DNA of 64,000 nt from Nemertoderma westbladi (lineage: Eukaryota; Animalia; Xenacoelomorpha). The position numbers and the translations under genes were made by a program. Location of the stretch: NCBI GenBank assembly GCA_032718475.1, contig JAUCBJ010007556.1, forward strand, positions 10,074-74,073, read 5' to 3'. Shown one piece after another: positions 1 through 64,000 of this stretch. Each line of letters opens with the position of its first letter. The stretch's first letter is position 1. The notes under the pieces are model-generated. The model was not told where the DNA came from and did no database searches. It saw nothing but the letters and a program-made list of their open reading frames with translations.

Positions 1-616
1 TTACCACGTAAACAATAGGTGGTATTTATAATTAATTGCCTGACAGCCAGATAGGCCGACTGCATTACCTACCGGTAAGCGGGGTATAGCTATTAATAAC
101 CAGTAGGGCCTAGCTATATTATTATAACATGGCTCCAAACGCCACCATAAATATAAGCTAACTTATTTATAACATAATTTTATGTCATTTTTACAAATAT
201 TTATACAGAAACTAATATAATTGGTGCAGTTTCTAGCACTTATAATGTATATGTAAAATCATTTCGTAATGTTAAAATTTGGGAATAAAACTACATACCG
301 GTACATACTTGTTGCAAAGTACTTTACAGTGTTCTGATCCTCGTGGCTTTATTTTCACTCACTCACTAACGTTCGTTCGTATAACAAAGCCACTCGGATC
401 ATCACACTGTAAAGTGCTACTTTACACACAAGTACCCAAGTACCGGTATGTAAATAGTTATTACAATAATGAGGTGTTTTACTAAAGGGGCGGGCGAGCT
501 GTAGATGAGGTGAGAAGCTGGGAGGTTGTGTAAAAAAACAGGAGATGCAAAGGCTTATTTTAACTAAAACATCAACAGACCAATGCCGTAAACCTTTGTT
601 TATCATAAATATTTAC

Positions 617-813
617 CTGCATCAGACCCAGTAAATTACGCGGAATATATTCGAACACAAGATAAAGTTTCCCTTTTCGTCGAAATGCTTCCTTTAAATC
701 AACTATGTTACAATGTCTCAACTCCCGTAACAGCTTCAATTCCTTCAATGTCTTCTCCCGAATCTTATCATTATCATCGCTCTCCTTAAATTTCTTCACC
801 GCAACGATTTCAT
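617..813 (-). CDS. CDKL5: CDKL5-like kinase, coding exon 2 (gene continues toward or past the window start)
   Basis: Acceptor ttcAG at 814, phase-compatible with exon 1. Encodes (D)[65 protein letters not shown], then donor CAG|GTAAAT. The [17 protein letters not shown] motif is characteristic of CDKL5. Confidence 0.88.
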
Positions 814-1100
814 CTGAATATAATTATTTATTATTTACGACTTATTTTATTAGTTTCGGTTACCGGAATAACGGGGCATCTTTAAATAATTATACTTATC
901 TAATCATATATATCGGTAACCATTATAATATTACCAATTATCTGTACCGGTATTTTAAGATCCAATATAATGTATAAATAAATGGGTGGAGCTGGTAATT
1001 ACTGAATAAACCTCACATAGATCCCCTCCGCAACGCACAGGTTTATAGGTACTGAGGTAGGGTACCGGTACCGACAAAACCACGGGGTACCGGTAATTCA

Positions 1101-1250
<150 letters not shown>

Positions 1251-3987
1251 CTAATCCTACCGGTCAGACTGACAGACGGTACCGGTAGGTATGTGATTTG
1301 TTAAACAATAATAATCTTGTTACCAGACCAGTCAACCAATACTCTGTCAGCAGAGTTTTATAAGAATATGCTTGCTGCAGGGCTGCAGCTCTAACTAGCC
1401 CTGTAGCCTAGTCCAGTAGTCAGCTAGTCTATAGTTCACCTAGCTACCGGTTGGAAACACTTATACCTTTACTATTACTATCTATGACAGTTAGCGAGTT
1501 AGGTGAGGTCGAGGTGTTCTCTCTTCTCTCCAGGCCAGGCTGTAAAATTTACTAAATACAGAAATAAGAGCTCAATCAGAGCAAAAATTAAACTAATCAG
1601 TAGGCCAGGCCCCTATTTGCTATAATACCGGTATATCTGGCACTGGTGATACTCTGCTATAGAATTTCAGTAATTGCAAATTGTTTTGGTTCGTTGGCAT
1701 AACTTCTGAAAGTGCACAGCAGCGGCAATTCACAGCAGCAGAGCTGCACAGAGCTGGGCCGGGTGCGCCTGGGAATAGTAGGCCTATTTCAAAATTTGGA
1801 CTTAAAGTCAAATTTTAGACTTCAAGTCCAAATTTGGACTCCAAAGTCCAATATTGGACTTTAGTACAACTCCAAGAGTACCCATGCTGGCATACTGTAT
1901 GTATATTGGTATTTAAATCAAAACTGCATCCCGCATCAGTCAGTACATACATATTACATAATTACAATGCAACATTATTTTAATGATCAAATTAATTATT
2001 ATAAGTACCGGTATTATAAGCAGGGATCGCACACGTACAGTCAGACAGTAGTTACTTTTTGCGGTAGTGGTATGGCTTTGTGGTAGCCTTACTGCCTTAG
2101 TGGTGTATACCGCGGTAGTTGAGTTATAGCTGTATACTGGTATAGTTCATTCATACCCATACCTGTGCAGCTGTGGTATTTTCGTATGGCAAAAATAAGA
2201 CTACTGTAAACTGTAACCTATTACTGTATTATGTTATTGAGTTAATGTTTATTGACTAATTGTTTTGATTAGGTTCTCTGTGTCAAGTACAATGCACTGC
2301 ACACATCTCCAACCGGTCAGCCGGTTATCGTTCATATGCGTACCTCTGGCAAAAGAAGCAGGTTACAGTGGTGGTGTTTTCTAACCAAAACAATAAACTA
2401 ATCTCCATTACTTAATTAACGGAAAGGAGCAGGTTACAGTGGTGGGTTTTTCTAACCAAAACAATAAACAATATGGTACGCATAGGTACCCATATGAACT
2501 ATAACTCTCCAACCAGACACTATATAACATTGGAGTTGGAGGTGTCTCATTGGTTCCCCCAAGCTTGACAGCTTGACACTAGAACAAAGCCGCCTCCGCT
2601 TTGCAGGACATTGCTTTCGCCATGAGGACCAGCCAGTGCACCTCATGGAGTAAATAAGCATGGTGGACAGCCCAGACTTTGTTGAGACGCATCTTTCTTA
2701 GTGTTTTAAAGGACACGGGCCTTGAAGATGCGGATGATCTAGAAAATGTCATGGGTGATAAGGCCTGACAGCCTGAAAGCTGTAAGGGAGTTGTGGAGGC
2801 GCAATTTTGTCAACAAGCAGGCACAGCATTCTTAATAGGGCCTATATATATAATGCAGCTGCAATGCAGCATGCCGACAGTAGTAGTAGTTGGTTAGAAA
2901 AGCCCGCTTCTGATGTATAAGCACATACCCTATGTGGTGATAGGGCTCCTTCAGCTTCAATACTGCAATAGGTAAAGTCAAAAGTGGCCGTTTATTGTGT
3001 TAGTTAGAAAAGCCTGCCTCTGCAACCTGTTCCTTTCCCTCAATTGGTTTATGACGTGTGTTACTTCTGTACTTATTAAGTGGAGACCCCAACACGTTAA
3101 TCAGTTAATCCCCTTTCACTATCCAGCCGTTTTAAAATACCCTTCCTGTTGTATGGAAAAATTAGAAGATATGGTGCAGTGGTGGTAGCATCAACTTGTA
3201 GTAGGCCTATTTCTTTCTGATAGGGCTCCCATAGGCTTAGACGAAATCGTAGCTTGTACTGTAGTTAGTCTTAGCAGCAGCTGCAGTTGGCAAACCTGGC
3301 ATTGCTACCAGTTTCCACCAAATATAATTTGTAATTGAATATTTGTTGGAGCATAATCTAATCTAGTCCTAAAGACTCCTAAAGTCCTGGGTACATAATG
3401 CTCTGTAACTGTAAGGTTAGACATAACATGAATGTAAACTAAACAATATGCTAAAAGTAAAGTACAAAGTACCTAGAATGCTAGAATGTAGGCCTACCAT
3501 TCTGCCATTATATTCTAAGTACAGTACACTGAAGATACATAGCCTACACCTATAGAGCTGCAAATGTAACTTTCCATAACTTAATAGCTGTCTGGCTGTC
3601 TCTCATATGTCATGCTTCAGCTTCATGTACTGTCTGACGTACGTCTGTCTGTCTGTACGTGCTGCATGAAGGTCTTAAACGTTTCAACTGATTGTTTCAG
3701 TATCTCACATACTGCGCAAAGGTCTCTTAAAACGTTTCAATGGATTGATTCAGTATCAAAAAGTCAAACGTGCTGCACGAAGTCTTCTAAACATGTTCAA
3801 TTACCAGCACAACATATTATTCAGTCTGTCAGTGTCATGCGCGAATCGGCGAATGCCAGAGTGCATCACCATTGTCATCCTGGTTTCGTTTTCTTCACGT
3901 TTTTTAGGTGGATTTAGTTGGGTAGCTAGCAGTTCAGACTTCACTTCACATTCTAATAATATTTATTAACATTCTACAATTCTTCAG

Positions 3988-5415
3988 GTGACGCTTACAC
4001 ACTATAAGGAAATCCGCAATGCAACAACTGCTGCTATATCTTGCGCAAAGAAAAACTACATTAAGGAAAAAATACAGACATACAAAACAGACTCAAAAAA
4101 ACTATGGAAGGAATTGAAAAGCCTTGGCACTCCCAGCAACCAAACATTGCATACAATAACAAGTATCAAAACAGGCGAAAGTATAGTCAGTGATCCACTG
4201 AGAATAGCAGAGGATTTCAACGTATATTTCTCTACAATCGCATCAGAACTGGTAAAACGTCTGCCACAAGGTACAGGAGAATTTAATCTGGCAGCAACAG
4301 ACAGATATTATCGGTCGCAGGGTGTCCCCCTGGACACTTTTGAGATCCGAAAAGTAAACATCACGTATGTAGCAGAGATCTTGGATGGGCTGGCAGAACA
4401 TAAAAGTCCCGGCATCGATGGTCTAACCCCAATGTATCTACGTGACTCCAGCGTTGCTATAGTGGAAGCTCTAACACATGTTATCAATCTGTCGATATCA
4501 ACAGCCATATTCCCATCGATATATAAAACTGCAAAGGTGACACCAATCTACAAAAAAGAATGTAGACTTACCAAGGGTAACTTCCGCCCAGTCTCACTCT
4601 TATCAATCCTGTCAAAGGTTCTAGAACGTATAGTATTTATACAGTTTGTTGCATACCTTGTCGAGTACAAGATTCTAGACCCCCTTCAATCTGGCTTCCG
4701 AAAGGGCTTCTCTGTAGAGACATGTCTACTATTCCTGAATGACGTCATCAAAACATCTGCAGACAATGGCATGGTGACTGGGGTTATACTAATAGACCTT
4801 CGCAAAGCATTTGACACCGTCAGCCATGAAATCCTTCTAAAAAAGCTATCACTAATAGGCTTTAAATCATCAGCAGTAGCATGGTTCCACTCGTATTTGG
4901 AGAATAGAAAACGGGTTGTCTGTGTTGGGGGGGTATGTTCGAGTGAAGCGATAGTAGATACAGGAGTACCACAAGGAGGTCTATTGGCAGTTTTGCTCTT
5001 CTTAATATATGGAAACGACCTAAATATGGCCATCAACCCGGCTACATGCTTCTCTGGATCAAATCTACAGTCATTGAGACCCAAAGATGAACTCCATAGC
5101 GTAAACCTAGAACCCCAAACAGAGTCGGATGTAACTTCTACAGAACCACATACTTTGTCCTTGAAGCTAGCCGATGATGCCAACCTCATTGCCTCCCACC
5201 AAAACCCATCAGCTGTTGCAAATACGCTAGAAATTATGCTAGACAAAGTATACTCATGGGCTACTGAAAACAAATTAAGTTTGAACTTCGAAAAAACTAA
5301 AAGCATTCTTTTTGAAACTCACCAGCGACTAAACAACGCTCACCCGCTCAATATTACATGCGCTGGGATCCCTACTGCCCTATTGAAGAAAAAAAAACTG
5401 TTCAGTTACAGTTAG
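3988..5415 (+). mobile_element. Truncated non-LTR retrotransposon (CR1/L2 group) reverse transcriptase ORF
   Basis: 475-aa ORF with KSPGIDG, NFRPVSLL, QSGFR, DLRKAFDTV, GVPQG, LADD and NKLSLNFEKTK motifs. No endonuclease domain; ends in an A-run. Confidence 0.9.
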
Positions 5416-5557
5416 TTACTTTTACTACTTATAACTTACTACTTACTATATATTTTTATCTAATGATCTATTTTATTTGAAATAAATTTCATATGTGCAA
5501 TTTTTGACTATGGCTGTATGGGTGTAATAATAATTATAATAATAATAATAAAATTGA

Positions 5558-5685
5558 CATATCCCGATCGGGATATATTACCTTTATGAGGGTATATCCG
5601 TATATCCCGATCGGGGTATATTTATATATCCCGATCGGGATATATTTATATAGGCCTATCCCGATCGGGATAGGGAACCCTACTG
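5558..5685. repeat. Cluster of ATATCCCGATCGGGATAT palindromes ending in a CCCTACTG terminus (orphan DNA-transposon end)
   Basis: Four copies of TATCCCGATCGGG(A/G)TA. Ends ...TAGGGAACCCTACTG, the same 8-bp terminus as the element at 5770-8937. No matching left end found. Confidence 0.55.
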
Positions 5686-6469
5686 TACGTACCGGTACGC
5701 CATACGTACGTCATACGACGTACGTCAGTCTGTCTGTCTTTCAGTAGGCCTACTTAACATACAGTCATACAGTAGGGAACATACCCTTAAATAAGCTCCA
5801 AAAGTGGGTTCTTATTTAAGGAAAATGGCTCTTATTTAGGGGTTTTTGGGCCTTTTTTGGATATTTTTTCGACATAATATGCAAGAACTTGTTTCAGTAA
5901 AAAATACCGCATCATTTTATTTCACAATATAAAAGTTGGTTCTTTCTTGAACATAATGCAAAAAACCAAAAAACATTTCACCGTCCGGTTTTTTTTCTAC
6001 AAGCGTTTTAAAATTGCATCAAAAATACGACCAGCTCCTAAATAAGAGGGATTTTTTAAATTTACCTTATTTAAGCCATCGAAATTGTATACATAAATAC
6101 TAAAAGTCCTTAAATAAGAACTTTTTGACATGGGTTTCTTATTTAGGTACCGGTACCCTATGCAATTTCATTCCAAAATCTGCATACTCCTTAAATAAAT
6201 TAAATATTTCTCATTTCTCATATATTAAATTAAATAAATTAAATAAAATAAATTAAATTAAATAAATTAAATTAAATAAATGAAATTAAATAAATTAAAT
6301 TAAATATCCTTATATAATGTCTCGTATAACCTCGTCTCCCAGCCCCGTCCTCCTTCTGCCCTTATCTGCTTATGACAGTTATGACCTCCTACCTGCCTAA
6401 CCTGGACAGGACTTTGCAAGATGCAGAGATACAGTAAGGGAGCTTCTGAGCTTAATTGGATAGGTGCAA

Positions 6470-8045
6470 AAATGCACAACGAGCAACAATGACCAACAAT
6501 AAGCAACAACGAGTAACAAATGAACAATGAGTAACAAAACAACGAGTAACAACGAGCAACAACGAGTAACATTGAGCCACAATGAGCAATAATAAAGTAC
6601 AATAACGAGCAATAATGAGGAACAACGACTGGTACAACAACCAGCAACAATGAGCAACAGTGAGAAACAACGAACAACAATGAGCAATGATGAGGAACAA
6701 CGACTGAACGAGCAACAATGAGCAACAACGAGTAACATTGAGAAACAACGAACAACAATGAGCAATAATAAAGTACAACAATGAGCAACAACGAGAAAAA
6801 AGCGAGCAACAATGAGGAACAACGACTGAACGAGCAATAATAAACAACAACGAGCAACAATGAGCAACAACGAGTAACAATGAGTAATAATGAGCAACAA
6901 CGAGCAATAATAAAGTACAACAACGAGAAACAATGACCAATAATTAGGACTTGAGGAACAATGAGTAACAACAATGAGCAACAATGACAATGAGTAACAT
7001 TGAGCAATAATAAAGTATAACAACGAGTAACATTGAGCAACAACGAGCAACAACTGAACAATGAGAAACAATGAGCAACAACGAGAAACAGCGATAGCAA
7101 CAATGAGGAACAACGACTGAACGAGCAATAATAAAGAACAACAACGAGTAACAATGAGCAACAACGAGAAACAACAAACAACGAGCAATAATGAGCAACA
7201 ACGACTGAACGAGCAACAACGAGTTATATTGAGCAGCACCAAGTTATATTGAGCAACAATAAGCAATAATAAAGTACAACAACGAGCAACAATGAGCAAC
7301 AACGACTGAACGAGCAACAACGAGTAATATTGAGCAACAACGAGCAACAATGAGCAATTATAAAGTACAACAACGAGCAACAATGAGCAACAACGATTGA
7401 ACGAGCAACAACGAGTAATATTGAGCAACATCGAGCAATAATAAAGTACAACAACGAGAAACAACGAGCAACAATGAGGAACAACGATTGAACGAGCAAT
7501 AATAAAGTACAACAACGAGCAACAATGAGTAACAATGAGCAATAATGAGCAACAACGAGCAATAATAGAGTACAACGAGCAACAATGAGCAATAATAAAG
7601 AACAACAACGAGCAACAATGAGCAACAACGAGCAATAGCAATAATGAGCAACAACGACTGAACGAGCAACAACGAGTTATATTGAGCAACAACGAGTTAT
7701 ATTGAGCAACAATAAGCAATAATAAAGTACAACAACGAGCAACAATGAGCAACAACGACTGAACGAGCAACAACGAGTAATATTGAGCAACAACGAGCAA
7801 CAATGAGCAATAATAAAGTACAACAACGAGCAACAATGAGGAACAACGATTGAACGAGCAATAATAAAGTACAACAACGAGCAACAATGAGCAACAATGA
7901 TCAATAATGAGCAACAACGAGCAATAATAGAGTACAATGAGCAATAATAAAGTACAACTAACGAGCAACAATGAGCAACAATAATGACCAACAATGAGAA
8001 ATAATAAAGCACAACGAGCAGCAATAAGCAACAACGAGCAACAAA
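6470..8045. repeat. Degenerate AAC/AAT-rich minisatellite built from ~10-bp GAGCAACAA(C/T) units
   Basis: Visible tandem GAGCAACAAT/GAGCAACAAC/AATAAAGTACAAC blocks inside the foldback element; source of the spurious Leu/Cys-rich ORFs. Confidence 0.95.
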
Positions 8046-8084
8046 CTGCGTCGAACCGGATTGAATGTGGGGGAAAGCCACGTT

Positions 8085-8412
8085 CAAGCGAGTGAAGCCT
8101 TAGCATATGGGTGCTATTAACGAGTTGTCTGTCGTGGTTGTAAATTTGTTATCGCTAATAACTCTGTCATTCCTTGATGAAATTAAACGAAACTTAGTAT
8201 GTATATATGTCAGTATGTAGTCTGTCAAAAGATTAGAAATAATCTGAAGTTAGGTAAAAAACAAACGAAAGCAATGACAGAATGAGGCAAATTAAGGAGA
8301 CGAGTATTGTGTTGAACGACCTCTGACTAACGAAAGACAACATGTTAATGGGGTGGGGCCCCTATCAGCTAGGGCTAGCTAAGGCTTTGCTCACTTCATG
8401 CTGCGCAAAGGT
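8085..8412. mobile_element. Possible Helentron-associated (DINE/HINE-like) non-autonomous element
   Basis: Imperfect subterminal inverted repeat (AAGCGAGTGAAGCCTTAGC vs GCTAAGGCTTTGCTCACTT), a short GTCT motif and a possible 3' stem-loop. Confidence 0.35.
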
Positions 8413-9066
8413 CCCACGAAGGTGTCCCACTGCTGCCTGAGCCAGTTGAGCCAAAACGTCATCCAGTCATCATCGTCAACCTTCATAACTGCATAACGTC
8501 TATAAGCTGCCCGACCGAACCACATTGAGGAATGTGCAGATTTTGGAATACAATTGTATTCCTAAATTAGAAACCCAGGTCAAAAAGTTCTTATTTAGGG
8601 ACTTTTAGTATTTATGTGTACAATTTCGATATCTTAAATAAGGTAAATTTGAAAAATCCCCTTATTTAGGAACTAGTCGTATTTTTGATGCAATTTTAAA
8701 ATGCTTGTAGAAAAAAAACCGGACGGTGAAATGTTTTCTGGTTTTTTGCTTTATGTTCAAGAAAGACCCAACTTTTACATTGTGAAATAAAATTATGCGG
8801 TATTTTTTCCTGAAACAAGTTATTGCATATTATATCGAAAAAATATCCAAAAAAGGCACAAAAACCCCTAAATAAGAGCCATTTTCCTTAAATAAGAACC
8901 CACTTTTGGAGCTTATTTAAGGGTATGTTCCCTACTGTCATACGTGTCAATGTCAACAAGTCAACACATGCAGACATGTCAATCTGTCAATGGCTGAATG
9001 GTGACATGGTGCATGGAACATGTCAATATTGACATCATGTTAATTTTGAGATTGAACACATCAAGT

Positions 9067-10604
9067 CTAGTTTAGTTTAGTTTAGTTTAATACGCCAAAT
9101 GCAAATTAAAATTAATACATACAGCACATAAATTCTTATAAAACACAATGAACTGGCAAATCTATAAGGATTCTACGCATATGCGTATATTTCTTTTATG
9201 AAGTACTGCAGGTAAGTTACATACATTATAGGTACAAACATATAACATATTACAAACATAAATAAACAATAAACAGATAGTGGGGTTCAAAATTATACGA
9301 CGTAGATTGTAAGTAAAAATCACAATGTTGATAATTTTACATATTGCAATAAAAAATAAACATAAAAGGCACGTTATGATTAAAATGTTTCTATTAAGAA
9401 CGATACAGTAAAAACTTCGATGTGTGCAATAATATTAAAAAAAACAAATAAAAAATAATAAAAATAATAAAAAATACCGTGCACTTCATATGAAAATATT
9501 AAAAACAAAGAACCTGATATTTATTTAAGTAAAAATTGTAATTACAATGATACAAAAGAAAAATTTAATTTAATATAAGTACCGATGGAATGTAAACTGG
9601 GCAGTGGCAACTTGTCTAACTGGTATATCACTATAAATATTCATTTTGGACTTCATGGCACAATCAAGACGATTTTTAAATAAGTTTACACTAGGATTAC
9701 CATGAAAATCTCGAGCATTAACAACATTCTCATCCAACATATTCCATAAGTTTATCACACGAGACGCAAAACTGTTAGTGTGGAACAGATGTTGACCCGC
9801 GGTGTTTCGTTTGTACAATGTCAGTGATGAACCTCTTGTCGAATATGAGTGACGCTGGCTTCTGAGTTCAAAAAAGTTACTATAGTCTACGTTATCAAGT
9901 TTGTGAACAAACTTGTATGTTGATATCATATCCGCTCTAGCTCGTCTGTAAATCAGTGTCGGTATTTTAAGTGAACGAAGACGCTCCTCATATGACAGAT
10001 GCTGTAGTGAAGGTACCATACGGGTTGCGCGGTGTTGCACTTGTTCTATGTGCTCGATATCCTTTTGAAGATACGGTGACCATACAACTGTACCATATTC
10101 GAGTAGCGGACGAATTATAGACTTATATAACTTGGTAAACATTATCGGTTCCATAAACGTGAATGTGTGTTTTACTAAGTTAAGAATACGTGTCGCACGA
10201 GCAGCAATATTAGAACAATGAGCGGAGAATGACATATTGGAACTAAAAGTAACACCAAGGTCTTTCTCTTCGCATACTGCATCCAGAACTGTGTTAGACA
10301 TGTAGTATGGCGTTGATGGATTTCTACGACCAAGGTGAAGTATTTTACACTTTGAAAAATTAAACTGTAAGTGCCATTTGTTTGCCCATTCAACAAGCCG
10401 GTTTAAGTCTGCTTGCAAGAAGTTGGTGTCGTCCGTACTAGAAATTTGTCTGTATATTTTCGTATCATCTACAAATATCTTACAACAAGATGTGATCATA
10501 TCAGGAACATCATTAACGAAGATCAAGAATAATATTGGCGCAGTAACAGTCCCCTGAGGAACGCCACTGGTCACCATTCGAGTCCCACTTAATACTCCAT
10601 TAAC
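9067..10604 (-). mobile_element. CR1-type LINE, 3' part (RT C-terminus, 3' UTR, (AAACT)n tail)
   Basis: ORF 9570-10577 with SGVPQG, FVDDTK, EKDLGV, RPLLEY, VWSPY and SRVINLWN. Minus-strand (AAACT)n microsatellite at ~9067-9090. Confidence 0.88.
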
Positions 10605-11265
10605 CAGTCAGGGAGATCATCAAATTTGAGAATACCTCAAATTTCAAATTATAGACCCAATTTTGGAATTACCTCAAATTTAATACAAGGTTAGGTTAAT
10701 TCTCTAAATTTGAGTTTTACCCCAAATTTGAATTTCATAGCAGTATAGTCAGAAGTCATAGTTGGCCTAGTTCAGTAGTTGTTAGCTTGTTACTGTATTC
10801 AGGTATTGCAAAGGTAAAAAAATAAACTGATGTATGTAGGCCTAGTGTCTGAGTGTTGTGAAATATAATATTTAAAACATATTCAGTATTAGTTTAAAAA
10901 GGCTTATGCTTAAAAAGGATACTTACTGGTAGGGGTGCAGTGGGTTGGTGGTGGTATGATCAGATGGTAGACATATAAAACGAAGTACAGAGCTTAAAGA
11001 ACTTATATTTTTATATTGTTACTTTTTTGCTTGAATATGCCCTAAAACTAGGCCTACTTTTTTCCCTAATGGTACGGTAGGGAAAAAGTTGTCCCCATAA
11101 TATCTGAATATTGTAACTTTTTGTTGGGCACAGCTTTTGCAAAGTCGGCAACACAGCAACCTGCAATAATATTGAATAATATTGCCACATAATAATGTAC
11201 CATGTAGAGCCATAATTTTGCATTGATTTTACTTTTTCTCCTGGTAAAAAAAAGTAAAATAAAAC

Positions 11266-11545
11266 ATTGGCACTTGTATCAAATAGGGGACCCTCCTACT
11301 GTCCTAGCTCCTAATCTGCTAATCCTGAAATCACCTAAACTAAAGTCACTTTCACTTAGTGCCCGGTTACAGGGTTAGCAAAGGAGCAGAGCAGGTTACA
11401 GAGGTGAGTTGAAAGAAACCAAAAAACAATAAACAAGAGTTACGAATATTGATATCACCTGCACTAAATTTCAGGATTAGCTGGTGATTTCAGGATTAGC
11501 AGGAGGGCTGGAGGGTCACCTATTTGATTTGACACAAGTGCCAAA
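11266..11545. mobile_element. Nested MITE-like inverted-repeat element
   Basis: TTGGCACTTGT..CAAATAGG..CTGCTAATCCTGAAATCACC is mirrored by GGTGATTTCAGGATTAGCAG..CCTATTTGA..ACAAGTGCCAA. Confidence 0.6.
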
Positions 11546-11799
11546 ATATTTATGGTGGAATTTCTAAAATCTCATTGAATGTGTTGATCAAAGCCAAATC
11601 CATCCCTACACACTATTGCAATGCAACTTTAGTGCCTGCAAGGTGTACTCCAGAGATGAGATAAAACCTCGAGAATAGGTTAGTGAAAAAGGTTATACTT
11701 TTTGCCCAAGTTATAAATGATTCTGGTTCCTCATAAGGTCAAATTAAAAGGATGTATGTATATATATGTATAGTATAAACAAACAGTCACCTAGATTTC

Positions 11800-12620
11800 T
11801 AAAACATTTCCGATGTCTTGATAAGAAAGCAGAGTCTAAAGACTGTTTAAAAGAATAGCGATTAGTGATGTTCCATATGTTAATGACCCTGATAAAGAAT
11901 AGGTGATGTATGGAACATGCAGACATGGCAGCACGGGCAGATGGGCGGGGCATGGCCTTTGCTTCATAATTTTATATATATGGCCAGGTCATGATTGCAT
12001 TGGATGTCTGGCTGGGTGGGATATTAAAATAGTCTGCTAGGATGTTGCACATTGTTGTAATGGAGGATCAGGTTTAGATCTTTACATATAAGTTTAAAGC
12101 ACATTATCAAATTGAACTTTAATTGATGTATTATTGTATACTGCAGTAGTAGGTAGTGGTTCCAACTTTCTCCAGTCGTATAGAATAACTAACAAAAGAA
12201 TCAAGTCCACATATATTGTATAAACCACGTCAACCTTTGCGGCAACATTTGTCTAGAAATGGGCTCCAAACTGTGGAAGAATGATGGTACAGTATTCCAA
12301 TTGACAGATAGAGCTAGGGCAGGCGAATATTACATAAGTCTTCAGGCTGTCAGGAGAGGAATGGCTTCATTTGATATACAAAGTTTTAAAGAGGACATCA
12401 ACAACCAGAGAACATATTTTTTTCCCAAAGATGTGTGATATGAATGATGATGATGAACAGAACAGATGAAGGCCAGAATGTAAACTTCCAAATTCTGGAA
12501 TTGATTCAACATCTACAAGATATAATAGGCAGCTGTCAGGCTGTATGAGCTTGAATCTCGCAACAGTTATGATTTGGTCCACTGTTCTTCTTACCAACAG
12601 TAAGGCTGTAAGGATAGCGA
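11800..12620 (-). pseudogene. Old, heavily decayed CR1-like RT C-terminal remnant
   Basis: Broken fragments such as VWSPFL, FFIRVINIWN and SFKQSLD, with many stops and frameshifts. Confidence 0.5.
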
Positions 12621-13137
12621 ATTTCTCTAGTCTTCTGCATTTTTCTCACCAATCACTAACGGAGTTATAAAGTTATTGACTGTAAGTTGCTATGCTGTAA
12701 GGTTAAGCCTACCCTGCATACATGTCATGTCACAGGTTACACTGGTCACCCATTCTCACCAAGCTCTATAAGCACTAAGCAGCAAAGCCTACTGCTACAC
12801 CCTACTGCTGGCAGGCTGGTGATGTTGTAAAGACTGGCAAAATTTGAGGTTTTGTCTCAAATTTGAGGTTTAACCTCAAATTTCAATTTTCGCCCCCAAT
12901 AAAAGCATGTTTGCATCGGTGAAATATTTTATTGCATCGATAAAAGTTCTTATTTTACATTATATTTTAACATATTAAAAGTAGAAGTTGCTCCAACAGT
13001 TTCCCTAAGTCGCAGCAACACTCGATATTATGAGTCTAAAAATACCTCAAATTTGAACAAAAAACCCCAATTTTCGACAGTCTATTACCAGAATTCGAAA
13101 TTTGGGGTAACCCCAAAATTGATGATCTCCCTGACTG

Positions 13138-13499
13138 TTAACCCTAACAGTTTGGGTACGCCCAGTAAGAAAGTTACCTATCCAAACTAAAACGTTGCCC
13201 TTTACACCATAACTCTCTAATTTATGCAGTAGCAGGGTGTGTGAGACAGTGTCAAAGGCTCGTCTTAGATCGAGATACACAACATCAGCTCCAAGAGAAT
13301 GCAGTTCATCTACAAAGTTGCAGAAGTCTTCCACTACTTCTAGTAACTGTGTAACTGTAGAACGGTGAGCACGAGCTCCGTGCTGGGCATCAGTGAAAAT
13401 ATTATTTCCTTCAAAATGACAAATAAGTGCATCACGAATAAACTTCTCACAGACCTTAGCCAAGATACAAGTAAGGGATATGGGACGATAGTAAGTCAA
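13138..13499 (-). mobile_element. CR1-type LINE, 5' part of the same RT, split by a DNA-transposon insertion
   Basis: YRPISLT, QHGAR, DLRRAFDTV, FLTGRTQTVRVN. Removing 10605-13142 rejoins the frame as ...TVRVNGVLSGTRMVTSGVPQG. Confidence 0.9.
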
Positions 13500-13937
13500 G
13501 CAGTCAAGGTCAAGGCTGCAAGGTCAATACAGCAATAGGCTGATAGGATAGGCTGCAGAACTGCAGAATGGACTTACGACCTACGGTAGGCTGTACCTAA
13601 CTGCCTAATACATAATAGCAGAATAGTACCGTAATAATCTAAATCCAAGGTTATCCTGTCTGCCTGTTATCAAGGTAAGGATGGGCTGGCAGCTGGGTAT
13701 TAGTACAGTAGTACGTTTGAACGACACTAGCCAAACAAGCCTAAAACCAGATAAATAATGGTACCGGTACCGGTATAGCAGTATTGTGCACCACCTTGCG
13801 GATTGCATGGGTATTATTTATTAGCTGGACTGGCTTGGCTACTGCAGTACTGCTAAGACTGTAAGTTTCTGACTAACTGCTGAACTGATTACCGGTACCT
13901 AATGCTGTAATGGCAGGCTGCAGGCAGGCGCAGGCGG

Positions 13938-14205
13938 GTGTTTGAAAAAGGTGGACTGGACACAGAAAACACGGACAACGGACAGACCAATCAGAATTGT
14001 ATTATGCAAAGCAGTTTGTAGCAATTGGTCTGTCTACCTTTTTCAAGTTTTCGCTTTCTTAGTTACATAATTGGGAATAAGATGTGTGTTTGAAAAAGGT
14101 GGACTGGACACTCAGGCACAACAAGCATAGATAACAGTCTGACCAATCAGAAACGTATTAAAGCAACGCTATTTATTAGTGATTGGACTGTCGACCTTTT
14201 TCAGG
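13938..14205. repeat. Two tandem copies of a ~110-bp hairpin unit containing GACCAATCAGAA
   Basis: TGTTTGAAAAAGGTGGACTGGACAC...GACCAATCAGAA...ATTGG...ACCTTTTTCA occurs at ~13938 and ~14087. Confidence 0.6.
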
Positions 14206-15757
14206 TTTCAATTATTTATCTATAATGGTCATGCTGGAAGCAGCTGTATTAAGACTGCTGCCGGTGTCCTAGGCGTATCTACCCCCCCCCCCCCCCCCCC
14301 CGCGCAGATTGCCCTCCTATACACTTACAGTATAATAATAGTAGGTCTAGCGCACCGTACAGCACTTTAACTTGGATTTATTGGTTTATTTTTGTGGTTG
14401 GGTTAGTTGGTCAGGCCCAAACCATAATTAAAACTCTCATTAGTAACCCTATAACCTTAAAGTCCCGATGCTCTAATCTAAGAAATTTTGTGGAATTTAG
14501 GATCCAAAATATTTAGGGTTGGGGTTACATGACAGTTTTAATTAAGGTTTTGGGCTTCCATTTCCACTTTGAATTAGGGTTTCGTAAGTAGTTAAATAGA
14601 GAAATACAAATTAAACACAGCTAATGTAATTGAATATATACAAGTCTAAAATGAGGAAATTTTTTAAATTTTTTCGTAAGACATTCCAAATTCTAAGCTG
14701 TACCGAGACCATTTTGGAATTTATATATAATATCAAGAATATAATATAAGAATATAAATAGAATAGAAAGAATATAATATCAATATTTAACTTACAAAGC
14801 GTATTAGTCAAAAATCCATTGAAATTCATAGTACATAGGTTCATAGTTCAATAGTATCCATAAGAGTTCAACCAAAGGTGGCTGGCTGGCTATTATACTG
14901 GCATAACATTATTTCTGCGTCATGGGATGTTTGTACTAATACCCAATTGGTAAAGATAATATACATGGTGGGATAATTGGTGAATAACATTTAACAAGAA
15001 AATAGTCAGTGTCAGTCAATGCCGCGTGAAACTGTATTTGCGTAGTGATAACATATCGAAATTTATCTGATGACGACATGTACTGTACGTTCGAGTACAG
15101 TAACCGCCCACGACTTTAAAGTTATTTAATGTTATCAGTGAGACATCACCGAATTATACTTGAGTTTTACAAATATATGTGTGTGTGGAGTCAGAAGCCA
15201 TTAATAATGACTGAGGGGCCAATATGGCTGTTCTATAGTCCCATTACTAGATTTTACATTCTTAAGAACTAAAGTACGCACACAGGATGTAGCCGTAGAG
15301 TTAAAAACAGTTATTATTTTATAATAATATGGATATATCATTCACTATCACATAAGACATAAACTGTAACTGTAAATGGGATGGGCCTATTGTAAAACTC
15401 TACCTACAGAGGAACGCACATTATAAATGGAATATAAAAAGACTTACAATGTCTAACTAAAAAATCATATTTATCAACATAATATTATAAGATACAGTTA
15501 TATACATTTATACACGTCTATTTGGTTAAATGCCTATAAAGATATAGTTAAATGTCTATATAAATATACCAAATACAGTAAAACGCTATAGACTATAGTA
15601 ATGCGTTTTGTATGCCAACATACAGATACCAGTTTATGTATACGCGAGAAAAAAAAGAGTTAATAAAAGTTTTAGGGGCCTTTAGGGGTTTTATATGCTA
15701 ACAGTTTAGTAGGTTAGTGCAATGTAATGTAGTTTGTTGACTCTGGATGCCTTCGGG

Positions 15758-17158
15758 TTATTTTCTTCTCTGTCTTAGTGAATAACGGCCGATTGTAATT
15801 GGTTGCGGAATTCCAGATATCCCTTTGATTGAGTTTTTAGCTGTATGACTACTGCCACGCGATTTATCTGGTGAAATAGATTCAGTAAAATGTGAAGGTT
15901 TTACACTTTCTTGTCCGGCTTCGGGTACTGATGTCCCAACACCGGGTGAACCTGTCCCAACACCGGGTGAACCTGTCCCCACACCGAGTGAACCTGTCCC
16001 AACACCGGGTGAACCTGTCCCAACACCGGGTGAACCTGTCCCAACACCGGGTGAACCTGTCCCAACACCGGGTGAACCTGTCCCAACACCGGGTGAACCT
16101 GTCCTAACACTGTGTGAACCTGTCCCAACACCGGGTGAACCTGTCCCAACACTGTGTGAACCTGTCCCAACACCGGGTGAACCTGTCCCAACACCGGGTG
16201 AACCTGTCCCAACACCGGGTGAACCTGTCCCAACACTGTGTGAACCTGTCCCAACACCGGGTGAACCTGTCCCAACACCGGGTAAACCTGTCCCAACACC
16301 GGGTGAACCTGTCCCAACACCGGGTAAACCTGTCCCAACACCGGGTGAACCTGTCCCAACACCGGCTATAACTGTCTCATCGTTCCCAATTATTTTATCT
16401 TCAAGGTAATCTCCAATCTTGAATGCCAAACTTTTCCTCAATAACACTGTGGCCACCACGCCCACGCCCATCACCAAAGCGTCTACGGCGAGATAAACAA
16501 CCGTAAAGTTAGTTTTGTAGATACAGTTGTAGAAATAGTCCGTTACATCTTGCTCTCGGTCGCAGGCAGGTATACCAAATCCAACGCTCGTAGCAATAGA
16601 GATGACCGACGTGCAGACCATGGCTAATAGTGACAGAGTCGTGTACAACCGAAGTACATTAGCCAATCGGGTCGTCGTTAGACTGGTGTAACCGCTGATG
16701 ACTCGACGTTTTGGTCCCTCGAGAAAGGCCCAAAGTGACATTCCGATTAGCCAAGGACCGATAAACCAATGGACTGTAAATACACTTGGTAGACCCAATA
16801 GGACTTGGCACGCTACCACGACTTGGTAAAAAGTCACTAAATGCTCGCGATGTCTCAAAAAGTTAAGCTCTTTACAAATTCTTTCCCTTAATTCTTTTCC
16901 CTTTTCGTCAATATCTTTGTTGAGTAGCAGCTCAACCTCATCAGAGTTACTCAACCCGTTATCGCATACAGTTCGTCTTTCGTCCAACTCCCGTCCCTTA
17001 TGCCGCAAACTGAACCGCGATGAACAGCAGTCGTTGTATCCCAGTTTGACCACTAGATGGAGCAACTGAGCTTTGGCTCTCCATAGTGGATCGTCGTGAG
17101 GCACAGAGACCGATAATTTGGGCCCCAGAAACAACGGATTGGAGAAAAAAATAATCAT
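15758..17158 (-). CDS. Membrane protein with N-terminal ubiquitin-like domain, ~4 TM segments and a C-terminal GVGTGSP repeat tail
   Basis: Uninterrupted 466-aa [32 protein letters not shown] resembles ubiquitin [29 protein letters not shown]. Several hydrophobic stretches follow. True start uncertain. Confidence 0.7.
15932..16365. repeat. 21-bp coding minisatellite (~20 copies, CCTGTCCCAACACCGGGTGAA)
   Basis: Near-perfect tandem array, in frame with the 15758-17158 ORF. Confidence 0.97.
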
Positions 17159-19032
17159 TGTGAAAAGTTATGAAACACGAAGGTATACAAATTATCGTAC
17201 GCAATAAATAATTAAGTGTTCACCGGTAACCACTAACAATACATGCTACTAACACTGACAGAACTAATATTTAACACATGTAATTTGCTGATTATTTAGC
17301 TCTTAACAGGTACTTAGAATACTTTGTGTCTAGCCTAGTGAGGCCAGCAGGCTACTTAACTAACTCTGGCCTACCATATTCCACCCTAGAGCCTAGAGTT
17401 CGGTAAATACTCTCTACCTACATGTAACATTAACATTTTTATAACTTGAGGTTGAGAGTGCTAACATCAAATTTGTCACGGTTAATTTCCATTCTGATGA
17501 AAAAGTATTTTGAAGGAAACATAGTAACACCACCATGCCCAGTACTAAATGAAAACAAATGGGGAAGACTGATTCTTTTTGGATATAAAATAGGAATATT
17601 AGGTGAGAATTTGCAATTATTATTAATGATTTTCGGTTACCAACATAAAATATCCAAACGGCCATAAAATAACATAAACAGTTCGAATACAAAATGTGTA
17701 TTTATTTTCCAAAAGGATCACATTAACAACGTTCGCATTCATAATAATATTGGCGGCTAATTAATAGCTAGAAAATTAAATATTGGATTAAATAAAACAT
17801 AATTTACAGCAGATTAAATTAACAAATATATATAAATAAATACATTTAATAACAGTTGAACGACAATAATATTGTAATATATAATGCAATATATAATATG
17901 CCTAAACATTACTTACTTACACACCCGTAATGTATAGTTAGTGCCTAAAATCTAAATTGTTTTATAAATGCGAATTTTAGTGCCGTTACATTCAAGTACA
18001 TTAGTTATTTATCCCTGTCCTTTAGTTAGCCGGCCAAGTACGTCAGATTTTCGCTCCATCCCAGAACTAAAAGGAAACACGTATGTATTAGGTACCATAA
18101 GTAATAGTTCGATGTTAACATTACTTCCATCCATGTACATATTTTGCGTTGAGTTATTGTATTATTGTTGTTTGATATTTATTTTATTAATTTATTTAGT
18201 GTCATTCTTTCGATCTAGTGTTGTTGGACAATTTGAGTTCTATGGTGTTATTTTAAAATTTATTTGTTGTGTTTATATGATTACAATAAATAAATAGCGG
18301 GCGTTGCTTTATATAAAATTAAATTACTACAGAGGCACTCACCATTAACTACATTTTATTTAATGTAAATCAACGTAATGGCGAATTTTCCAACTCAATA
18401 GTCAACACATAATAATAAATAAAATATTGCAAAATTAATGATGAATATTTGTGAACACGGTTACTGCACACCTATTTGTGATAAACAAACAATGTTACTG
18501 CTACTGTATTGTATATAAATAAATTATTTTAGTAAACCTTGTAAAATAACAGATTACATAAAAAAAATTGTCGGCCTTCAACATCAATAAAAAAAAGTTG
18601 ACTTACAACAATATAAAATTGTTATTGTATTTGACAATACACGATTTATATTACAAAAAATATACATACGGTATTGTATCATATTATATGCATTAAAAAG
18701 CTGGTAAGAAAAAACACAATTATTAATCATCTACATTAACGTTAGTTCTTTTATAAATACAATTAGACAATAATACAGCACAATAAGTTCATCAACATTT
18801 ATTAGCTGCCATAATAATAATACTATAATGTATTCAAAATTCAAATACCGCATACTGTATATGTAGGTATGCAATATTAATTAATAATAGTATTGGTGAC
18901 ATTCTATTTAACGAGTCACGTCTATATTATGTATATCAATAACAATTATATCAATATATTACAGTCGTAAGCTGAATGAAATATGAATTACCTGTGTGTA
19001 GTGTGTAAACCCCACGCCGGCCCCTTACAGCC

Positions 19033-19962
19033 TTATTTGGACTTGAGTTTAAATATCGTGTACAACACCGCCCCAAATATACTGAGATTTAGACCGATAA
19101 AGTTGGCCCAACTGAACATGTAATCGCCACCCACTACCATACCGACGTAGGTTGTAGCTACGTTCTTCATACATCCGACAATGGAAGTAGTCAGAGGAGA
19201 ATTATAAAATGTACAGAGCATGGTAGCCCAGAGAAGGATTAAACCCGCAACGCAAGTCCCTAGGAAATATATAGCGAAGGAAAGGTTAGACCAGTGGGGG
19301 TACTGAGTGGCGGCTGTTAGATCGCCGGAAGTGGAGGAAAGAATGACAACCGGAAGCAACATAAACAATGCATTGTAGAACAGCAAACCGTATTTACCGA
19401 TATCGTTTGACTGCAGTATTGATTTGGTGTAGACGTTGTTAGCCGCGGAGAATATGTCGCTTAGCAGGATGACGGAATAGGCGACGACGTCAAAGGCTAG
19501 GTCGTTTATCGCAGCGACCAACGCGCCTATTACCATGATAACAACAGATAAACAAACCCCAACGGGCATACGATTTCTTAGCAGAACAAATTCGCCAAGT
19601 AGAGTTAGTAAGATAGTAAATCTTCTGAGAACAACAAACATAGGAAGACTCACCGCTTTTGTTCCTCTTAAACTCGTCACTAAAGTCCCGAGGTAGAGAA
19701 GAGGAAGAGGAAATATTTTATAAGGAATAGACCGGGATAGCTTAGGGAAGTTTACTACTCCTATTAGTTTAAGGAAACCTAGGATGACAACAACCGCTAC
19801 CATTTGGCCGATACCGAGAAACATGCTGCTGGGGAATTTGTAACCCGTGAGAACAATCTTATTGAGTAGAGTTATTATAAAGGAAGAGACGCCGTAGAAC
19901 AGTGCCGATCCAATGCAGAAGACAAACGATTTAGAGTCGTCGGAGAATGGTGATTGATCCAT
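19033..19962 (-). CDS. SLC35D: SLC35D-family UDP-sugar transporter (frc/sqv-7/SLC35D1-2-like), single coding exon
   Basis: 309 aa, multi-TM, with SALFYGVSS..NKIVLT.YKFPS, IFPLPLLY, SLPMF.VLRRF, GKYGLLFYN, YNSPLTT.IVGCMKN..TY.GM..GGDY.FSW.NF.GLN. Confidence 0.95.
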   Translation of the reverse strand: MDQSPFSDDSKSFVFCIGSALFYGVSSFIITLLNKIVLTGYKFPSSMFLGIGQMVAVVVILGFLKLIGVVNFPKLSRSIPYKIFPLPLLYLGTLVTSLRGTKAVSLPMFVVLRRFTILLTLLGEFVLLRNRMPVGVCLSVVIMVIGALVAAINDLAFDVVAYSVILLSDIFSAANNVYTKSILQSNDIGKYGLLFYNALFMLLPVVILSSTSGDLTAATQYPHWSNLSFAIYFLGTCVAGLILLWATMLCTFYNSPLTTSIVGCMKNVATTYVGMVVGGDYMFSWANFIGLNLSIFGAVLYTIFKLKSK

Positions 19963-20914
19963 TATTACTGTATTACAGGCGTACGGTACAGCGGTACGGT
20001 AGGCTACAGTCCTACAGCAGCGCCAGCGGTAGGTTGACCGCTACATACTGACATAGGCCTACTATTGGCCTTTAAATCTATAAATCCATGCTGCCATGTA
20101 GTTAGCAGGCTGGCAGGTTAGTTAGTCAGTCAGTCAGTTAGTAAGAGTACCGGTACTATGATCAGACTATTACAGTATTATCAGATTATCTATAAGCAGT
20201 ACAGAGATAGGGCCTACCTACTCCAGTACTCCTACCAGCCTACTGCCTACAGCTACAGTCGCAGTGAGTGCAACAGTCTGACAGTGCAGCAGCAGCAGTG
20301 TGTGCCTGGTAAATATGGCCGTCAGCGCTGCGCCACTGCAGCACTGAGCAACATTAATTTTCGGGAATAATTTCTCCATAGACTGAAAGAGAGGCCTATC
20401 CCAAGGACTACAACTACTGAAGCAGCTCTGCTTCAGTGGTCCTTGTCCTAGCCTCTATCTGTCTATTAGACTGATAGACTGATAGAAGCTCTTGTGTAGG
20501 TGGCTTATTTTCGTAGCAGTGTAGGCCTATAGCCTGTATAGCTTAGTAGGCTGTAAGGTCGTACTATACAGTCTGACAGTATACATAGCATAGAGATCGC
20601 TATGTTCCAGAATATACACTACCGGTAACAGGATAACACTGTAAGAGCTTAATTATTAATGTTAGGCCTACAGAATTATTATATCTGATTGTGTTACCTT
20701 GTTACCGAACCACGACCACCACCATGCTGGGTGATTAGTTTGCTTAGGCCCGGGAGGGGGGGGGGGGGGGGGGGGTCGCTACACCTACAGTACCTGGTGG
20801 CGTTGGTAATTAATTATAAAAGGATGGAGGATGGAGTAGAGTTGAGTCACATGTATGGTGGCTGATTTAGGCCCCATTTAATTTCTAAATTACGTTGTTC
20901 AGGGAATTAAGAAA

Positions 20915-21395
20915 ACAGAAACAAAATAAACTAAATTAAGTAAATTCTGTTTCGATTGATTGAAAAAATAAATTAAGTACCCGGTAAATTCTAATTGGTT
21001 GAAAAAATAAATAAACTAAATTAAGTAAATTCTGATTGGTTGAATTTATAAATAAACTAAATTAAGCAGATTTCTGATTGGTAGCAAAAATAAATAAAAT
21101 AAATTAAGGGGTTATTCGTCAGTATACTGTAGAATGCCGGTACCACTACTACAGTACTACAGTTTTTTAACTGTAGTAACTGTTTTTAAACCTTGTAAAC
21201 CATGTTGGTGCCCATCATACAGCCACATACCGCAGTCTGCAGTACCACATAACGGCCTACAGTGCTACAGTCAGACTGTATAATTTTATTTGTCGTTTAT
21301 TTCAACCAATCAGAATTAACGTAATTTATTTTATTTATTTTTTCAACCAATCAGAATTTACTTTTTAGTATTTATTTTTTCAACCAACCAGAAAC
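20915..21395. repeat. MITE-like foldback of AT-rich units containing CTGATTGGTTGAA / TTCAACCAATCAG
   Basis: About four direct ~40-bp units at 20920-21110, mirrored by inverted units at 21285-21395. Confidence 0.6.
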
Positions 21396-21865
21396 CGATA
21401 ATAATGGCAAATAGTGTCATTGTCGTCGTTGTTGTTAACATGTTGTTGTTGACATGCTAATATACCGGTACAGTATGTATTATACCATTTGCGTATTTTT
21501 TTTTAAGAAGGTGATCGGTTCGCAGTTCTCCAGTCGCCCGCCAGAGGGCTAAATGTCTGAAAGTGTAAACCTTCCACAGTTTCCTTGATCTTAATCTCTG
21601 TTGAAGCTGAAACTTGGCATAAATGTACTAGAAAACTGGATGCTTCCTTGTTGGACGGTACTCCATCTATGTACACTTCTACGGTATTAGTTTGCAGCTA
21701 GAAGCTGAGAAGGTCGAAATATCTGAAATTGAAAACCTTCTCTCATTTCGTTATTTGATATCCGTTCAAACTGAAGCTTGGCAGATAAACATGCTAGACC
21801 GTAGACCATCCATAGGCCTGCATGTCAAACACTATTAACCAACAAGACCCCTAACAGACAAGACC

Positions 21866-24800
21866 TCATTTGTTTATTACCGGTAACAATACACATGGGT
21901 TCATTTGTTTATTACCGGTAACAATACACATGGGTTCATTTGTTTATTACCGGTAACAATACACATGGGTTAATTTGTTTATTACCGGTAACAATACACA
22001 TGGGTTCATTTGTTTATTACCGGTAACTTGTTTATAACCAGTAACAATACACATTGGTTCATTTGTTTATTACCGGTAACAATACACATGGGTTCATTTG
22101 TTTTTTAGCGGTAACAATAGGCCTACACATGGGTTCATTTGTTTATTACCGGTAACAATACACATGGTTTCATTTATTTATTACCAGTAACAATACACAT
22201 GGGTTCATTTGTTTATTATCGGTAACAGTACAAACTGATTCAATTGTTTATTACCGGTAACAATACACATGGGTTCATTTGTTTATTATACGTAACAGTA
22301 CAAACGCATTCATTTGTTTATTACCGGTTACAATACACATGGGTTCATTTGTTTATTACCGGTAACTTGTTTATTACAGTAACAATACACATTGGTTCAT
22401 TTGTTTATTACCGGTAACAATACATATGGGTTCATTTGTTTATTACCGGTAACAATACACACGGGTTTATTTGTTTATTACCGGTAACTTGTTTATTACC
22501 AGTAACAATACACTTGGTTCATTTGTTTATTACCGGTAACAATACACATGGGTTCATTTGTTTTTTACCGGTAACAATAGGCATACACACGGGTTCATTT
22601 GTTTATGACCGGTAACAATACACATGGTTTCATTTATTTATTACCAGTAACAATACACATGGATTCATTTGTTTATTACCGGTAACAATACACGTGGGTT
22701 CATTTGTTTATTACCAGTAACTTGTTTAGTACTGGTAACAATACACATGGGTTCATTTGTTTATTACCGGTAACAATACATATGGGTTCATTTGTTTGTT
22801 ACCAGTAACAATAGGCCTACACACGGGTTCATTTGTTTATTACCGGTAACAATACACATTGTTTCATTTGTTTATTACCAGTAACAATAGCCTACATGCG
22901 GGTTCATTTGTTTATTACAAGTAACAATACACGCGGGTTCATTTGTTTGGTACAGGTAACAGTACACACGGGTTCATTTGTTTATTACCGGTAACAATAC
23001 ACATGGGTACATTTGTTTGTTAACTGTAACAATAGGCCTACACACGTGGTTCATTTGTTTATTACCGGTAACAATACACATGGTTTTATTTGTTTATTAC
23101 CAGTAACAATACACACGGGTTCATTTATTTATTACCGGTAACAATACACGCGGGTTCATTTGTTTAGTACCGGTAACAATACCCATGGTTTCATTTGTTT
23201 ATTACCGGTAACAATTCAAATGGCTTTATTTGTTTATTACCAGTAACAATACACATGGGTTCATTTGTTTATTACCGGTAACAATACACATGGGTTCATT
23301 TGTTTGGTACTGGTAACAATAGGCCTACACACGGGTTCATTTGATTATTACCAGTGACAATACACATGGGTTCATTTGTTTGGTACCAGTACCAATAGGC
23401 CTACACACGGGTTCATTTGTTTATTACCAGTAACAATACACATGGGTTCATTTGTTTATTACTGGTAACAATACACACGGGTTCATTTCTTTATTACCGG
23501 TAACAATACACATGGTTTCATTTGTTTATTACCGGTAACAATACACACGGGTTCATTTCTTTATTACCGGTAACAATACACATGGTTTCATTTGTTTATT
23601 ACCGGTAACAATACACATGGGTTCATTTGTTTATTACTGGTAACAATGCAAATGGGTTCATTTGTTTATTACTGGTAACAATACACGCGGGTTCATTTGT
23701 TTATTACCATTAACAATACAAGCGGGTTCATTTCTTTATTACCGGTAACAATAGCCTACACGCAGGTTCATTTGTTTATTACCGGTAACAGTACACACGG
23801 GTTCATTTGTTTATTACCAGTAACAATACATGCGGGTTCATTTGTTTATTATCGGTAACAGTACACACGGGTTCGTTTGCTTATTACTGGTAACAATACA
23901 TGCGGGTTCATTTGTTTATTATTGGTAACAGTACACATGGGTACATTTGTTTATTACTGGTAACAATACACACGGGTTTATTTGTTTATTACCGGTAACA
24001 ATTCACACGGGTTCATTTGTTTATTACCGGTAACAATACACATGGGTTACTTTGTTTGGTACCGGTAACAATAGGCCTACACACGGGTTCATTTGTTTAT
24101 TACCGGTAACAATACACATGGGTTCATTTTTTTGGTACCGGTAACAATAGCCTACACGCGGGTTCATTTGTTTATTATCGCTAACAATACATGCAGGTTC
24201 ATTTGTTTATTACCGGTAACAGTACACACGGGTTCATTTGTTTATTACCAGTAACAATACATGCGGGTTCATTTGTTTATTATCGGTAACAATACACACG
24301 GGTTCATTTGTTTATTACCAGTATCAATACATGCGGGTTCATTTGTTTATTATCGGTAACAGTACACACGGGTTCATTTGTATATTACCTGTAACAATAC
24401 TTGCGGGTTCATTTCTTTATTACCGGTAACAATACACATGGGTTCATTTGTTTGTTACCAGTAACAATAGGACTACACACGGGTTCATTTGTTTATTACC
24501 GGTAACAATACACATTGTTTCATTTGTTTATTACCGGTAACAATAGCCTACATGCGGGTTCATTTGTTTATTACCGGTAACAATACACGAGGGTTCCTTT
24601 GTTTGTTACCGGTAACAGTACACACGGGTTCATTTGTTTATTACCGGTAACAATACACATGGGTACATTTGTTTGTTACCTGTAACAATAGGCCTACACA
24701 CGTGGTTCATTTGTTTATTACCGGTAACAATACACATGGTTTCATTTGTTTATTACCAGTAACAATACACACGGGTTCATTTGTTTATTACCGGTAACAA

Positions 24801-27800
24801 TACATGCAGGTTCATTTGTTTATTACCAGTAACAATACCCATGGTTTCATTTATTTATTACCGGTAACAATTCAAATGGCTTCATTTGTTTATTACCAGT
24901 AACAGTACACATGGGTTCATTTGTTTATTACCGGTAACAATACACATGGATTCATTTGTTTGGTACCGGTAACAATAGGCCTACACACGGGTTCATTTGA
25001 TTATTACCAGTGACAATACACATGGGTTCATTTGTTTGGTACCAGTACCAATAGGCCTACACACGGGTTCATTTGTTTATTACCAGTAACAATACACATG
25101 GGTTCATTTGTTTATTACTGGTAACAATACACACGGGTTCATTTCTTTATTACCGGTAACAATACACATGGTTTCATTTGTTTATTACCGGTAACAATAC
25201 ACACGGGTTCATTTCTTTATTACCGGTAACAATACACATGGTTTCATTTGTTTATTACCGGTAACAATACACATGGGTTCATTTGTTTATTACTGGTAAC
25301 AATGCAAATGGGTTCATTTGTTTATTACTGGTAACAATACACGCGGGTTCATTTGTTTATTACCATTAACAATACAAGCGGGTTCATTTGTTTATTACCG
25401 GTAACAATAGCCTACACGCGGGTTCATTTGTTTATTATCGGTAATAATACACGCGGGTTCATTTGTTTATTACCGGTAACAGTACACACGGGTTCATTTG
25501 TTTATTACCAGTAACAATACATGCGGGTTCATTTGTTTACTATCGGTAACAGTACACACGGGTTCGTTTGCTTATTACTGGTAACAATACATGCATGCGG
25601 GTTCATTTGTTTATTATTGGTAACAGTACACATGGGTTCATTTGTTTATTACTGGTAACAATACACACGGGTTCATTTGTTTATTACCGGTAACAATACA
25701 CATGGGTTACTTTGTTTGGTACCGGTAACAATAGGCCTACACACGGGTTCATTTGTTTATTACCGGTAACAATACACATGGGTTCATTTTTTTGGTACCG
25801 GTAACAATAGCCTACACGCGGGTTCATTTGTTTATTATCGCTAACAATACACGCGGGTTCATTTGTTTATTACCGGTAACAGTACACACGGGTTCATTTG
25901 TTTATTACCAGTAACAATACATGCGGGTTCATTTGTTTATTATCGGTAACAATACACACGGGTTCATTTGTTTATTACCAGTATCAATACATGCGGGTTC
26001 ATTTGTTTATTTTCGGTAACAGTACACACGGGTTCATTTGTTTATTACCTGTAACAATACTTGCGGGTTCATTTGTTTATTACCGGTAACAATACACATG
26101 GGTTCATTTGTTTGTTACCAGTAACAATAGGACTACACACGGGTTCATTTGTTTATTACCGGTAACAATACACATTGTTTCATTTGTTTATTACCGGTAA
26201 CAATAGCCTACATGCGGGTTCATTTGTTTATTACCGGTAACAATACATGCAGGTTCATTTGTTTATTACCAGTAACAATACCCATGGTTTAATTTATTTA
26301 TTACCGGTAACAATTCAAATGGCTTCATTTATTTATTACCAGTAACAATACACATGGGTTCATTTGTTTATTACCGGTAACAATACACATGGATTCATTT
26401 GTTTGGTACCGGTAACAATAGGCCTACACACGGGTTCATTTGTTTATTACCAGTAACAATACACATGGGTTCATTTGTTTGGTACCGGTAACAATAGGCC
26501 TACACACGGGTTCATTTGTTTATTACCAGTGACAATACACATGGGTTCATTTGTTTGGTACCAGTAACAATAGGCATACACACAGGTTCATTTGTTTATT
26601 ACCAGTAACAATACACATGGGTTCAATTTTTTATTACCGGTAACAATACACATGGGTTCATTTCTTTATTACCGGTAACAATACACATGGTTTCATTTGT
26701 TTATTACCGGTAACAATACACATGGGTTCATTTGTTTATTACTGGTAACAATGCACATGGGTTCATTTGTTTATTACCGGTAACAATACATGCGGGTTCA
26801 TTTGTTTATTACCGTTAACAATACAAGCGGGTTCATTTGTTTATTACCGGTAACAATAGCCTTCACGCGGGTTCATTTGTTTATTATCAGTAATAATACA
26901 CGCGGGTTCATTTGTTTATTACCGGTAACAGTACACACGGTTTAATTTGTTTATTACTGGTAACAATACATGCGTGTTCATTTGTTTATTATCGGTAACA
27001 ATACAAGCGGGTTCATTTGTTTATTACCGGTAACAATACACATGGGTTCATTTGTTTATTACCGGTAACAATATACACGGGTTCATTTGTTTATTACCGG
27101 TAACAATTCACACGGGTTCATTTGTTTATTACTGGTAACAATACACACGGGTTCATTTGTTTATTACCAGTAACAATACACTGGGTTCTTTTGTTTATTA
27201 CTGGTAACAATTCAAATGGCTTCATTTGTTTATTACCAGTAACAATACACATGGGTTCTTTTGTTTATTACCGGTAACAATACGCATGGGTTAATTTGTT
27301 TGGAACCGGTAACAATAGGCCTACACACGGGTTCATTTGTTTATTACCGGTAACAATACACATGGGTTCATTTTTTTGGCACCTGTAACAATAGGCCTAC
27401 ACACGGGTTCATTTGTTTATTACTGGTAACAATACACACGGGTTCATTTCTTTATTACCGGTAACAATACACATGGGTTCATTTGTTTAATACCGGTAAC
27501 AATACACGCGGGTTCATTTGTTTATTACCGGTAACATTACACATGGGTTAATTTGTTTATTACTGGTAACAACTCAAACGGCTTCATTTGTTTATTACCA
27601 GTAACAATACACGCGGGTTCATTTGTTTATTATCAGTAACAATACACACGGGTTCATTTGTTTATTACCAGTAACAATACCCATTATTTCATTTGTTTAT
27701 TACTGGTAACAATACATGCGGGTTCATTTGTTTATTATCGGTAACAATACACATGGGTTAATTTGTTTGTTACCATTAACAATACAAGCGGGTTCATTTG

Positions 27801-30800
27801 TTTATTACCGGTAACAATAGCCTATACGCGGGTTCATTTGTGTATTATCGGTAATAATACACGCGGGTTTATTTGTTTATTACCAGTAACAATACACACG
27901 GGTTCATTTGTTTATTACCAGTAACAATACACATGATTTCATTTGTTTATTACTGGTAACAATACACATGGATTCTTTTGTTTAATACTGGTAACAATTC
28001 AAATGGCTTCATTTGTTTATTACCAGTAACAATACACATGGGTTCTTTTGTTTATTACCGGTAACAATACACATGGGTTAATTTATTTGGAACCGGTAAC
28101 AATAGGCCTACACACGGGTTCATTTGTTTATTACCGGTAACAATACACATGGGTTCATTTTTTTGGCACCGGTAACAATAGTCCAACACACGGGTTCATT
28201 TGTTTATTACCGGTAACAATACACACGGGTTCATTTGTTTATTACCAGTAACAATTCCCATGATTTCATTTGTTTATTACTGGTAACAATACAAGCGGGT
28301 TCATTTGTTTATTACCGGTAACAATAGCCTACACGCGGGTTCATTTGTTTATTATCGGTAACAATACAAGCGGTTTCATTTGTTTATTACCGGTAACAAT
28401 ACACATAGGTTCATTTGTTTAATACCGGTAACAATACACGCGGATTCATTTGTTTATTACCAGTAACAATTCCCATGATTTCATTTGTTTATTACTGGTA
28501 ACAATACAAGCGTGTTCATTTGTTTATTACCGGTAACAATAGCCTACACGCGGGTTCATTTGTTTATTATCGGTAACAATACAAGCGGTTTCATTTGTTT
28601 ATTACTGGTAACAATACACATGGTTTCATTTGTTTATTACCAGTAACAATACACGCGGGTTCATTTGTTTATTATCAGTAACAATACACACAGGTTCATT
28701 TGTTTATTACCAGTAACAATACCCATGATTTCATTTGTTTATTATTGGTAACAATACATGCGGGTTCATTTGTTTATCATCGGTAACAATACACATGGGT
28801 TAATTTGTTTGTTACCGTTAACAATACAAGCGGGTTAATTTGTTTATTACCGGTAACAATAGCCTACAAGCGGGTTCATTTGTTTATTATCGGTAATAAT
28901 ACACGCGGGTTCATTTGTTTATTACCAGTAACAATACCCATGGTTTCATTTGTTTATTACCGGTAACAATACCCATGATTTCATTTGTTTATTACTGGTA
29001 ACAATACATGCGGGTTCATTTGTTTTTTATCGGTAACAATACACATGGGTTAATTTGTTTGTTACCGTTAACAATACAAGCGGGTTCATTTGTTTATTAC
29101 CAGTAACAATAGCCTACACGTGGGTTCATTTGTTTATTATCGGCAATAATACACGCTGGTTTATTTGTTTATTACCAGTAACAATACACACGGGTTCATT
29201 TGTTTATTACCAGTAACAATACACATGATTTCATTTGTTTATTACTGGTAACAATACAAGCGGGTTCATTTGTTTATTACCGGTAACAATAGCCTACACG
29301 CGGGTTCATTTGTTTATTATCGGTAATAATACACGCGGGTTCATTTATTTATTACCAGTAACAATACCCATGATTTCATTTGTTTATTATCGGTAACAGT
29401 ACAAACGGGTTCATTTGTTTATTATCGGTAACAATACATGCGGGTTCATTTGTTTATTACCGTTAACAATACAAGCGGGTTCATTTGTTTATTACCGGTA
29501 ACAATACACATGATTTCATTTGTTTATTACTGGTAACAATACAAGCGGGTTCATTTGTTTATTACCGGTATCAATAGCCTGCACGCGGGTTCATTTGTTT
29601 ATTACCGGTAACAATACCCATGATTTCATCTGTTTATTACTGGTAACAATACATGCGGGTTCATTTGTTTATTATCGGTAACAGTACAAACGGGTTCATT
29701 TGTTTATTATCGGTAACAGTACAAACGGGTTCATTTGTTTATTACCGGTAACAATACACACTGGTTCATTTGTTTATTACTGGTAACAATACATGCGGGT
29801 TAATTTGTTTATTACCGGTAACAGTACAAGCGGTTTCATTTGTTTATTACCGGTAACAATACATGCGGGTTCATTTGTTTATTATCGGTAACAGTACAAA
29901 CGGGTTCATTTGTTTATTATCGGTAACAGTACAAACGGGTTCATTTGTTTATTACCGGTAAGAATACACACGGGTTCATTTGTTTATTATCGGTAACAGT
30001 ACAAACGGGTTCATTTGTTTATTACCGGTAACAATACATGCGGGTTCATTTGTTTATTATCGTTAACAGTACAAACGGGTTCATTTGTTTATTACCGGTA
30101 ACAATACATGCGGGTTCATTTGTTTATTATCGGTAACAGTACAAACGGGTTCATTTGTCTATTATCGGTAACAGTACAAACGGGTTCATTTGTTTATTAC
30201 CGGTAACAATACACACGGGTTCATTTGTTTATTATCGGTAGCAGTACAAACGGGTTCATTTGTTTATTACCGGTAACAATACACACGGGTTCATTTGTTT
30301 ATTACTGGTAACAATACATGCGGGTTCATTTGTTTATTACCGGTAACAGTACAAGCGGGTTCATTTGTTTATTACCGGTAACAATACATGCGGGTTCATT
30401 TGTTTATTATTGGTAACAGTACAAACGGGTTCATTTGTTTATTATCGGTAACAGTACAAACGGGTTCATTTGTTTATTACCGGTAACAATACACACGGGT
30501 TCATTTGTTTATTACTGGTAACAATACATGCGGGTTCATTTGTTTATTACCAGTAACAGTACACACGGGTTCATTTGTTTATTACCAGTAACAATACATG
30601 CGGGTTCATTTGTTTATTATCGGTAACAATACACACGGGTTCATTTGTTTATTACCAGTATCAATACATGGGGGTTCATTTGTTTATTATCGGTAACAGT
30701 ACAGACGGGTTCATTTGTATATTACCTGTAACAATACTTGCGGGTTCATTTGTTTATTACCGGTAACAATACACATGGGTTCATTTGTTTGTTACCAGTA

Positions 30801-33800
30801 ACAATAGGACTACACACGGGTTCATTTGTTTATTACCGGTAACAATACACATTGTTTCATTTGTTTATTACCGGTAACAATAGCCTACATGCGGGTTCAT
30901 TTGTTTATTACCGGTAACAATACACGAGGGTTCATTTGTTTGTTACCGGTAACAGTACACACGGGTTCATTTGTTTATTACCAGTAACAATACACATGGG
31001 TACATTTGTTTGTTACCTGTAACAATAGGCCTACACACGTGGTTCATTTGTTTATTACCGGTAACAATACACATGGTTTCATTTGTTTATTACCAGTAAC
31101 AATACACACGGGTTCATTTGTTTATTACCGGTAACAATACATGCAGGTTCATTTGTTTATTACCAGTAACAATACCCATGGTTTCATTTATTTATTACCG
31201 GTAACAATTTAAATGGCTTCATTTGTTTATTACCAGTAACAATACACATGGGTTCATTTGTTTATTACCGGTAACAATACACATGGATTCATTTGTTTGG
31301 TACCGGTAACAATAGGCCTACACACGGGTTCATTTGATTATTACCAGTGACAATACACATGGGTTCATTTGTTTGGTACCAGTACCAATAGGCCTACACA
31401 CGGGTTCATTTGTTTATTACCAGTAACAATACACATGGGTTCATTTGTTTATTACTGGTAACAATACACACGGGTTCATTTCTTTATTACCGGTAACAAT
31501 ACACATGGTTTCATTTGTTTATTACTGGTAACAATACACACGGGTTCATTTCTTTATTACCGGTAACAATACACATGGTTTCATTTGTTTATTACCGGTA
31601 ACAATACACATGGGTTCATTTGTTATTACTGGTAACAATGGAAATGGGTTCATTTGTTTATTACTGGTAACAATACACGCGGGTTCATTTGTTTATTACC
31701 ATTAACAATACAAGCGGGTTCATTTGTTTATTACCGGTAACAATAGCCTACACGCGGGTTCATTTGTTTATTATCGGTAATAATACACGTGGGTTCATTT
31801 GTTTATTACCGGTAACAGTACACACGGGTTCATTTGTTTATTACCAGTAACAATACATGCGGGTTCATTTGTTTATTATCGGTAACAGTACACACGGGTT
31901 CGTTTGCTTATTATCGGTAATAATACACGTGGGTTCATTTGTTTATTACCGGTAACAGTACACACGGGTTCATTTGTTTATTACCAGTAACGATACATGC
32001 GGGTTCATTTGTTTATTATCGGTAATAATACACGTGGGTTCATTTGTTTATTACCGGTAACAGTACACACGGGTTCATTTGTTTATTACCAGTAACAATA
32101 CATGCGGGTTCATTTGTTTATTATCGGTAACAGTACACACGGGTTCGTTTGCTTATTACTGGTAACAATACATGCGGGTTCATTTGTTTATTATTGGTAA
32201 CAGTACACATGGGTTCATTTGTTTATTACTGGTAACAATACACACGGGTTCATTTGTTTATTACCGGTAACAATTCACACGGGTTCATTTGTTTATTACC
32301 GGTAACAATACACATGGGTTACTTTGTTTGGTACCGGTAACAATAGGCCTACACACGGGTTCATTTGTTTATTACCGGTAACAATACACATGGGTTCATT
32401 TGTTTGGTACTGGTAACAATAGCCTACACGCGGGTTCATTTGTTTATTATCGCTAAAAATACACGCGGGTTCATTTGTTTATTACCGGTAACAATACCCA
32501 TGATTTAATTTGTTTATTACTGGTAACAATACATGCGGGTTCATTTGTTTATTACCGGTAACAATTCACCCGGGTTCATTTGTTTATTACCGGTAACAAT
32601 ACACACGGGTTCATTTGTTTATTACCAGTAACAATACACTGGGTTCTTTTGTTTATTACTGGTATCAATTCAAATGGCTTCATTTGTTTATTACCAGTAA
32701 CAATACACATGGGTTCTTTTGTTTATTACCGGTAACAATATGCATGGGTTAATTTGTTTGGAACCAGTAACAATAGGCCTACACACGGGTTCATTTGTTT
32801 ATTACCGGTAACAATACACATGGGTTCATTTTTTTGGCACCTGTAACAATAGGCCTACACACGGGTTCATTTGTTTATTACCGGTAACAATACACACGGG
32901 TTCATTTCTTTATTACCGGTAACAACTCAAATGGCTTCATTTGTTTATTACCAGTAACAATACACGCGGGTTCATTTGTTTATTATCAGTAACAATACAC
33001 ACGAGTTCATTTGTTTATTATCGTTAACAGTACAAATGGGTTCATTTGTTTAATACCGGTAACAATACACGCGGGTTCATTTGTTTATTACCGGTAACAT
33101 TACACATGGGTTAATTTGTTTATTACTGGTAACAACTCAAATGGCTTCATTTGTTTATTACCAGTAACAATACACGCGGGTTCATTTGTTTATTATCAGT
33201 ACCAATACACACGAGTTCATTTGTTTATTACCAGTAACAATACACATGGGTTCATTTGTTTATTACCAGTAACAATACACATTATTTCATTTGTTTATTA
33301 CTGGTAACAATACATGCGGGTTCATTTGTTTATTATCGGTAACAATACACATAGGTTCATTTGTTTAATACCGGTAACAATACACGCGGATTCATTTGTT
33401 TATTACCAGTAACAATTCCCATGATTTCATTTGTTTATTACTGGTAACAATACAAGCGGGTTCATTTGTTTATTACCGGTAACAATAGCCTACACGCGGG
33501 TTCATTTGTGTATTATCGGTAATAATACACGCGGGTTTATTTGTTTATTACCAGTAACAATACACACGGGTTCATTTGTTTATTACCAGTAACAATACAC
33601 ATTATTTCATTTGTTTATTACTGGTAACAATACATGCGGGTTCATTTGTTTATTATCGGTAACAATACACATGGGTTAATTTGTTTGTTACCGTTAACAA
33701 TACAAGCGGGTTCATTTGTTTATTACCGGTAACAATAGCCTACACGCGGGTTCATTTGTGTATTATCGGTAATAATACACGCGGGTTTATTTGTTTATTA

Positions 33801-36468
33801 CCAGTAACAATACACACGGGTTCATTTGTTTATTACCAGTAACAATACACATGATTTCATTTGTTTATTACTGGTAACAATACACATGGGTTCTTTTGTT
33901 TAATACTGGTAACAATTCAAATGGCTTCATTTGTTTATTACCAGTAACAATACACATGGGTTCTTTTGTTTATTACCGGTAACAATACACATGGGTTAAT
34001 TTATTTGGAACTGGTAACAATAGGCCTACACACGTGGTTCATTTGTTTATTACCGGTAACAATACACATGGGTTCATTTTTTTGGCACCTGTAACAATAG
34101 GCCTACACACGGGTTCATTTGTTTATTACCGGTAACAATACACATGGGTTCATTTTTTTGGCACCGGTAACAATAGTCCAACACACGGGTTAATTTGTTT
34201 ATTACTGGTAACAATACACACGGGTTGATTTCTTTATTACCGGTAACAATACACATAGGTTCATTTGTTTAATACCGGTAACAATACACGCGGGTTCATT
34301 TGTTTATTACCAGTAACAATTCCCATGATTTCATTTGTTTATTACTGGTAACAATACAAGCGGGTTCATTTGTTTATTACCGGTAACAATAGCCTACACG
34401 CGGGTTCATTTGTTTATTATCGGTAACAATACAAGCGGTTTCATTTGTTTATTACCGGTAACAATACACATGGTTTCATTTGTTTATTACCAGTAACAAT
34501 ACACGCGGGTTCATTTGTTTATTATCAGTAACAATACACACGGGTTCATTTGTTTATTACCAGTAACAATACCCATGATTTCATTTGTTTATTACTGGTA
34601 ACAATACATGCGGGTTCATTTGTTTATCATCGGTAACAATACACATGGGTTAATTTGTTTGTTACCGTTAACAATACAAGCGGGTTAATTTGTTTATTAC
34701 CGGTAACAATAGCCTACACGCGGGTTCATTTGTTTATTATTGGTAATAATACACGCGGGTTCATTTGTTTATTACCAGTAACAATACCCATGGTTTCATT
34801 TGTTTATTACCGGTAACAATACCCATGATTTCATTTGTTTATTACTGGTAACAATACATGCGGGTTCATTTGTTTTTTATCGGTAACAATACACACGGGT
34901 TCATTTGTTTATTACCAGTAACAATACATGCGGGTACATTTGTTTATTACCAGTAACAATACATGCGGGTTCATTTGTTTATTACCGGTAACAGTACACA
35001 CGGGTTCATTTGTTTAATACTGGTAACAATACATGCGGGTTCATTTGTTTATTACCGGTAACAATACATGCGGGTTCATTTGTTTATTACCGGTAACAGT
35101 ACAAACGGGTTCATTTGTTTATTATCGGTAATAATACACGCGGGTTCATTTGTTTATTACCAGTAACAATACCCATAATTTCATTTGTTTATTACCAGTA
35201 ACAATACACGCGGGTTCATTTGTTTATTATCAGTAACAATACCCATAATTTCATTTGTTTATTACCAGTAACAATACACGCGGGTTCATTTGTTTATTAT
35301 CAGTAACAATACACACGGGTTCATTTGTTTATTACCAGTAACAATACCCATGATTTCATTTGTTTATTACTGGTAACAATACATGCGGGTTCATTTGTTT
35401 ATCATCGGTAACAATACACATGGGTTAATTTGTTTGTTACCGTTAACAATACAAGCGGGTTAATTTGTTTATTACCGGTAACAATAGCCTACACGCGGGT
35501 TCATTTGTTTATTATTGGTAATAATACACGCGGGTTCATTTGTTTATTACCAGTAACAATACCCATGGTTTCATTTGTTTATTACCGGTAACAATACCCA
35601 TGATTTAATTTGTTTATTACTGGTAACAATACATGCGGGTTCATTTGTTTTTTATCGGTAACAATACACACGGGTTCATTTGTTTATTACCAGTAACAAT
35701 ACATGCGGGTACATTTGTTTATTACCAGTAACAATACATGCGGGTTCATTTGTTTATTACCGGTAACAATACATGCGGGTTCATTTGTTTATTACCGGTA
35801 ACAGTACACACGGGTTCATTTGTTTAATACTGGTAACAATACATGCGGGTTCATTTGTTTATTACCGGTAACAATACATGCGGGTTCATTTGTTTATTAT
35901 CGGTAACAGTACAAACGGGTTCATTTGTTTATTACCGGTAACAATACACACGGGTTCATTTGTTTATTAATAATAATAAATGAATTGTTGTGGGGTGAGT
36001 GACGGTTAGTTAAATATATAATGTAGATAGGACAATATGATAATGCTCTCCATAGCGAAAAATATCAACCGACCCTGTTGGGGCTCGAACCCGGTACCTT
36101 CCTTTGAGTGATTAGTTGGCCTAAATATGATATCCCACTCCATAGTGAAATCTTCATCCGATCTGGTAGCTCAGTACACACACCCGGCTGATGATAACCG
36201 TAAGTTTGAAACCTAGGTACCGGGTTCGAGCCCCAACAGGGTCGGTTGATATTTTTCGCTATGGAGAGCATTATCATATTGTCCTATCTACATTATACAT
36301 TTGTTTATTACTGGTAACAATACATGCGGGTTCATTTGTTTATTACCGGTAACAGTAAAAGCGGGTTCATTTGTTTATTACCGGTAACAATACACATGGG
36401 TTAATTTGTTTGTTACCGGTAACAATACACACGGGTTCATTTGTTTATTACCGGTAACAATACACACG
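21866..36468. repeat. 35-bp satellite array (~14.6 kb), consensus TTCATTTGTTTATTACCGGTAACAATACACATGGG
   Basis: Period 35 seen directly (e.g. 21901 to 21936). Variants carry (G)GCCTA insertions. Interrupted once at 35970-36297. Confidence 0.99.
35970..36297. mobile_element. tRNA-related palindromic insertion (SINE-like) inside the satellite
   Basis: 83-bp perfect inverted repeat (36017-36099 / 36215-36297), B-box GGTTCGAGCC, A-box-like TAGCTCAGT, an (AAT)n end, and flanking duplication of CATTTGTTTATTA. Confidence 0.7.
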
Positions 36469-38959
36469 GGGTTTTTTTTTTTTTTAAAAATGAAGTTGTA
36501 TGACCACCTCCTGGTCACTTATGCCTATTTTTTGTTTCCTTGCGTAATATACTGTTGGCCTAGTTCTGGGACAGAAATGACTCGTCACAGTTTAATGTTG
36601 GCCTACTGTTTATCAAAAGCACTATATTATAATTATTCTCCCTTTTCTGCGGTAGGCGGGTGGCTTGCTGTTTGGTCCCGGCACTAACTTTTGAAATTCA
36701 TCAAATAACGGCGGATTGCGCTCATGTAAATAATACCAGGTTTCCACTTTCTCGAAATTTTATTGAATTTTATAATATTAAAAAAAACAACATTGTGTTG
36801 TAGGTCCATAACAATGCTATTGTTATTTAGCATTGTTGCTATTGTGTTCAGCCAACGTGGGGAAGGCCAAACAGCAACTAAAATGGGAATTGGAAAATCT
36901 CCCTCTAGCAGCGATTGGCGGAATTAAATATTTCACCAAAAACACAACGTCCTATGTACTATCCCTTGATATTTAACCTAATATTTTGAAACCGACTTTT
37001 TTAGACTCAGCACATTCGAATCTACAAAAATTCGCAATAATATTTGAATTTGACAGTTTGAAAACGAGCTATAAATTATCACATTACGATGAGAAATCAC
37101 TGTGTAGGCCTATTATTAAAAAAAAATCTAAGTGTAATCCTTCCCGCTTAAACCTGTATGCCTGGGGTCTGTTCATTAGTTAGTTCTGTTTCAGGCACTA
37201 TGGCTGCACACAACCTTATACTAAAATTATTTATCAATATTGGGGTTGTGGGGGTCGTTGAATTCATTTCCAAGGTCAGAAGGTTTGTCTGTCTGTCTTC
37301 TTAAATATTGACGGAAAGCGATAACCCGAAAACTAAAAAAATATCTAGCTAAGCTGTATTACGATTTGAAACCCTCATTAAATTCTGCATCAGATGAAAA
37401 TTAATAATCTAAAAATGTGAAAATTGTACTCGGAAATTTATTTACATTTGGTACACATATCTACAGAATAATTATTCGAAATTTTACATAAATTAACAGA
37501 ATTTATGCAAAAAAAATATTAAATGCAAAGGCTTTTAGAGGGATGGTCATCAAGTGCCCAAAATTTCATAATTTCGCACAATGGCATGCTAATTCTACCC
37601 TATGACCATAATATTGATATACTCATTACTCATGCTCAAAAATTATTAAAAAAAAACTTATTTTTTGCAATATTTTTGACAGGTTTTTCCATTTTTGACC
37701 AAAAATTTACGCATTTTGTTAAATAAAATGTCTTTAGACTGGGTAGTTCTTGTTCTTGTCAAGAGTTGAGCCGTTCAAAAACACGATGTGGTTATGTGTG
37801 TATAACCATCCAATGATATCTCAAAAACTCAAGCAGGTGCGCAACAATTTTTAACGCGACTATTTATCAATTAGTATATAGTTGTTGAATAAAAAAGTTG
37901 GGAACGATTCTCTGTGCGATATTCGAAATATTAGCATATTATCAATATTATGGAACGCGAAATGAAATACCCACAACTACTACTTTGTCAGCTGAACAAC
38001 ATTTCACTACTGTTAATGTGAATGTGTTGTTGTTAATTTGAGTTACGTACTACATTATTATTATATTATTATAGTTATATCTCTATTCAGTCAGTTAGTG
38101 TAATGTCAAGCAGTAATACTGTCATAATACTGTCATCAACTTAGGCTAAGCTCAATTGTAATGTTAAGGCTTAGTAGGTTTTGTATATCTGGGACGTTTA
38201 CAACAGCTGTCGATTAAACTAACAAAACCATAAAACTGAACCAGGGTGGCTGCCAGCCGGGTACCAACGGCCGTTGGGTGGACTTAAGGGAACATTTCAC
38301 AAACTTTCATAGGAGGCTTGTGCATGTACATTATATTGGTTTGGTTGCTCCGATGTTTTTATTATGCTAACTGAGAATGTATGTAATTAATGTCCTTTAT
38401 TTTATTTATCTAATACAGAAAGACCCCTCCGCAGAATAAACTGCTCTTTTGGGCCGTTTCTCAGGTTGCGGATATGGATACCATTTGACACATAATCGTA
38501 GTAATTGTGATTATGATTTGTTTGCCAGGCGAATGTGTATTACATTAGATGGGAGGCAGTTTTTTGGTTGATGCAAGTCATTCTTGGTTTGCATCTTCCA
38601 ATCCCATCTGTTTCTTGGAGTCCGTGTAAGACAAGGTTATGGCAAGGGCAATTTAATTAAAGTCTGTCCATTCAAAGGGTTCTAGCTGAACATTTTGTTA
38701 CACGTGTTTTCCGGTCGGTGATTTCATTTTTTATGTTAGTTTTCTCATTTACCTGTATGATGTCTGTCCGAATTGCTATCTGTCTGTTATTCAAAATATA
38801 ACCGACAGCTGAACAGACAAACAGACAATGTGGATGACGTCCCATATGAAAACTGAAATCTGAAATGAAATCACCACCCTTGAAACCCCATAACAAATTT
38901 TTTAGCTTGTTGGTATGTCTTCCTATTACTTTGACGGAAAGATCGCTGGACCGACAGAA

Positions 38960-39250
38960 AAACCGACAGACAGACATAGCAAGTTTTGTTAAAATTGAAA
39001 ACTGACGTCAGAAATAAATTTGGCAACCGGAATAACTCAATAACTTTCAGCTAGTTTGAATTCTTTCCTTATTTTGACAGACAGATGGACATACAGACCG
39101 ACAGACAGACATAGTAAGTTTTGTTAAAATTGAAAACTGACGTCAGAAATAAATTTGGCAACCGGAATAACTCAATAACTTTCAGCTAGTTTGAATTCTT
39201 TCCTTATTTTGACAGACAGATGGACATACAGACCGACAGACAGACATAAT
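38960..39250. repeat. 135-bp tandem duplication with CAGA microsatellite, within transposon-derived mosaic DNA
   Basis: AAAATTGAAAACTGACGTCAG... at 38991 and 39126. Confidence 0.85.
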
Positions 39251-40174
39251 AGACTTTGATAAAAATGAAAACTAACTTCGGAATTGAAATCAGCGATCAA
39301 GAAAACCACAACAAAAAATGTTTTAGCTAGGTGGTATGATGTCCTTATATGTTCAGTATTCAGGGAGGAACGGTATGAAAACTATGAGTTCTTTAGCACC
39401 AGTTTGTATATTACAGTATATGTGGTCTCGGCCACGAAAAGTGAACAAAAATATTGAAAACTTTGAGTGGACATAACTTTTGAACCAGTGGACCAATTGT
39501 GACCATCGATAGCTCATTCGAACAAGCTCGACAAACTCTACAACATATAAAAATTCAGATGCAAAGGTTTTTTTAAATGGCCATATTTATCTCTAAAATA
39601 CCATGCTTATGTAGAGTATTTTGTAGAGTTTGCCCGAAACAAGAAGTGTATGCTAACTGTGACTCAACGTGCAAGGTGATCATCTACACTTACAATGCGG
39701 AGAAGAGATATGATTTCTGAAAGAGGAAATCTGGCCTGGTCTTTTAACTATATTAACGACATAAGTTAGGCCTCTGATGGATTTGGGTGCACGTTTAAAA
39801 CTGCATGTCAAAAAATCGATAATATTAGTATAATACTAGACTGTAAAGATACAGTTGCTGTAATCTTCAAACTACAGTAGTTTATGCGGATCCATTTTAC
39901 TCTTGAAGTAAAGCCTATGTATTAGCCTTTCAGGTACATCACTGCTTATCTATATTACTTTTGTCTGGAAAATAATACAAGCCTCCAAATTGTTAAATAT
40001 ATTATTTTGAGATAAAAATATAGAGTTTGGATTGTAACTTTTAAGTTCTGCCAAAAATTTGCCAACGCCGTCTTTATATTGTAATGATGCAAATCACATA
40101 ATCATTTACTTTGTCTTCCAGAAAAATAAGTCTTTACCGATTAGTGGTTATTCAAATTAGTTACTGTATATGAG

Positions 40175-42668
40175 TAGAGGTAGGGGGTATGGGTCAGATT
40201 TTTGGTGATGCTCTCCAAATTAGCTTGGGACATATTTTTTCGATGCATTAGGGCATATGGGCATAATATTCACAAAAAATTTGAAATTTTAGTCCAAATT
40301 CATCAGCAGCAAGCAAAAAAATTGAGCGGTACCCACAATGCGCTCGAGCGATAATGGATTTATGATAATTTTGCTTATATACCAACTTCTTATAGTCGTA
40401 TTGACTTGATTTTGGTTTTATTTTAATCGCAATCGCAATTTAGTGTGGGTAGATGTCACCATTTAGTCATTAAACACTATATTTCTTAAGATATGGGTCA
40501 TTTGCCATACAATTTTCATTTTTATTTCGTACCGATTGGCGTCAGATCTTATAAGTAGCACAGCAATGCATTATACAATTGTATTTTTTTATGTATTTTT
40601 TATTTTTTTTTTATGTATTTAAGTATATTTATTTATTTTTTTGTTTCTTTGCTGAAGAATTTGTAAATATCACTTGCATTCGTGAAATTTCATCAGTCGA
40701 ATGTTGAATAATTCCCATTCTCCTATAACTGCACAGGTCAAGATTTGATCTTTATACACATTATGGATGTCAGTCATCTGGAACAAGCTATTTCCAGAAT
40801 GTACCAGGATTCATCCTTCCCAAGTGCTCGACTACATATTCGAACTGTTTCCTAGTTGTTCTTTGTAGTACCATATGTCAGTTTGTACCATAGTTTCTTG
40901 CCTTTTATAGGCTTATCCCAGATTGTGGCGCACATGCTATTTTATTGGTACAGATCTGATTGATTACTTATTCATAATGATGGATGGGTGGGTGGATGGA
41001 TGTCTTGGACAGTGATAGCGTTGTTACTTGTTATCTGGAAAATATCATCATTAGAAGGAAGTTTGATTTGTTCTCTGTTGTTTCTAGAAGCAACGTGGCT
41101 CTCATCTGATAATAACACAGCTGGATTCTCAACCATTCCCTCATGGGAAATCTTAATGAGCCGAAACAAATTTGGTCTGGCAATAACATCAGACTTATGA
41201 TAACGTTTGGAAAAAGCCTTTAAATGCGGCTTTTCAGAATTGATTCATGCTTATCAAGTGAGGTGCATGGTCCATATTTTACAATCTTAAAGAAGCTTCA
41301 TAGTATAATCATTATGAGCGAATGTGTAATCATGTAATCACAGTGAGATGCTATGCCTATTTTATTTAGAAGCCTCTGTTTCTGGAGAGCTTTTTGGCTT
41401 TGAGACAATCTATCCTCCCTTTCACGGAGAATGGATCAAACTTGTCGAGAAATTCTTTCAACAATGCCTTTTCAGCCTGATATACAGTACTGTAACACCA
41501 TATCATCAGTGCGAATCCCTTAGCAGTGAACTTGGCATTACGAAATTTTGCTACTACCGCCAAGTGTCTAAGTTTGGCAAGATCCCTTTCAGCTTCAATA
41601 TTATGTCTTGGAAGTTGTATCAGATCTTCAGGATCAATCCCAAACAATTCAGTATCTCGTGATTTCTCCCCTGCCTCTTTCGAAAATCCATATTCTCGAC
41701 CACCAACTACACTGAATATGAATTACCTCAGCCCTCAGCTGCATGAAGGCACATTTTATGCATAATGGCCTTATCAAAATCAGTTTGGGGATTTCTTACA
41801 GGATTTCTTGTCTTAGCCAGATTGTTCAAAACAGTTAAGCAAAGGCAATGTAAAGAATGCAACTAATGCAAGGGTTTGGAGCTCTGTAAGGAAAAATTCA
41901 CAGCTGATATATACAGTAGATTACATGCATCCACAAGTAAGTTTGTCTTGTATGTCTCTTGTAGAAGCATCTGCAGCAATGGAGGGCATGAAGAAGAGAT
42001 ACATAGCCAAGCTTTGTGAAGCGCCGTTCATGATACAATTATCATATATTTTACTTGGCCTTCACGTTCTACAATAAGGTCAGAATTGGCTGACTTGTCA
42101 TGAGTGACAAGTTTAAGCAAGACATGAATGCCAGCAATCAGTAAAGCTTTCTTGCCCCTAAAAAAAGGCCTCAAAGATGGATTTATTGCCTCTAACCTAT
42201 CTCCTGATTTTACAGATAAATCAAGCTGAGATAATACACAATACAGTAATATTTAAATTATCCAATCCTTCTACAGTATGACCTCATTAGGCATCACCAG
42301 ATGCTAGATTCGGCATTATAGGAATTTTCTGAATCGAATGACATATCACATGCCCATATAAACTAGCTTTTTAAAATTTATTTATTTTTTATGTCAGAAT
42401 TATAGTAAAAATACGATAAATTTTGTTAAATCTACCATAACTTAAGAAATTTAGTGTTTAATGACTAAATGGTGACATCTACAACAGTACCCCCACTAAA
42501 TCGACCATTGCGATTTAAATGAGTCCAATATCAAGTCAATACGACCATAAGAAGTTGGTATTTTTTGTATTTGATATTTAAAATTTTTGTGAATATTATG
42601 CCCAAATGCATCGAAAAAACATGTCCCAAGGTGATTCTGAAGACATGACCTTATACCCCCTACCTCTA
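40175..42668 (-). mobile_element. hAT-superfamily (hATw-like) DNA transposon, internally deleted, 7-bp TSD ATATGAG
   Basis: Termini TAGAGGTAGGGGGTAT / ATACCCCCTACCTCTA with long imperfect TIRs (~40175-40495 vs ~42435-42668). ATATGAG at 40168-40174 and 42669-42675. Confidence 0.82.
41366..42240 (-). pseudogene. Decayed transposase fragment
   Basis: Frameshifted pieces LLKLVTHDKSANS, YHERRFTKLGY, TNLLVDACNL, CEFFLTELQTLA..FTLPLLNC and PRHNIEAERDLAK (candidate catalytic E in an NxxxER motif), lying between the TIRs. Confidence 0.7.
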
Positions 42669-44119
42669 ATATGAGATAAAATGTGAGTGTTTGACATATG
42701 CAATGTAGAGTTTGGATTTGGTAGAGTTTGGAAAATGCAAATTATTGATCCAAACTCGACCATATTCATGTCCAAACTCAACATTCTGCAGTTAAGCAGT
42801 TCGAAACTCTACCATCTTAATTGCCAAACTCTTACAAATTATCACTGTTGTAAGCAGTGTGATATTGAGAGGGAAGTTTAAATTTGAAACTGAATTCTAA
42901 AACTTTAATCATTATTTTTAATAATTTATGCTGACTGCTGAAACATTCTATAGTCAGTCTGTATGTAGCAGGGTTAAGTAATTTATAATCTACTTTAAAC
43001 AAAATTATAAATTAATAGTTACTGTTGAATAGAGCCGGTTTGTCTATCGACCAGTTCAGACTGAAGTAGTTTCTGTTTTAAAGAGTTTCAGTTTGGCTTA
43101 CTGCCAGATCGCTCACCCATGGTTGTATTCCCCGGCTTAATGAGTCTTGAGGATTCTCGGAATTTATCAACTTTGATGTGATTTATTTAACAATAAATGA
43201 TGATAAATCATCCATATTTACAAGGACCAAACTCGACACAAAATTGTAGAGTTTGGAAAAGGAATCCAAACCCTACACCAGGAAAAGTAGAGTTTGACTG
43301 CAATTTTACGTTTTCTGCCCATAATTTCTTAGCTTTTGAATATCTTTATGTTTTATTGTCAGATTCGCAATCAGTGGAAAAAATGCAATCGAATGATATA
43401 TACTTCTACCACTTTCCCCGACAGACACTTTTCACAGACACTTACATTGAGTAAGGTTAACATCATCACTCATAACTTTAGAATTACATATCTATTAACA
43501 AACAGTTTAAAGTTTTGGAATCCTCATAAAAGTCCGCACCAAGTGGGATTAAACTAAAATTGTTTAGAATTAGCCAACCCACCCCCCCCCCCCCCCCCCC
43601 CCACCCCTTACTTTTCAAAGCGCTTTTTTTCAATCTTATAACCTCTACAGATACTAATTACATACAAACTGTTCAAATCAACATTAATGAGATATGCAGC
43701 AATATAGGCATTTCCACTAAAAACAAGACTTCCAATTACTTCATAGTCTCATTCGAACACAATGATTGACTTAGTGGGTATAGACACACGTAATCAATAT
43801 TAGCAGTTTTAGCCATATTAGCATTTTGAGCAACAAATAACAGATCAGTTGTTTAGGTTTGGAGAATGAGCGTTTTTTGAGTTATGAGTCAATTTACAAT
43901 GTTATTATATTTAAAATTACTATCGACCAACCCCCCTCCTAATAGAGGCATTACAAAGACGTTGCCTTTTACGTGGCTCGCCCCAGACTTGAATCATTGG
44001 GAATAAGTTCGCATGAAGTCTCAATTGGAAATAAGTAAGGGAACCGTATATTAGTACCGGTGGTATGGGTATACAGTATAATAATATCATCGAATATATA
44101 GCAGTATAAGGATGAAACG

Positions 44120-44784
44120 TTATTGGTTGGACGACTGCTGGGAAGATTGCTGCTGCAGCTGATGGGAACATACGAGCAACGCATCGTGGATATCCCGAGC
44201 GCTGTTTATCTGAGTCTTTATAAGGGAGAGATAGTGGGAGTAGGATTGCGTGGCCTCCTGCGGGGGTTGTCCAGGACTCTGGTCCGGGTTAGGGGTGGGG
44301 CGTCCCCATACTCATGGGATGAGGGGACGTTAAGGGGCGTGTTACGTGAGCTGTCCGCCCCCTGCGAGATGCATTCGTAGGCGAGTCGCAGGTTGAGATC
44401 GGCCTGGTCGCAGACCGAGTAGAACTCCTCCAATGCGCGATCGACCCTCGGGGCGTTACTCTCCAGCCCAACGAATTGGTTCACGTCGATCTGGGCGTTC
44501 TGGCTGAAGTTCAACCCCGCGACTTTCAGTAGATTCGTGACGCTTTCTTTGAGTCGCGGAATGATCGCCTTAAACTCGTCAATGGGATCGGTTCGCGCGA
44601 CACCGCTGGGAATCGCCACGCCTATTTGTTCCGAAATCGGACCTGGTGGATGTTGTTGTTGCTGGGGAGATGGCATGGGTTGTTGCATGTGTTGTTGTTG
44701 CTGGAAGTGTTGCATTCCAGCCAGCATAGCCGGAGATTGGCCTCCGCTAAGGTGCTGCGGAGTCTGGGGACTGGCGTAGGCCAT
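44120..44784 (-). CDS. MED29: Mediator subunit 29 (intersex), single exon, with an apparent 1-bp frameshift near 44290
   Basis: DPIDEFKAIIPRLKESV..RVDRALEEFYSVCDQ..LRLAYEC matches the Med29 core. The conserved C-terminus YSHYLSLIKTQINSARDIHDALLVC is in another frame, ending at TAA 44120-44122. Confidence 0.92.
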
Positions 44785-45266
44785 AATTATGTAGGCCTAT
44801 GAGACAGCTGGGCGTGGGTGAATTCAGACAGATAGGTGACGGTCCCGGTGAGGTACAGCTGTACAGAGACTGACGGTGAATTTAGCTGACACACTACCGA
44901 TTAACGAGTATACCGACCTGCCGACTGAGCGACACATTAAGCAAGGTGCCAACTTTTCATTTAGGGCTACTCATCTCACGTGGCGTGGGTTAAACTGAAC
45001 TCAGTATTCGTATGCATACGATAGCTATCGTATTTGCCTATCCCTATCGTATTTGAGTCAATCGTATTTGAGTCAACCGTACAGCCGTATAGCCTACAGA
45101 TATCTGCGCTGCACTTGTTACAGCCTACTACTGTACTAAGTAGTACTACTGTAGCTTCTTGTACTTGGTTATTATTGGTTCATTTATCCTTCCTTGCCTT
45201 ACAGCCTTAACTTTACCAGCTTACTGCATACTGTAATACAGGTTAACATTAATTAATCATTGAAAT

Positions 45267-46658
45267 TGTTGTGTCCTCTACGGTAGGGGACTACCCTACA
45301 GCCTACAAATCTACTAATACGAAGCTATAGAATATCTCTATCCGTAAAGTCCAGTAGTATACCGCTTACCAGATCCTAGTAACGATGTATCTTACTAGTA
45401 ACTTGCCGCGGTGTGATTTATATGGTTTATATACGAGCTAGGTGGGTTACAGACCTAGCGTAACAATACTGATCTCCCTGTCTGAATCAGCCTAAAAGGG
45501 GTCGTGCCTAAATGTAACAATAACTGATCCCCCTGTACGAAATCAGTCTAAGAAGGGTCGGGCCTAATGTAACAATAACTGATGCTCTAGGCAAACAACA
45601 GTTTAATAACGAAAATGAAATACTCCCTCTTGCCGTAACTAAATATCAGATCCTAATTTTACAAATACCGAAAGTACGATAAATATATTCTGCCTAAAGT
45701 GATCTAAAGTGCGCTATAACTAGTAGAATTCTAAGGGTAAATATGTTTTAGGGCGTGTGTGTGTGTGTGTGGGTGTGTTACAATAAAACAATTTTGGTGT
45801 ATATCATTTCACTAGGGTTTAGTGATTTTCTGACCGAAATAATACCATGCAGCCGTGCGCTAGCTACTAAAATAAGCTAGTCGCGTTTGTAGAACTTTAT
45901 ACTTACAAATGACGTCAAAGCTCTCTCCTTCCTATCCACAACTCAACTGGGCAACCACGGTGTTAGTAACTACACCCGTGATCGGCACAAATACCAGATT
46001 CTGGTTGTAAGATAAGAAATAGGGGTTAATTGCTACCGTACGTTAGCTGATCTGGTATACAAATTTGATTCTAGAACTTTGTTGCTGCGGTAGTTAGCAG
46101 CAATACCTATCAGTACGTGGCAGCGTGGCAAGGCGTGGTAGGATATTAATAAAACCTCCCTAGGCCAAGCCGTGTGCCTGTAGCAGTAATACTCCTTGCC
46201 TGATCAAATAACCAACTTCAGGCAGGGGGGGGGGGGGGGGGGGGGCGGTGGGTACTAATGTATATTCTACAGAGCGAACCGGTACCAAACGGTCAGTACT
46301 GCGAATCACTAAATTATGAAACATATGCTGTCTGTACCTAATATGTACTCGCGTACTGACGGACGGCAATAATTCGCACCTGTGAGGTATACAGGTAACC
46401 CAGGGATTCACACTACTGACAAGGGGGGGGGGGGGGGGGGGGGGGGTTCTGCCTAAAATATAGTTATTTGATCCTAAATTTGCGGCGTCCCAGGACGGCG
46501 TCACGCTTACCCTGATCTATAGGTCTTACGTCGGGCAAGGGCGTCAAACAAAGTCTTACCTTCCTCATAAAGCGGGCGCTGCATGGCAAGTGGAGTATCT
46601 CGAAGGGCGAAGGGGGTGCGCGGTCTAAGCTAATGTGGGCGCTAGCGTGTTGTGGACA
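45267..46658 (-). repeat. BEL/Pao LTR copy 1 (terminal 3' LTR; 280-bp internal deletion)
   Basis: Sense TGTCC...CACAACA, preceded by the purine tract GGGAAAGGA. Near-identical to 49222-50852 except that it lacks 49351-49630. Flank GAAAT (45262-45266) is a candidate TSD. Confidence 0.85.
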
Positions 46659-46787
46659 TCCTTTCCCTGCGTTGCTGACGGCCTAACGGTCTAGGCGGCC
46701 ATCTTCCCGATGCTTGTTTGTCCCAAAGTTGGACGTTCAGAAAAGTACATGTTCAGAAGTTGATAGTATATTTACAGTTTACAAAAC

Positions 46788-48079
46788 GAGTTCGAGTTTA
46801 GTTCGAACTGGAGCTGCATCTCCCTTTCGCGTTGATCTGTTTCCTGTTGTTGTACCGCTAACTCCGCTTCCTGTATAGCTAAACGAGTGTTTATTTGTCG
46901 CGCTTCCAACTTGACACGAGCGTCGGATGCTGCTTTCTTCCGTGCTAACTCAGCTGCGTTTACCGCCGCAACTCGCGCTAGCTCGTCAGCCGCTGCCTGT
47001 CATACTAACTCGTCAGCTGCTGCCGCCTGTCGTGCTAACTCGTCAGCTGCTGCCGCCGCGGCCGCTTCTCGCGCTAAGTCCTCCTCCAGTCTCCGCATCT
47101 CTGATGCTTTGAACTCAGCCTGCGCTTGAAGTTTCGCAAGTTTCGCTACATCCTCTCTGCGCTGTCTTTCTCCTTCGATGGCGATATGCGCCATCTGCCG
47201 TTGCGCTTCTTCCTTGACGACTTGTTGTCGGCGTGCGACCTCATGTTGTTGTCGAGTAATTACAGACGCTGTTCTACTAACGTCGCCAACGTCGCTCCGC
47301 ACACTAACGAACGATCTATCCAGTGGTGGATTTTGGTAGGCTCGCGAGCCTTCCGTAGTAAGAACTTCCGTCGTCCCTTGCGGTTCGACTTCCGGTTCTT
47401 CGATCGGTACGCCGTTTCTACGAAGAAAATTGGTGAGCGTCCCTAACCTCCCGTCCAGGCAGTATAGTTCTTCTTCCTCTTCGGGTTGTAACAACGCGTC
47501 CGAAACTGACTCACCTAGCAGTTGGTCTAACTGCTCCTGTTGAGCCGATCTTATTTCTGACTTAAACTGGATAATGCTTTCTCTCGCACTTACCAATTTA
47601 TCTATTATCTTTACCTGAGTAAAGTTGTCTCCACGCAACTCTGCAAGTTCGTGTAAACCTTTCAGTTTATCTACGGAGGCATGTACCCTACTTTCTATCC
47701 TTACCTGTAAGGTGTAGAACTCGTATCTCGACATCGGGGTGGTTAACTCGCTTAAAACGCGAAAACCTTCTCCGAGGTTTCGAGTAATCTGGGCCATGTG
47801 TCCTCCTATACTTCTAATGACATTTTCTTGGCTTCCCGCCAAGCTTACCATGTCTGGTTCCCGTGACCTAGTCTGCGGGACTGCAAGGAAATCCTCGATC
47901 CTGCCGTCGCCACGCATTGCGGCTTCCGGTATTTCCGTTTGGGGTACCGGCGACGCACGCGGTGTGACATCGGTGGAATCTCGGGTTCTCCTTCTCGGTT
48001 CGTCTACTGTCGATCTGTCCGGGTCGCACGAGTCATAGTCGGTAGGGGGGTATCGAGTCAAATGCGGTGTGTCACTCAT
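46788..48079 (-). pseudogene. 5' part of gag of an internally deleted second unit of the BEL element
   Basis: Coiled-coil and Ala-rich ORF after the LTR and ~1.1-kb 5' UTR. Contains the element's 20-nt hairpin. An in-frame TGA at 47000 interrupts a repeat. Homology breaks at 46788 into 3' UTR sequence identical to 50853-50981. Confidence 0.7.
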
Positions 48080-49040
48080 GTCTTATTATATACGTCAAGT
48101 ACGGGTAATAAAATGTCAAAGTATCTGAATGTTGAAATGTCAAACTTACCTTGGCATATATAGTGCATATATACCCTAACCGGTACAAATAAATCAACAA
48201 AGTCAGAATGTCGAAATGTCAAAATGTCGAAATGTCCAAATGTCAAACTTACCTTGATATATATATATCATATATATACCCTAACCAGTACAAATAAAAC
48301 TAACAAAGTATATAATAAAATATGTAATAATCTAGCCTACCAGCTAAATTTGTACGAATAAATGAGATAACGGTATACGTTACCAAAATGTAGATCAACA
48401 AGTACAAATAATAGGCAAAACAGCAACGTCTAATGGGAAAATAAGTACCAATAACACTACTAATTAGACAGTGAAACCCACAAATTTTGAGTACTACTGT
48501 GCTTTCTTAAGTTTGAACGACACGAGTCATAAAACTTACGCTCCTTTGATCTTCCAGTCGTGCAAATTCCCAAATACAAACCGGACGTGGGTCTTTCGGT
48601 TTTTCGGTGGCGCGGACGAATTTTTTGTCTCCCAAACTTTGCGAAAAGCGGTCTAATCCTCGAAGCGGTCCAGAAATGAGTCCTTGAGTCCTGAAAAGTT
48701 GAAGGTGAGAGTTTTACTTCTACTCTACGAAAATCTTCCTAGGTAACGATACAACTTGGTCTTTAAACCCTATGTACCTTTTCAAGTACCGAAAATAACA
48801 CCGCACACACACGGCGTAAAACAAAATGCTACAAACTAACTATTAGCTAGTCAAATATTAAATACAAAAGTACTAGCTACCCTAAAAGCCTACTGAAGCA
48901 GGGGACGTTCTACAAATTACTAAATTTTACTAACCTTAAGATTTTAAATATCTCCTACTTACAATAGCTAACAATATATATTTATTTATATCTCACTTTA
49001 AAATGCGCACGCACCTTCAGTTAAGATATTTAATAAAATG

Positions 49041-49228
49041 TATACCTCACTGTTGTGAGGTAAACAAACATATACCACTGCAAAGTATATCTCTCACTTT
49101 CGTAAGAAAAATATACCTCACTGTTGTGAGGGATCAATACTATACACTAATTTGTATAATATATACCTCACTGTTGTGAGGGATCAATACTATACACTAA
49201 TTTGTATAATATATACCTCACTGTTGTG
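49041..49228 (-). repeat. 50-bp tandem repeats with CCTCAC-AACA-GTGAGG hairpins at the expected PBS position
   Basis: TATACCTCACTGTTGTG occurs four times (~49041, 49112, 49162, 49212). Confidence 0.85.
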
Positions 49229-50852
49229 TCCTCTACGGTAGGGACTACCCTACAGCCTACAAATCTACTAATACGAAGCTATAGAATATCTCTATCCGTA
49301 AAGTCCAGTAGTATACCGCTTACCAGATCCTAGTAACGATGTATCTTACTGTAAGACTCTAGTAATGAAACGGGCTCGTACAGTATCTGACAACAAATCC
49401 CGGTCCAGGATATCTAAACAAACAGATACAATACACAAACTACTACTGGCGAGGAGCAGAGCCTGGTGTCTATTCTATGTACGTGAGCGGGTCTAATGCC
49501 TACGAACTAGACAAAAGGATACCTGTCCTCTAACCGGTATGGCAGATGTACAGTTACAGTAACAGACCAAACTCACGGGAAAACAATCCCCGCGCAGCGA
49601 ATCCTAACTATCGCTGACAGTCCTAAATACAGTAACTTGCCGCGGTGTGATTTATATGGTTTATATACGAGCTAGGTGGGTTACAGACCTAGCGTAACAA
49701 TACTGATCTCCCTGTCTGAATCAGCCTAAAAGGGGTCGTGCCTAAATGTAACAATAACTGATCCCCCTGTACAATATCAGTCTAAGAAGGGTCGGGCCTA
49801 ATGTAACAATAACTGATGCTCTAGGCAAACAACAGTTTAATAACGAAAATGAAATACTCCCTCTTGCCGTAACTAAATATCAGATCCTAATTTTACAAAT
49901 ACCGAAAGTACGATAAATATATTCTGCCTAAAGTGATCTAAAGTGCACTATAACTAGTAGAACTCTAAGGGTAAATATGTTTTAGGGCGTGTGTGTGTGG
50001 GTGTGTTACAATAAAACAATTTTGGTGTATATCATTTCACTAGGTTTTAGTGATTTTCTGACCGAAATAATACTGTGCGCTAGCTACTAAAATAAGCTAG
50101 TCGCGTTTGTAGAACTTTATACTTACAAATGACGTCAAAGCTCTCTCCTTCCTATCCACAACTCAACTGGGCAACCAGGGTGTTAGTAACTACACCCGTG
50201 ATCGGCACAAATACCAGATTCTGGTAGTAAGATAAGAAATAGGGGTTAATTGCTACCGTACGTTAGCTGATCTGGTATACAAATTTAATTCTAGAACTTT
50301 GTTGCTGCGGTAGTTAGCAGCAATACCTATCAGTACGTGGCAAGGCGTGGTAGGATATTAATAAAACCTCCCTAGGCCAAGCGGTGTGCCGGTAGCAGAA
50401 ATACTCCTTGCCTGATCAAATAACCAACTTCAGGCAGGGGGGGGGGGGGGTACTAATGTATATTCTACAAAGCGAACCGGTACCAAACGGTCAGTACTGT
50501 GAATCACTAAATTATGGAACATATGTTGTCTGTACCTAATATGTACTCGCGTACTGACGGACAGCAATAATTGTGATGGTAACTGTGAGGTATACAGGTA
50601 ACCCAGGGATTCACACTACTGACAAGGGGGGGGGGGGGGGTTCTGCCTAAAATATAGTTATTTGATCCTAAATTTGCGGCGTCCCAGGACGGCGTCACGC
50701 TTACCCTGATCTATAGGTCTTACGTCGGGCAAGGGCGTCAAACAAAGTCTTACCTTCCTCATAAAGCGGGCGCTGCATGGCAAGTGGAGTATCTCGAAGG
50801 GCGAAGGGGGTGCGCGGTCTAAGCTAATGTGGGCGCTAGCGTGTTGTGGACA
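49222..50852 (-). repeat. BEL/Pao LTR copy 2 (~1.63 kb, shared between the two tandem units)
   Basis: TGT...ACA ends, purine tract at 50853-50861, TATA-like GTATATAAA near 49660-49668, ~54-bp tandem repeats upstream of it. Confidence 0.85.
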
Positions 50853-51270
50853 TCCTTTCCCTGCGTTGCTGACGGCCTAACGGTCTAGGCGGCCATCTTC
50901 CCGATGCTTGTTTGTCCCAAAGTTGGATGTTCAGAAAAGTACATGTTCAGAAGTTTATAGTATATTTACAGTTTACAAAACTTTATCAAATAGAATTGCC
51001 AAATAGTTTCGACAAGAAACTAGGTAAACTAAGGAAGGGATAAGTTAAGGTGATAACTAGTGATAACCGAAGGCAAACCAGCCCTTTATATACTAAATCT
51101 GGGACATAGAATCCACTAGAATTTTCTAGAGTATTCCATGGCCTCACATTGGAGCAATAAGATATTCCATGCCCTATGATTGGCCCAACTCATCGTTCCA
51201 TGTGTTGTACGCACCTCATTGGTTTGTCAATTTGTATGAAATGAAAATAAATTGCCCCAAAATGCAAATT

Positions 51271-51340
51271 TCCCGACTGGGATTCGAACTCGTAACCTAT
51301 GTAATGCAACCAACGCCTTAACCATCTGACCACTACGCCA
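51271..51340 (-). pseudogene. tRNA-like (Pol III A/B-box) segment in the retrotransposon 3' UTR
   Basis: GGCGTAGTGGTCAGATGGTTAAGGCG...GAGTTCGAATCCC. D-arm plausible, anticodon and acceptor arms degenerate. Confidence 0.6.
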
Positions 51341-52129
51341 CGAGATTAACTAGGGGTTTTATGTGTACTGATATGAATAGGCATATTACATTACTGTAAC
51401 TTAATCAAAATGCGTCGGATTTTCGAAAGTTTTTACGTTATACTACAAATGCTATCCTATAGTGAAATAATTCATCACCGCTCCATGAAAACAGTAAGTA
51501 AGACTGTTTTCACCAATCGAAATACAAACTTATTTACAAATACTTCTAAATCTACTGGTAGGGCCTAAAATATAAAATAATCACTATCGAATTATTGCAT
51601 ACTTAATATTGCAGGTACGGCGTAAATACAATCTATCATACATACAAAATACAAATTTACCAATCAACTTTAGTGCATAAAATACAAAAAAAGGCTTTCG
51701 GTTATCAAGATAAACAAATTAAACAAATCAGAACAAAATAAATCAAAACAAATCGAACAAATAATTTCAAATCTTTCAATAAGTTTTATATATTGTAAAT
51801 ATACATAATAAATTCACTAAATTAAATCAGTCCAAATATAAAATAAACATAATGCGCTAATAATCTTTCAAATAAATCCCAAAGTGTCCTCCTGACAATC
51901 TTAAAAGTTCGTCCTGCTGGTCTGGATATATTCTCCTGAGCACTAATTGCTAACGGTAGGCTCGCAAGCCTTCCTTCTCTATCTCGCTCCTCCAAACCCA
52001 ATTTCCAATATAAATACTCAAATATAAAGTGTCCAAATATAATATCCCAATATAAAGTGTCCAAATATAATATCCCAATATAAACATCCAAATCGGTAGG
52101 CTCGCAAGCCTTCCTTTCTTCTCGCTTTT

Positions 52130-53632
52130 CTATTCCTTGGCCGAACGGGCTCGTCCACACCCTCTAGTACGACTGGGTGGTGGTCGAGGTCGAACTGGAC
52201 TCGGACTTCGGTGTCGAGTTGTCGGTGGTTCCAAAACGCTAGGAAATGGGACGACGGGAGTTTCGCACATCCATTGTGCGCTCAGTCCTCTAAATCCTCG
52301 TCCGATTCCAATCGTCGGCTTAACATCGGATCGAGTTTCTACAATGCTGGGAGGAAGTCGAAGGGGTGGGACTGTTCCGTCCGTTGACACCTCGCTCTCT
52401 GATGTCGTTTGAATCCTAATGGGTTCCGGCAAAGCGTATCCTGTCCCTCCGCGTGGTTCTCTAGCAAGGGAAACCGTGCCCCGAGTCATCCGGATTTGCG
52501 ACTTCGATGTCATCCTCTCGGCGACATTTACTACTTTCTTTATCTCTTGTCCGGCCTTTTGGGCTCTAAGTATACGAAGTTGCGGATCATCCTGTGGGTG
52601 ACGCGTCTTTTGAGCTAACGGCGTGGCCTTGAAGCCAGTCTCACGCAAAACGTCGGTCTCGTCTAGAATGCACGAGGTTACTCGTTTGTGATAAAATGCG
52701 CTCCTGTATGCCCAAGCTATCGAATGCCAGGCTCCTCGATTCCGCTGTTCAACTCGCAATTTGTCGAATTCCCCGGCGGTAATCTTGTTCACCACAGTTT
52801 GAAAGTTCCAAGTATTCTTGTTGTCAGGGTGTACCTGTAGAAAGTAGTCCCGCACAACTTTAAATCCGCTATCCAGTGGCAATATATCCAGCACCTCCAA
52901 AAGTTCGTCGTATTGAGGCATAGCCGACACGTATCCTTCCTTCGACATTATGAGAGGGTTTACGGCCCAAAATCCTAAGTGTGCTCTCATAGGGAAACGG
53001 CGTCGCTGCGTTGATACATGCTCGTCTGCTAGATTCTCCCAATGGTCGAATAGCTGTCGAACGATTTTAACTGACATATGCTCATAGGGGACGTCTCTAA
53101 GTTGACATTCGGATGCCCTATGGCCTTTAATATTACAATACGTGCACTGCGCCACGAAACGCCAGCAAGTGCAGAAAGTGTGCAAACGCTGATCCCCGCA
53201 CCAGTTGCATACCAAGTCCGGTAGAGATATGTGTTTCGCTCCGCATTTCTTTGCGTGGTGGCCAGTTGCCCCGCATCTGCCACAAATAGTGTTGGCAGGG
53301 TACCAAACTCGCTCATAGATAAGATCTCCGATGGGGCGAGCGCTATCGTCCACGTGATAATTCTCATCATCCGGGTCAGTCGGTATGTTCGTCTCCGTGG
53401 GTTGTACACAAACCATGGCATCGCTTTTCTCCAACTCGCATATTTCAGTTCGCGTCTTCCTTGGAAGGTTCTCCTCTATTTCTATGAGTTGCCGCAACGG
53501 TTCGTCTATTATCGCCAACTCGGTCGGATCCACATCGTCGTGATGGGCGGTAGGCTCGCGAGCCTTCCAGGATCCTTCCGGGCCTTTGAATTCCGCGTGG
53601 CATTCCTCGTCATAGGGTACTAACGTTAACAT
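52130..53632 (-). CDS. Retrotransposon accessory ORF-C: three CCHC-type zinc knuckles
   Basis: 500 aa with CGRCGATGHHAKKC, CNWCGDQRLHTFCTC and CTYCNIKGHRASEC. Located between integrase and the 3' LTR. Confidence 0.8.
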   Translation of the reverse strand: MLTLVPYDEECHAEFKGPEGSWKAREPTAHHDDVDPTELAIIDEPLRQLIEIEENLPRKTRTEICELEKSDAMVCVQPTETNIPTDPDDENYHVDDSARPIGDLIYERVWYPANTICGRCGATGHHAKKCGAKHISLPDLVCNWCGDQRLHTFCTCWRFVAQCTYCNIKGHRASECQLRDVPYEHMSVKIVRQLFDHWENLADEHVSTQRRRFPMRAHLGFWAVNPLIMSKEGYVSAMPQYDELLEVLDILPLDSGFKVVRDYFLQVHPDNKNTWNFQTVVNKITAGEFDKLRVEQRNRGAWHSIAWAYRSAFYHKRVTSCILDETDVLRETGFKATPLAQKTRHPQDDPQLRILRAQKAGQEIKKVVNVAERMTSKSQIRMTRGTVSLAREPRGGTGYALPEPIRIQTTSESEVSTDGTVPPLRLPPSIVETRSDVKPTIGIGRGFRGLSAQWMCETPVVPFPSVLEPPTTRHRSPSPVRPRPPPSRTRGCGRARSAKE

Positions 53633-55056
53633 CGACGGTCTGTCGACGTTAGGCTTCCCGCGTGAGTGAGATAGACGTCCCTGAAAACGCTAAGTCCCGC
53701 TCCCGTGAAAACTTCGCAGTGCGCATTGGTGTTATAAAAGGGTTGGAGAAATCGTCGGAATACATCAGTATGCGTCCTTCCTCCATCGTAAAAGGTATGT
53801 CCTTCACCGAGACATAACGGATGTCGCTTTAAAGTCCTAGACACTACATCGGCGATGAAGCAAACGTTGACCGAAAATTCTATCGCCAAGTAGTATTGTA
53901 AGATTATTTGCGGAGGTGAAGTAATCGCCCAGTACATGCAACCTCGCCACTTTAGCTGTGACTCGAACTCGTTTACGTCGGGAGTATCTCCCTCTCCGTA
54001 TACGTCCGTGTATTTGCTCCTCTTACTCTCCTTATAATCCCAACTGAACATTAGATATGAGATATAACCCGTCCCAGTTTTTAGCGTGTTATACTCCCTA
54101 AAATATCCTTGCTCAATAGCCCAAAGCAACAATGGTCTAGTATCCACGTATGGCGTAGGCAATCGATCCTCTTCCGTGGGCATCCCTGCGAAATCGCTGA
54201 TAAGGTCATCCCGTACACCGGATCCGATCTTGACGATGCTCTTGTCTAACACAACGTCTCGCACGGCCTTTGGCAACATCCTAGCTTCTATGCTACAAGC
54301 CAGGTCCATGGATTTAACTATCCATTTTATCATCGCGTGTCTTTGCGTCGTTCCTTCCGGCATAGGCATCTTTCTATCACTCCTTTGTCGGCTGAAGACA
54401 TGTAACACGCCATCTGGTGCTCTAATCTGTATAGTCTTCAAAGTGAGGCTTTGCTGGTGGCTTCCTCCTTCATTATCGTAAAACATGTAACCATTCTCCT
54501 TCAGAGATCGGCTAGTCACGTCCCAATCGTCGAGTAAATCGTTGGTAGGGTTCCAAATTCTCCCAATCGACTTTTCATCATCGAAACTAATAGGTTTACC
54601 GGTCCAATTGGTCGCGATATCGGTGTCGGTCTCAAATGTTCCGACTCCAATCCATAATCGAATCGTTTTCGTTAGATATCCTCGCAAGATACAAGGTGCG
54701 ATATCCGTCCCCGCGCGATCCACTTCCTTAAAGTCCGTAATATGTGGAGGCACGTTGCGTACGATTTTCTGAACTATTGTTCTACGCAACTCGGCTGACT
54801 CTAACACATCATCATAGGTAACCGATGGGAGGAAATCCAGGTTCGAAATGATCTCCGGGTGTTCAACTATAGGAATCTCGTAAGTTGTCTCCTTCCGGGT
54901 CGGTATACTAATAGGAAAGCTAGTTGGTCTCGCAACCGGTACTATCGTTCCAGCAGAATGGGGTTGAGGTTCTCGCGTCATCTCGACATGAGGTATCTGT
55001 AGTCTCTGCGACAAACGCTGAGCAAAGGTGATACTATCGAAGAGCTCGGGTGTCAT
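53626..55056 (-). CDS. Retrotransposon accessory ORF-B: WRN/EXD/Mut-7-type DEDDy 3'-5' exonuclease-like protein
   Basis: 476 aa. ExoI-like FYDNE, TIQI, ExoII-like LPKAVRDVVLDKSIVKIGSGVRDD, YVDT, and degenerate ExoIII QYYLAIE. Confidence 0.72.
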   Translation of the reverse strand: MTPELFDSITFAQRLSQRLQIPHVEMTREPQPHSAGTIVPVARPTSFPISIPTRKETTYEIPIVEHPEIISNLDFLPSVTYDDVLESAELRRTIVQKIVRNVPPHITDFKEVDRAGTDIAPCILRGYLTKTIRLWIGVGTFETDTDIATNWTGKPISFDDEKSIGRIWNPTNDLLDDWDVTSRSLKENGYMFYDNEGGSHQQSLTLKTIQIRAPDGVLHVFSRQRSDRKMPMPEGTTQRHAMIKWIVKSMDLACSIEARMLPKAVRDVVLDKSIVKIGSGVRDDLISDFAGMPTEEDRLPTPYVDTRPLLLWAIEQGYFREYNTLKTGTGYISYLMFSWDYKESKRSKYTDVYGEGDTPDVNEFESQLKWRGCMYWAITSPPQIILQYYLAIEFSVNVCFIADVVSRTLKRHPLCLGEGHTFYDGGRTHTDVFRRFLQPFYNTNAHCEVFTGAGLSVFRDVYLTHAGSLTSTDRRC

Positions 55057-55891
55057 CTCCTTGGGTTCGGTTTGATCGTGGGATATCCAATAGAATTGTA
55101 GGCTCGCGAGCCTTCCGCCGAACTCCTCGATCTCGCCTTTCTCGTACGCCTTGTAACGCCCTGTAGAGGCTCAAAGCTTCCCGTTTCTCTTGCGTCGACT
55201 TGTTAGACTCGTCCACTACCATGCTGTAGACGTCTGGTTCGACTAATTTAGGTTCGTAAATAACGATCTCACCCGTGTTCGGTCCACTCATCTTAAATGA
55301 ATGATACGGATTCATCAAAGGGTATCCGCCTTCTTGGTAACGTAGACTTTGGTGGTATGAGCATCGCGCTAATATCGGCTCGGGGTTCTCCGAGTTCAAC
55401 CGCATAGGAATCGCGTTGTCTTGCTCGCGCATACATGCTCCACATTTGTAAAACAGTTTGTATATGGAGAACGCGTCCTTTGTCTCTGGATCCGCTCCTC
55501 GAGCGTGTCTATAAAGATGCATTCCTTCGAATTCGTCTCTAGCTGCAGGTAAGGGTTCGTTTACCGTCAAATATTGCAGCATATGATATAATCGGCGTAT
55601 CTTTGTGTCTGGATCCTCGCAAATGTCACTAGCGTCGCATAACGCATCGTAAGGATATAACGCATTGAACTCCGTGCGTAATTCCTCCGTTCTTTTGTTA
55701 TAAGCGTCCAATCGCTGTTTAGTCACATTCGGGTCCGCCTTGGATTTAGCGAGCTTGGCTGTACTCCTAGCCATACTCTCCACTCCAAACACACTAAAGT
55801 TTTTAGCTCCATAATGATTAAACGGCACCTGGTGCTCTTGTTCCTGCGTAAACCCCTGACGTAACTCTTTAGAAATCTTCTCCGCCATCAT
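55034..55891 (-). CDS. Retrotransposon accessory ORF-A, unknown function, possible metal-binding CxxC...CxxH
   Basis: 285-aa ATG-initiated ORF with CGAC...CSYH, directly downstream of a canonical 3' splice site. Confidence 0.65.
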   Translation of the reverse strand: MMAEKISKELRQGFTQEQEHQVPFNHYGAKNFSVFGVESMARSTAKLAKSKADPNVTKQRLDAYNKRTEELRTEFNALYPYDALCDASDICEDPDTKIRRLYHMLQYLTVNEPLPAARDEFEGMHLYRHARGADPETKDAFSIYKLFYKCGACMREQDNAIPMRLNSENPEPILARCSYHQSLRYQEGGYPLMNPYHSFKMSGPNTGEIVIYEPKLVEPDVYSMVVDESNKSTQEKREALSLYRALQGVRERRDRGVRRKAREPTILLDIPRSNRTQGDDTRALR

Positions 55892-55925
55892 ATACGCGTA
55901 TATATGGTTACATATCGTTACGTTT

Positions 55926-55955
55926 CTACTAGATGAAGCACAAAATAGAGGTTAG
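55926..55955 (-). promoter_or_regulatory. Candidate 3' splice site for accessory-cassette mRNA
   Basis: CTAAC branch point, pyrimidine tract CTCTATTTTGTGCTTCATC, then TAG/TAG, ~35 nt before the ORF-A ATG. Confidence 0.6.
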
Positions 55956-56630
55956 ATGTGAGGTGACTTAGAGTTTGTCGGCTTTTGGCTCAACTTTGCT
56001 CTAAAACCCCAACCCATTTGCCTAATGACTTCGGGTTCGCGTGATTTCGCACTGGCTCCTAATCCAAAAAATGTGCTGATAAAAAACGAATTCCGGGTAA
56101 ACTAGCCGCGAGTCTTAAATACTCACCTTTTAATTTCCCAAACTACATTCCCAAAGAAATAATGCAGTCGAGAATTAATTCGGTCTAAATAATAGTAGAC
56201 ACGACTACGTAGAACAAGGCCGATTTTCTTTTCCAAAAAAATTTATTGGTAGGCTCGGAAGCCTTCCATCCACTCTTGTCCTCCCCAATTTTAATTTTTT
56301 TATCTAGCTGTATTCTAGAATTCGCATTCACTGGAGAATCATTTTTCTTAAATTTAAATCCAACTAAATGGATTTGTCTAATAATTTTTGAAAAATTGTC
56401 TCACTTGTGGGTTCCAAGTGGAATTCCATTCCTACTGTACGTACACACAATCCCGCTCCTATGTGATACATAAGGGTACTACCCTCCATGTTCACATATA
56501 AAGACAATGGAATTCCACCGCTGTCTCTATCTATAGTGAAGAGGATTACAAATGCACATACAGTAATACAAAATACTAAATTACTAAAATACGGTAAGTC
56601 TATGTGGCGGCCAACAAAGGTCCCACATCT

Positions 56631-59600
56631 CTATTTACTAATATTGGGTGGAGATTTGTAGTCTCCTGTCTCGTTTCTAGTCTCCTCAAGGAGTACGAGA
56701 CGTTGTACAGGTCTGTCTACGGTACGACCGTCGATAGTCCTTACAGTAACTGTCCTTACTACACCAGATGTAGGGTGCGTGGTCAAAATGACTCCAGTCA
56801 GCCAAAACCGTCTTTTCAGATTGGCTTCAGCCAATAAAACGTGGTCACCGCGTCTCAAACATCGGGTATTAAGATACCAAGAGGTTCTGGTCGAAATAGA
56901 GGGCAAATAATATTTCTGCCATATTTCCCAGAATTTATTTGCAAGCAATTGAGTGATTTTCCAAGCTTTGTTGCCGTATCCGTCGCTATCAACGGGTACC
57001 GAAATGGGCAACAATGTCGTCGGCGCCTGCATAAGCAGGTGCGCTGGTGTCAAGTCAAACTGTACATCGTTATTGTCTGGGATCAAAGCGATCGGTCTAG
57101 TGTTTAAAATCGCTTCGATTTCTATTAGTAACGTCGTCAGTTGGTCGTCTGTCAAAATGTGTTGCGTCGGTATTACTTTAGCCATAGCTGTCTTAATTGA
57201 GCCAATCAACATTTCCCAAACGCCGCCTCTCCACGGACTGTCTGGAGTATTAAAATACCAAACAATACGGTGAGGACGTAGTTCCTCGGAAATCTGGTTT
57301 TGGTCCAACTTCCTTAAAGCCCTGGTTATTTCGTTCCGTGCACCCACAAAGTTTGTCCCTTGGTCACAATAAATGGATTTGACCAATCCACGTCTAGCGA
57401 TAAATTGCCGTAAGGCTAGGATAAAGGCATTGGTGGTCAAATCTGTCACACGCTCAATATGGACAGCTCTGCTGGCCATGCAAGTGAAGATCAATCCCCA
57501 ACGTTTTACCTGTACCCTTCCGAGTTTCGCGATTATGGGTCCAAAACAGTCTATCCCTGTCTCAGTGAAAGGGGGTCTAAACGCCTGTAATCTCGCTAGT
57601 GGTAGTTCACTCATTTCTTGGTGTCCTATCCTCGCGTGCACCTTCTTACAAATCATACAGTTCCGTGTTGCTGAACTCAGTGCCTTACTAGGTCTAATCA
57701 GTACAAACCTCAATCGTAAGTGTGATAGACAGTGGTGTCTACCCACGTGTTTGAGTTGTACATGTGCGTCCAGTATCATAGCGCGCTGTAATTCATGGTG
57801 TTGCGGTATGATCATAGGATACCTAAAGTCTAGTGCAAAGTCGATGTTTTGGAGTCTGGACTTGTGACAAAGTAAGCCCCGGTAAATAATCGGACTCCAA
57901 CTCAAAATCGGTGAAGACTTGATCTGTTTACCTTGGTTGATCGCTGTGAACTCTCGTGCGAAATATCGCAATTGATAATGTCTAATGATATCAACTTCAC
58001 AATGACCAACTTCCTTTAAGGTAAGTCTTCTAGGAAAGTCGCGTTTGCCTCTGGCATATTGTCTCAAACATTTGAGCCATGCTAACTTGCGGCACGTGTC
58101 AGTCCATGATCTAGTTAGGTTTACTATCCTGTCAACGTAAGTGTTAGTGACGTCATCAGGTAAGGTATAGTCATAGTGTGGATACTGTCTGGACTTGGTA
58201 GGCCCATGGGCCTTCCGGTAGGTTTGTCTGAGTCCCCAAGTATGTCAATCTCTACGGTCTTACCTTTACCATCCGCTCCTAATATGTCAACTGGCAGTAA
58301 CGGTTTCAACTCTACGTCTGGCGAAAGTCTGGCGTAACTTCTGTCAGAAAGTCTGGTCTAAAGTCTGGTGGACAGTCTGTCGAGATGTCTGGTGGAAAGT
58401 CTGGTGAGACGTCCTGTAGACATTCTGTCGAGAGTTCCATAAAACAGTCTGGCGAACAATCCGGAGAACAATCTGGTGTCGCTTCTGGTGAATAATCTGG
58501 CGAGTAATCTGGTGAACAATCCGGCAAAACGTCTGGTGAAATCTCCCGCGGAACATCCGGTGAAAGATTCGTACGAACGTCTGGTCGAGAGTCTGGTGAG
58601 ACTTCTGGCATAATGTCAGGTCTAGCGTCCAGGTCATCAGATTTCGTCCGTCCTTGTTTTATCTTGACCTTGGCATTGGCTTTCGCTTTTGATTTGACAA
58701 CCTTGTCGATTTTTATCTCGGCACCCTCTGGTATGGTATTGGTTGTCGCATCAAATAACGGTGGCCATTCGTCTGATGGTCGCTGTAGGAAATTGGGTCC
58801 TCTAAACCAAAAGGATTTATTGTCCGGTTTACAAAAGTCAAGCGGTTGCATTCCCCGTGACGCGATGTCGGCTGGGTTCAGCTTCCCTGGACAGTGACGC
58901 CAATCTTGTTTGAGCGACCGGTCTAATATTTCAGCCCGTCTTTTGGCTACGAAAGTCTTGAACTCGAACGCTTCGTTGTTTATGTACCAAAGTACCAACG
59001 TCGCATCCGTCCAATAGGTGACCTTCAAGTTAGCCTCCAGCTCGCGTTGAACTAGACTGACAATATCGGTGGATATCATCCCAGCTTGCAGCTCTCCACG
59101 AGGTACAGTCATATACTTCAATGGCATTGTTCTAGCCCTAGAAGTAACGAGAGACACATTGTAGCTGTCCGATGTCACTTGTCATCTAAGGTATAAAGTA
59201 ACCCCCAATCCATCCTTGCTAGCGTCACTAAAGCTGTGAAGCTCTAAATCGGCAGGAAAGGTGGTCTGCAAAGGAAAGTATACCCTTGGTATGGTATAGT
59301 CTTGTAGGAACGTCAGTTGGGCTTCCCAGTCCCTCCATTGCTCAGCTAACTTTTCTGGGATGGGGTCGTCCCATTCCAGTCCGGCTTGCCAAATGCTGCG
59401 GAGTATGATCCTAGCACGTAGGATCACTGGACTAATGAAACACAATGGGTCATACAATCAACTCATGGTCGATAAGCAAGTCCTCTTAGTGAGAGGTCTA
59501 GTCTGGTCGTTGGACCTTACACGTACCCTAAAATTGTCGGTGTTAGGGTCCCAACTAAGTCCTAATACTTTGGTCGTTGGTAGAGGTTCTAGGTCTAACT

Positions 59601-62600
59601 CCAAGTCACCTCCACTGCGATCAGTCGGGTCAAATGAGTTCACTAGTTCGGGTTCGTTGGAAGCGAACTTCGTCAGGCGGAATCCGCCCTCAGCGAGACA
59701 ATCCTGGAGTTGGTGTGCTATGGTTGTAGCGCGCTCCAAAGTGTCACAACTCTTGAGGCCGTCATCCACGTAGAAATCTCATTCCACTGTCCGAACTACT
59801 TCTGGGTCAAATTGGTCTCGTCTGTCCAATGCGGTCTGCTTTAAGGCGTACATGGTGCAGTTGGGGCTGTCCCTGGCTCCGAAAACTCGTACCTGCATTT
59901 GGTAAGTTTCTGGCGGAAGTTCTAAATTTCCGTCCGGATACCAAAGAAACCTCAGACTGTCCCTGTCCCGCTCCAAAGCCTTAACGTGGTGAAACATGGC
60001 CTCTACGTCACAGGTGAAAGCCACTTTGCGTTGTCTAAAACGCATTAGGACTCCCATGAGGTAATTATTCATATTCGGCCCGTCCATCAATTCGCTGTTC
60101 ATAGACATCCCTTGGTAAAGCGCGGCGCAGTCGTTGACTACACGCATCTTGCCAGGTTTGTCCGGGTGTCGAACAAAATGATGTGGCAGGTAATATGTCT
60201 GGTCTGTGGTTACCTCGGGATTTAACATCCTAATGGCGTATCCCTTTTGGGATACGTCTGAAGTTGCGCATTGTATTGCATATGGGCCGTCTCGTCTCGC
60301 AACAATCGCTGCCTTATTGATTTGAGTCGCCTCAAAGCAAGCGGGTAATTGTTAACAACCTTAGGTTGTCCATTTGCGCCACAACATGCCAACCTCATAG
60401 TGGCCATTCGCGGTCTGGCGAATGGTATCTCTCATAATATTTAATGACCGTTTTTCCTGTTCTGACATAGTGGTCTCGTAACTACCGGGTTCTGCTGAGT
60501 CCTGTTCCAACCATTGAATGGTCCGTTCAGTCAGCAGTCGGTCAAGCGCTGCTTGCACTGCGCCATGGTCCTCGTCCACATCTTCGTCCGCTGCGGCGGC
60601 TAGTGTCAATGTGTCTGGTAGGCTTGCAAGCCTTCCGGTGTCACTAGTCGGCGTCAAATCATCGTGCGGCGGTTTGACAACTTCTTGATCTGTCGGTAGG
60701 CTCGCAAGCCTTCCAAGATCAACGACCGGTGTCGAAGCCTGGTGGGTGGGGTCAATGACCTTTGGATTTTTCGGTAGGCTCGCAAGCCTTCCAAAACCCT
60801 CGTTCATCGAGTCATCCACAGCAACAACCCTTTGGTCTTCGGTAGTCAATACAACCTGGTCTACTGCAAGTAGTTGTAAGTCAGAGGTCCGTGTGGTCGT
60901 GTCCAGATCAGTTACGTCAGTATCGGTTGCGTCTGCGTTTGCAACGCAAGTCTGTCGTAGTGCCGTCCGTACAATTGGACCATGGGAGTGTGAAGGAGAA
61001 TTATCTATCGTAGTTGTCAATAAACTACACGTACTCAAAACGTCGTCCTCCTGGTCACTTACCTCTAGTGAATGTACTGGTGCTCTAGTATACCAACCTA
61101 TGGGAGTTCTACATGCGTAGGGGTTGCCCGCTGTAATAACAGATGGGCGTGTCTCCCATACCTGATGTAAGTTAAACTGGTCTGTCCCGATTAACATCGC
61201 GATGGAACGATAGTTAACAGGACATTCCGGTATTCCAAGGTGTCGGAAATACTTACAATCTTCCGGTGATTGCTCTGGCACAGGGCCAAGCAAGTTACTA
61301 AAGTCCTTCGTAGCTGCAAAGGTCAAATTTCTTACTGGAAGTAATGAGCGCTCCTCCTTGCTGTGTTCCGCTTTGGAAAGAAGAGTGTCTAAGGTTAGTT
61401 TTACTCTCATCACAGGAATCGCTCTCTTACCATGCATGCTGCTTACAGTATACTGAGCAGTCTTACCTTGACTCATGTCTGTAACCACGTCGGCTACTTG
61501 TTCGTCGACATAACTATGGGATGACGCAGCGTCCAAGATAGCGTATATACGCTTGCTCCCTCGGGTTCCAGTAATCTTTATAGGAATCACGCTAAACCCT
61601 TTCAATTGGTTCTGTGTGAGGAGTGTTACCGATGGCTGTTCCTCACCCGCATGCACGTAAAATGTGTCGTCTTCCTCCTCGTCATCGTCCGATGATCCCG
61701 ATTGATCCATACAATCCGTGTAGAAAGTACGAATCTCGCGCGGCACACGCTCCTTATAAAGCGCGTCGCATCTAGCCGCTTTATCTGGATGCTCTCGTCG
61801 AAAGCGTCTGGTCGGAGTATGACTGGTAGTGTGAAGTAACGCGTCATGGTTACGTCCACACAGAGGACATGTATCGTCGCTCGGGCAATCCTTCCGGACG
61901 TGTCCTGGCTTCGTACATCTCCAGCAAGAATCCAAAGATCGAATTTGAAGTCTTCTCTCTTCGATTCCTAACTCCTTAAAAGCGCGACATCCACGTAGTT
62001 TATGTCCACTATGGTTTCTGCCGTTCCGCTCGCAGTATGAGCATCCCGCAAAGTCCGCCGGCAACTGTTGTCGTGGCTGCGTGGTGCCGATAGGCGTCAG
62101 AACTTTAGAAGTCTCAGTAGGGGTGGCGTAGGTAACGGCTTTCGCGTTCGTCGGAAATGGTTTAGTCCGATTCGGCGCATAAATAGCTATCCCTTCTGCC
62201 GTGATATGATGATCGGTATAGTTCGATCGAGTCTCGATCACGGCCTCCCGCGAAATCAGTTGGTAGACGTCGGTGAGTTTTAGTAGCCCGCCGGCCTCTT
62301 CACGCTGGTACTCGATGCGTCGCCATTCTCGTCGAAGTCGATGATGAAGTCTACCGATTATTCGAATGAGAACCGTCGGTGCGTTAGCGTATTCGAGTTG
62401 TCCAATGGACCGTAAAGTCCCTATAGCGTTCTTAATTTTGTCCGCGAGTCGTAATAGGTCGATCGGTTTCAAAATGCTGCCTCCTCTGCAGAGGTCTTCA
62501 ATAATGGATTTAGCCATGGCGACATTACCTCCGTAAATCGAATATAGACGGTCGTACGCCAACTCAAAGGCATCTGGAACACCAATAAAGGTTTCCGCTA

Positions 62601-64000
62601 ATCGTTTCGGCTCACCAGACAGGACTAGGAGCAAGTAATTAAACTTCTCCGTTGAGGTGAAAGCGCACTTAGCGATCTGGGACTCTACGTAGTCTACCAA
62701 TGTTCGCCAGTGTTTCGCATTGCCAGAGAACTTCGGCAGTTGTTGTGTTGGTGTGGTAATCCGTGTCTAGCTGCAAATTTCACAATCTCGCTAACGAAAT
62801 CCAACTGTCCGCGTCCCTGTTCGGTTGCGTCGTCCAGTCGTTCCCTTCCGCGCGTTGTTCGTCGGTAGGAATTATTAACGGGATCTTCTTCTCGATGGGT
62901 CGGAGTCTGTCTAGTCTCCTGTTCTCTCCTTGGTGGTCGATGTTGTCTAGGTTGTTCTAACTCCATGCTGGTTCGTGATCGATCCGACGGTTGCGCTTCG
63001 AGTCGCTCTTCGAGTTGAGCTAGTCGGTCTGTCATCTCGGTGAACTGTTTGGCGCTGATCGTCTCCACTGGTTGCAACGTGGGTTTCTGCAAAGGTGTTT
63101 CTCGTGGAGGATTGTCGATGTAGGGGTTCGTCGCGCTCTCCTCCCGTTTGTAATCAGCCGCAGCTGCCGCTCCAGTACGGAATATTTCCCGTTCCGTCGA
63201 CTCCGAGTCACTGGATGAGTCGCTGTCATCCGGATAAGGTGGTTGGTGGGTACGCGTCCGGCGTATTACCTTTTGTCTCACTCGTTGGGGTCCAGAATCT
63301 ACGGTTCTCCGTCGTTCGGTAGGCTCGCAAGCCTTCCACGAAGTCGTAGGTCTCGATAAACGTTGTTCGATCCTGCGGGTACTACCCACATCCGTCCTCC
63401 TCCGTTGTTCGTTAGGCTCGCAAGCCTTCCACGAAGTCGTAGGTCGCGTCGAACATTGTGTCAAAGGTCGAGTAAAGTAGTTCGGTTTCATAGTCGGTCT
63501 ATAAATAACTGGGTTCGCACCAGACGTCACAGGTTTAACTTGTAATGGTTTACTCACCTGTTTTACCATCATAAACGCAGGTTCGTCTCTCTCTACAAGT
63601 AAACTACAGCTTACTGTAGGTGGACTACTTATCTTACCTGCGAGAATCGGCGATGAAGTCGCTCGTGGCTGCGGAATCGATTCCGATATAACAAACCTAT
63701 TACCTTGTACGGGTGATATTTCCTTCGGTTTTGCAACCATAACCGGTTTTACTGGAGTCGTGGGTTTGAGCATAGGAATAACTTGGGGAAAACGTTTACA
63801 GTAATCCTCGACGAACTCCTCTCCTAGATCTATCGCTCCTACACTTCCTTCCTCGATTCGCTTCTGAATTCCACGATACCGAGTCTCCATGCGATCCAGG
63901 GCAGACAAGTCATGTCCGGCTCGAGATCTTATAGATCTATCTCTCGCGTCGAGTTTGAGGTCCTCTTGCGCGTTCGCCGCCTCGCGCGATCTGCGATTTA
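56631..64000 (-). pseudogene. BEL/Pao gag-pol polyprotein with several frameshifts and in-frame stops (runs off the window end)
   Basis: Domain order: gag (DUF1759-like KFNYLL..LSGEP; knuckles CWRCTKPGHVRKDC, CPLCGRNHDALLH), protease AILDAASSHSY, RT (YYLPHH, RVVND, DVEAMF, FGARDSP, FYVDD), RNase H (LHSFSDAS, YWTDA, NPADIASRG), integrase (H..H..C..C, DCFG, DQGTNF, WRGGVWE), C-terminal FW..W...Y and RPVQRL. Confidence 0.95.

Follow-up and report, generated by a model that had tools for sequence, protein, structure and literature searches.

A 20-nt imperfect palindrome, GGAAGGCY-N4-RGCCTACC, occurs in twelve copies within a BEL/Pao LTR retrotransposon in the window, the 64-kb stretch of DNA analyzed here. 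Comparison of the copies with one another and with public contigs of the same element family supports its description as a nucleotide-level, frame-independent element under constraint, with a slight lean toward sense RNA as the acting form. The reading that we tentatively prefer is that the motif acts in the genomic RNA as a dispersed signal for dimer linkage/compaction, similar to PAL1-PAL2 of Ty1 but repeated along the genome. The first-pass annotation had proposed a dispersed cis-acting RNA stem-loop, which is partly supported: its frame independence is borne out and RNA is slightly favored, but the self-complementary centers suggest a complete palindrome that could pair between copies, beyond a stem-loop.

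All twelve copies lie on the minus strand, the sense strand of the element, at the coordinates first noted (Table 1); ten match exactly and two with one mismatch, and the pattern finds 0 matches in 100 dinucleotide shuffles. In a weight-matrix scan the copies score 26.3-39.2 bits and the next-best site in the window 6.8 bits, with no degenerate copies in the gap from 6.8 to 26 bits. The motif is absent from the LTR pair and from ~45 kb of host DNA, as had been reported, its confinement to the element being judged within the 64-kb window alone. The claim of twelve copies throughout the element needs revision in one respect: they reduce to 8 independent sites, ~1-2.5 kb apart over about 15 kb, after merging of the local clusters at 51955/52095, 60617/60695/60773, and 63318/63411. 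Site spacing is even (CV 0.32, P about 0.003), a statistic that assumes one gap, merges clusters post hoc, and applies to linkers that are themselves spaced.

Table 1. Motif copies and features of the host element, in window coordinates; motif centers are given on sense RNA.
Feature	Position	Strand	Remarks
LTR-like repeat B	45267..46787	-	no motif; 22 substitutions vs repeat A in 1475 aligned bases
5' leader + gag-like 5' ORF (47000-48082)	46788..49221	-	putative second, internally deleted tandem unit
Motif copy	47335..47354	-	center CGCG; frame 2 of gag-like 5' ORF, second (deleted) unit
Second, different small hairpin, CTCAC-AACA-GTGAG	49040..49230	-	three copies and one partial, directly after LTR A
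LTR-like repeat A	49222..50981	-	no motif; true 5' edge not located
Motif copy	51955..51974	-	center UGCG; non-coding 3' region; purine-rich run upstream (17/20)
Motif copy	52095..52114	-	center UGCG; non-coding, 15 nt past ORF-C stop; purine-rich run upstream (18/20)
ORF-C (extra ORF, 519 aa)	52130..53689	-	CCHC zinc knuckles; zf-CCHC E 0.0028, under cutoff
Motif copy	53549..53568	-	center CGCG; frame 1; ORF-C N-terminal part
ORF-B (extra ORF, 514 aa)	53626..55170	-	likely WRN/DEDDy-like 3'-5' exonuclease, lead only
ORF-A (extra ORF, 305 aa stop to stop)	55034..55951	-	no family match
Motif copy	55097..55116	-	center CGCG; ORF-A end/ORF-B start overlap; arm mismatch private to this element copy
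Motif copy	56248..56267	-	center UCCG, private to this element copy; non-coding, pol/ORF-A gap
BEL/Pao gag-pol	56631..64000	-	stops and frameshifts in this copy; extends past window end
Motif copy	58197..58216	-	central six bases form another palindrome, CCAUGG; RNase H-integrase linker; frame 1
Motif copy	60617..60636	-	center UGCA; protease-RT linker; frame 0
Motif copy	60695..60714	-	center UGCG; protease-RT linker; frame 0; 78-nt period
Motif copy	60773..60792	-	center UGCG; protease-RT linker; frame 0; 78-nt period
Motif copy	63318..63337	-	center UGCG; gag N-terminal region; frame 1; 93-nt duplication
Motif copy	63411..63430	-	center UGCG; gag N-terminal region; arm mismatch private to this element copy

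The host element is a BEL/Pao LTR retrotransposon by domain order and terminal repeats. Its gag-pol contains, in order, DUF1759, zf-CCHC (the Gag knuckle), Peptidase_A17, Integrase_H2C2, and DUF5641, the block order from tblastn agrees with BEL/Pao, and 540 BEL-type polyproteins match at E<=1e-20, the best 120 of 540 at 32-40% identity; viral contigs contain no BEL relative. The LTR-like repeats are long direct repeats ending in CA, the main unit has its 5' LTR outside the window, and 6 of the 12 transitions between the pair fall at CpG. In a check for a primer-binding site by eye, no TGG start follows LTR A, the 5' edge of which is not located. Copy 47335, between the two repeats, probably belongs to a second, internally deleted tandem unit whose 5' ORF appears related to gag and whose leader (48083-49221) contains no motif copy. 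Protein searches return no relative for ORF-A, one weak knuckle match and no close relative for ORF-C, and, at the shorter lengths searched, no close relative for the motif-bearing gag-pro region. The exonuclease assignment of ORF-B is a lead (score 0.90, recognition under 2300); this ORF has no Pfam match and no close protein relative at the near lengths searched, and its exonuclease part has no PDB match. A single-sequence fold of ORF-B gives a pLDDT of 31, too low to be usable.

Nine of the copies are coding, spread over all three reading frames, and the other three (51955, 52095, and 56248) are non-coding, which bears out the first reading and rules out protein-level constraint as the cause of the motif. 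The four gag-pol copies all fall in linkers where at most 5 of 120 BEL relatives align, and conserved domains are avoided by every copy. The arms are identical at a mean of 15.33 of 16 positions over 66 copy pairs, compared with 8.2/29 and 7.9/29 for the two flanks. Some motif copies lie within local duplications, which measure 78, 93, and 140 nt, and in the 78-nt repeats the arms remain 16/16 identical although the flanks retain only 7-16 of 29 positions. That the motif stays nearly invariant inside ORFs, to the detriment of three reading frames, implies strong selection on it.

The family comparison, made with contig sets X1, X3, and X4, bears on the departures from the consensus in this element copy: at each of the three, virtually the whole contig depth shows the common motif letter. 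The common letter replaces the arm mismatch at 55097 in 32 contigs of X1, 30 of X3, and 5 of X4, that at 63412 in 27 of X1 and 22 of X3, and the odd CGGA center at 56258 in 12 of X1, 10 of X3, and 1 of X4; set X5, RNA by guess, has 0 contigs over 56200-56315. One loose contig end in X3 shows a degraded outer motif arm. The centers on the plus strand are CGCA (six copies), CGCG (three), TGCA, CGGA, and CATG (one each), so the five centers previously recorded are present as described; with CGGA and both arm mismatches private, however, the center does not vary freely and is not a free loop. A UNCG tetraloop reading is likewise weakened, the UCCG loop being private and CAUG and UGCA not fitting.

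The four family-level centers on sense RNA (UGCG, CGCG, UGCA, and CAUG) are all self-complementary, a property expected by chance in 6% of random centers, or 14% with G.U allowed. Each site is a complete imperfect palindrome with an A.A mismatch that is fixed in 12/12 copies, as had been claimed. The central dinucleotide, unable to pair within a hairpin, is GC in ten copies and AU in one, the single exception being a private change. Self-complementarity of every family-level center points to a complete palindrome capable of pairing with another copy. Pair 9/12 on the sense strand is U.G in seven copies, C-G in four, and U-A in one, never C.A, and these states follow the path of RNA compensation. 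Copy 58197 carries five coordinated differences with symmetry kept. Stem covariation among the twelve copies, which the earlier reading had drawn from this copy, does not exceed shuffles: two pairs change on both sides, a count reached in 55/500 shuffles, and the covariation score is reached in 196 of 500. An Rfam scan of 44900-64000 gives five weak matches, all below gathering and none on a motif copy.

Structure predictions are compatible with both hairpin and duplex forms. The predicted hairpin energy per copy is -7.6/-9.6 kcal/mol, and in a 200-nt sense context a hairpin is predicted with upper-stem probability >0.9 in 7/12 copies. Homoduplexes of the sense RNA are predicted to span 18 bp at -30.7 to -36.2 kcal/mol; for the commonest motif type, the antisense-strand duplex is predicted to be weaker (-22.9 kcal/mol). 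Neighboring copies are predicted to pair with one another, with 14.9-16.1 expected pairs, and pairing of 58197 with the other motif types is predicted to be poor (-17 to -22 kcal/mol).

In the mechanism that we propose, the motif would act in the genomic RNA of the element rather than in its DNA. Each site, predicted to fold as a small hairpin, would open, probably with Gag as a chaperone, and pair over 18 bp with a further site or a second genome copy, and such duplexes would link and compact the long RNA, presumably for packaging. Because of the fixed A.A mismatches, the uninterrupted part of each duplex would shrink to a 14-bp core; more speculatively, the mismatches may serve protein recognition or keep the RNA from becoming perfectly double-stranded. 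Local duplication is the most likely source of new sites, which would persist where a linker tolerates them and nowhere else, their flanks meanwhile drifting. Several considerations count against the dimer reading. The central-dinucleotide argument depends on one event, 58197, the seven U.G cells may share one ancestor, and the series CGCG>UGCG>UGCA is also a path of CpG decay. Co-orientation follows from direct duplication alone, and a strong predicted duplex would be expected of any palindrome. Moreover, known dimer palindromes are single and 5', whereas the leader here is free of the motif and holds a different hairpin.

Retroelement dimer and packaging signals are known as single 5' structures. 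As described in the cited accounts, Ty1 PAL1-PAL2 is a hairpin in the monomer and, once Gag has induced dimerization, an extended duplex (PMC6844567), and Ty1 PAL1-PAL2/SL1, Ty3 PAL6, and retroviral dimer initiation sites are 6-17 nt long, present once or a few times at the 5' end (PMC6844567, PMC11381356). The BEL motif shares with these palindromes its self-complementarity and its hairpin and intermolecular duplex, here as predictions; it differs from them in recurring as a 20-mer at 8 sites through gag, pol, the extra ORFs, and the 3' region, in sparing the leader, and in keeping a fixed mismatch. Multiple predicted stem-loops spread over the genome recall MS2 and the HBV pregenome, in which many stem-loops are reported across the genome and within coding sequence (PMC6281560). 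Those signals, as reported there, share a short recognition motif with graded affinity, whereas the BEL copies complement one another and differ very little over 16-20 nt; the weight matrix finds no graded series of weaker sites in the window.

A stand-alone RNA hairpin with an internal A.A mismatch, bound by one protein (Gag, the ORF-C knuckles, or a host factor) and acting at many places in packaging, export, or RNA stability with no pairing between copies, was the main idea of the first-pass annotation and would fit the high upper-stem probabilities and the U.G state of pair 9/12 on the sense strand. It has precedents in the dispersed packaging signals just described and, for export, in the element-encoded factor reported for Cer1 (PMC10309623). 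We nonetheless regard it as unlikely: it leaves the self-complementary central dinucleotide unexplained, it predicts a varying or a fixed loop when the sole non-palindromic loop is private, and between neighboring copies inter-copy pairing is predicted to win. A double-stranded DNA site is rather unlikely as well. Here the motif would be an imperfect dyad bound by ORF-A, ORF-C, or a host factor that coats the provirus and keeps it transcribed or unmethylated, in the manner of VANC in Arabidopsis VANDAL elements, whose motifs are described as 8-9 nt, family-specific, and growing by tandem duplication, with a demonstrated binding protein (PMC5735166). The likeness lies in a family-specific motif amassed inside a transposon by tandem growth together with extra ORFs. 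Dyad symmetry with 7-bp arms and the presence of three extra ORFs without an assigned role also favor a DNA site. Host DNA is also enriched in the half-site GTAGGC (28 seen vs 7.5 expected) and in TAGGCCTA (11 seen vs 0.3 expected). CpG o/e is 0.92-1.39 in the element ORFs and 0.58-0.70 in non-genic host DNA, but it is near 1 in host coding genes too. Against a DNA site, a homodimer should be indifferent to A versus T at position 3 of the arm, where the asymmetry is fixed in 12/12; the motif is missing from the LTRs, the expected place for a transcription factor site; and domain and protein searches identify no DNA-binding domain in the element ORFs. VANC targets, as described, are also non-palindromic, non-coding, and part of a DNA transposon, in contrast to a 20-nt palindrome with most of its copies in ORFs.

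That the motif is a neutral by-product, a small palindrome spread or homogenized by reverse-transcriptase template switching or gene conversion and tolerated in linkers, is quite improbable. Local duplications do carry copies, conserved domains are free of them, and the absence of the motif translation from the best 120 of 540 distant BEL polyproteins (0 found, 0.6 expected) makes it dispensable for BEL elements generally; yet the flanks of the duplicated units are near random with arms still 16/16, decayed copies of intermediate score are missing, and the five symmetry-keeping differences of 58197 show that it was not homogenized with the others. Still more improbable is a role at module borders in processing or recombination, as a site of RNA cleavage, recoding, template switching, or recombinase action. 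Copies flank ORF-A, ORF-B, and ORF-C and occur at the protease/RT and RNase H/integrase borders, but a self-complementary center has no direction and three different frames disfavor recoding. Among 15 of 153 joints, moreover, those touching the motif have a short side of 21-24 letters that amounts to the motif, and the best-supported internal deletion, 52260 to 55326, ends away from it.

No relative outside this element family carries the motif in the collections scanned. The pattern matches once in each of 68 of 68 loci of a viral collection, scattered as by chance, and once in each of 11 of 11 metagenome loci, and none of these 79 loci has a second copy at one mismatch; in prokaryote genomes 4 of 4 loci likewise have one match each. 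A bacterial origin from REP-like elements, suggested by resemblance, is unsupported, the other collections giving only single chance-level matches.

Returning to the dimer-linkage reading, a bolder and more doubtful extension of it is a genome-long zipper, in which near-identical self-complementary 20-mers in every tolerant linker, roughly every 1.7 kb, might fasten the ~17-kb RNA onto itself or a partner genome and so overcome the limits that packaging and reverse transcription set on the size of LTR elements. Packaging capacity is named as a limit on long retrotransposons in an account that also describes the giant LTR elements Burro and Ogre, whose large size the BEL element shares (PMC6431247). 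Bdelloid Juno and Vesta are described with extra DEDDy exonuclease ORFs (PMC5408684), and the BEL element likewise has extra ORFs 3' of pol, one of them likely DEDDy-like. Juno, Vesta, Burro, and Ogre are not BEL/Pao as described, the cited accounts describe no dispersed palindrome in them, and the word "hairpin" does not occur in PMC5408684; for BEL/Pao itself, we found no literature description of cis-acting RNA elements. A zipper of this kind, if real, would be a solution to element size limits that is not known from any retroelement, and the DNA-site alternative, if true, would make the motif an animal retrotransposon counterpart of VANC anti-silencing. The motif provides a handle on the open question of how transcription, packaging, and copying of the RNA are managed in LTR elements well beyond 10 kb, and its 20-nt unit makes the RNA duplex, hairpin, and DNA-site models separable with oligonucleotides. 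An internal polypurine tract was rejected as a general role, at least 16 of 20 purines lying upstream in only 3/12 copies; the base directly after the motif on the sense strand is a purine in 12/12.

The palindrome GGAAGGCY-N4-RGCCTACC is a real, family-wide and strongly conserved nucleotide element without a match in the material searched; its function is only proposed. A pattern scan of the window recovered all twelve copies reported by the first-pass annotation, every one on the minus strand (the element's sense strand), with ten matching GGAAGGCYNNNNRGCCTACC exactly and two carrying one mismatch. No match arose in 100 dinucleotide shuffles of the window. The copies score 26.3-39.2 bits with a weight matrix, against 6.8 for the next-best site in the window, and the same matrix found no decayed copies in the window and, as originally claimed, no copy in the LTR pair or in ~45 kb of host DNA. 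No other 11-mer is present three times across >1 kb in 51001-64000, which makes the motif the sole dispersed repeat of its kind there. Its translation is absent from 120 distant BEL polyproteins, Rfam holds no family for it, and viral, metagenome and prokaryote collections gave only single matches at chance level. Among what has been searched so far, the motif is confined to this BEL/Pao family. The parts of the open literature covered contain no comparable dispersed palindrome in BEL/Pao or other LTR elements; an earlier note is possible in subscription journals, Repbase, Dfam or GyDB, which lie outside that scope. The motif half-site combined with "retrotransposon" likewise had no literature match.

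The best 120 of 540 relatives are BEL/Pao polyproteins at 32-40% identity. The host is an animal, on the evidence of Med29 at 44218-44796 and of the named BEL relatives, which come from animals. The window's copy is disrupted by stops and frameshifts. At least 14.8 kb of its main unit lies inside the window; with the leader, the beginning of gag and a single LTR added, the full element would measure about 19 kb. Copy 47335 sits in a gag-like ORF that, together with a leader, separates the two LTR-like repeats, and 45267-50981 (LTR, leader, gag start, LTR) probably represents a second, internally deleted tandem unit. No TGG start was seen after the LTR; small hairpins occupy the usual place of a primer-binding site or packaging signal.

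Features of the window (motif copies by start coordinate)
Feature	Coordinates	Strand	Remarks
Motif copies	47335, 51955, 52095, 53549, 55097, 56248, 58197, 60617, 60695, 60773, 63318, 63411	-	
LTR-like repeat A (LTR A)	49222-50981	-	22 substitutions in 1475 bases against LTR B
LTR-like repeat B (LTR B)	45267-46787	-	lacks ~270 bases of LTR A
Small hairpin CTCAC-AACA-GTGAG	49040-49230	-	x3, plus one partial overlapping LTR end
tRNA-like A-box/B-box stretch	51270-51345	-	element 3' region; by eye; no tRNA by ARAGORN
Extra frames after pol (ORF-A, ORF-B, ORF-C)	52130-55951	-	
Integrase_H2C2 + DUF5641	56631-58244		Pfam
Peptidase_A17	58312-59181		Pfam
SPD-like repeat run	58340-58620	-	short repeats; lengthens RNase H-integrase linker
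DUF1759 + CCHC knuckle	60361-62766		Pfam
Fragments resembling non-LTR retrotransposon reverse transcriptases	3970-5415, 9570-10607, 13047-13523		by eye; motif absent
Uninterrupted host ORF	19033-20040	-	presumably a nucleotide-sugar transporter
Long 35-bp satellite array	21750-about 36000		~290 register copies listed
Uninterrupted host ORF, Med29	44218-44796		Pfam

The twelve copies group into eight sites. Nine fall in coding sequence and are read in three frames (GRLASLP, xKAxEPT/RKAHGPT and EGSRAY), and three are non-coding, bearing out the proposed independence from reading frame. Over all 66 copy pairs the arms agree at 15.33/16 positions, against 8.2/29 and 7.9/29 in the flanks; three 78-nt repeats share 16/16 arm bases and only 7-16/29 flanking bases, and upstream flank likeness persists only in 63318/63411 (24/29). 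The four gag-pol copies are located where at most 5 of 120 relatives align, and 76% of 56631-62766 is covered by at least 30 of them. Site-to-site gaps span 1.0-2.5 kb (CV 0.32, P ~0.003 versus random placement), an evenness that is suggestive only, because one of the gaps is a lower bound by assumption, clusters were joined post hoc and the linkers are themselves spaced.

The stretch is partly present in six sequencing runs of four studies; organism A is the label of five of them and organism B that of the sixth. On 51500-64000, runs X1, X3, X4 and X5 contribute 15,241, 7,353, 210 and 34 contigs, covering 30/30, 30/30, 29/30 and 24/30 bins; these numbers fit a large repeat family, with the provisos that contig depth is not copy number and that the window itself may derive from X1. 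Among the 40 of 1353 substitution rows listed, essentially all depth carries the common motif letter at 55097 and 63412. At 56258, in the odd UCCG centre of copy 56248, a separate comparison has the common letter in 100% of depth (12 X1, 10 X3 and 1 X4 contigs). The three departures from the motif are therefore private to the window's copy; 3 per 220 motif bases is about the expected decay (LTR pair 1.5%). The shorter side of a joint from 60637 to 60825 in X1 and X3 measures 21 letters, one more than the motif that it contains, and 34 different letters come after it; this joint is read as a diverged subfamily keeping the motif, with a UGCA centre, next to an altered flank; the contrary case is a degraded outer arm in one X3 loose end. 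Five coordinated differences suggest that the CAUG centre is family-wide at its site. X5 pieces across 58197, 60695 and 60773 are ~96% identical, a figure for whole pieces rather than motif letters. X5, labelled as the second organism, matches the element at ~96% over 56397-61212, which could reflect a close species, mislabelling, contamination or horizontal transfer.

In the sense RNA, the 8/13 pair is U-A in eleven copies and C-G in one, pair 9/12 is U.G in seven, C-G in four and U-A in one, never C.A, and the middle two bases are GC in ten, AU in one and the private CC in one. The central four bases had been described as variable over a kept stem; the centre does differ among copies, but its middle bases are symmetric except for the private CC. 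Such neighbours cannot pair within one hairpin, so their symmetry points to a dyad or to one copy pairing with another. Support for this is thin: covariation in the 12 copies does not exceed shuffles (two-sided pairs 55/500; score 196/500), 6-14% of random centres are self-complementary by chance, and CpG decay alone also yields CGCG>UGCG>UGCA (6/12 LTR-pair transitions are at CpG). The hairpin is predicted at -7.6 kcal/mol (-9.6 for 58197) and sense homoduplexes at -30.7, -34.9, -31.3 and -36.2; the private-type homoduplex is predicted at -21.7, the commonest type on the antisense strand at -22.9, and 58197 paired with other types at -17 to -22 kcal/mol. Predicted upper-stem probability in 200-nt context exceeds 0.9 in 7/12 sense copies, and strand choice is not settled by folding, as 8/12 antisense copies fold as well. 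In each of the three clusters, pairing is predicted between two neighbouring copies.

We tentatively favour, at somewhat short of even chances, a linkage or compaction signal of the genomic RNA. Each site would form a hairpin on newly made RNA, Gag chaperoning would convert it to an extended duplex, and the site would be repeated along the element on account of the great length of the RNA. For a single unit of such a signal, Ty1 PAL1-PAL2 offers a precedent, its hairpin giving way to a Gag-induced extended duplex (PMC6844567), and Ty3 has a 5' palindrome required for dimers (PMC11381356). According to a review, transcript length, RT processivity and packaging set limits near 10 kb (PMC6431247). 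A protein-bound hairpin serving packaging or export, with precedents in PMC6281560 and PMC10309623, is rather unlikely.

A DNA dyad read by an anti-silencing or transcription factor is rather unlikely, for all that it has in its favour: VANC, the anti-silencing protein of VANDAL transposons, is a precedent (PMC5735166), CpG o/e is 0.92-1.39 in element ORFs versus 0.58-0.70 in non-genic host DNA, and the GTAGGC half-site is enriched in host DNA (28 seen versus 7.5 expected in 1-21500 and 38000-45260). The palindrome TAGGCCTA is also abundant in those host segments (11 seen, 0.3 expected), both being clustered near 19999-20666; the element body lacks TAGGCCTA, yet the motif contains the GTAGGC half. 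The literature matches listed for this 8-mer held nothing relevant. Against a dyad, A at positions 3 and 18, correctly called an invariant A.A mismatch, is fixed in 12/12 copies, which would fit a non-canonical RNA pair, whereas drift at that position would be the expectation for a symmetric DNA-binding dimer. That the motif is a neutral by-product seems very improbable, and that it is a processing or recombination signal more doubtful still.

Among the three extra frames, the end of one overlaps the start of the next, and together they may represent a single broken gene. ORF-A has no match in Pfam or protein search, ORF-C carries CCHC knuckles, and ORF-B is, as a lead, WRN/DEDDy exonuclease-like (score 0.90, with recognition below the tool's threshold). 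Candidates for the D-x-E, D and Y-x-x-x-E of the DEDDy pattern were located in ORF-B. No protein search returned close relatives of these ORFs; LTR elements with extra DEDDy ORFs are already known (PMC5408684). A deletion variant is represented by X3 and X4 contigs that pass over 3065 bases (52260-55326); it lacks two motif sites and the greater part of ORF-B and ORF-C.

Follow-up and report, generated by a model that had tools for sequence, protein, structure and literature searches.

Position of ORF3 in a BEL/Pao element

The minus strand of the window (the whole 64,000-nt stretch analysed) carries a decayed BEL/Pao retrotransposon with one additional long gene, termed ORF3, between the integrase and an LTR candidate (Table 1). 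The BEL integrase upstream of ORF3 ended at the stop at 56631 and matched DUF5641 in Pfam (E 1.8e-18). The order PR-RT-RH-IN was present in the element with the YVDD and DAS motifs, the protease motif being a variant reading, and pol also matched the BEL-specific Pfam family Peptidase_A17 (E 1.2e-5). In Gag, all three motifs of the triple Cys-His box were found, together with DUF1759 (E 1e-8). The assignment to BEL/Pao made in the initial annotation was borne out by these features and by the TG...CA LTR candidate and polypurine tract (PPT); the host element is a multi-copy BEL/Pao retrotransposon. The extra coding region was also correctly placed in the env position, downstream of the integrase stop and upstream of the PPT and LTR candidates.

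The LTR candidate differed from the second copy by 20 mismatches over 1347 aligned columns, and its boundaries are inferred from these two copies only. Directly after 49222 no TGG was present for a primer-binding site; six CA..TGG candidates occurred farther along. The far end of the element lies beyond window position 64000. Contigs connected 63996 to 46797 in three of four runs, and the length of the element is estimated at about 19 kb. Rfam returned zero matches over the gathering score, and ARAGORN zero tRNAs.

Table 1. Features of the ORF3-bearing element and its surroundings (window positions)
Feature	Position	Strand	Basis or remark
Second LTR-like copy, 280-nt deletion	45267..46658	-	same PPT candidate ahead of it
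Second unit of the family, with internal deletion: 5' leader and gag N-terminus	46797..49221	-	contig joins; hairpin at 47335
LTR candidate, 1.63 kb, TGT...ACA	49222..50852	-	resembles copy at 45267-46658
PPT candidate, 10-nt purine tract	50853..50862	-	immediately before a TGT
Five 20-nt hairpin copies in and around ORF3	51955..56267		51955, 52095, 53549, 55097, 56248
ORF3, about 1,250 codons as a single unit	52130..55894	-	frames, indels of other copies; breaks near 55155 and 53648
Tail region, then Pro/Arg/Ser-rich end	52133..53104	-	translation; no family match
Zinc knuckles in the order CX2CX4HX4C, variant, CX2CX4HX4C	53105..53284	-	motif scan
DnaQ/DEDDy-like exonuclease domain (predicted)	53800..54525	-	ESM Atlas, MAFFT, HMM, model
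ExoIII candidate YxxxE	53895-53878	-	near start of predicted last helix
ExoII acidic block	54219-54205	-	domain motif
ExoI DxE	54477-54469	-	domain motif
Piece A, N-terminal 246 aa	55157..55894	-	CxxC, then later C/H cluster; no family
Non-coding spacer, integrase stop to ORF3	55895..56630	-	7 of the 12 listed indel rows; tolerates indels
Predicted intron of about 200 nt, ORF3 leader	55929..56126	-	consensus donor 56128, acceptor ending 55929
Decayed BEL gag-pol (Gag triple Cys-His box, PR, RT, RH, IN)	56631..64000	-	in-frame stops and frame breaks

A 20-nt hairpin was found in 11 copies (at most 2 mismatches), all in element sequence and 0 in positions 1-47000 of the window. The copies were kept in two reading phases as well as in non-coding DNA. 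Two of them lie within the ORF3 coding region (53549 and 55097), and the tie between cassette and element that had been drawn from them stands.

ORF3 as one reading frame

The cassette had been described as three overlapping ORFs on the same strand. Three stop-free frames do exist, at 55034-55951, 53626-55170 and 52130-53689 (pieces A, B and C), with 285, 476 and 500 aa from the ATGs used in the initial annotation; however, they are not three genes, since indels in the overlaps restore one register. Other copies were known from short contigs in four DNA runs, X1 to X4 (three samples at most), and 12 of the 21 indel rows between these and the window were listed. The coding stretch of 3,765 nt held two of these 12, one per overlap (53648 and 55155), and the flanking non-coding DNA held the other 10. 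In copies with both overlap indels the three frames share one register. A short indel within each overlap thus sets other copies apart from the window and brings the frames into a single register; the cassette is a single ORF3 of about 1,250 codons, interrupted twice in the decayed window copy.

At 53648, the B/C join, the depth that departed from the window was 1117 of 1276 in X1, 5531 of 6174 in X2, 6613 of 7005 in X3 and 174 of 174 in X4, or 88 to 100% in all four runs, which argues against three separate genes. At 55155 the corresponding values were 5042 of 15544 (32%) in X1, 5180 of 10588 (49%) in X2, 7400 of 7898 in X3 and 174 of 174 in X4. Because these shares vary among runs, the A/B join is less uniform than B/C; half or more of the X1 and X2 depth was without the 55155 indel, so that a subfamily may keep piece A separate.

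Coverage was continuous in X1-X3, with all 30 bins filled, and cassette depth was within the gag-pol range, summed contig depth being no measure of copy number. The share of contigs running on unlike was 0 to 0.06, and no inverted repeat of at least 10 nt was found between the flanks of the cassette. Among the differences between copies in ORF3, 19 of 36 were synonymous against 11.5 expected (p 0.008), the 36 sites being the best-supported of 399 rows and no random sample; in piece B, 2 of the 8 listed differences were synonymous. ORF3 thus belongs to the element, as had been proposed, on the evidence of gag-pol-like continuous coverage, common hairpins, the lack of repeats of its own and the synonymous excess. 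That the cassette is instead a set of three distinct overlapping genes, or a nested insertion in its own right, would be highly improbable. Some room for it is left by the uneven A/B join and by the 9 indel rows and 22 joint rows beyond those listed, whereas the B/C indel in all four runs, the coverage, the common hairpins and the terminal inverted repeat that was not found oppose it. For the anatomy alone, that is ORF3 arranged within a BEL/Pao element, confidence is high.

Among the joints listed was a form skipping 52260-55326, at depths of 1259, 1686 and 145 in X2, X3 and X4, respectively. This form is without 3,065 nt of ORF3. Since amplification extended to this form, from which most of the gene is missing, ORF3 is not required in cis, and it acts in trans or is dispensable. 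Contig joints that linked two hairpin copies, with sides of 20-24 letters, were set aside as artefacts of assembly. The run X6, guessed to be RNA, gave 41 contigs and zero over 53876-55143, and was left out as evidence on expression. In a distant BEL element (L001, 33% integrase identity), no long same-strand ORF was present in the 740 nt up to the contig end, an uninformative result.

A spliced leader is probable for ORF3, predicted from a donor and acceptor pair ahead of its ATG. Pyrimidines occupy 16 of 20 positions at the acceptor, and a branch-point motif precedes it by 24 nt. The pair in order was seen in 0 of 2000 dinucleotide shuffles, the criteria having been fixed after viewing the sequence. 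Spliced ORF3 messages are typical (PMC5408684).

Domains of the predicted ORF3 product

The exonuclease-like domain itself is unbroken in the window copy. Its first match in the ESM Atlas (0.92) was a cluster in which 92% of members bear PF01612, as in 24 of 30 hits, and shared 167 features, slightly below the 170 typical for true family members; this result was independent of the structure-model run. In an unaided MAFFT alignment, D, E, Q, K and D of the domain coincided with columns that do not vary among 43 bacterial members of the family. The ordered-block score was 28.2 compared with 8.1 +/- 4.9 for shuffles, of which 1 in 300 reached it, with contributions of 3.4 from ExoI, 21.6 from ExoII and -4.2 from ExoIII. 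The block search found no ExoIII YxxxD in the domain, the best candidate being YxxxE. The HMM score of 3.8 bits came from the ExoII region alone and was equalled by 2 of 1000 shuffles. With hhalign against an NrnC-like alignment the probability was 0.3, and a profile match of probability 99.6 was discarded as circular because its alignment included the query. One family look-up gave solely bacterial proteins named ribonuclease D.

The single-sequence model of the domain failed (pLDDT 31). A guided model, with its first two thirds steered by DEDDy rows that ended before ExoIII, gave pLDDT 62 and pTM 0.51, with residues 167-211 under 50. Against DEDD-fold chains this model reached a top Z of 11.3 (rmsd 3.9, 156 aligned), and Z of 10.1 with RNase D (155 aligned, chain 12-178) and 9.9 with WRN. 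In Foldseek nothing reached E 0.001 (best 1.1e-3, TM 0.31). The nearest folds included Nibbler, EXD1 and EXD2, with Egalitarian also among the matches, but likewise the DNA-specific diDNase, Pol I and WRN, so that they give no direct pointer to the substrate. The initial annotation had proposed a DEDDy exonuclease here; the Atlas match, the ExoI and ExoII residues on invariant columns and the Z scores agree with it, and a DnaQ/DEDDy-like fold is very strongly favoured as a prediction from the Atlas and the partly guided model. The Pfam DNA_pol_A_exo1 match that it expected was not obtained. Because ExoIII YxxxD is absent, the domain was filed as DEDDy-like and not as a canonical member. The chance that the enzyme is active, with Glu as the fourth acidic residue, may be put at about even.

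Of the triple zinc knuckle proposed in the initial annotation, two units are canonical and the third is a variant. Pfam zf-CCHC scored 17.7-18.1 bits on the knuckles (E 0.0028-0.0037), below the 20.8 cut-off. A comparison with the Gag box gave no clear sign of descent from it (blastp E 0.055). Piece A, the former 'Cys/His ORF', had no family match in Pfam, PDB sequences, PHROGs or NCBIfam. The absence of envelope features was upheld: hydropathy showed no TM stretch in any piece (maximum Kyte-Doolittle 19-mer 0.59, 1.67 and 0.78), and a general motif scan showed no furin site or signal peptide. The product is predicted to be soluble.

Large protein databases were searched with pieces B and C. 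Piece B had no match in Pfam, PDB sequences or 1.84 billion protein representatives, and no close host source among the latter; a near-length protein search and metagenome contigs were likewise blank. The protein search with piece C, which covered longer proteins only, was blank, as were viral contigs searched with piece C and the integrase. Phage, PHROGs and NCBIfam searches gave no homologue. A 47-residue match to DUF896 (E 0.0027) was far below its cut-off, and a 25-aa match (L157) was taken as chance.

Related elements and possible roles of ORF3

The LTR retrotransposons Juno and Vesta of bdelloid rotifers, and Terminons, carry a DEDDy ORF3 (PMC5408684). By description, the rotifer ORF3 and the present one are alike in being DEDDy-type exonuclease ORFs downstream of pol that replace env; neither has TM or env features, and the function of both is putative. 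One catalytic Asp reads as Glu in both, within DEED in rotifers and at the fourth residue here. The rotifer hosts are Juno, Vesta and the Penelope-like Athena, whereas here the host is BEL/Pao, and unlike the rotifer ORF3s the present domain is part of a three-knuckle protein of about 1,250 aa. No Juno, Vesta or Athena DEDDy ORF was among the protein-search matches. The BEL/Pao (Belpaoviridae) elements Sinbad and the env-bearing Tas and Cer7 have the same triple Cys-His Gag, PR-RT-RH-IN, YVDD and DAS, and the post-integrase slot hosts an extra gene in Tas and Cer7 as it does here, where it is not an envelope (PMC554778). The estimated length of about 19 kb is greater than the 6.3 kb of Sinbad and a 15-kb bound (PMC3118150). 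A DEDDy domain is also borne by the Dada DNA transposons of Laccaria and Ectocarpus; unlike that of ORF3, it sits within a DDE transposase and retains all four catalytic residues (PMC3706591). Cellular EXD2, WRN-exo, Nibbler/Mut-7, EXD1 and RNase D have the same predicted fold and the ExoI and ExoII motifs, but the ORF3 domain is only 8 to 21% identical to them, carries two insertions and appended knuckles, and departs from the canonical ExoIII.

The product of the gene in the env slot would be soluble and about 1,250 residues long, likely translated from its own spliced message and likely working in trans, with the predicted exonuclease domain paired with three knuckles. The knuckles may bring the enzyme to RNA in single-stranded form, for instance small RNAs and their precursors or element transcripts after cleavage, where an RNA-binding 3'-5' exonuclease could blunt host RNA silencing. 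ORF3 likely helps the element to evade or rework host RNA defences; the whole chain, from multi-copy element and spliced ORF3 to a trans-acting RNA exonuclease directed against silencing, is suggested tentatively as the likeliest role, at somewhat below even probability. To our knowledge, animal transposon-encoded suppressors of small-RNA silencing have rarely been demonstrated.

It is rather unlikely that ORF3 instead serves as an RNA-binding scaffold that resembles an exonuclease but is catalytically dead, in line with descriptions of EXD1 and Maelstrom, and that it has a part in binding, shielding or transporting the element's RNA, perhaps at the hairpin. The non-canonical ExoIII, the three knuckles, the 11 dispersed hairpins in two reading phases and non-coding DNA, EXD1 and Egalitarian among the fold matches, and the dead DEDD derivatives noted elsewhere (PMC5408684) would all suit a scaffold, but the D and E of ExoI and the D of ExoII are retained on invariant columns, YxxxE lies near the beginning of the predicted last helix, and the D-to-E change also occurs in rotifer ORF3s (PMC5408684). 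An active exonuclease in element replication, trimming RNA or cDNA 3' ends or proofreading reverse transcription of an unusually long genome, is unlikely: the prediction is that ORF3 is produced separately from Gag-Pol, and no way for it to enter particles is known; transposition occurs in BEL elements that have no ORF3, e.g. Sinbad (PMC554778), and the copies are diverse. In its favour are an estimated length above the 15-kb upper bound for full-length BEL/Pao (PMC3118150), the WRN and Pol I domains among the fold matches, and the end processing proposed for rotifer (PMC5408684) and Dada (PMC3706591) DEDDy domains.

A captured passenger of no benefit to the element would fit with the amplified ORF3-deleted form and with rotifer ORF3s that show no clear departure from neutrality (PMC5408684). 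This is quite improbable given about 1,250 codons without an in-frame stop even in the decayed window copy, indels mostly in the flanks, the synonymous excess, and the close host source that was not found for piece B. A bolder version of the silencing and replication proposals would also be unlikely: an LTR retrotransposon of about 19 kb with its own active 3'-5' exonuclease and zinc-knuckle RNA readers, hairpin-guided, that either destroys silencing RNAs or proofreads reverse transcription, as a retroelement counterpart of arenavirus or nidovirus ExoN.

BEL/Pao elements are described with gag-pol and at most env, and no report of an exonuclease ORF in them was found in the literature covered, which lay outside subscription journals and Repbase entries. 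ORF3, by contrast, is an accessory gene other than env that is conserved in a multi-copy family which has been successful, and it would extend DEDDy capture, known in rotifer retroelements, to another retroelement superfamily. The role of a captured exonuclease becomes testable here, as the domain is unbroken and a single species has both forms that bear ORF3 and forms from which it is deleted.

Structure of the BEL/Pao element

Upstream of ORF3, the extra gene between integrase and the PPT/LTR, a BEL/Pao (ICTV name, Belpaoviridae) gag-pol was recognised from Pfam matches to DUF1759 (E 1e-8), Peptidase_A17 (E 1.2e-5) and DUF5641 (E 1.8e-18). It also has the triple Cys-His box and the YVDD and DAS motifs that characterise BEL/Pao (PMC554778). 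In this decayed copy, gag-pol is interrupted by several in-frame stops and by breaks of frame.

Features of the element in the window
Feature	Position	Strand	Remarks
Integrase	end at 56631	(-)	directly precedes spacer and ORF3 frames
Stop-free frame, piece A of ORF3	55034-55951	(-)	frame scan
Stop-free frame, piece B of ORF3	53626-55170	(-)	frame scan
Stop-free frame, piece C of ORF3	52130-53689	(-)	frame scan
LTR candidate, TGT...ACA	49222-50852	(-)	10-nt purine tract before; second copy at 45267-46658

The two LTR candidates differed by 20 mismatches in 1347 aligned columns, and no conventional primer-binding site was found after the candidate on the 49222 side. Contigs from three public DNA runs connect 63996 to 46797, so that 46797-49221 represents the 5' part of the same element family. 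By arithmetic, this joint gives an internal region of ~15.6 kb and, with two 1.63-kb LTRs, an element near 19 kb; full-length BEL/Pao elements were given an upper bound of 15 kb in the accessible text of PMC3118150.

Adjoining the LTR, 50-nt repeats (49027-49231) were observed, with the LTR-end word present four times. The main element shares its LTR with another unit at 45267-49221 from which internal sequence has been deleted, leaving the leader, the gag N-terminus, ~130 nt of the 3' region, PPT and LTR. The deletion in this unit falls at ~46790, which matches the family position where the window stops (63996-64000); the agreement is odd and may stem from a permuted arrangement or one derived from assembly. 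The RNase H to integrase interval contains 12-nt tandem repeats coding (S/T)PD-rich units (58323-58605). A short stretch of the 3' non-coding region (51270-51345) looked tRNA-derived by eye; ARAGORN called no tRNA gene there.

Reading frame and integration of ORF3

To compare other copies, contigs of four public runs from at most three samples were aligned over 51900-56700 (X1, 4749; X2, 3250; X3, 2405; X4, 144). Indel rows were counted at a share of at least 20%. Among the 12 listed of 21 rows (the remaining 9 could contain more indels), the 736-nt spacer accounted for 7, the 230 nt beyond the last stop for 3 and the 3,765-nt coding stretch for 2, one per overlap, near 53648 and 55155. Copies with both overlap indels have all three frames in a single register. 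The initial annotation was correct in recognising a real cassette, three long minus-strand frames after integrase, and its three separate genes were not borne out. In each of the four runs, 88-100% of the depth at 53648 departs from the window; for 55155 the share is 32, 49, 94 and 100% (X1 to X4), so a subfamily keeping piece A separate may exist.

Of the 36 substitutions listed within the coding stretch, which are the best-supported of 399 rows, 19 were synonymous against 11.5 expected (p 0.008); within piece B, this applied to only 2 of 8. The simplest reading of these sequences is a single ORF3 of ~1,250 codons, under coding constraint and broken twice in the window copy.

A consensus splice donor is present in the spacer at 56128, and the best of 26 candidate acceptors lies ~200 nt further, 35 nt upstream of the ATG, with 16/20 pyrimidines and a branch-point motif at -24. 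By criteria chosen after viewing the sequence, 2000 shuffles produced the donor in 57, the acceptor in 55 and both in order in 0. Based on this ordered pair, a spliced ORF3 message is predicted.

In X1-X3, contig coverage had no gap over 45000-64000 (30 bins, all covered), and the cassette lay within the gag-pol range, summed contig depth not being equivalent to copy number. The thousands of variant contigs show that the family is large. Over 51900-56700, the share of contigs running into unlike sequence was 0 to 0.06. Element sequence contains 11 copies of a 20-nt near-palindromic hairpin (47335-63430; gag, pol, ORF3 and non-coding), two of them inside ORF3, and window positions 1-47000 contain none. 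The nucleotide sequence of the hairpin is maintained in two reading phases as well as outside coding DNA; it had no Rfam match and is a candidate packaging or protein-binding signal. The cassette flanks have no common inverted repeat of at least 10 nt; their two direct 10-mers are one hairpin copy and one AT-rich word. A deletion form skipping 52260-55326 (3,065 nt of ORF3 missing) was found in X2, X3 and X4 at a depth well above single-contig, and most of ORF3 is therefore dispensable in cis.

The encoded protein

Standard searches (Pfam, PDB sequences, protein databases) gave no match for the middle domain, carried by piece B. With the 476-aa frame as query ESM Atlas returned 0.88; with residues 195-450 it returned 0.92, and 24/30 matches of this shorter query carried PF01612. 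Unaided MAFFT aligned D, E, Q, K and D of the domain with columns that do not vary among 43 bacterial members of the family. The ordered-block score of 28.2 was matched by 1/300 shuffles (RNase D, 80.5 on the same score), and the HMM score of 3.8 bits was equalled by 2/1000. An AlphaFold model (pLDDT 62) was built with 42 family rows that end before ExoIII, the guided part being no independent evidence. It matched DEDD-fold chains with Z up to 11.3, and Foldseek ranked EXD2 top (E 1.1e-3). With RNase D, 155 residues were aligned, spanning chain 12-178; the last helix of the model, which was unguided, therefore likely occupies the ExoIII place. These four weaker lines, namely ESM Atlas, MAFFT columns, shuffle-tested scores and fold model, agree on a DnaQ/DEDDy-like domain.

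The hhalign probability against an NrnC-like set was 0.3%, which counts against DEDDy identity, and the ExoIII motif YxxxD is absent from the domain, the best candidate being YxxxE. For these two reasons the label is kept at DEDDy-like, and the modelled domain is given an even chance of catalysis. The DEDDy exonuclease initially proposed is retained as to the kind of domain, with a non-canonical ExoIII.

Of the triple zinc knuckle proposed for piece C, two are canonical and one is a variant motif, with Pfam scores below cut-off; a region without assigned family and a low-complexity tail follow. In piece A, a CxxC is followed further on by a Cys/His cluster, and no family match was obtained. 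No TM stretch or furin site was seen in any piece, in agreement with the claimed lack of a TM anchor.

Possible roles and surroundings

Zinc knuckles bind single-stranded RNA. The ORF3 protein would be soluble, with knuckles joined to a 3'-5' exonuclease fold, and would be produced apart from Gag-Pol. Given these features, the predicted separate synthesis and the dispensability in cis, the best-fitting role is that of an RNA exonuclease acting in trans to counter host silencing, a tentative proposal with somewhat less than an even chance. A dead RNA-binding scaffold, the reading in which catalysis would be lost, is possible at a lower probability, and end processing or proofreading in element replication is slightly less probable again. 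That ORF3 is a passenger is unlikely. Continuous coverage, common hairpins and flanks free of inverted repeats uphold the assignment of the cassette to the BEL/Pao element; that it consists of separate genes or is a nested insertion is considered highly improbable.

DEDDy ORF3s are described for rotifer Juno and Vesta elements and Terminons (available text of PMC5408684 and PMC6431247), a DEDDy domain inside Dada transposases (in part of PMC3706591), and ExoN roles in nidoviruses and arenaviruses (in part of PMC7968707); the accessible text of PMC8556966 does not mention an exonuclease. ORF3 extends known exonuclease capture in the env slot to BEL/Pao, where it takes the form of a large knuckle-bearing fusion and the element itself is of unusual length. 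No literature case of a BEL/Pao exonuclease ORF was found, subscription papers, Repbase reports and supplements being outside the scope and possibly containing one.

Elsewhere in the window, an uninterrupted Med29 reading frame (44221-44796, minus strand; Pfam E 7e-29) lies ~470 nt from the LTR end and represents either a gene of the host or a retrocopy. The interval ~21700-36000 is taken up by a large array of a 35-bp satellite, and long inverted-repeat pairs at 5769-8938 and 40204-42650, which enclose 2 to 2.6 kb, show a pattern typical of non-autonomous DNA transposons.
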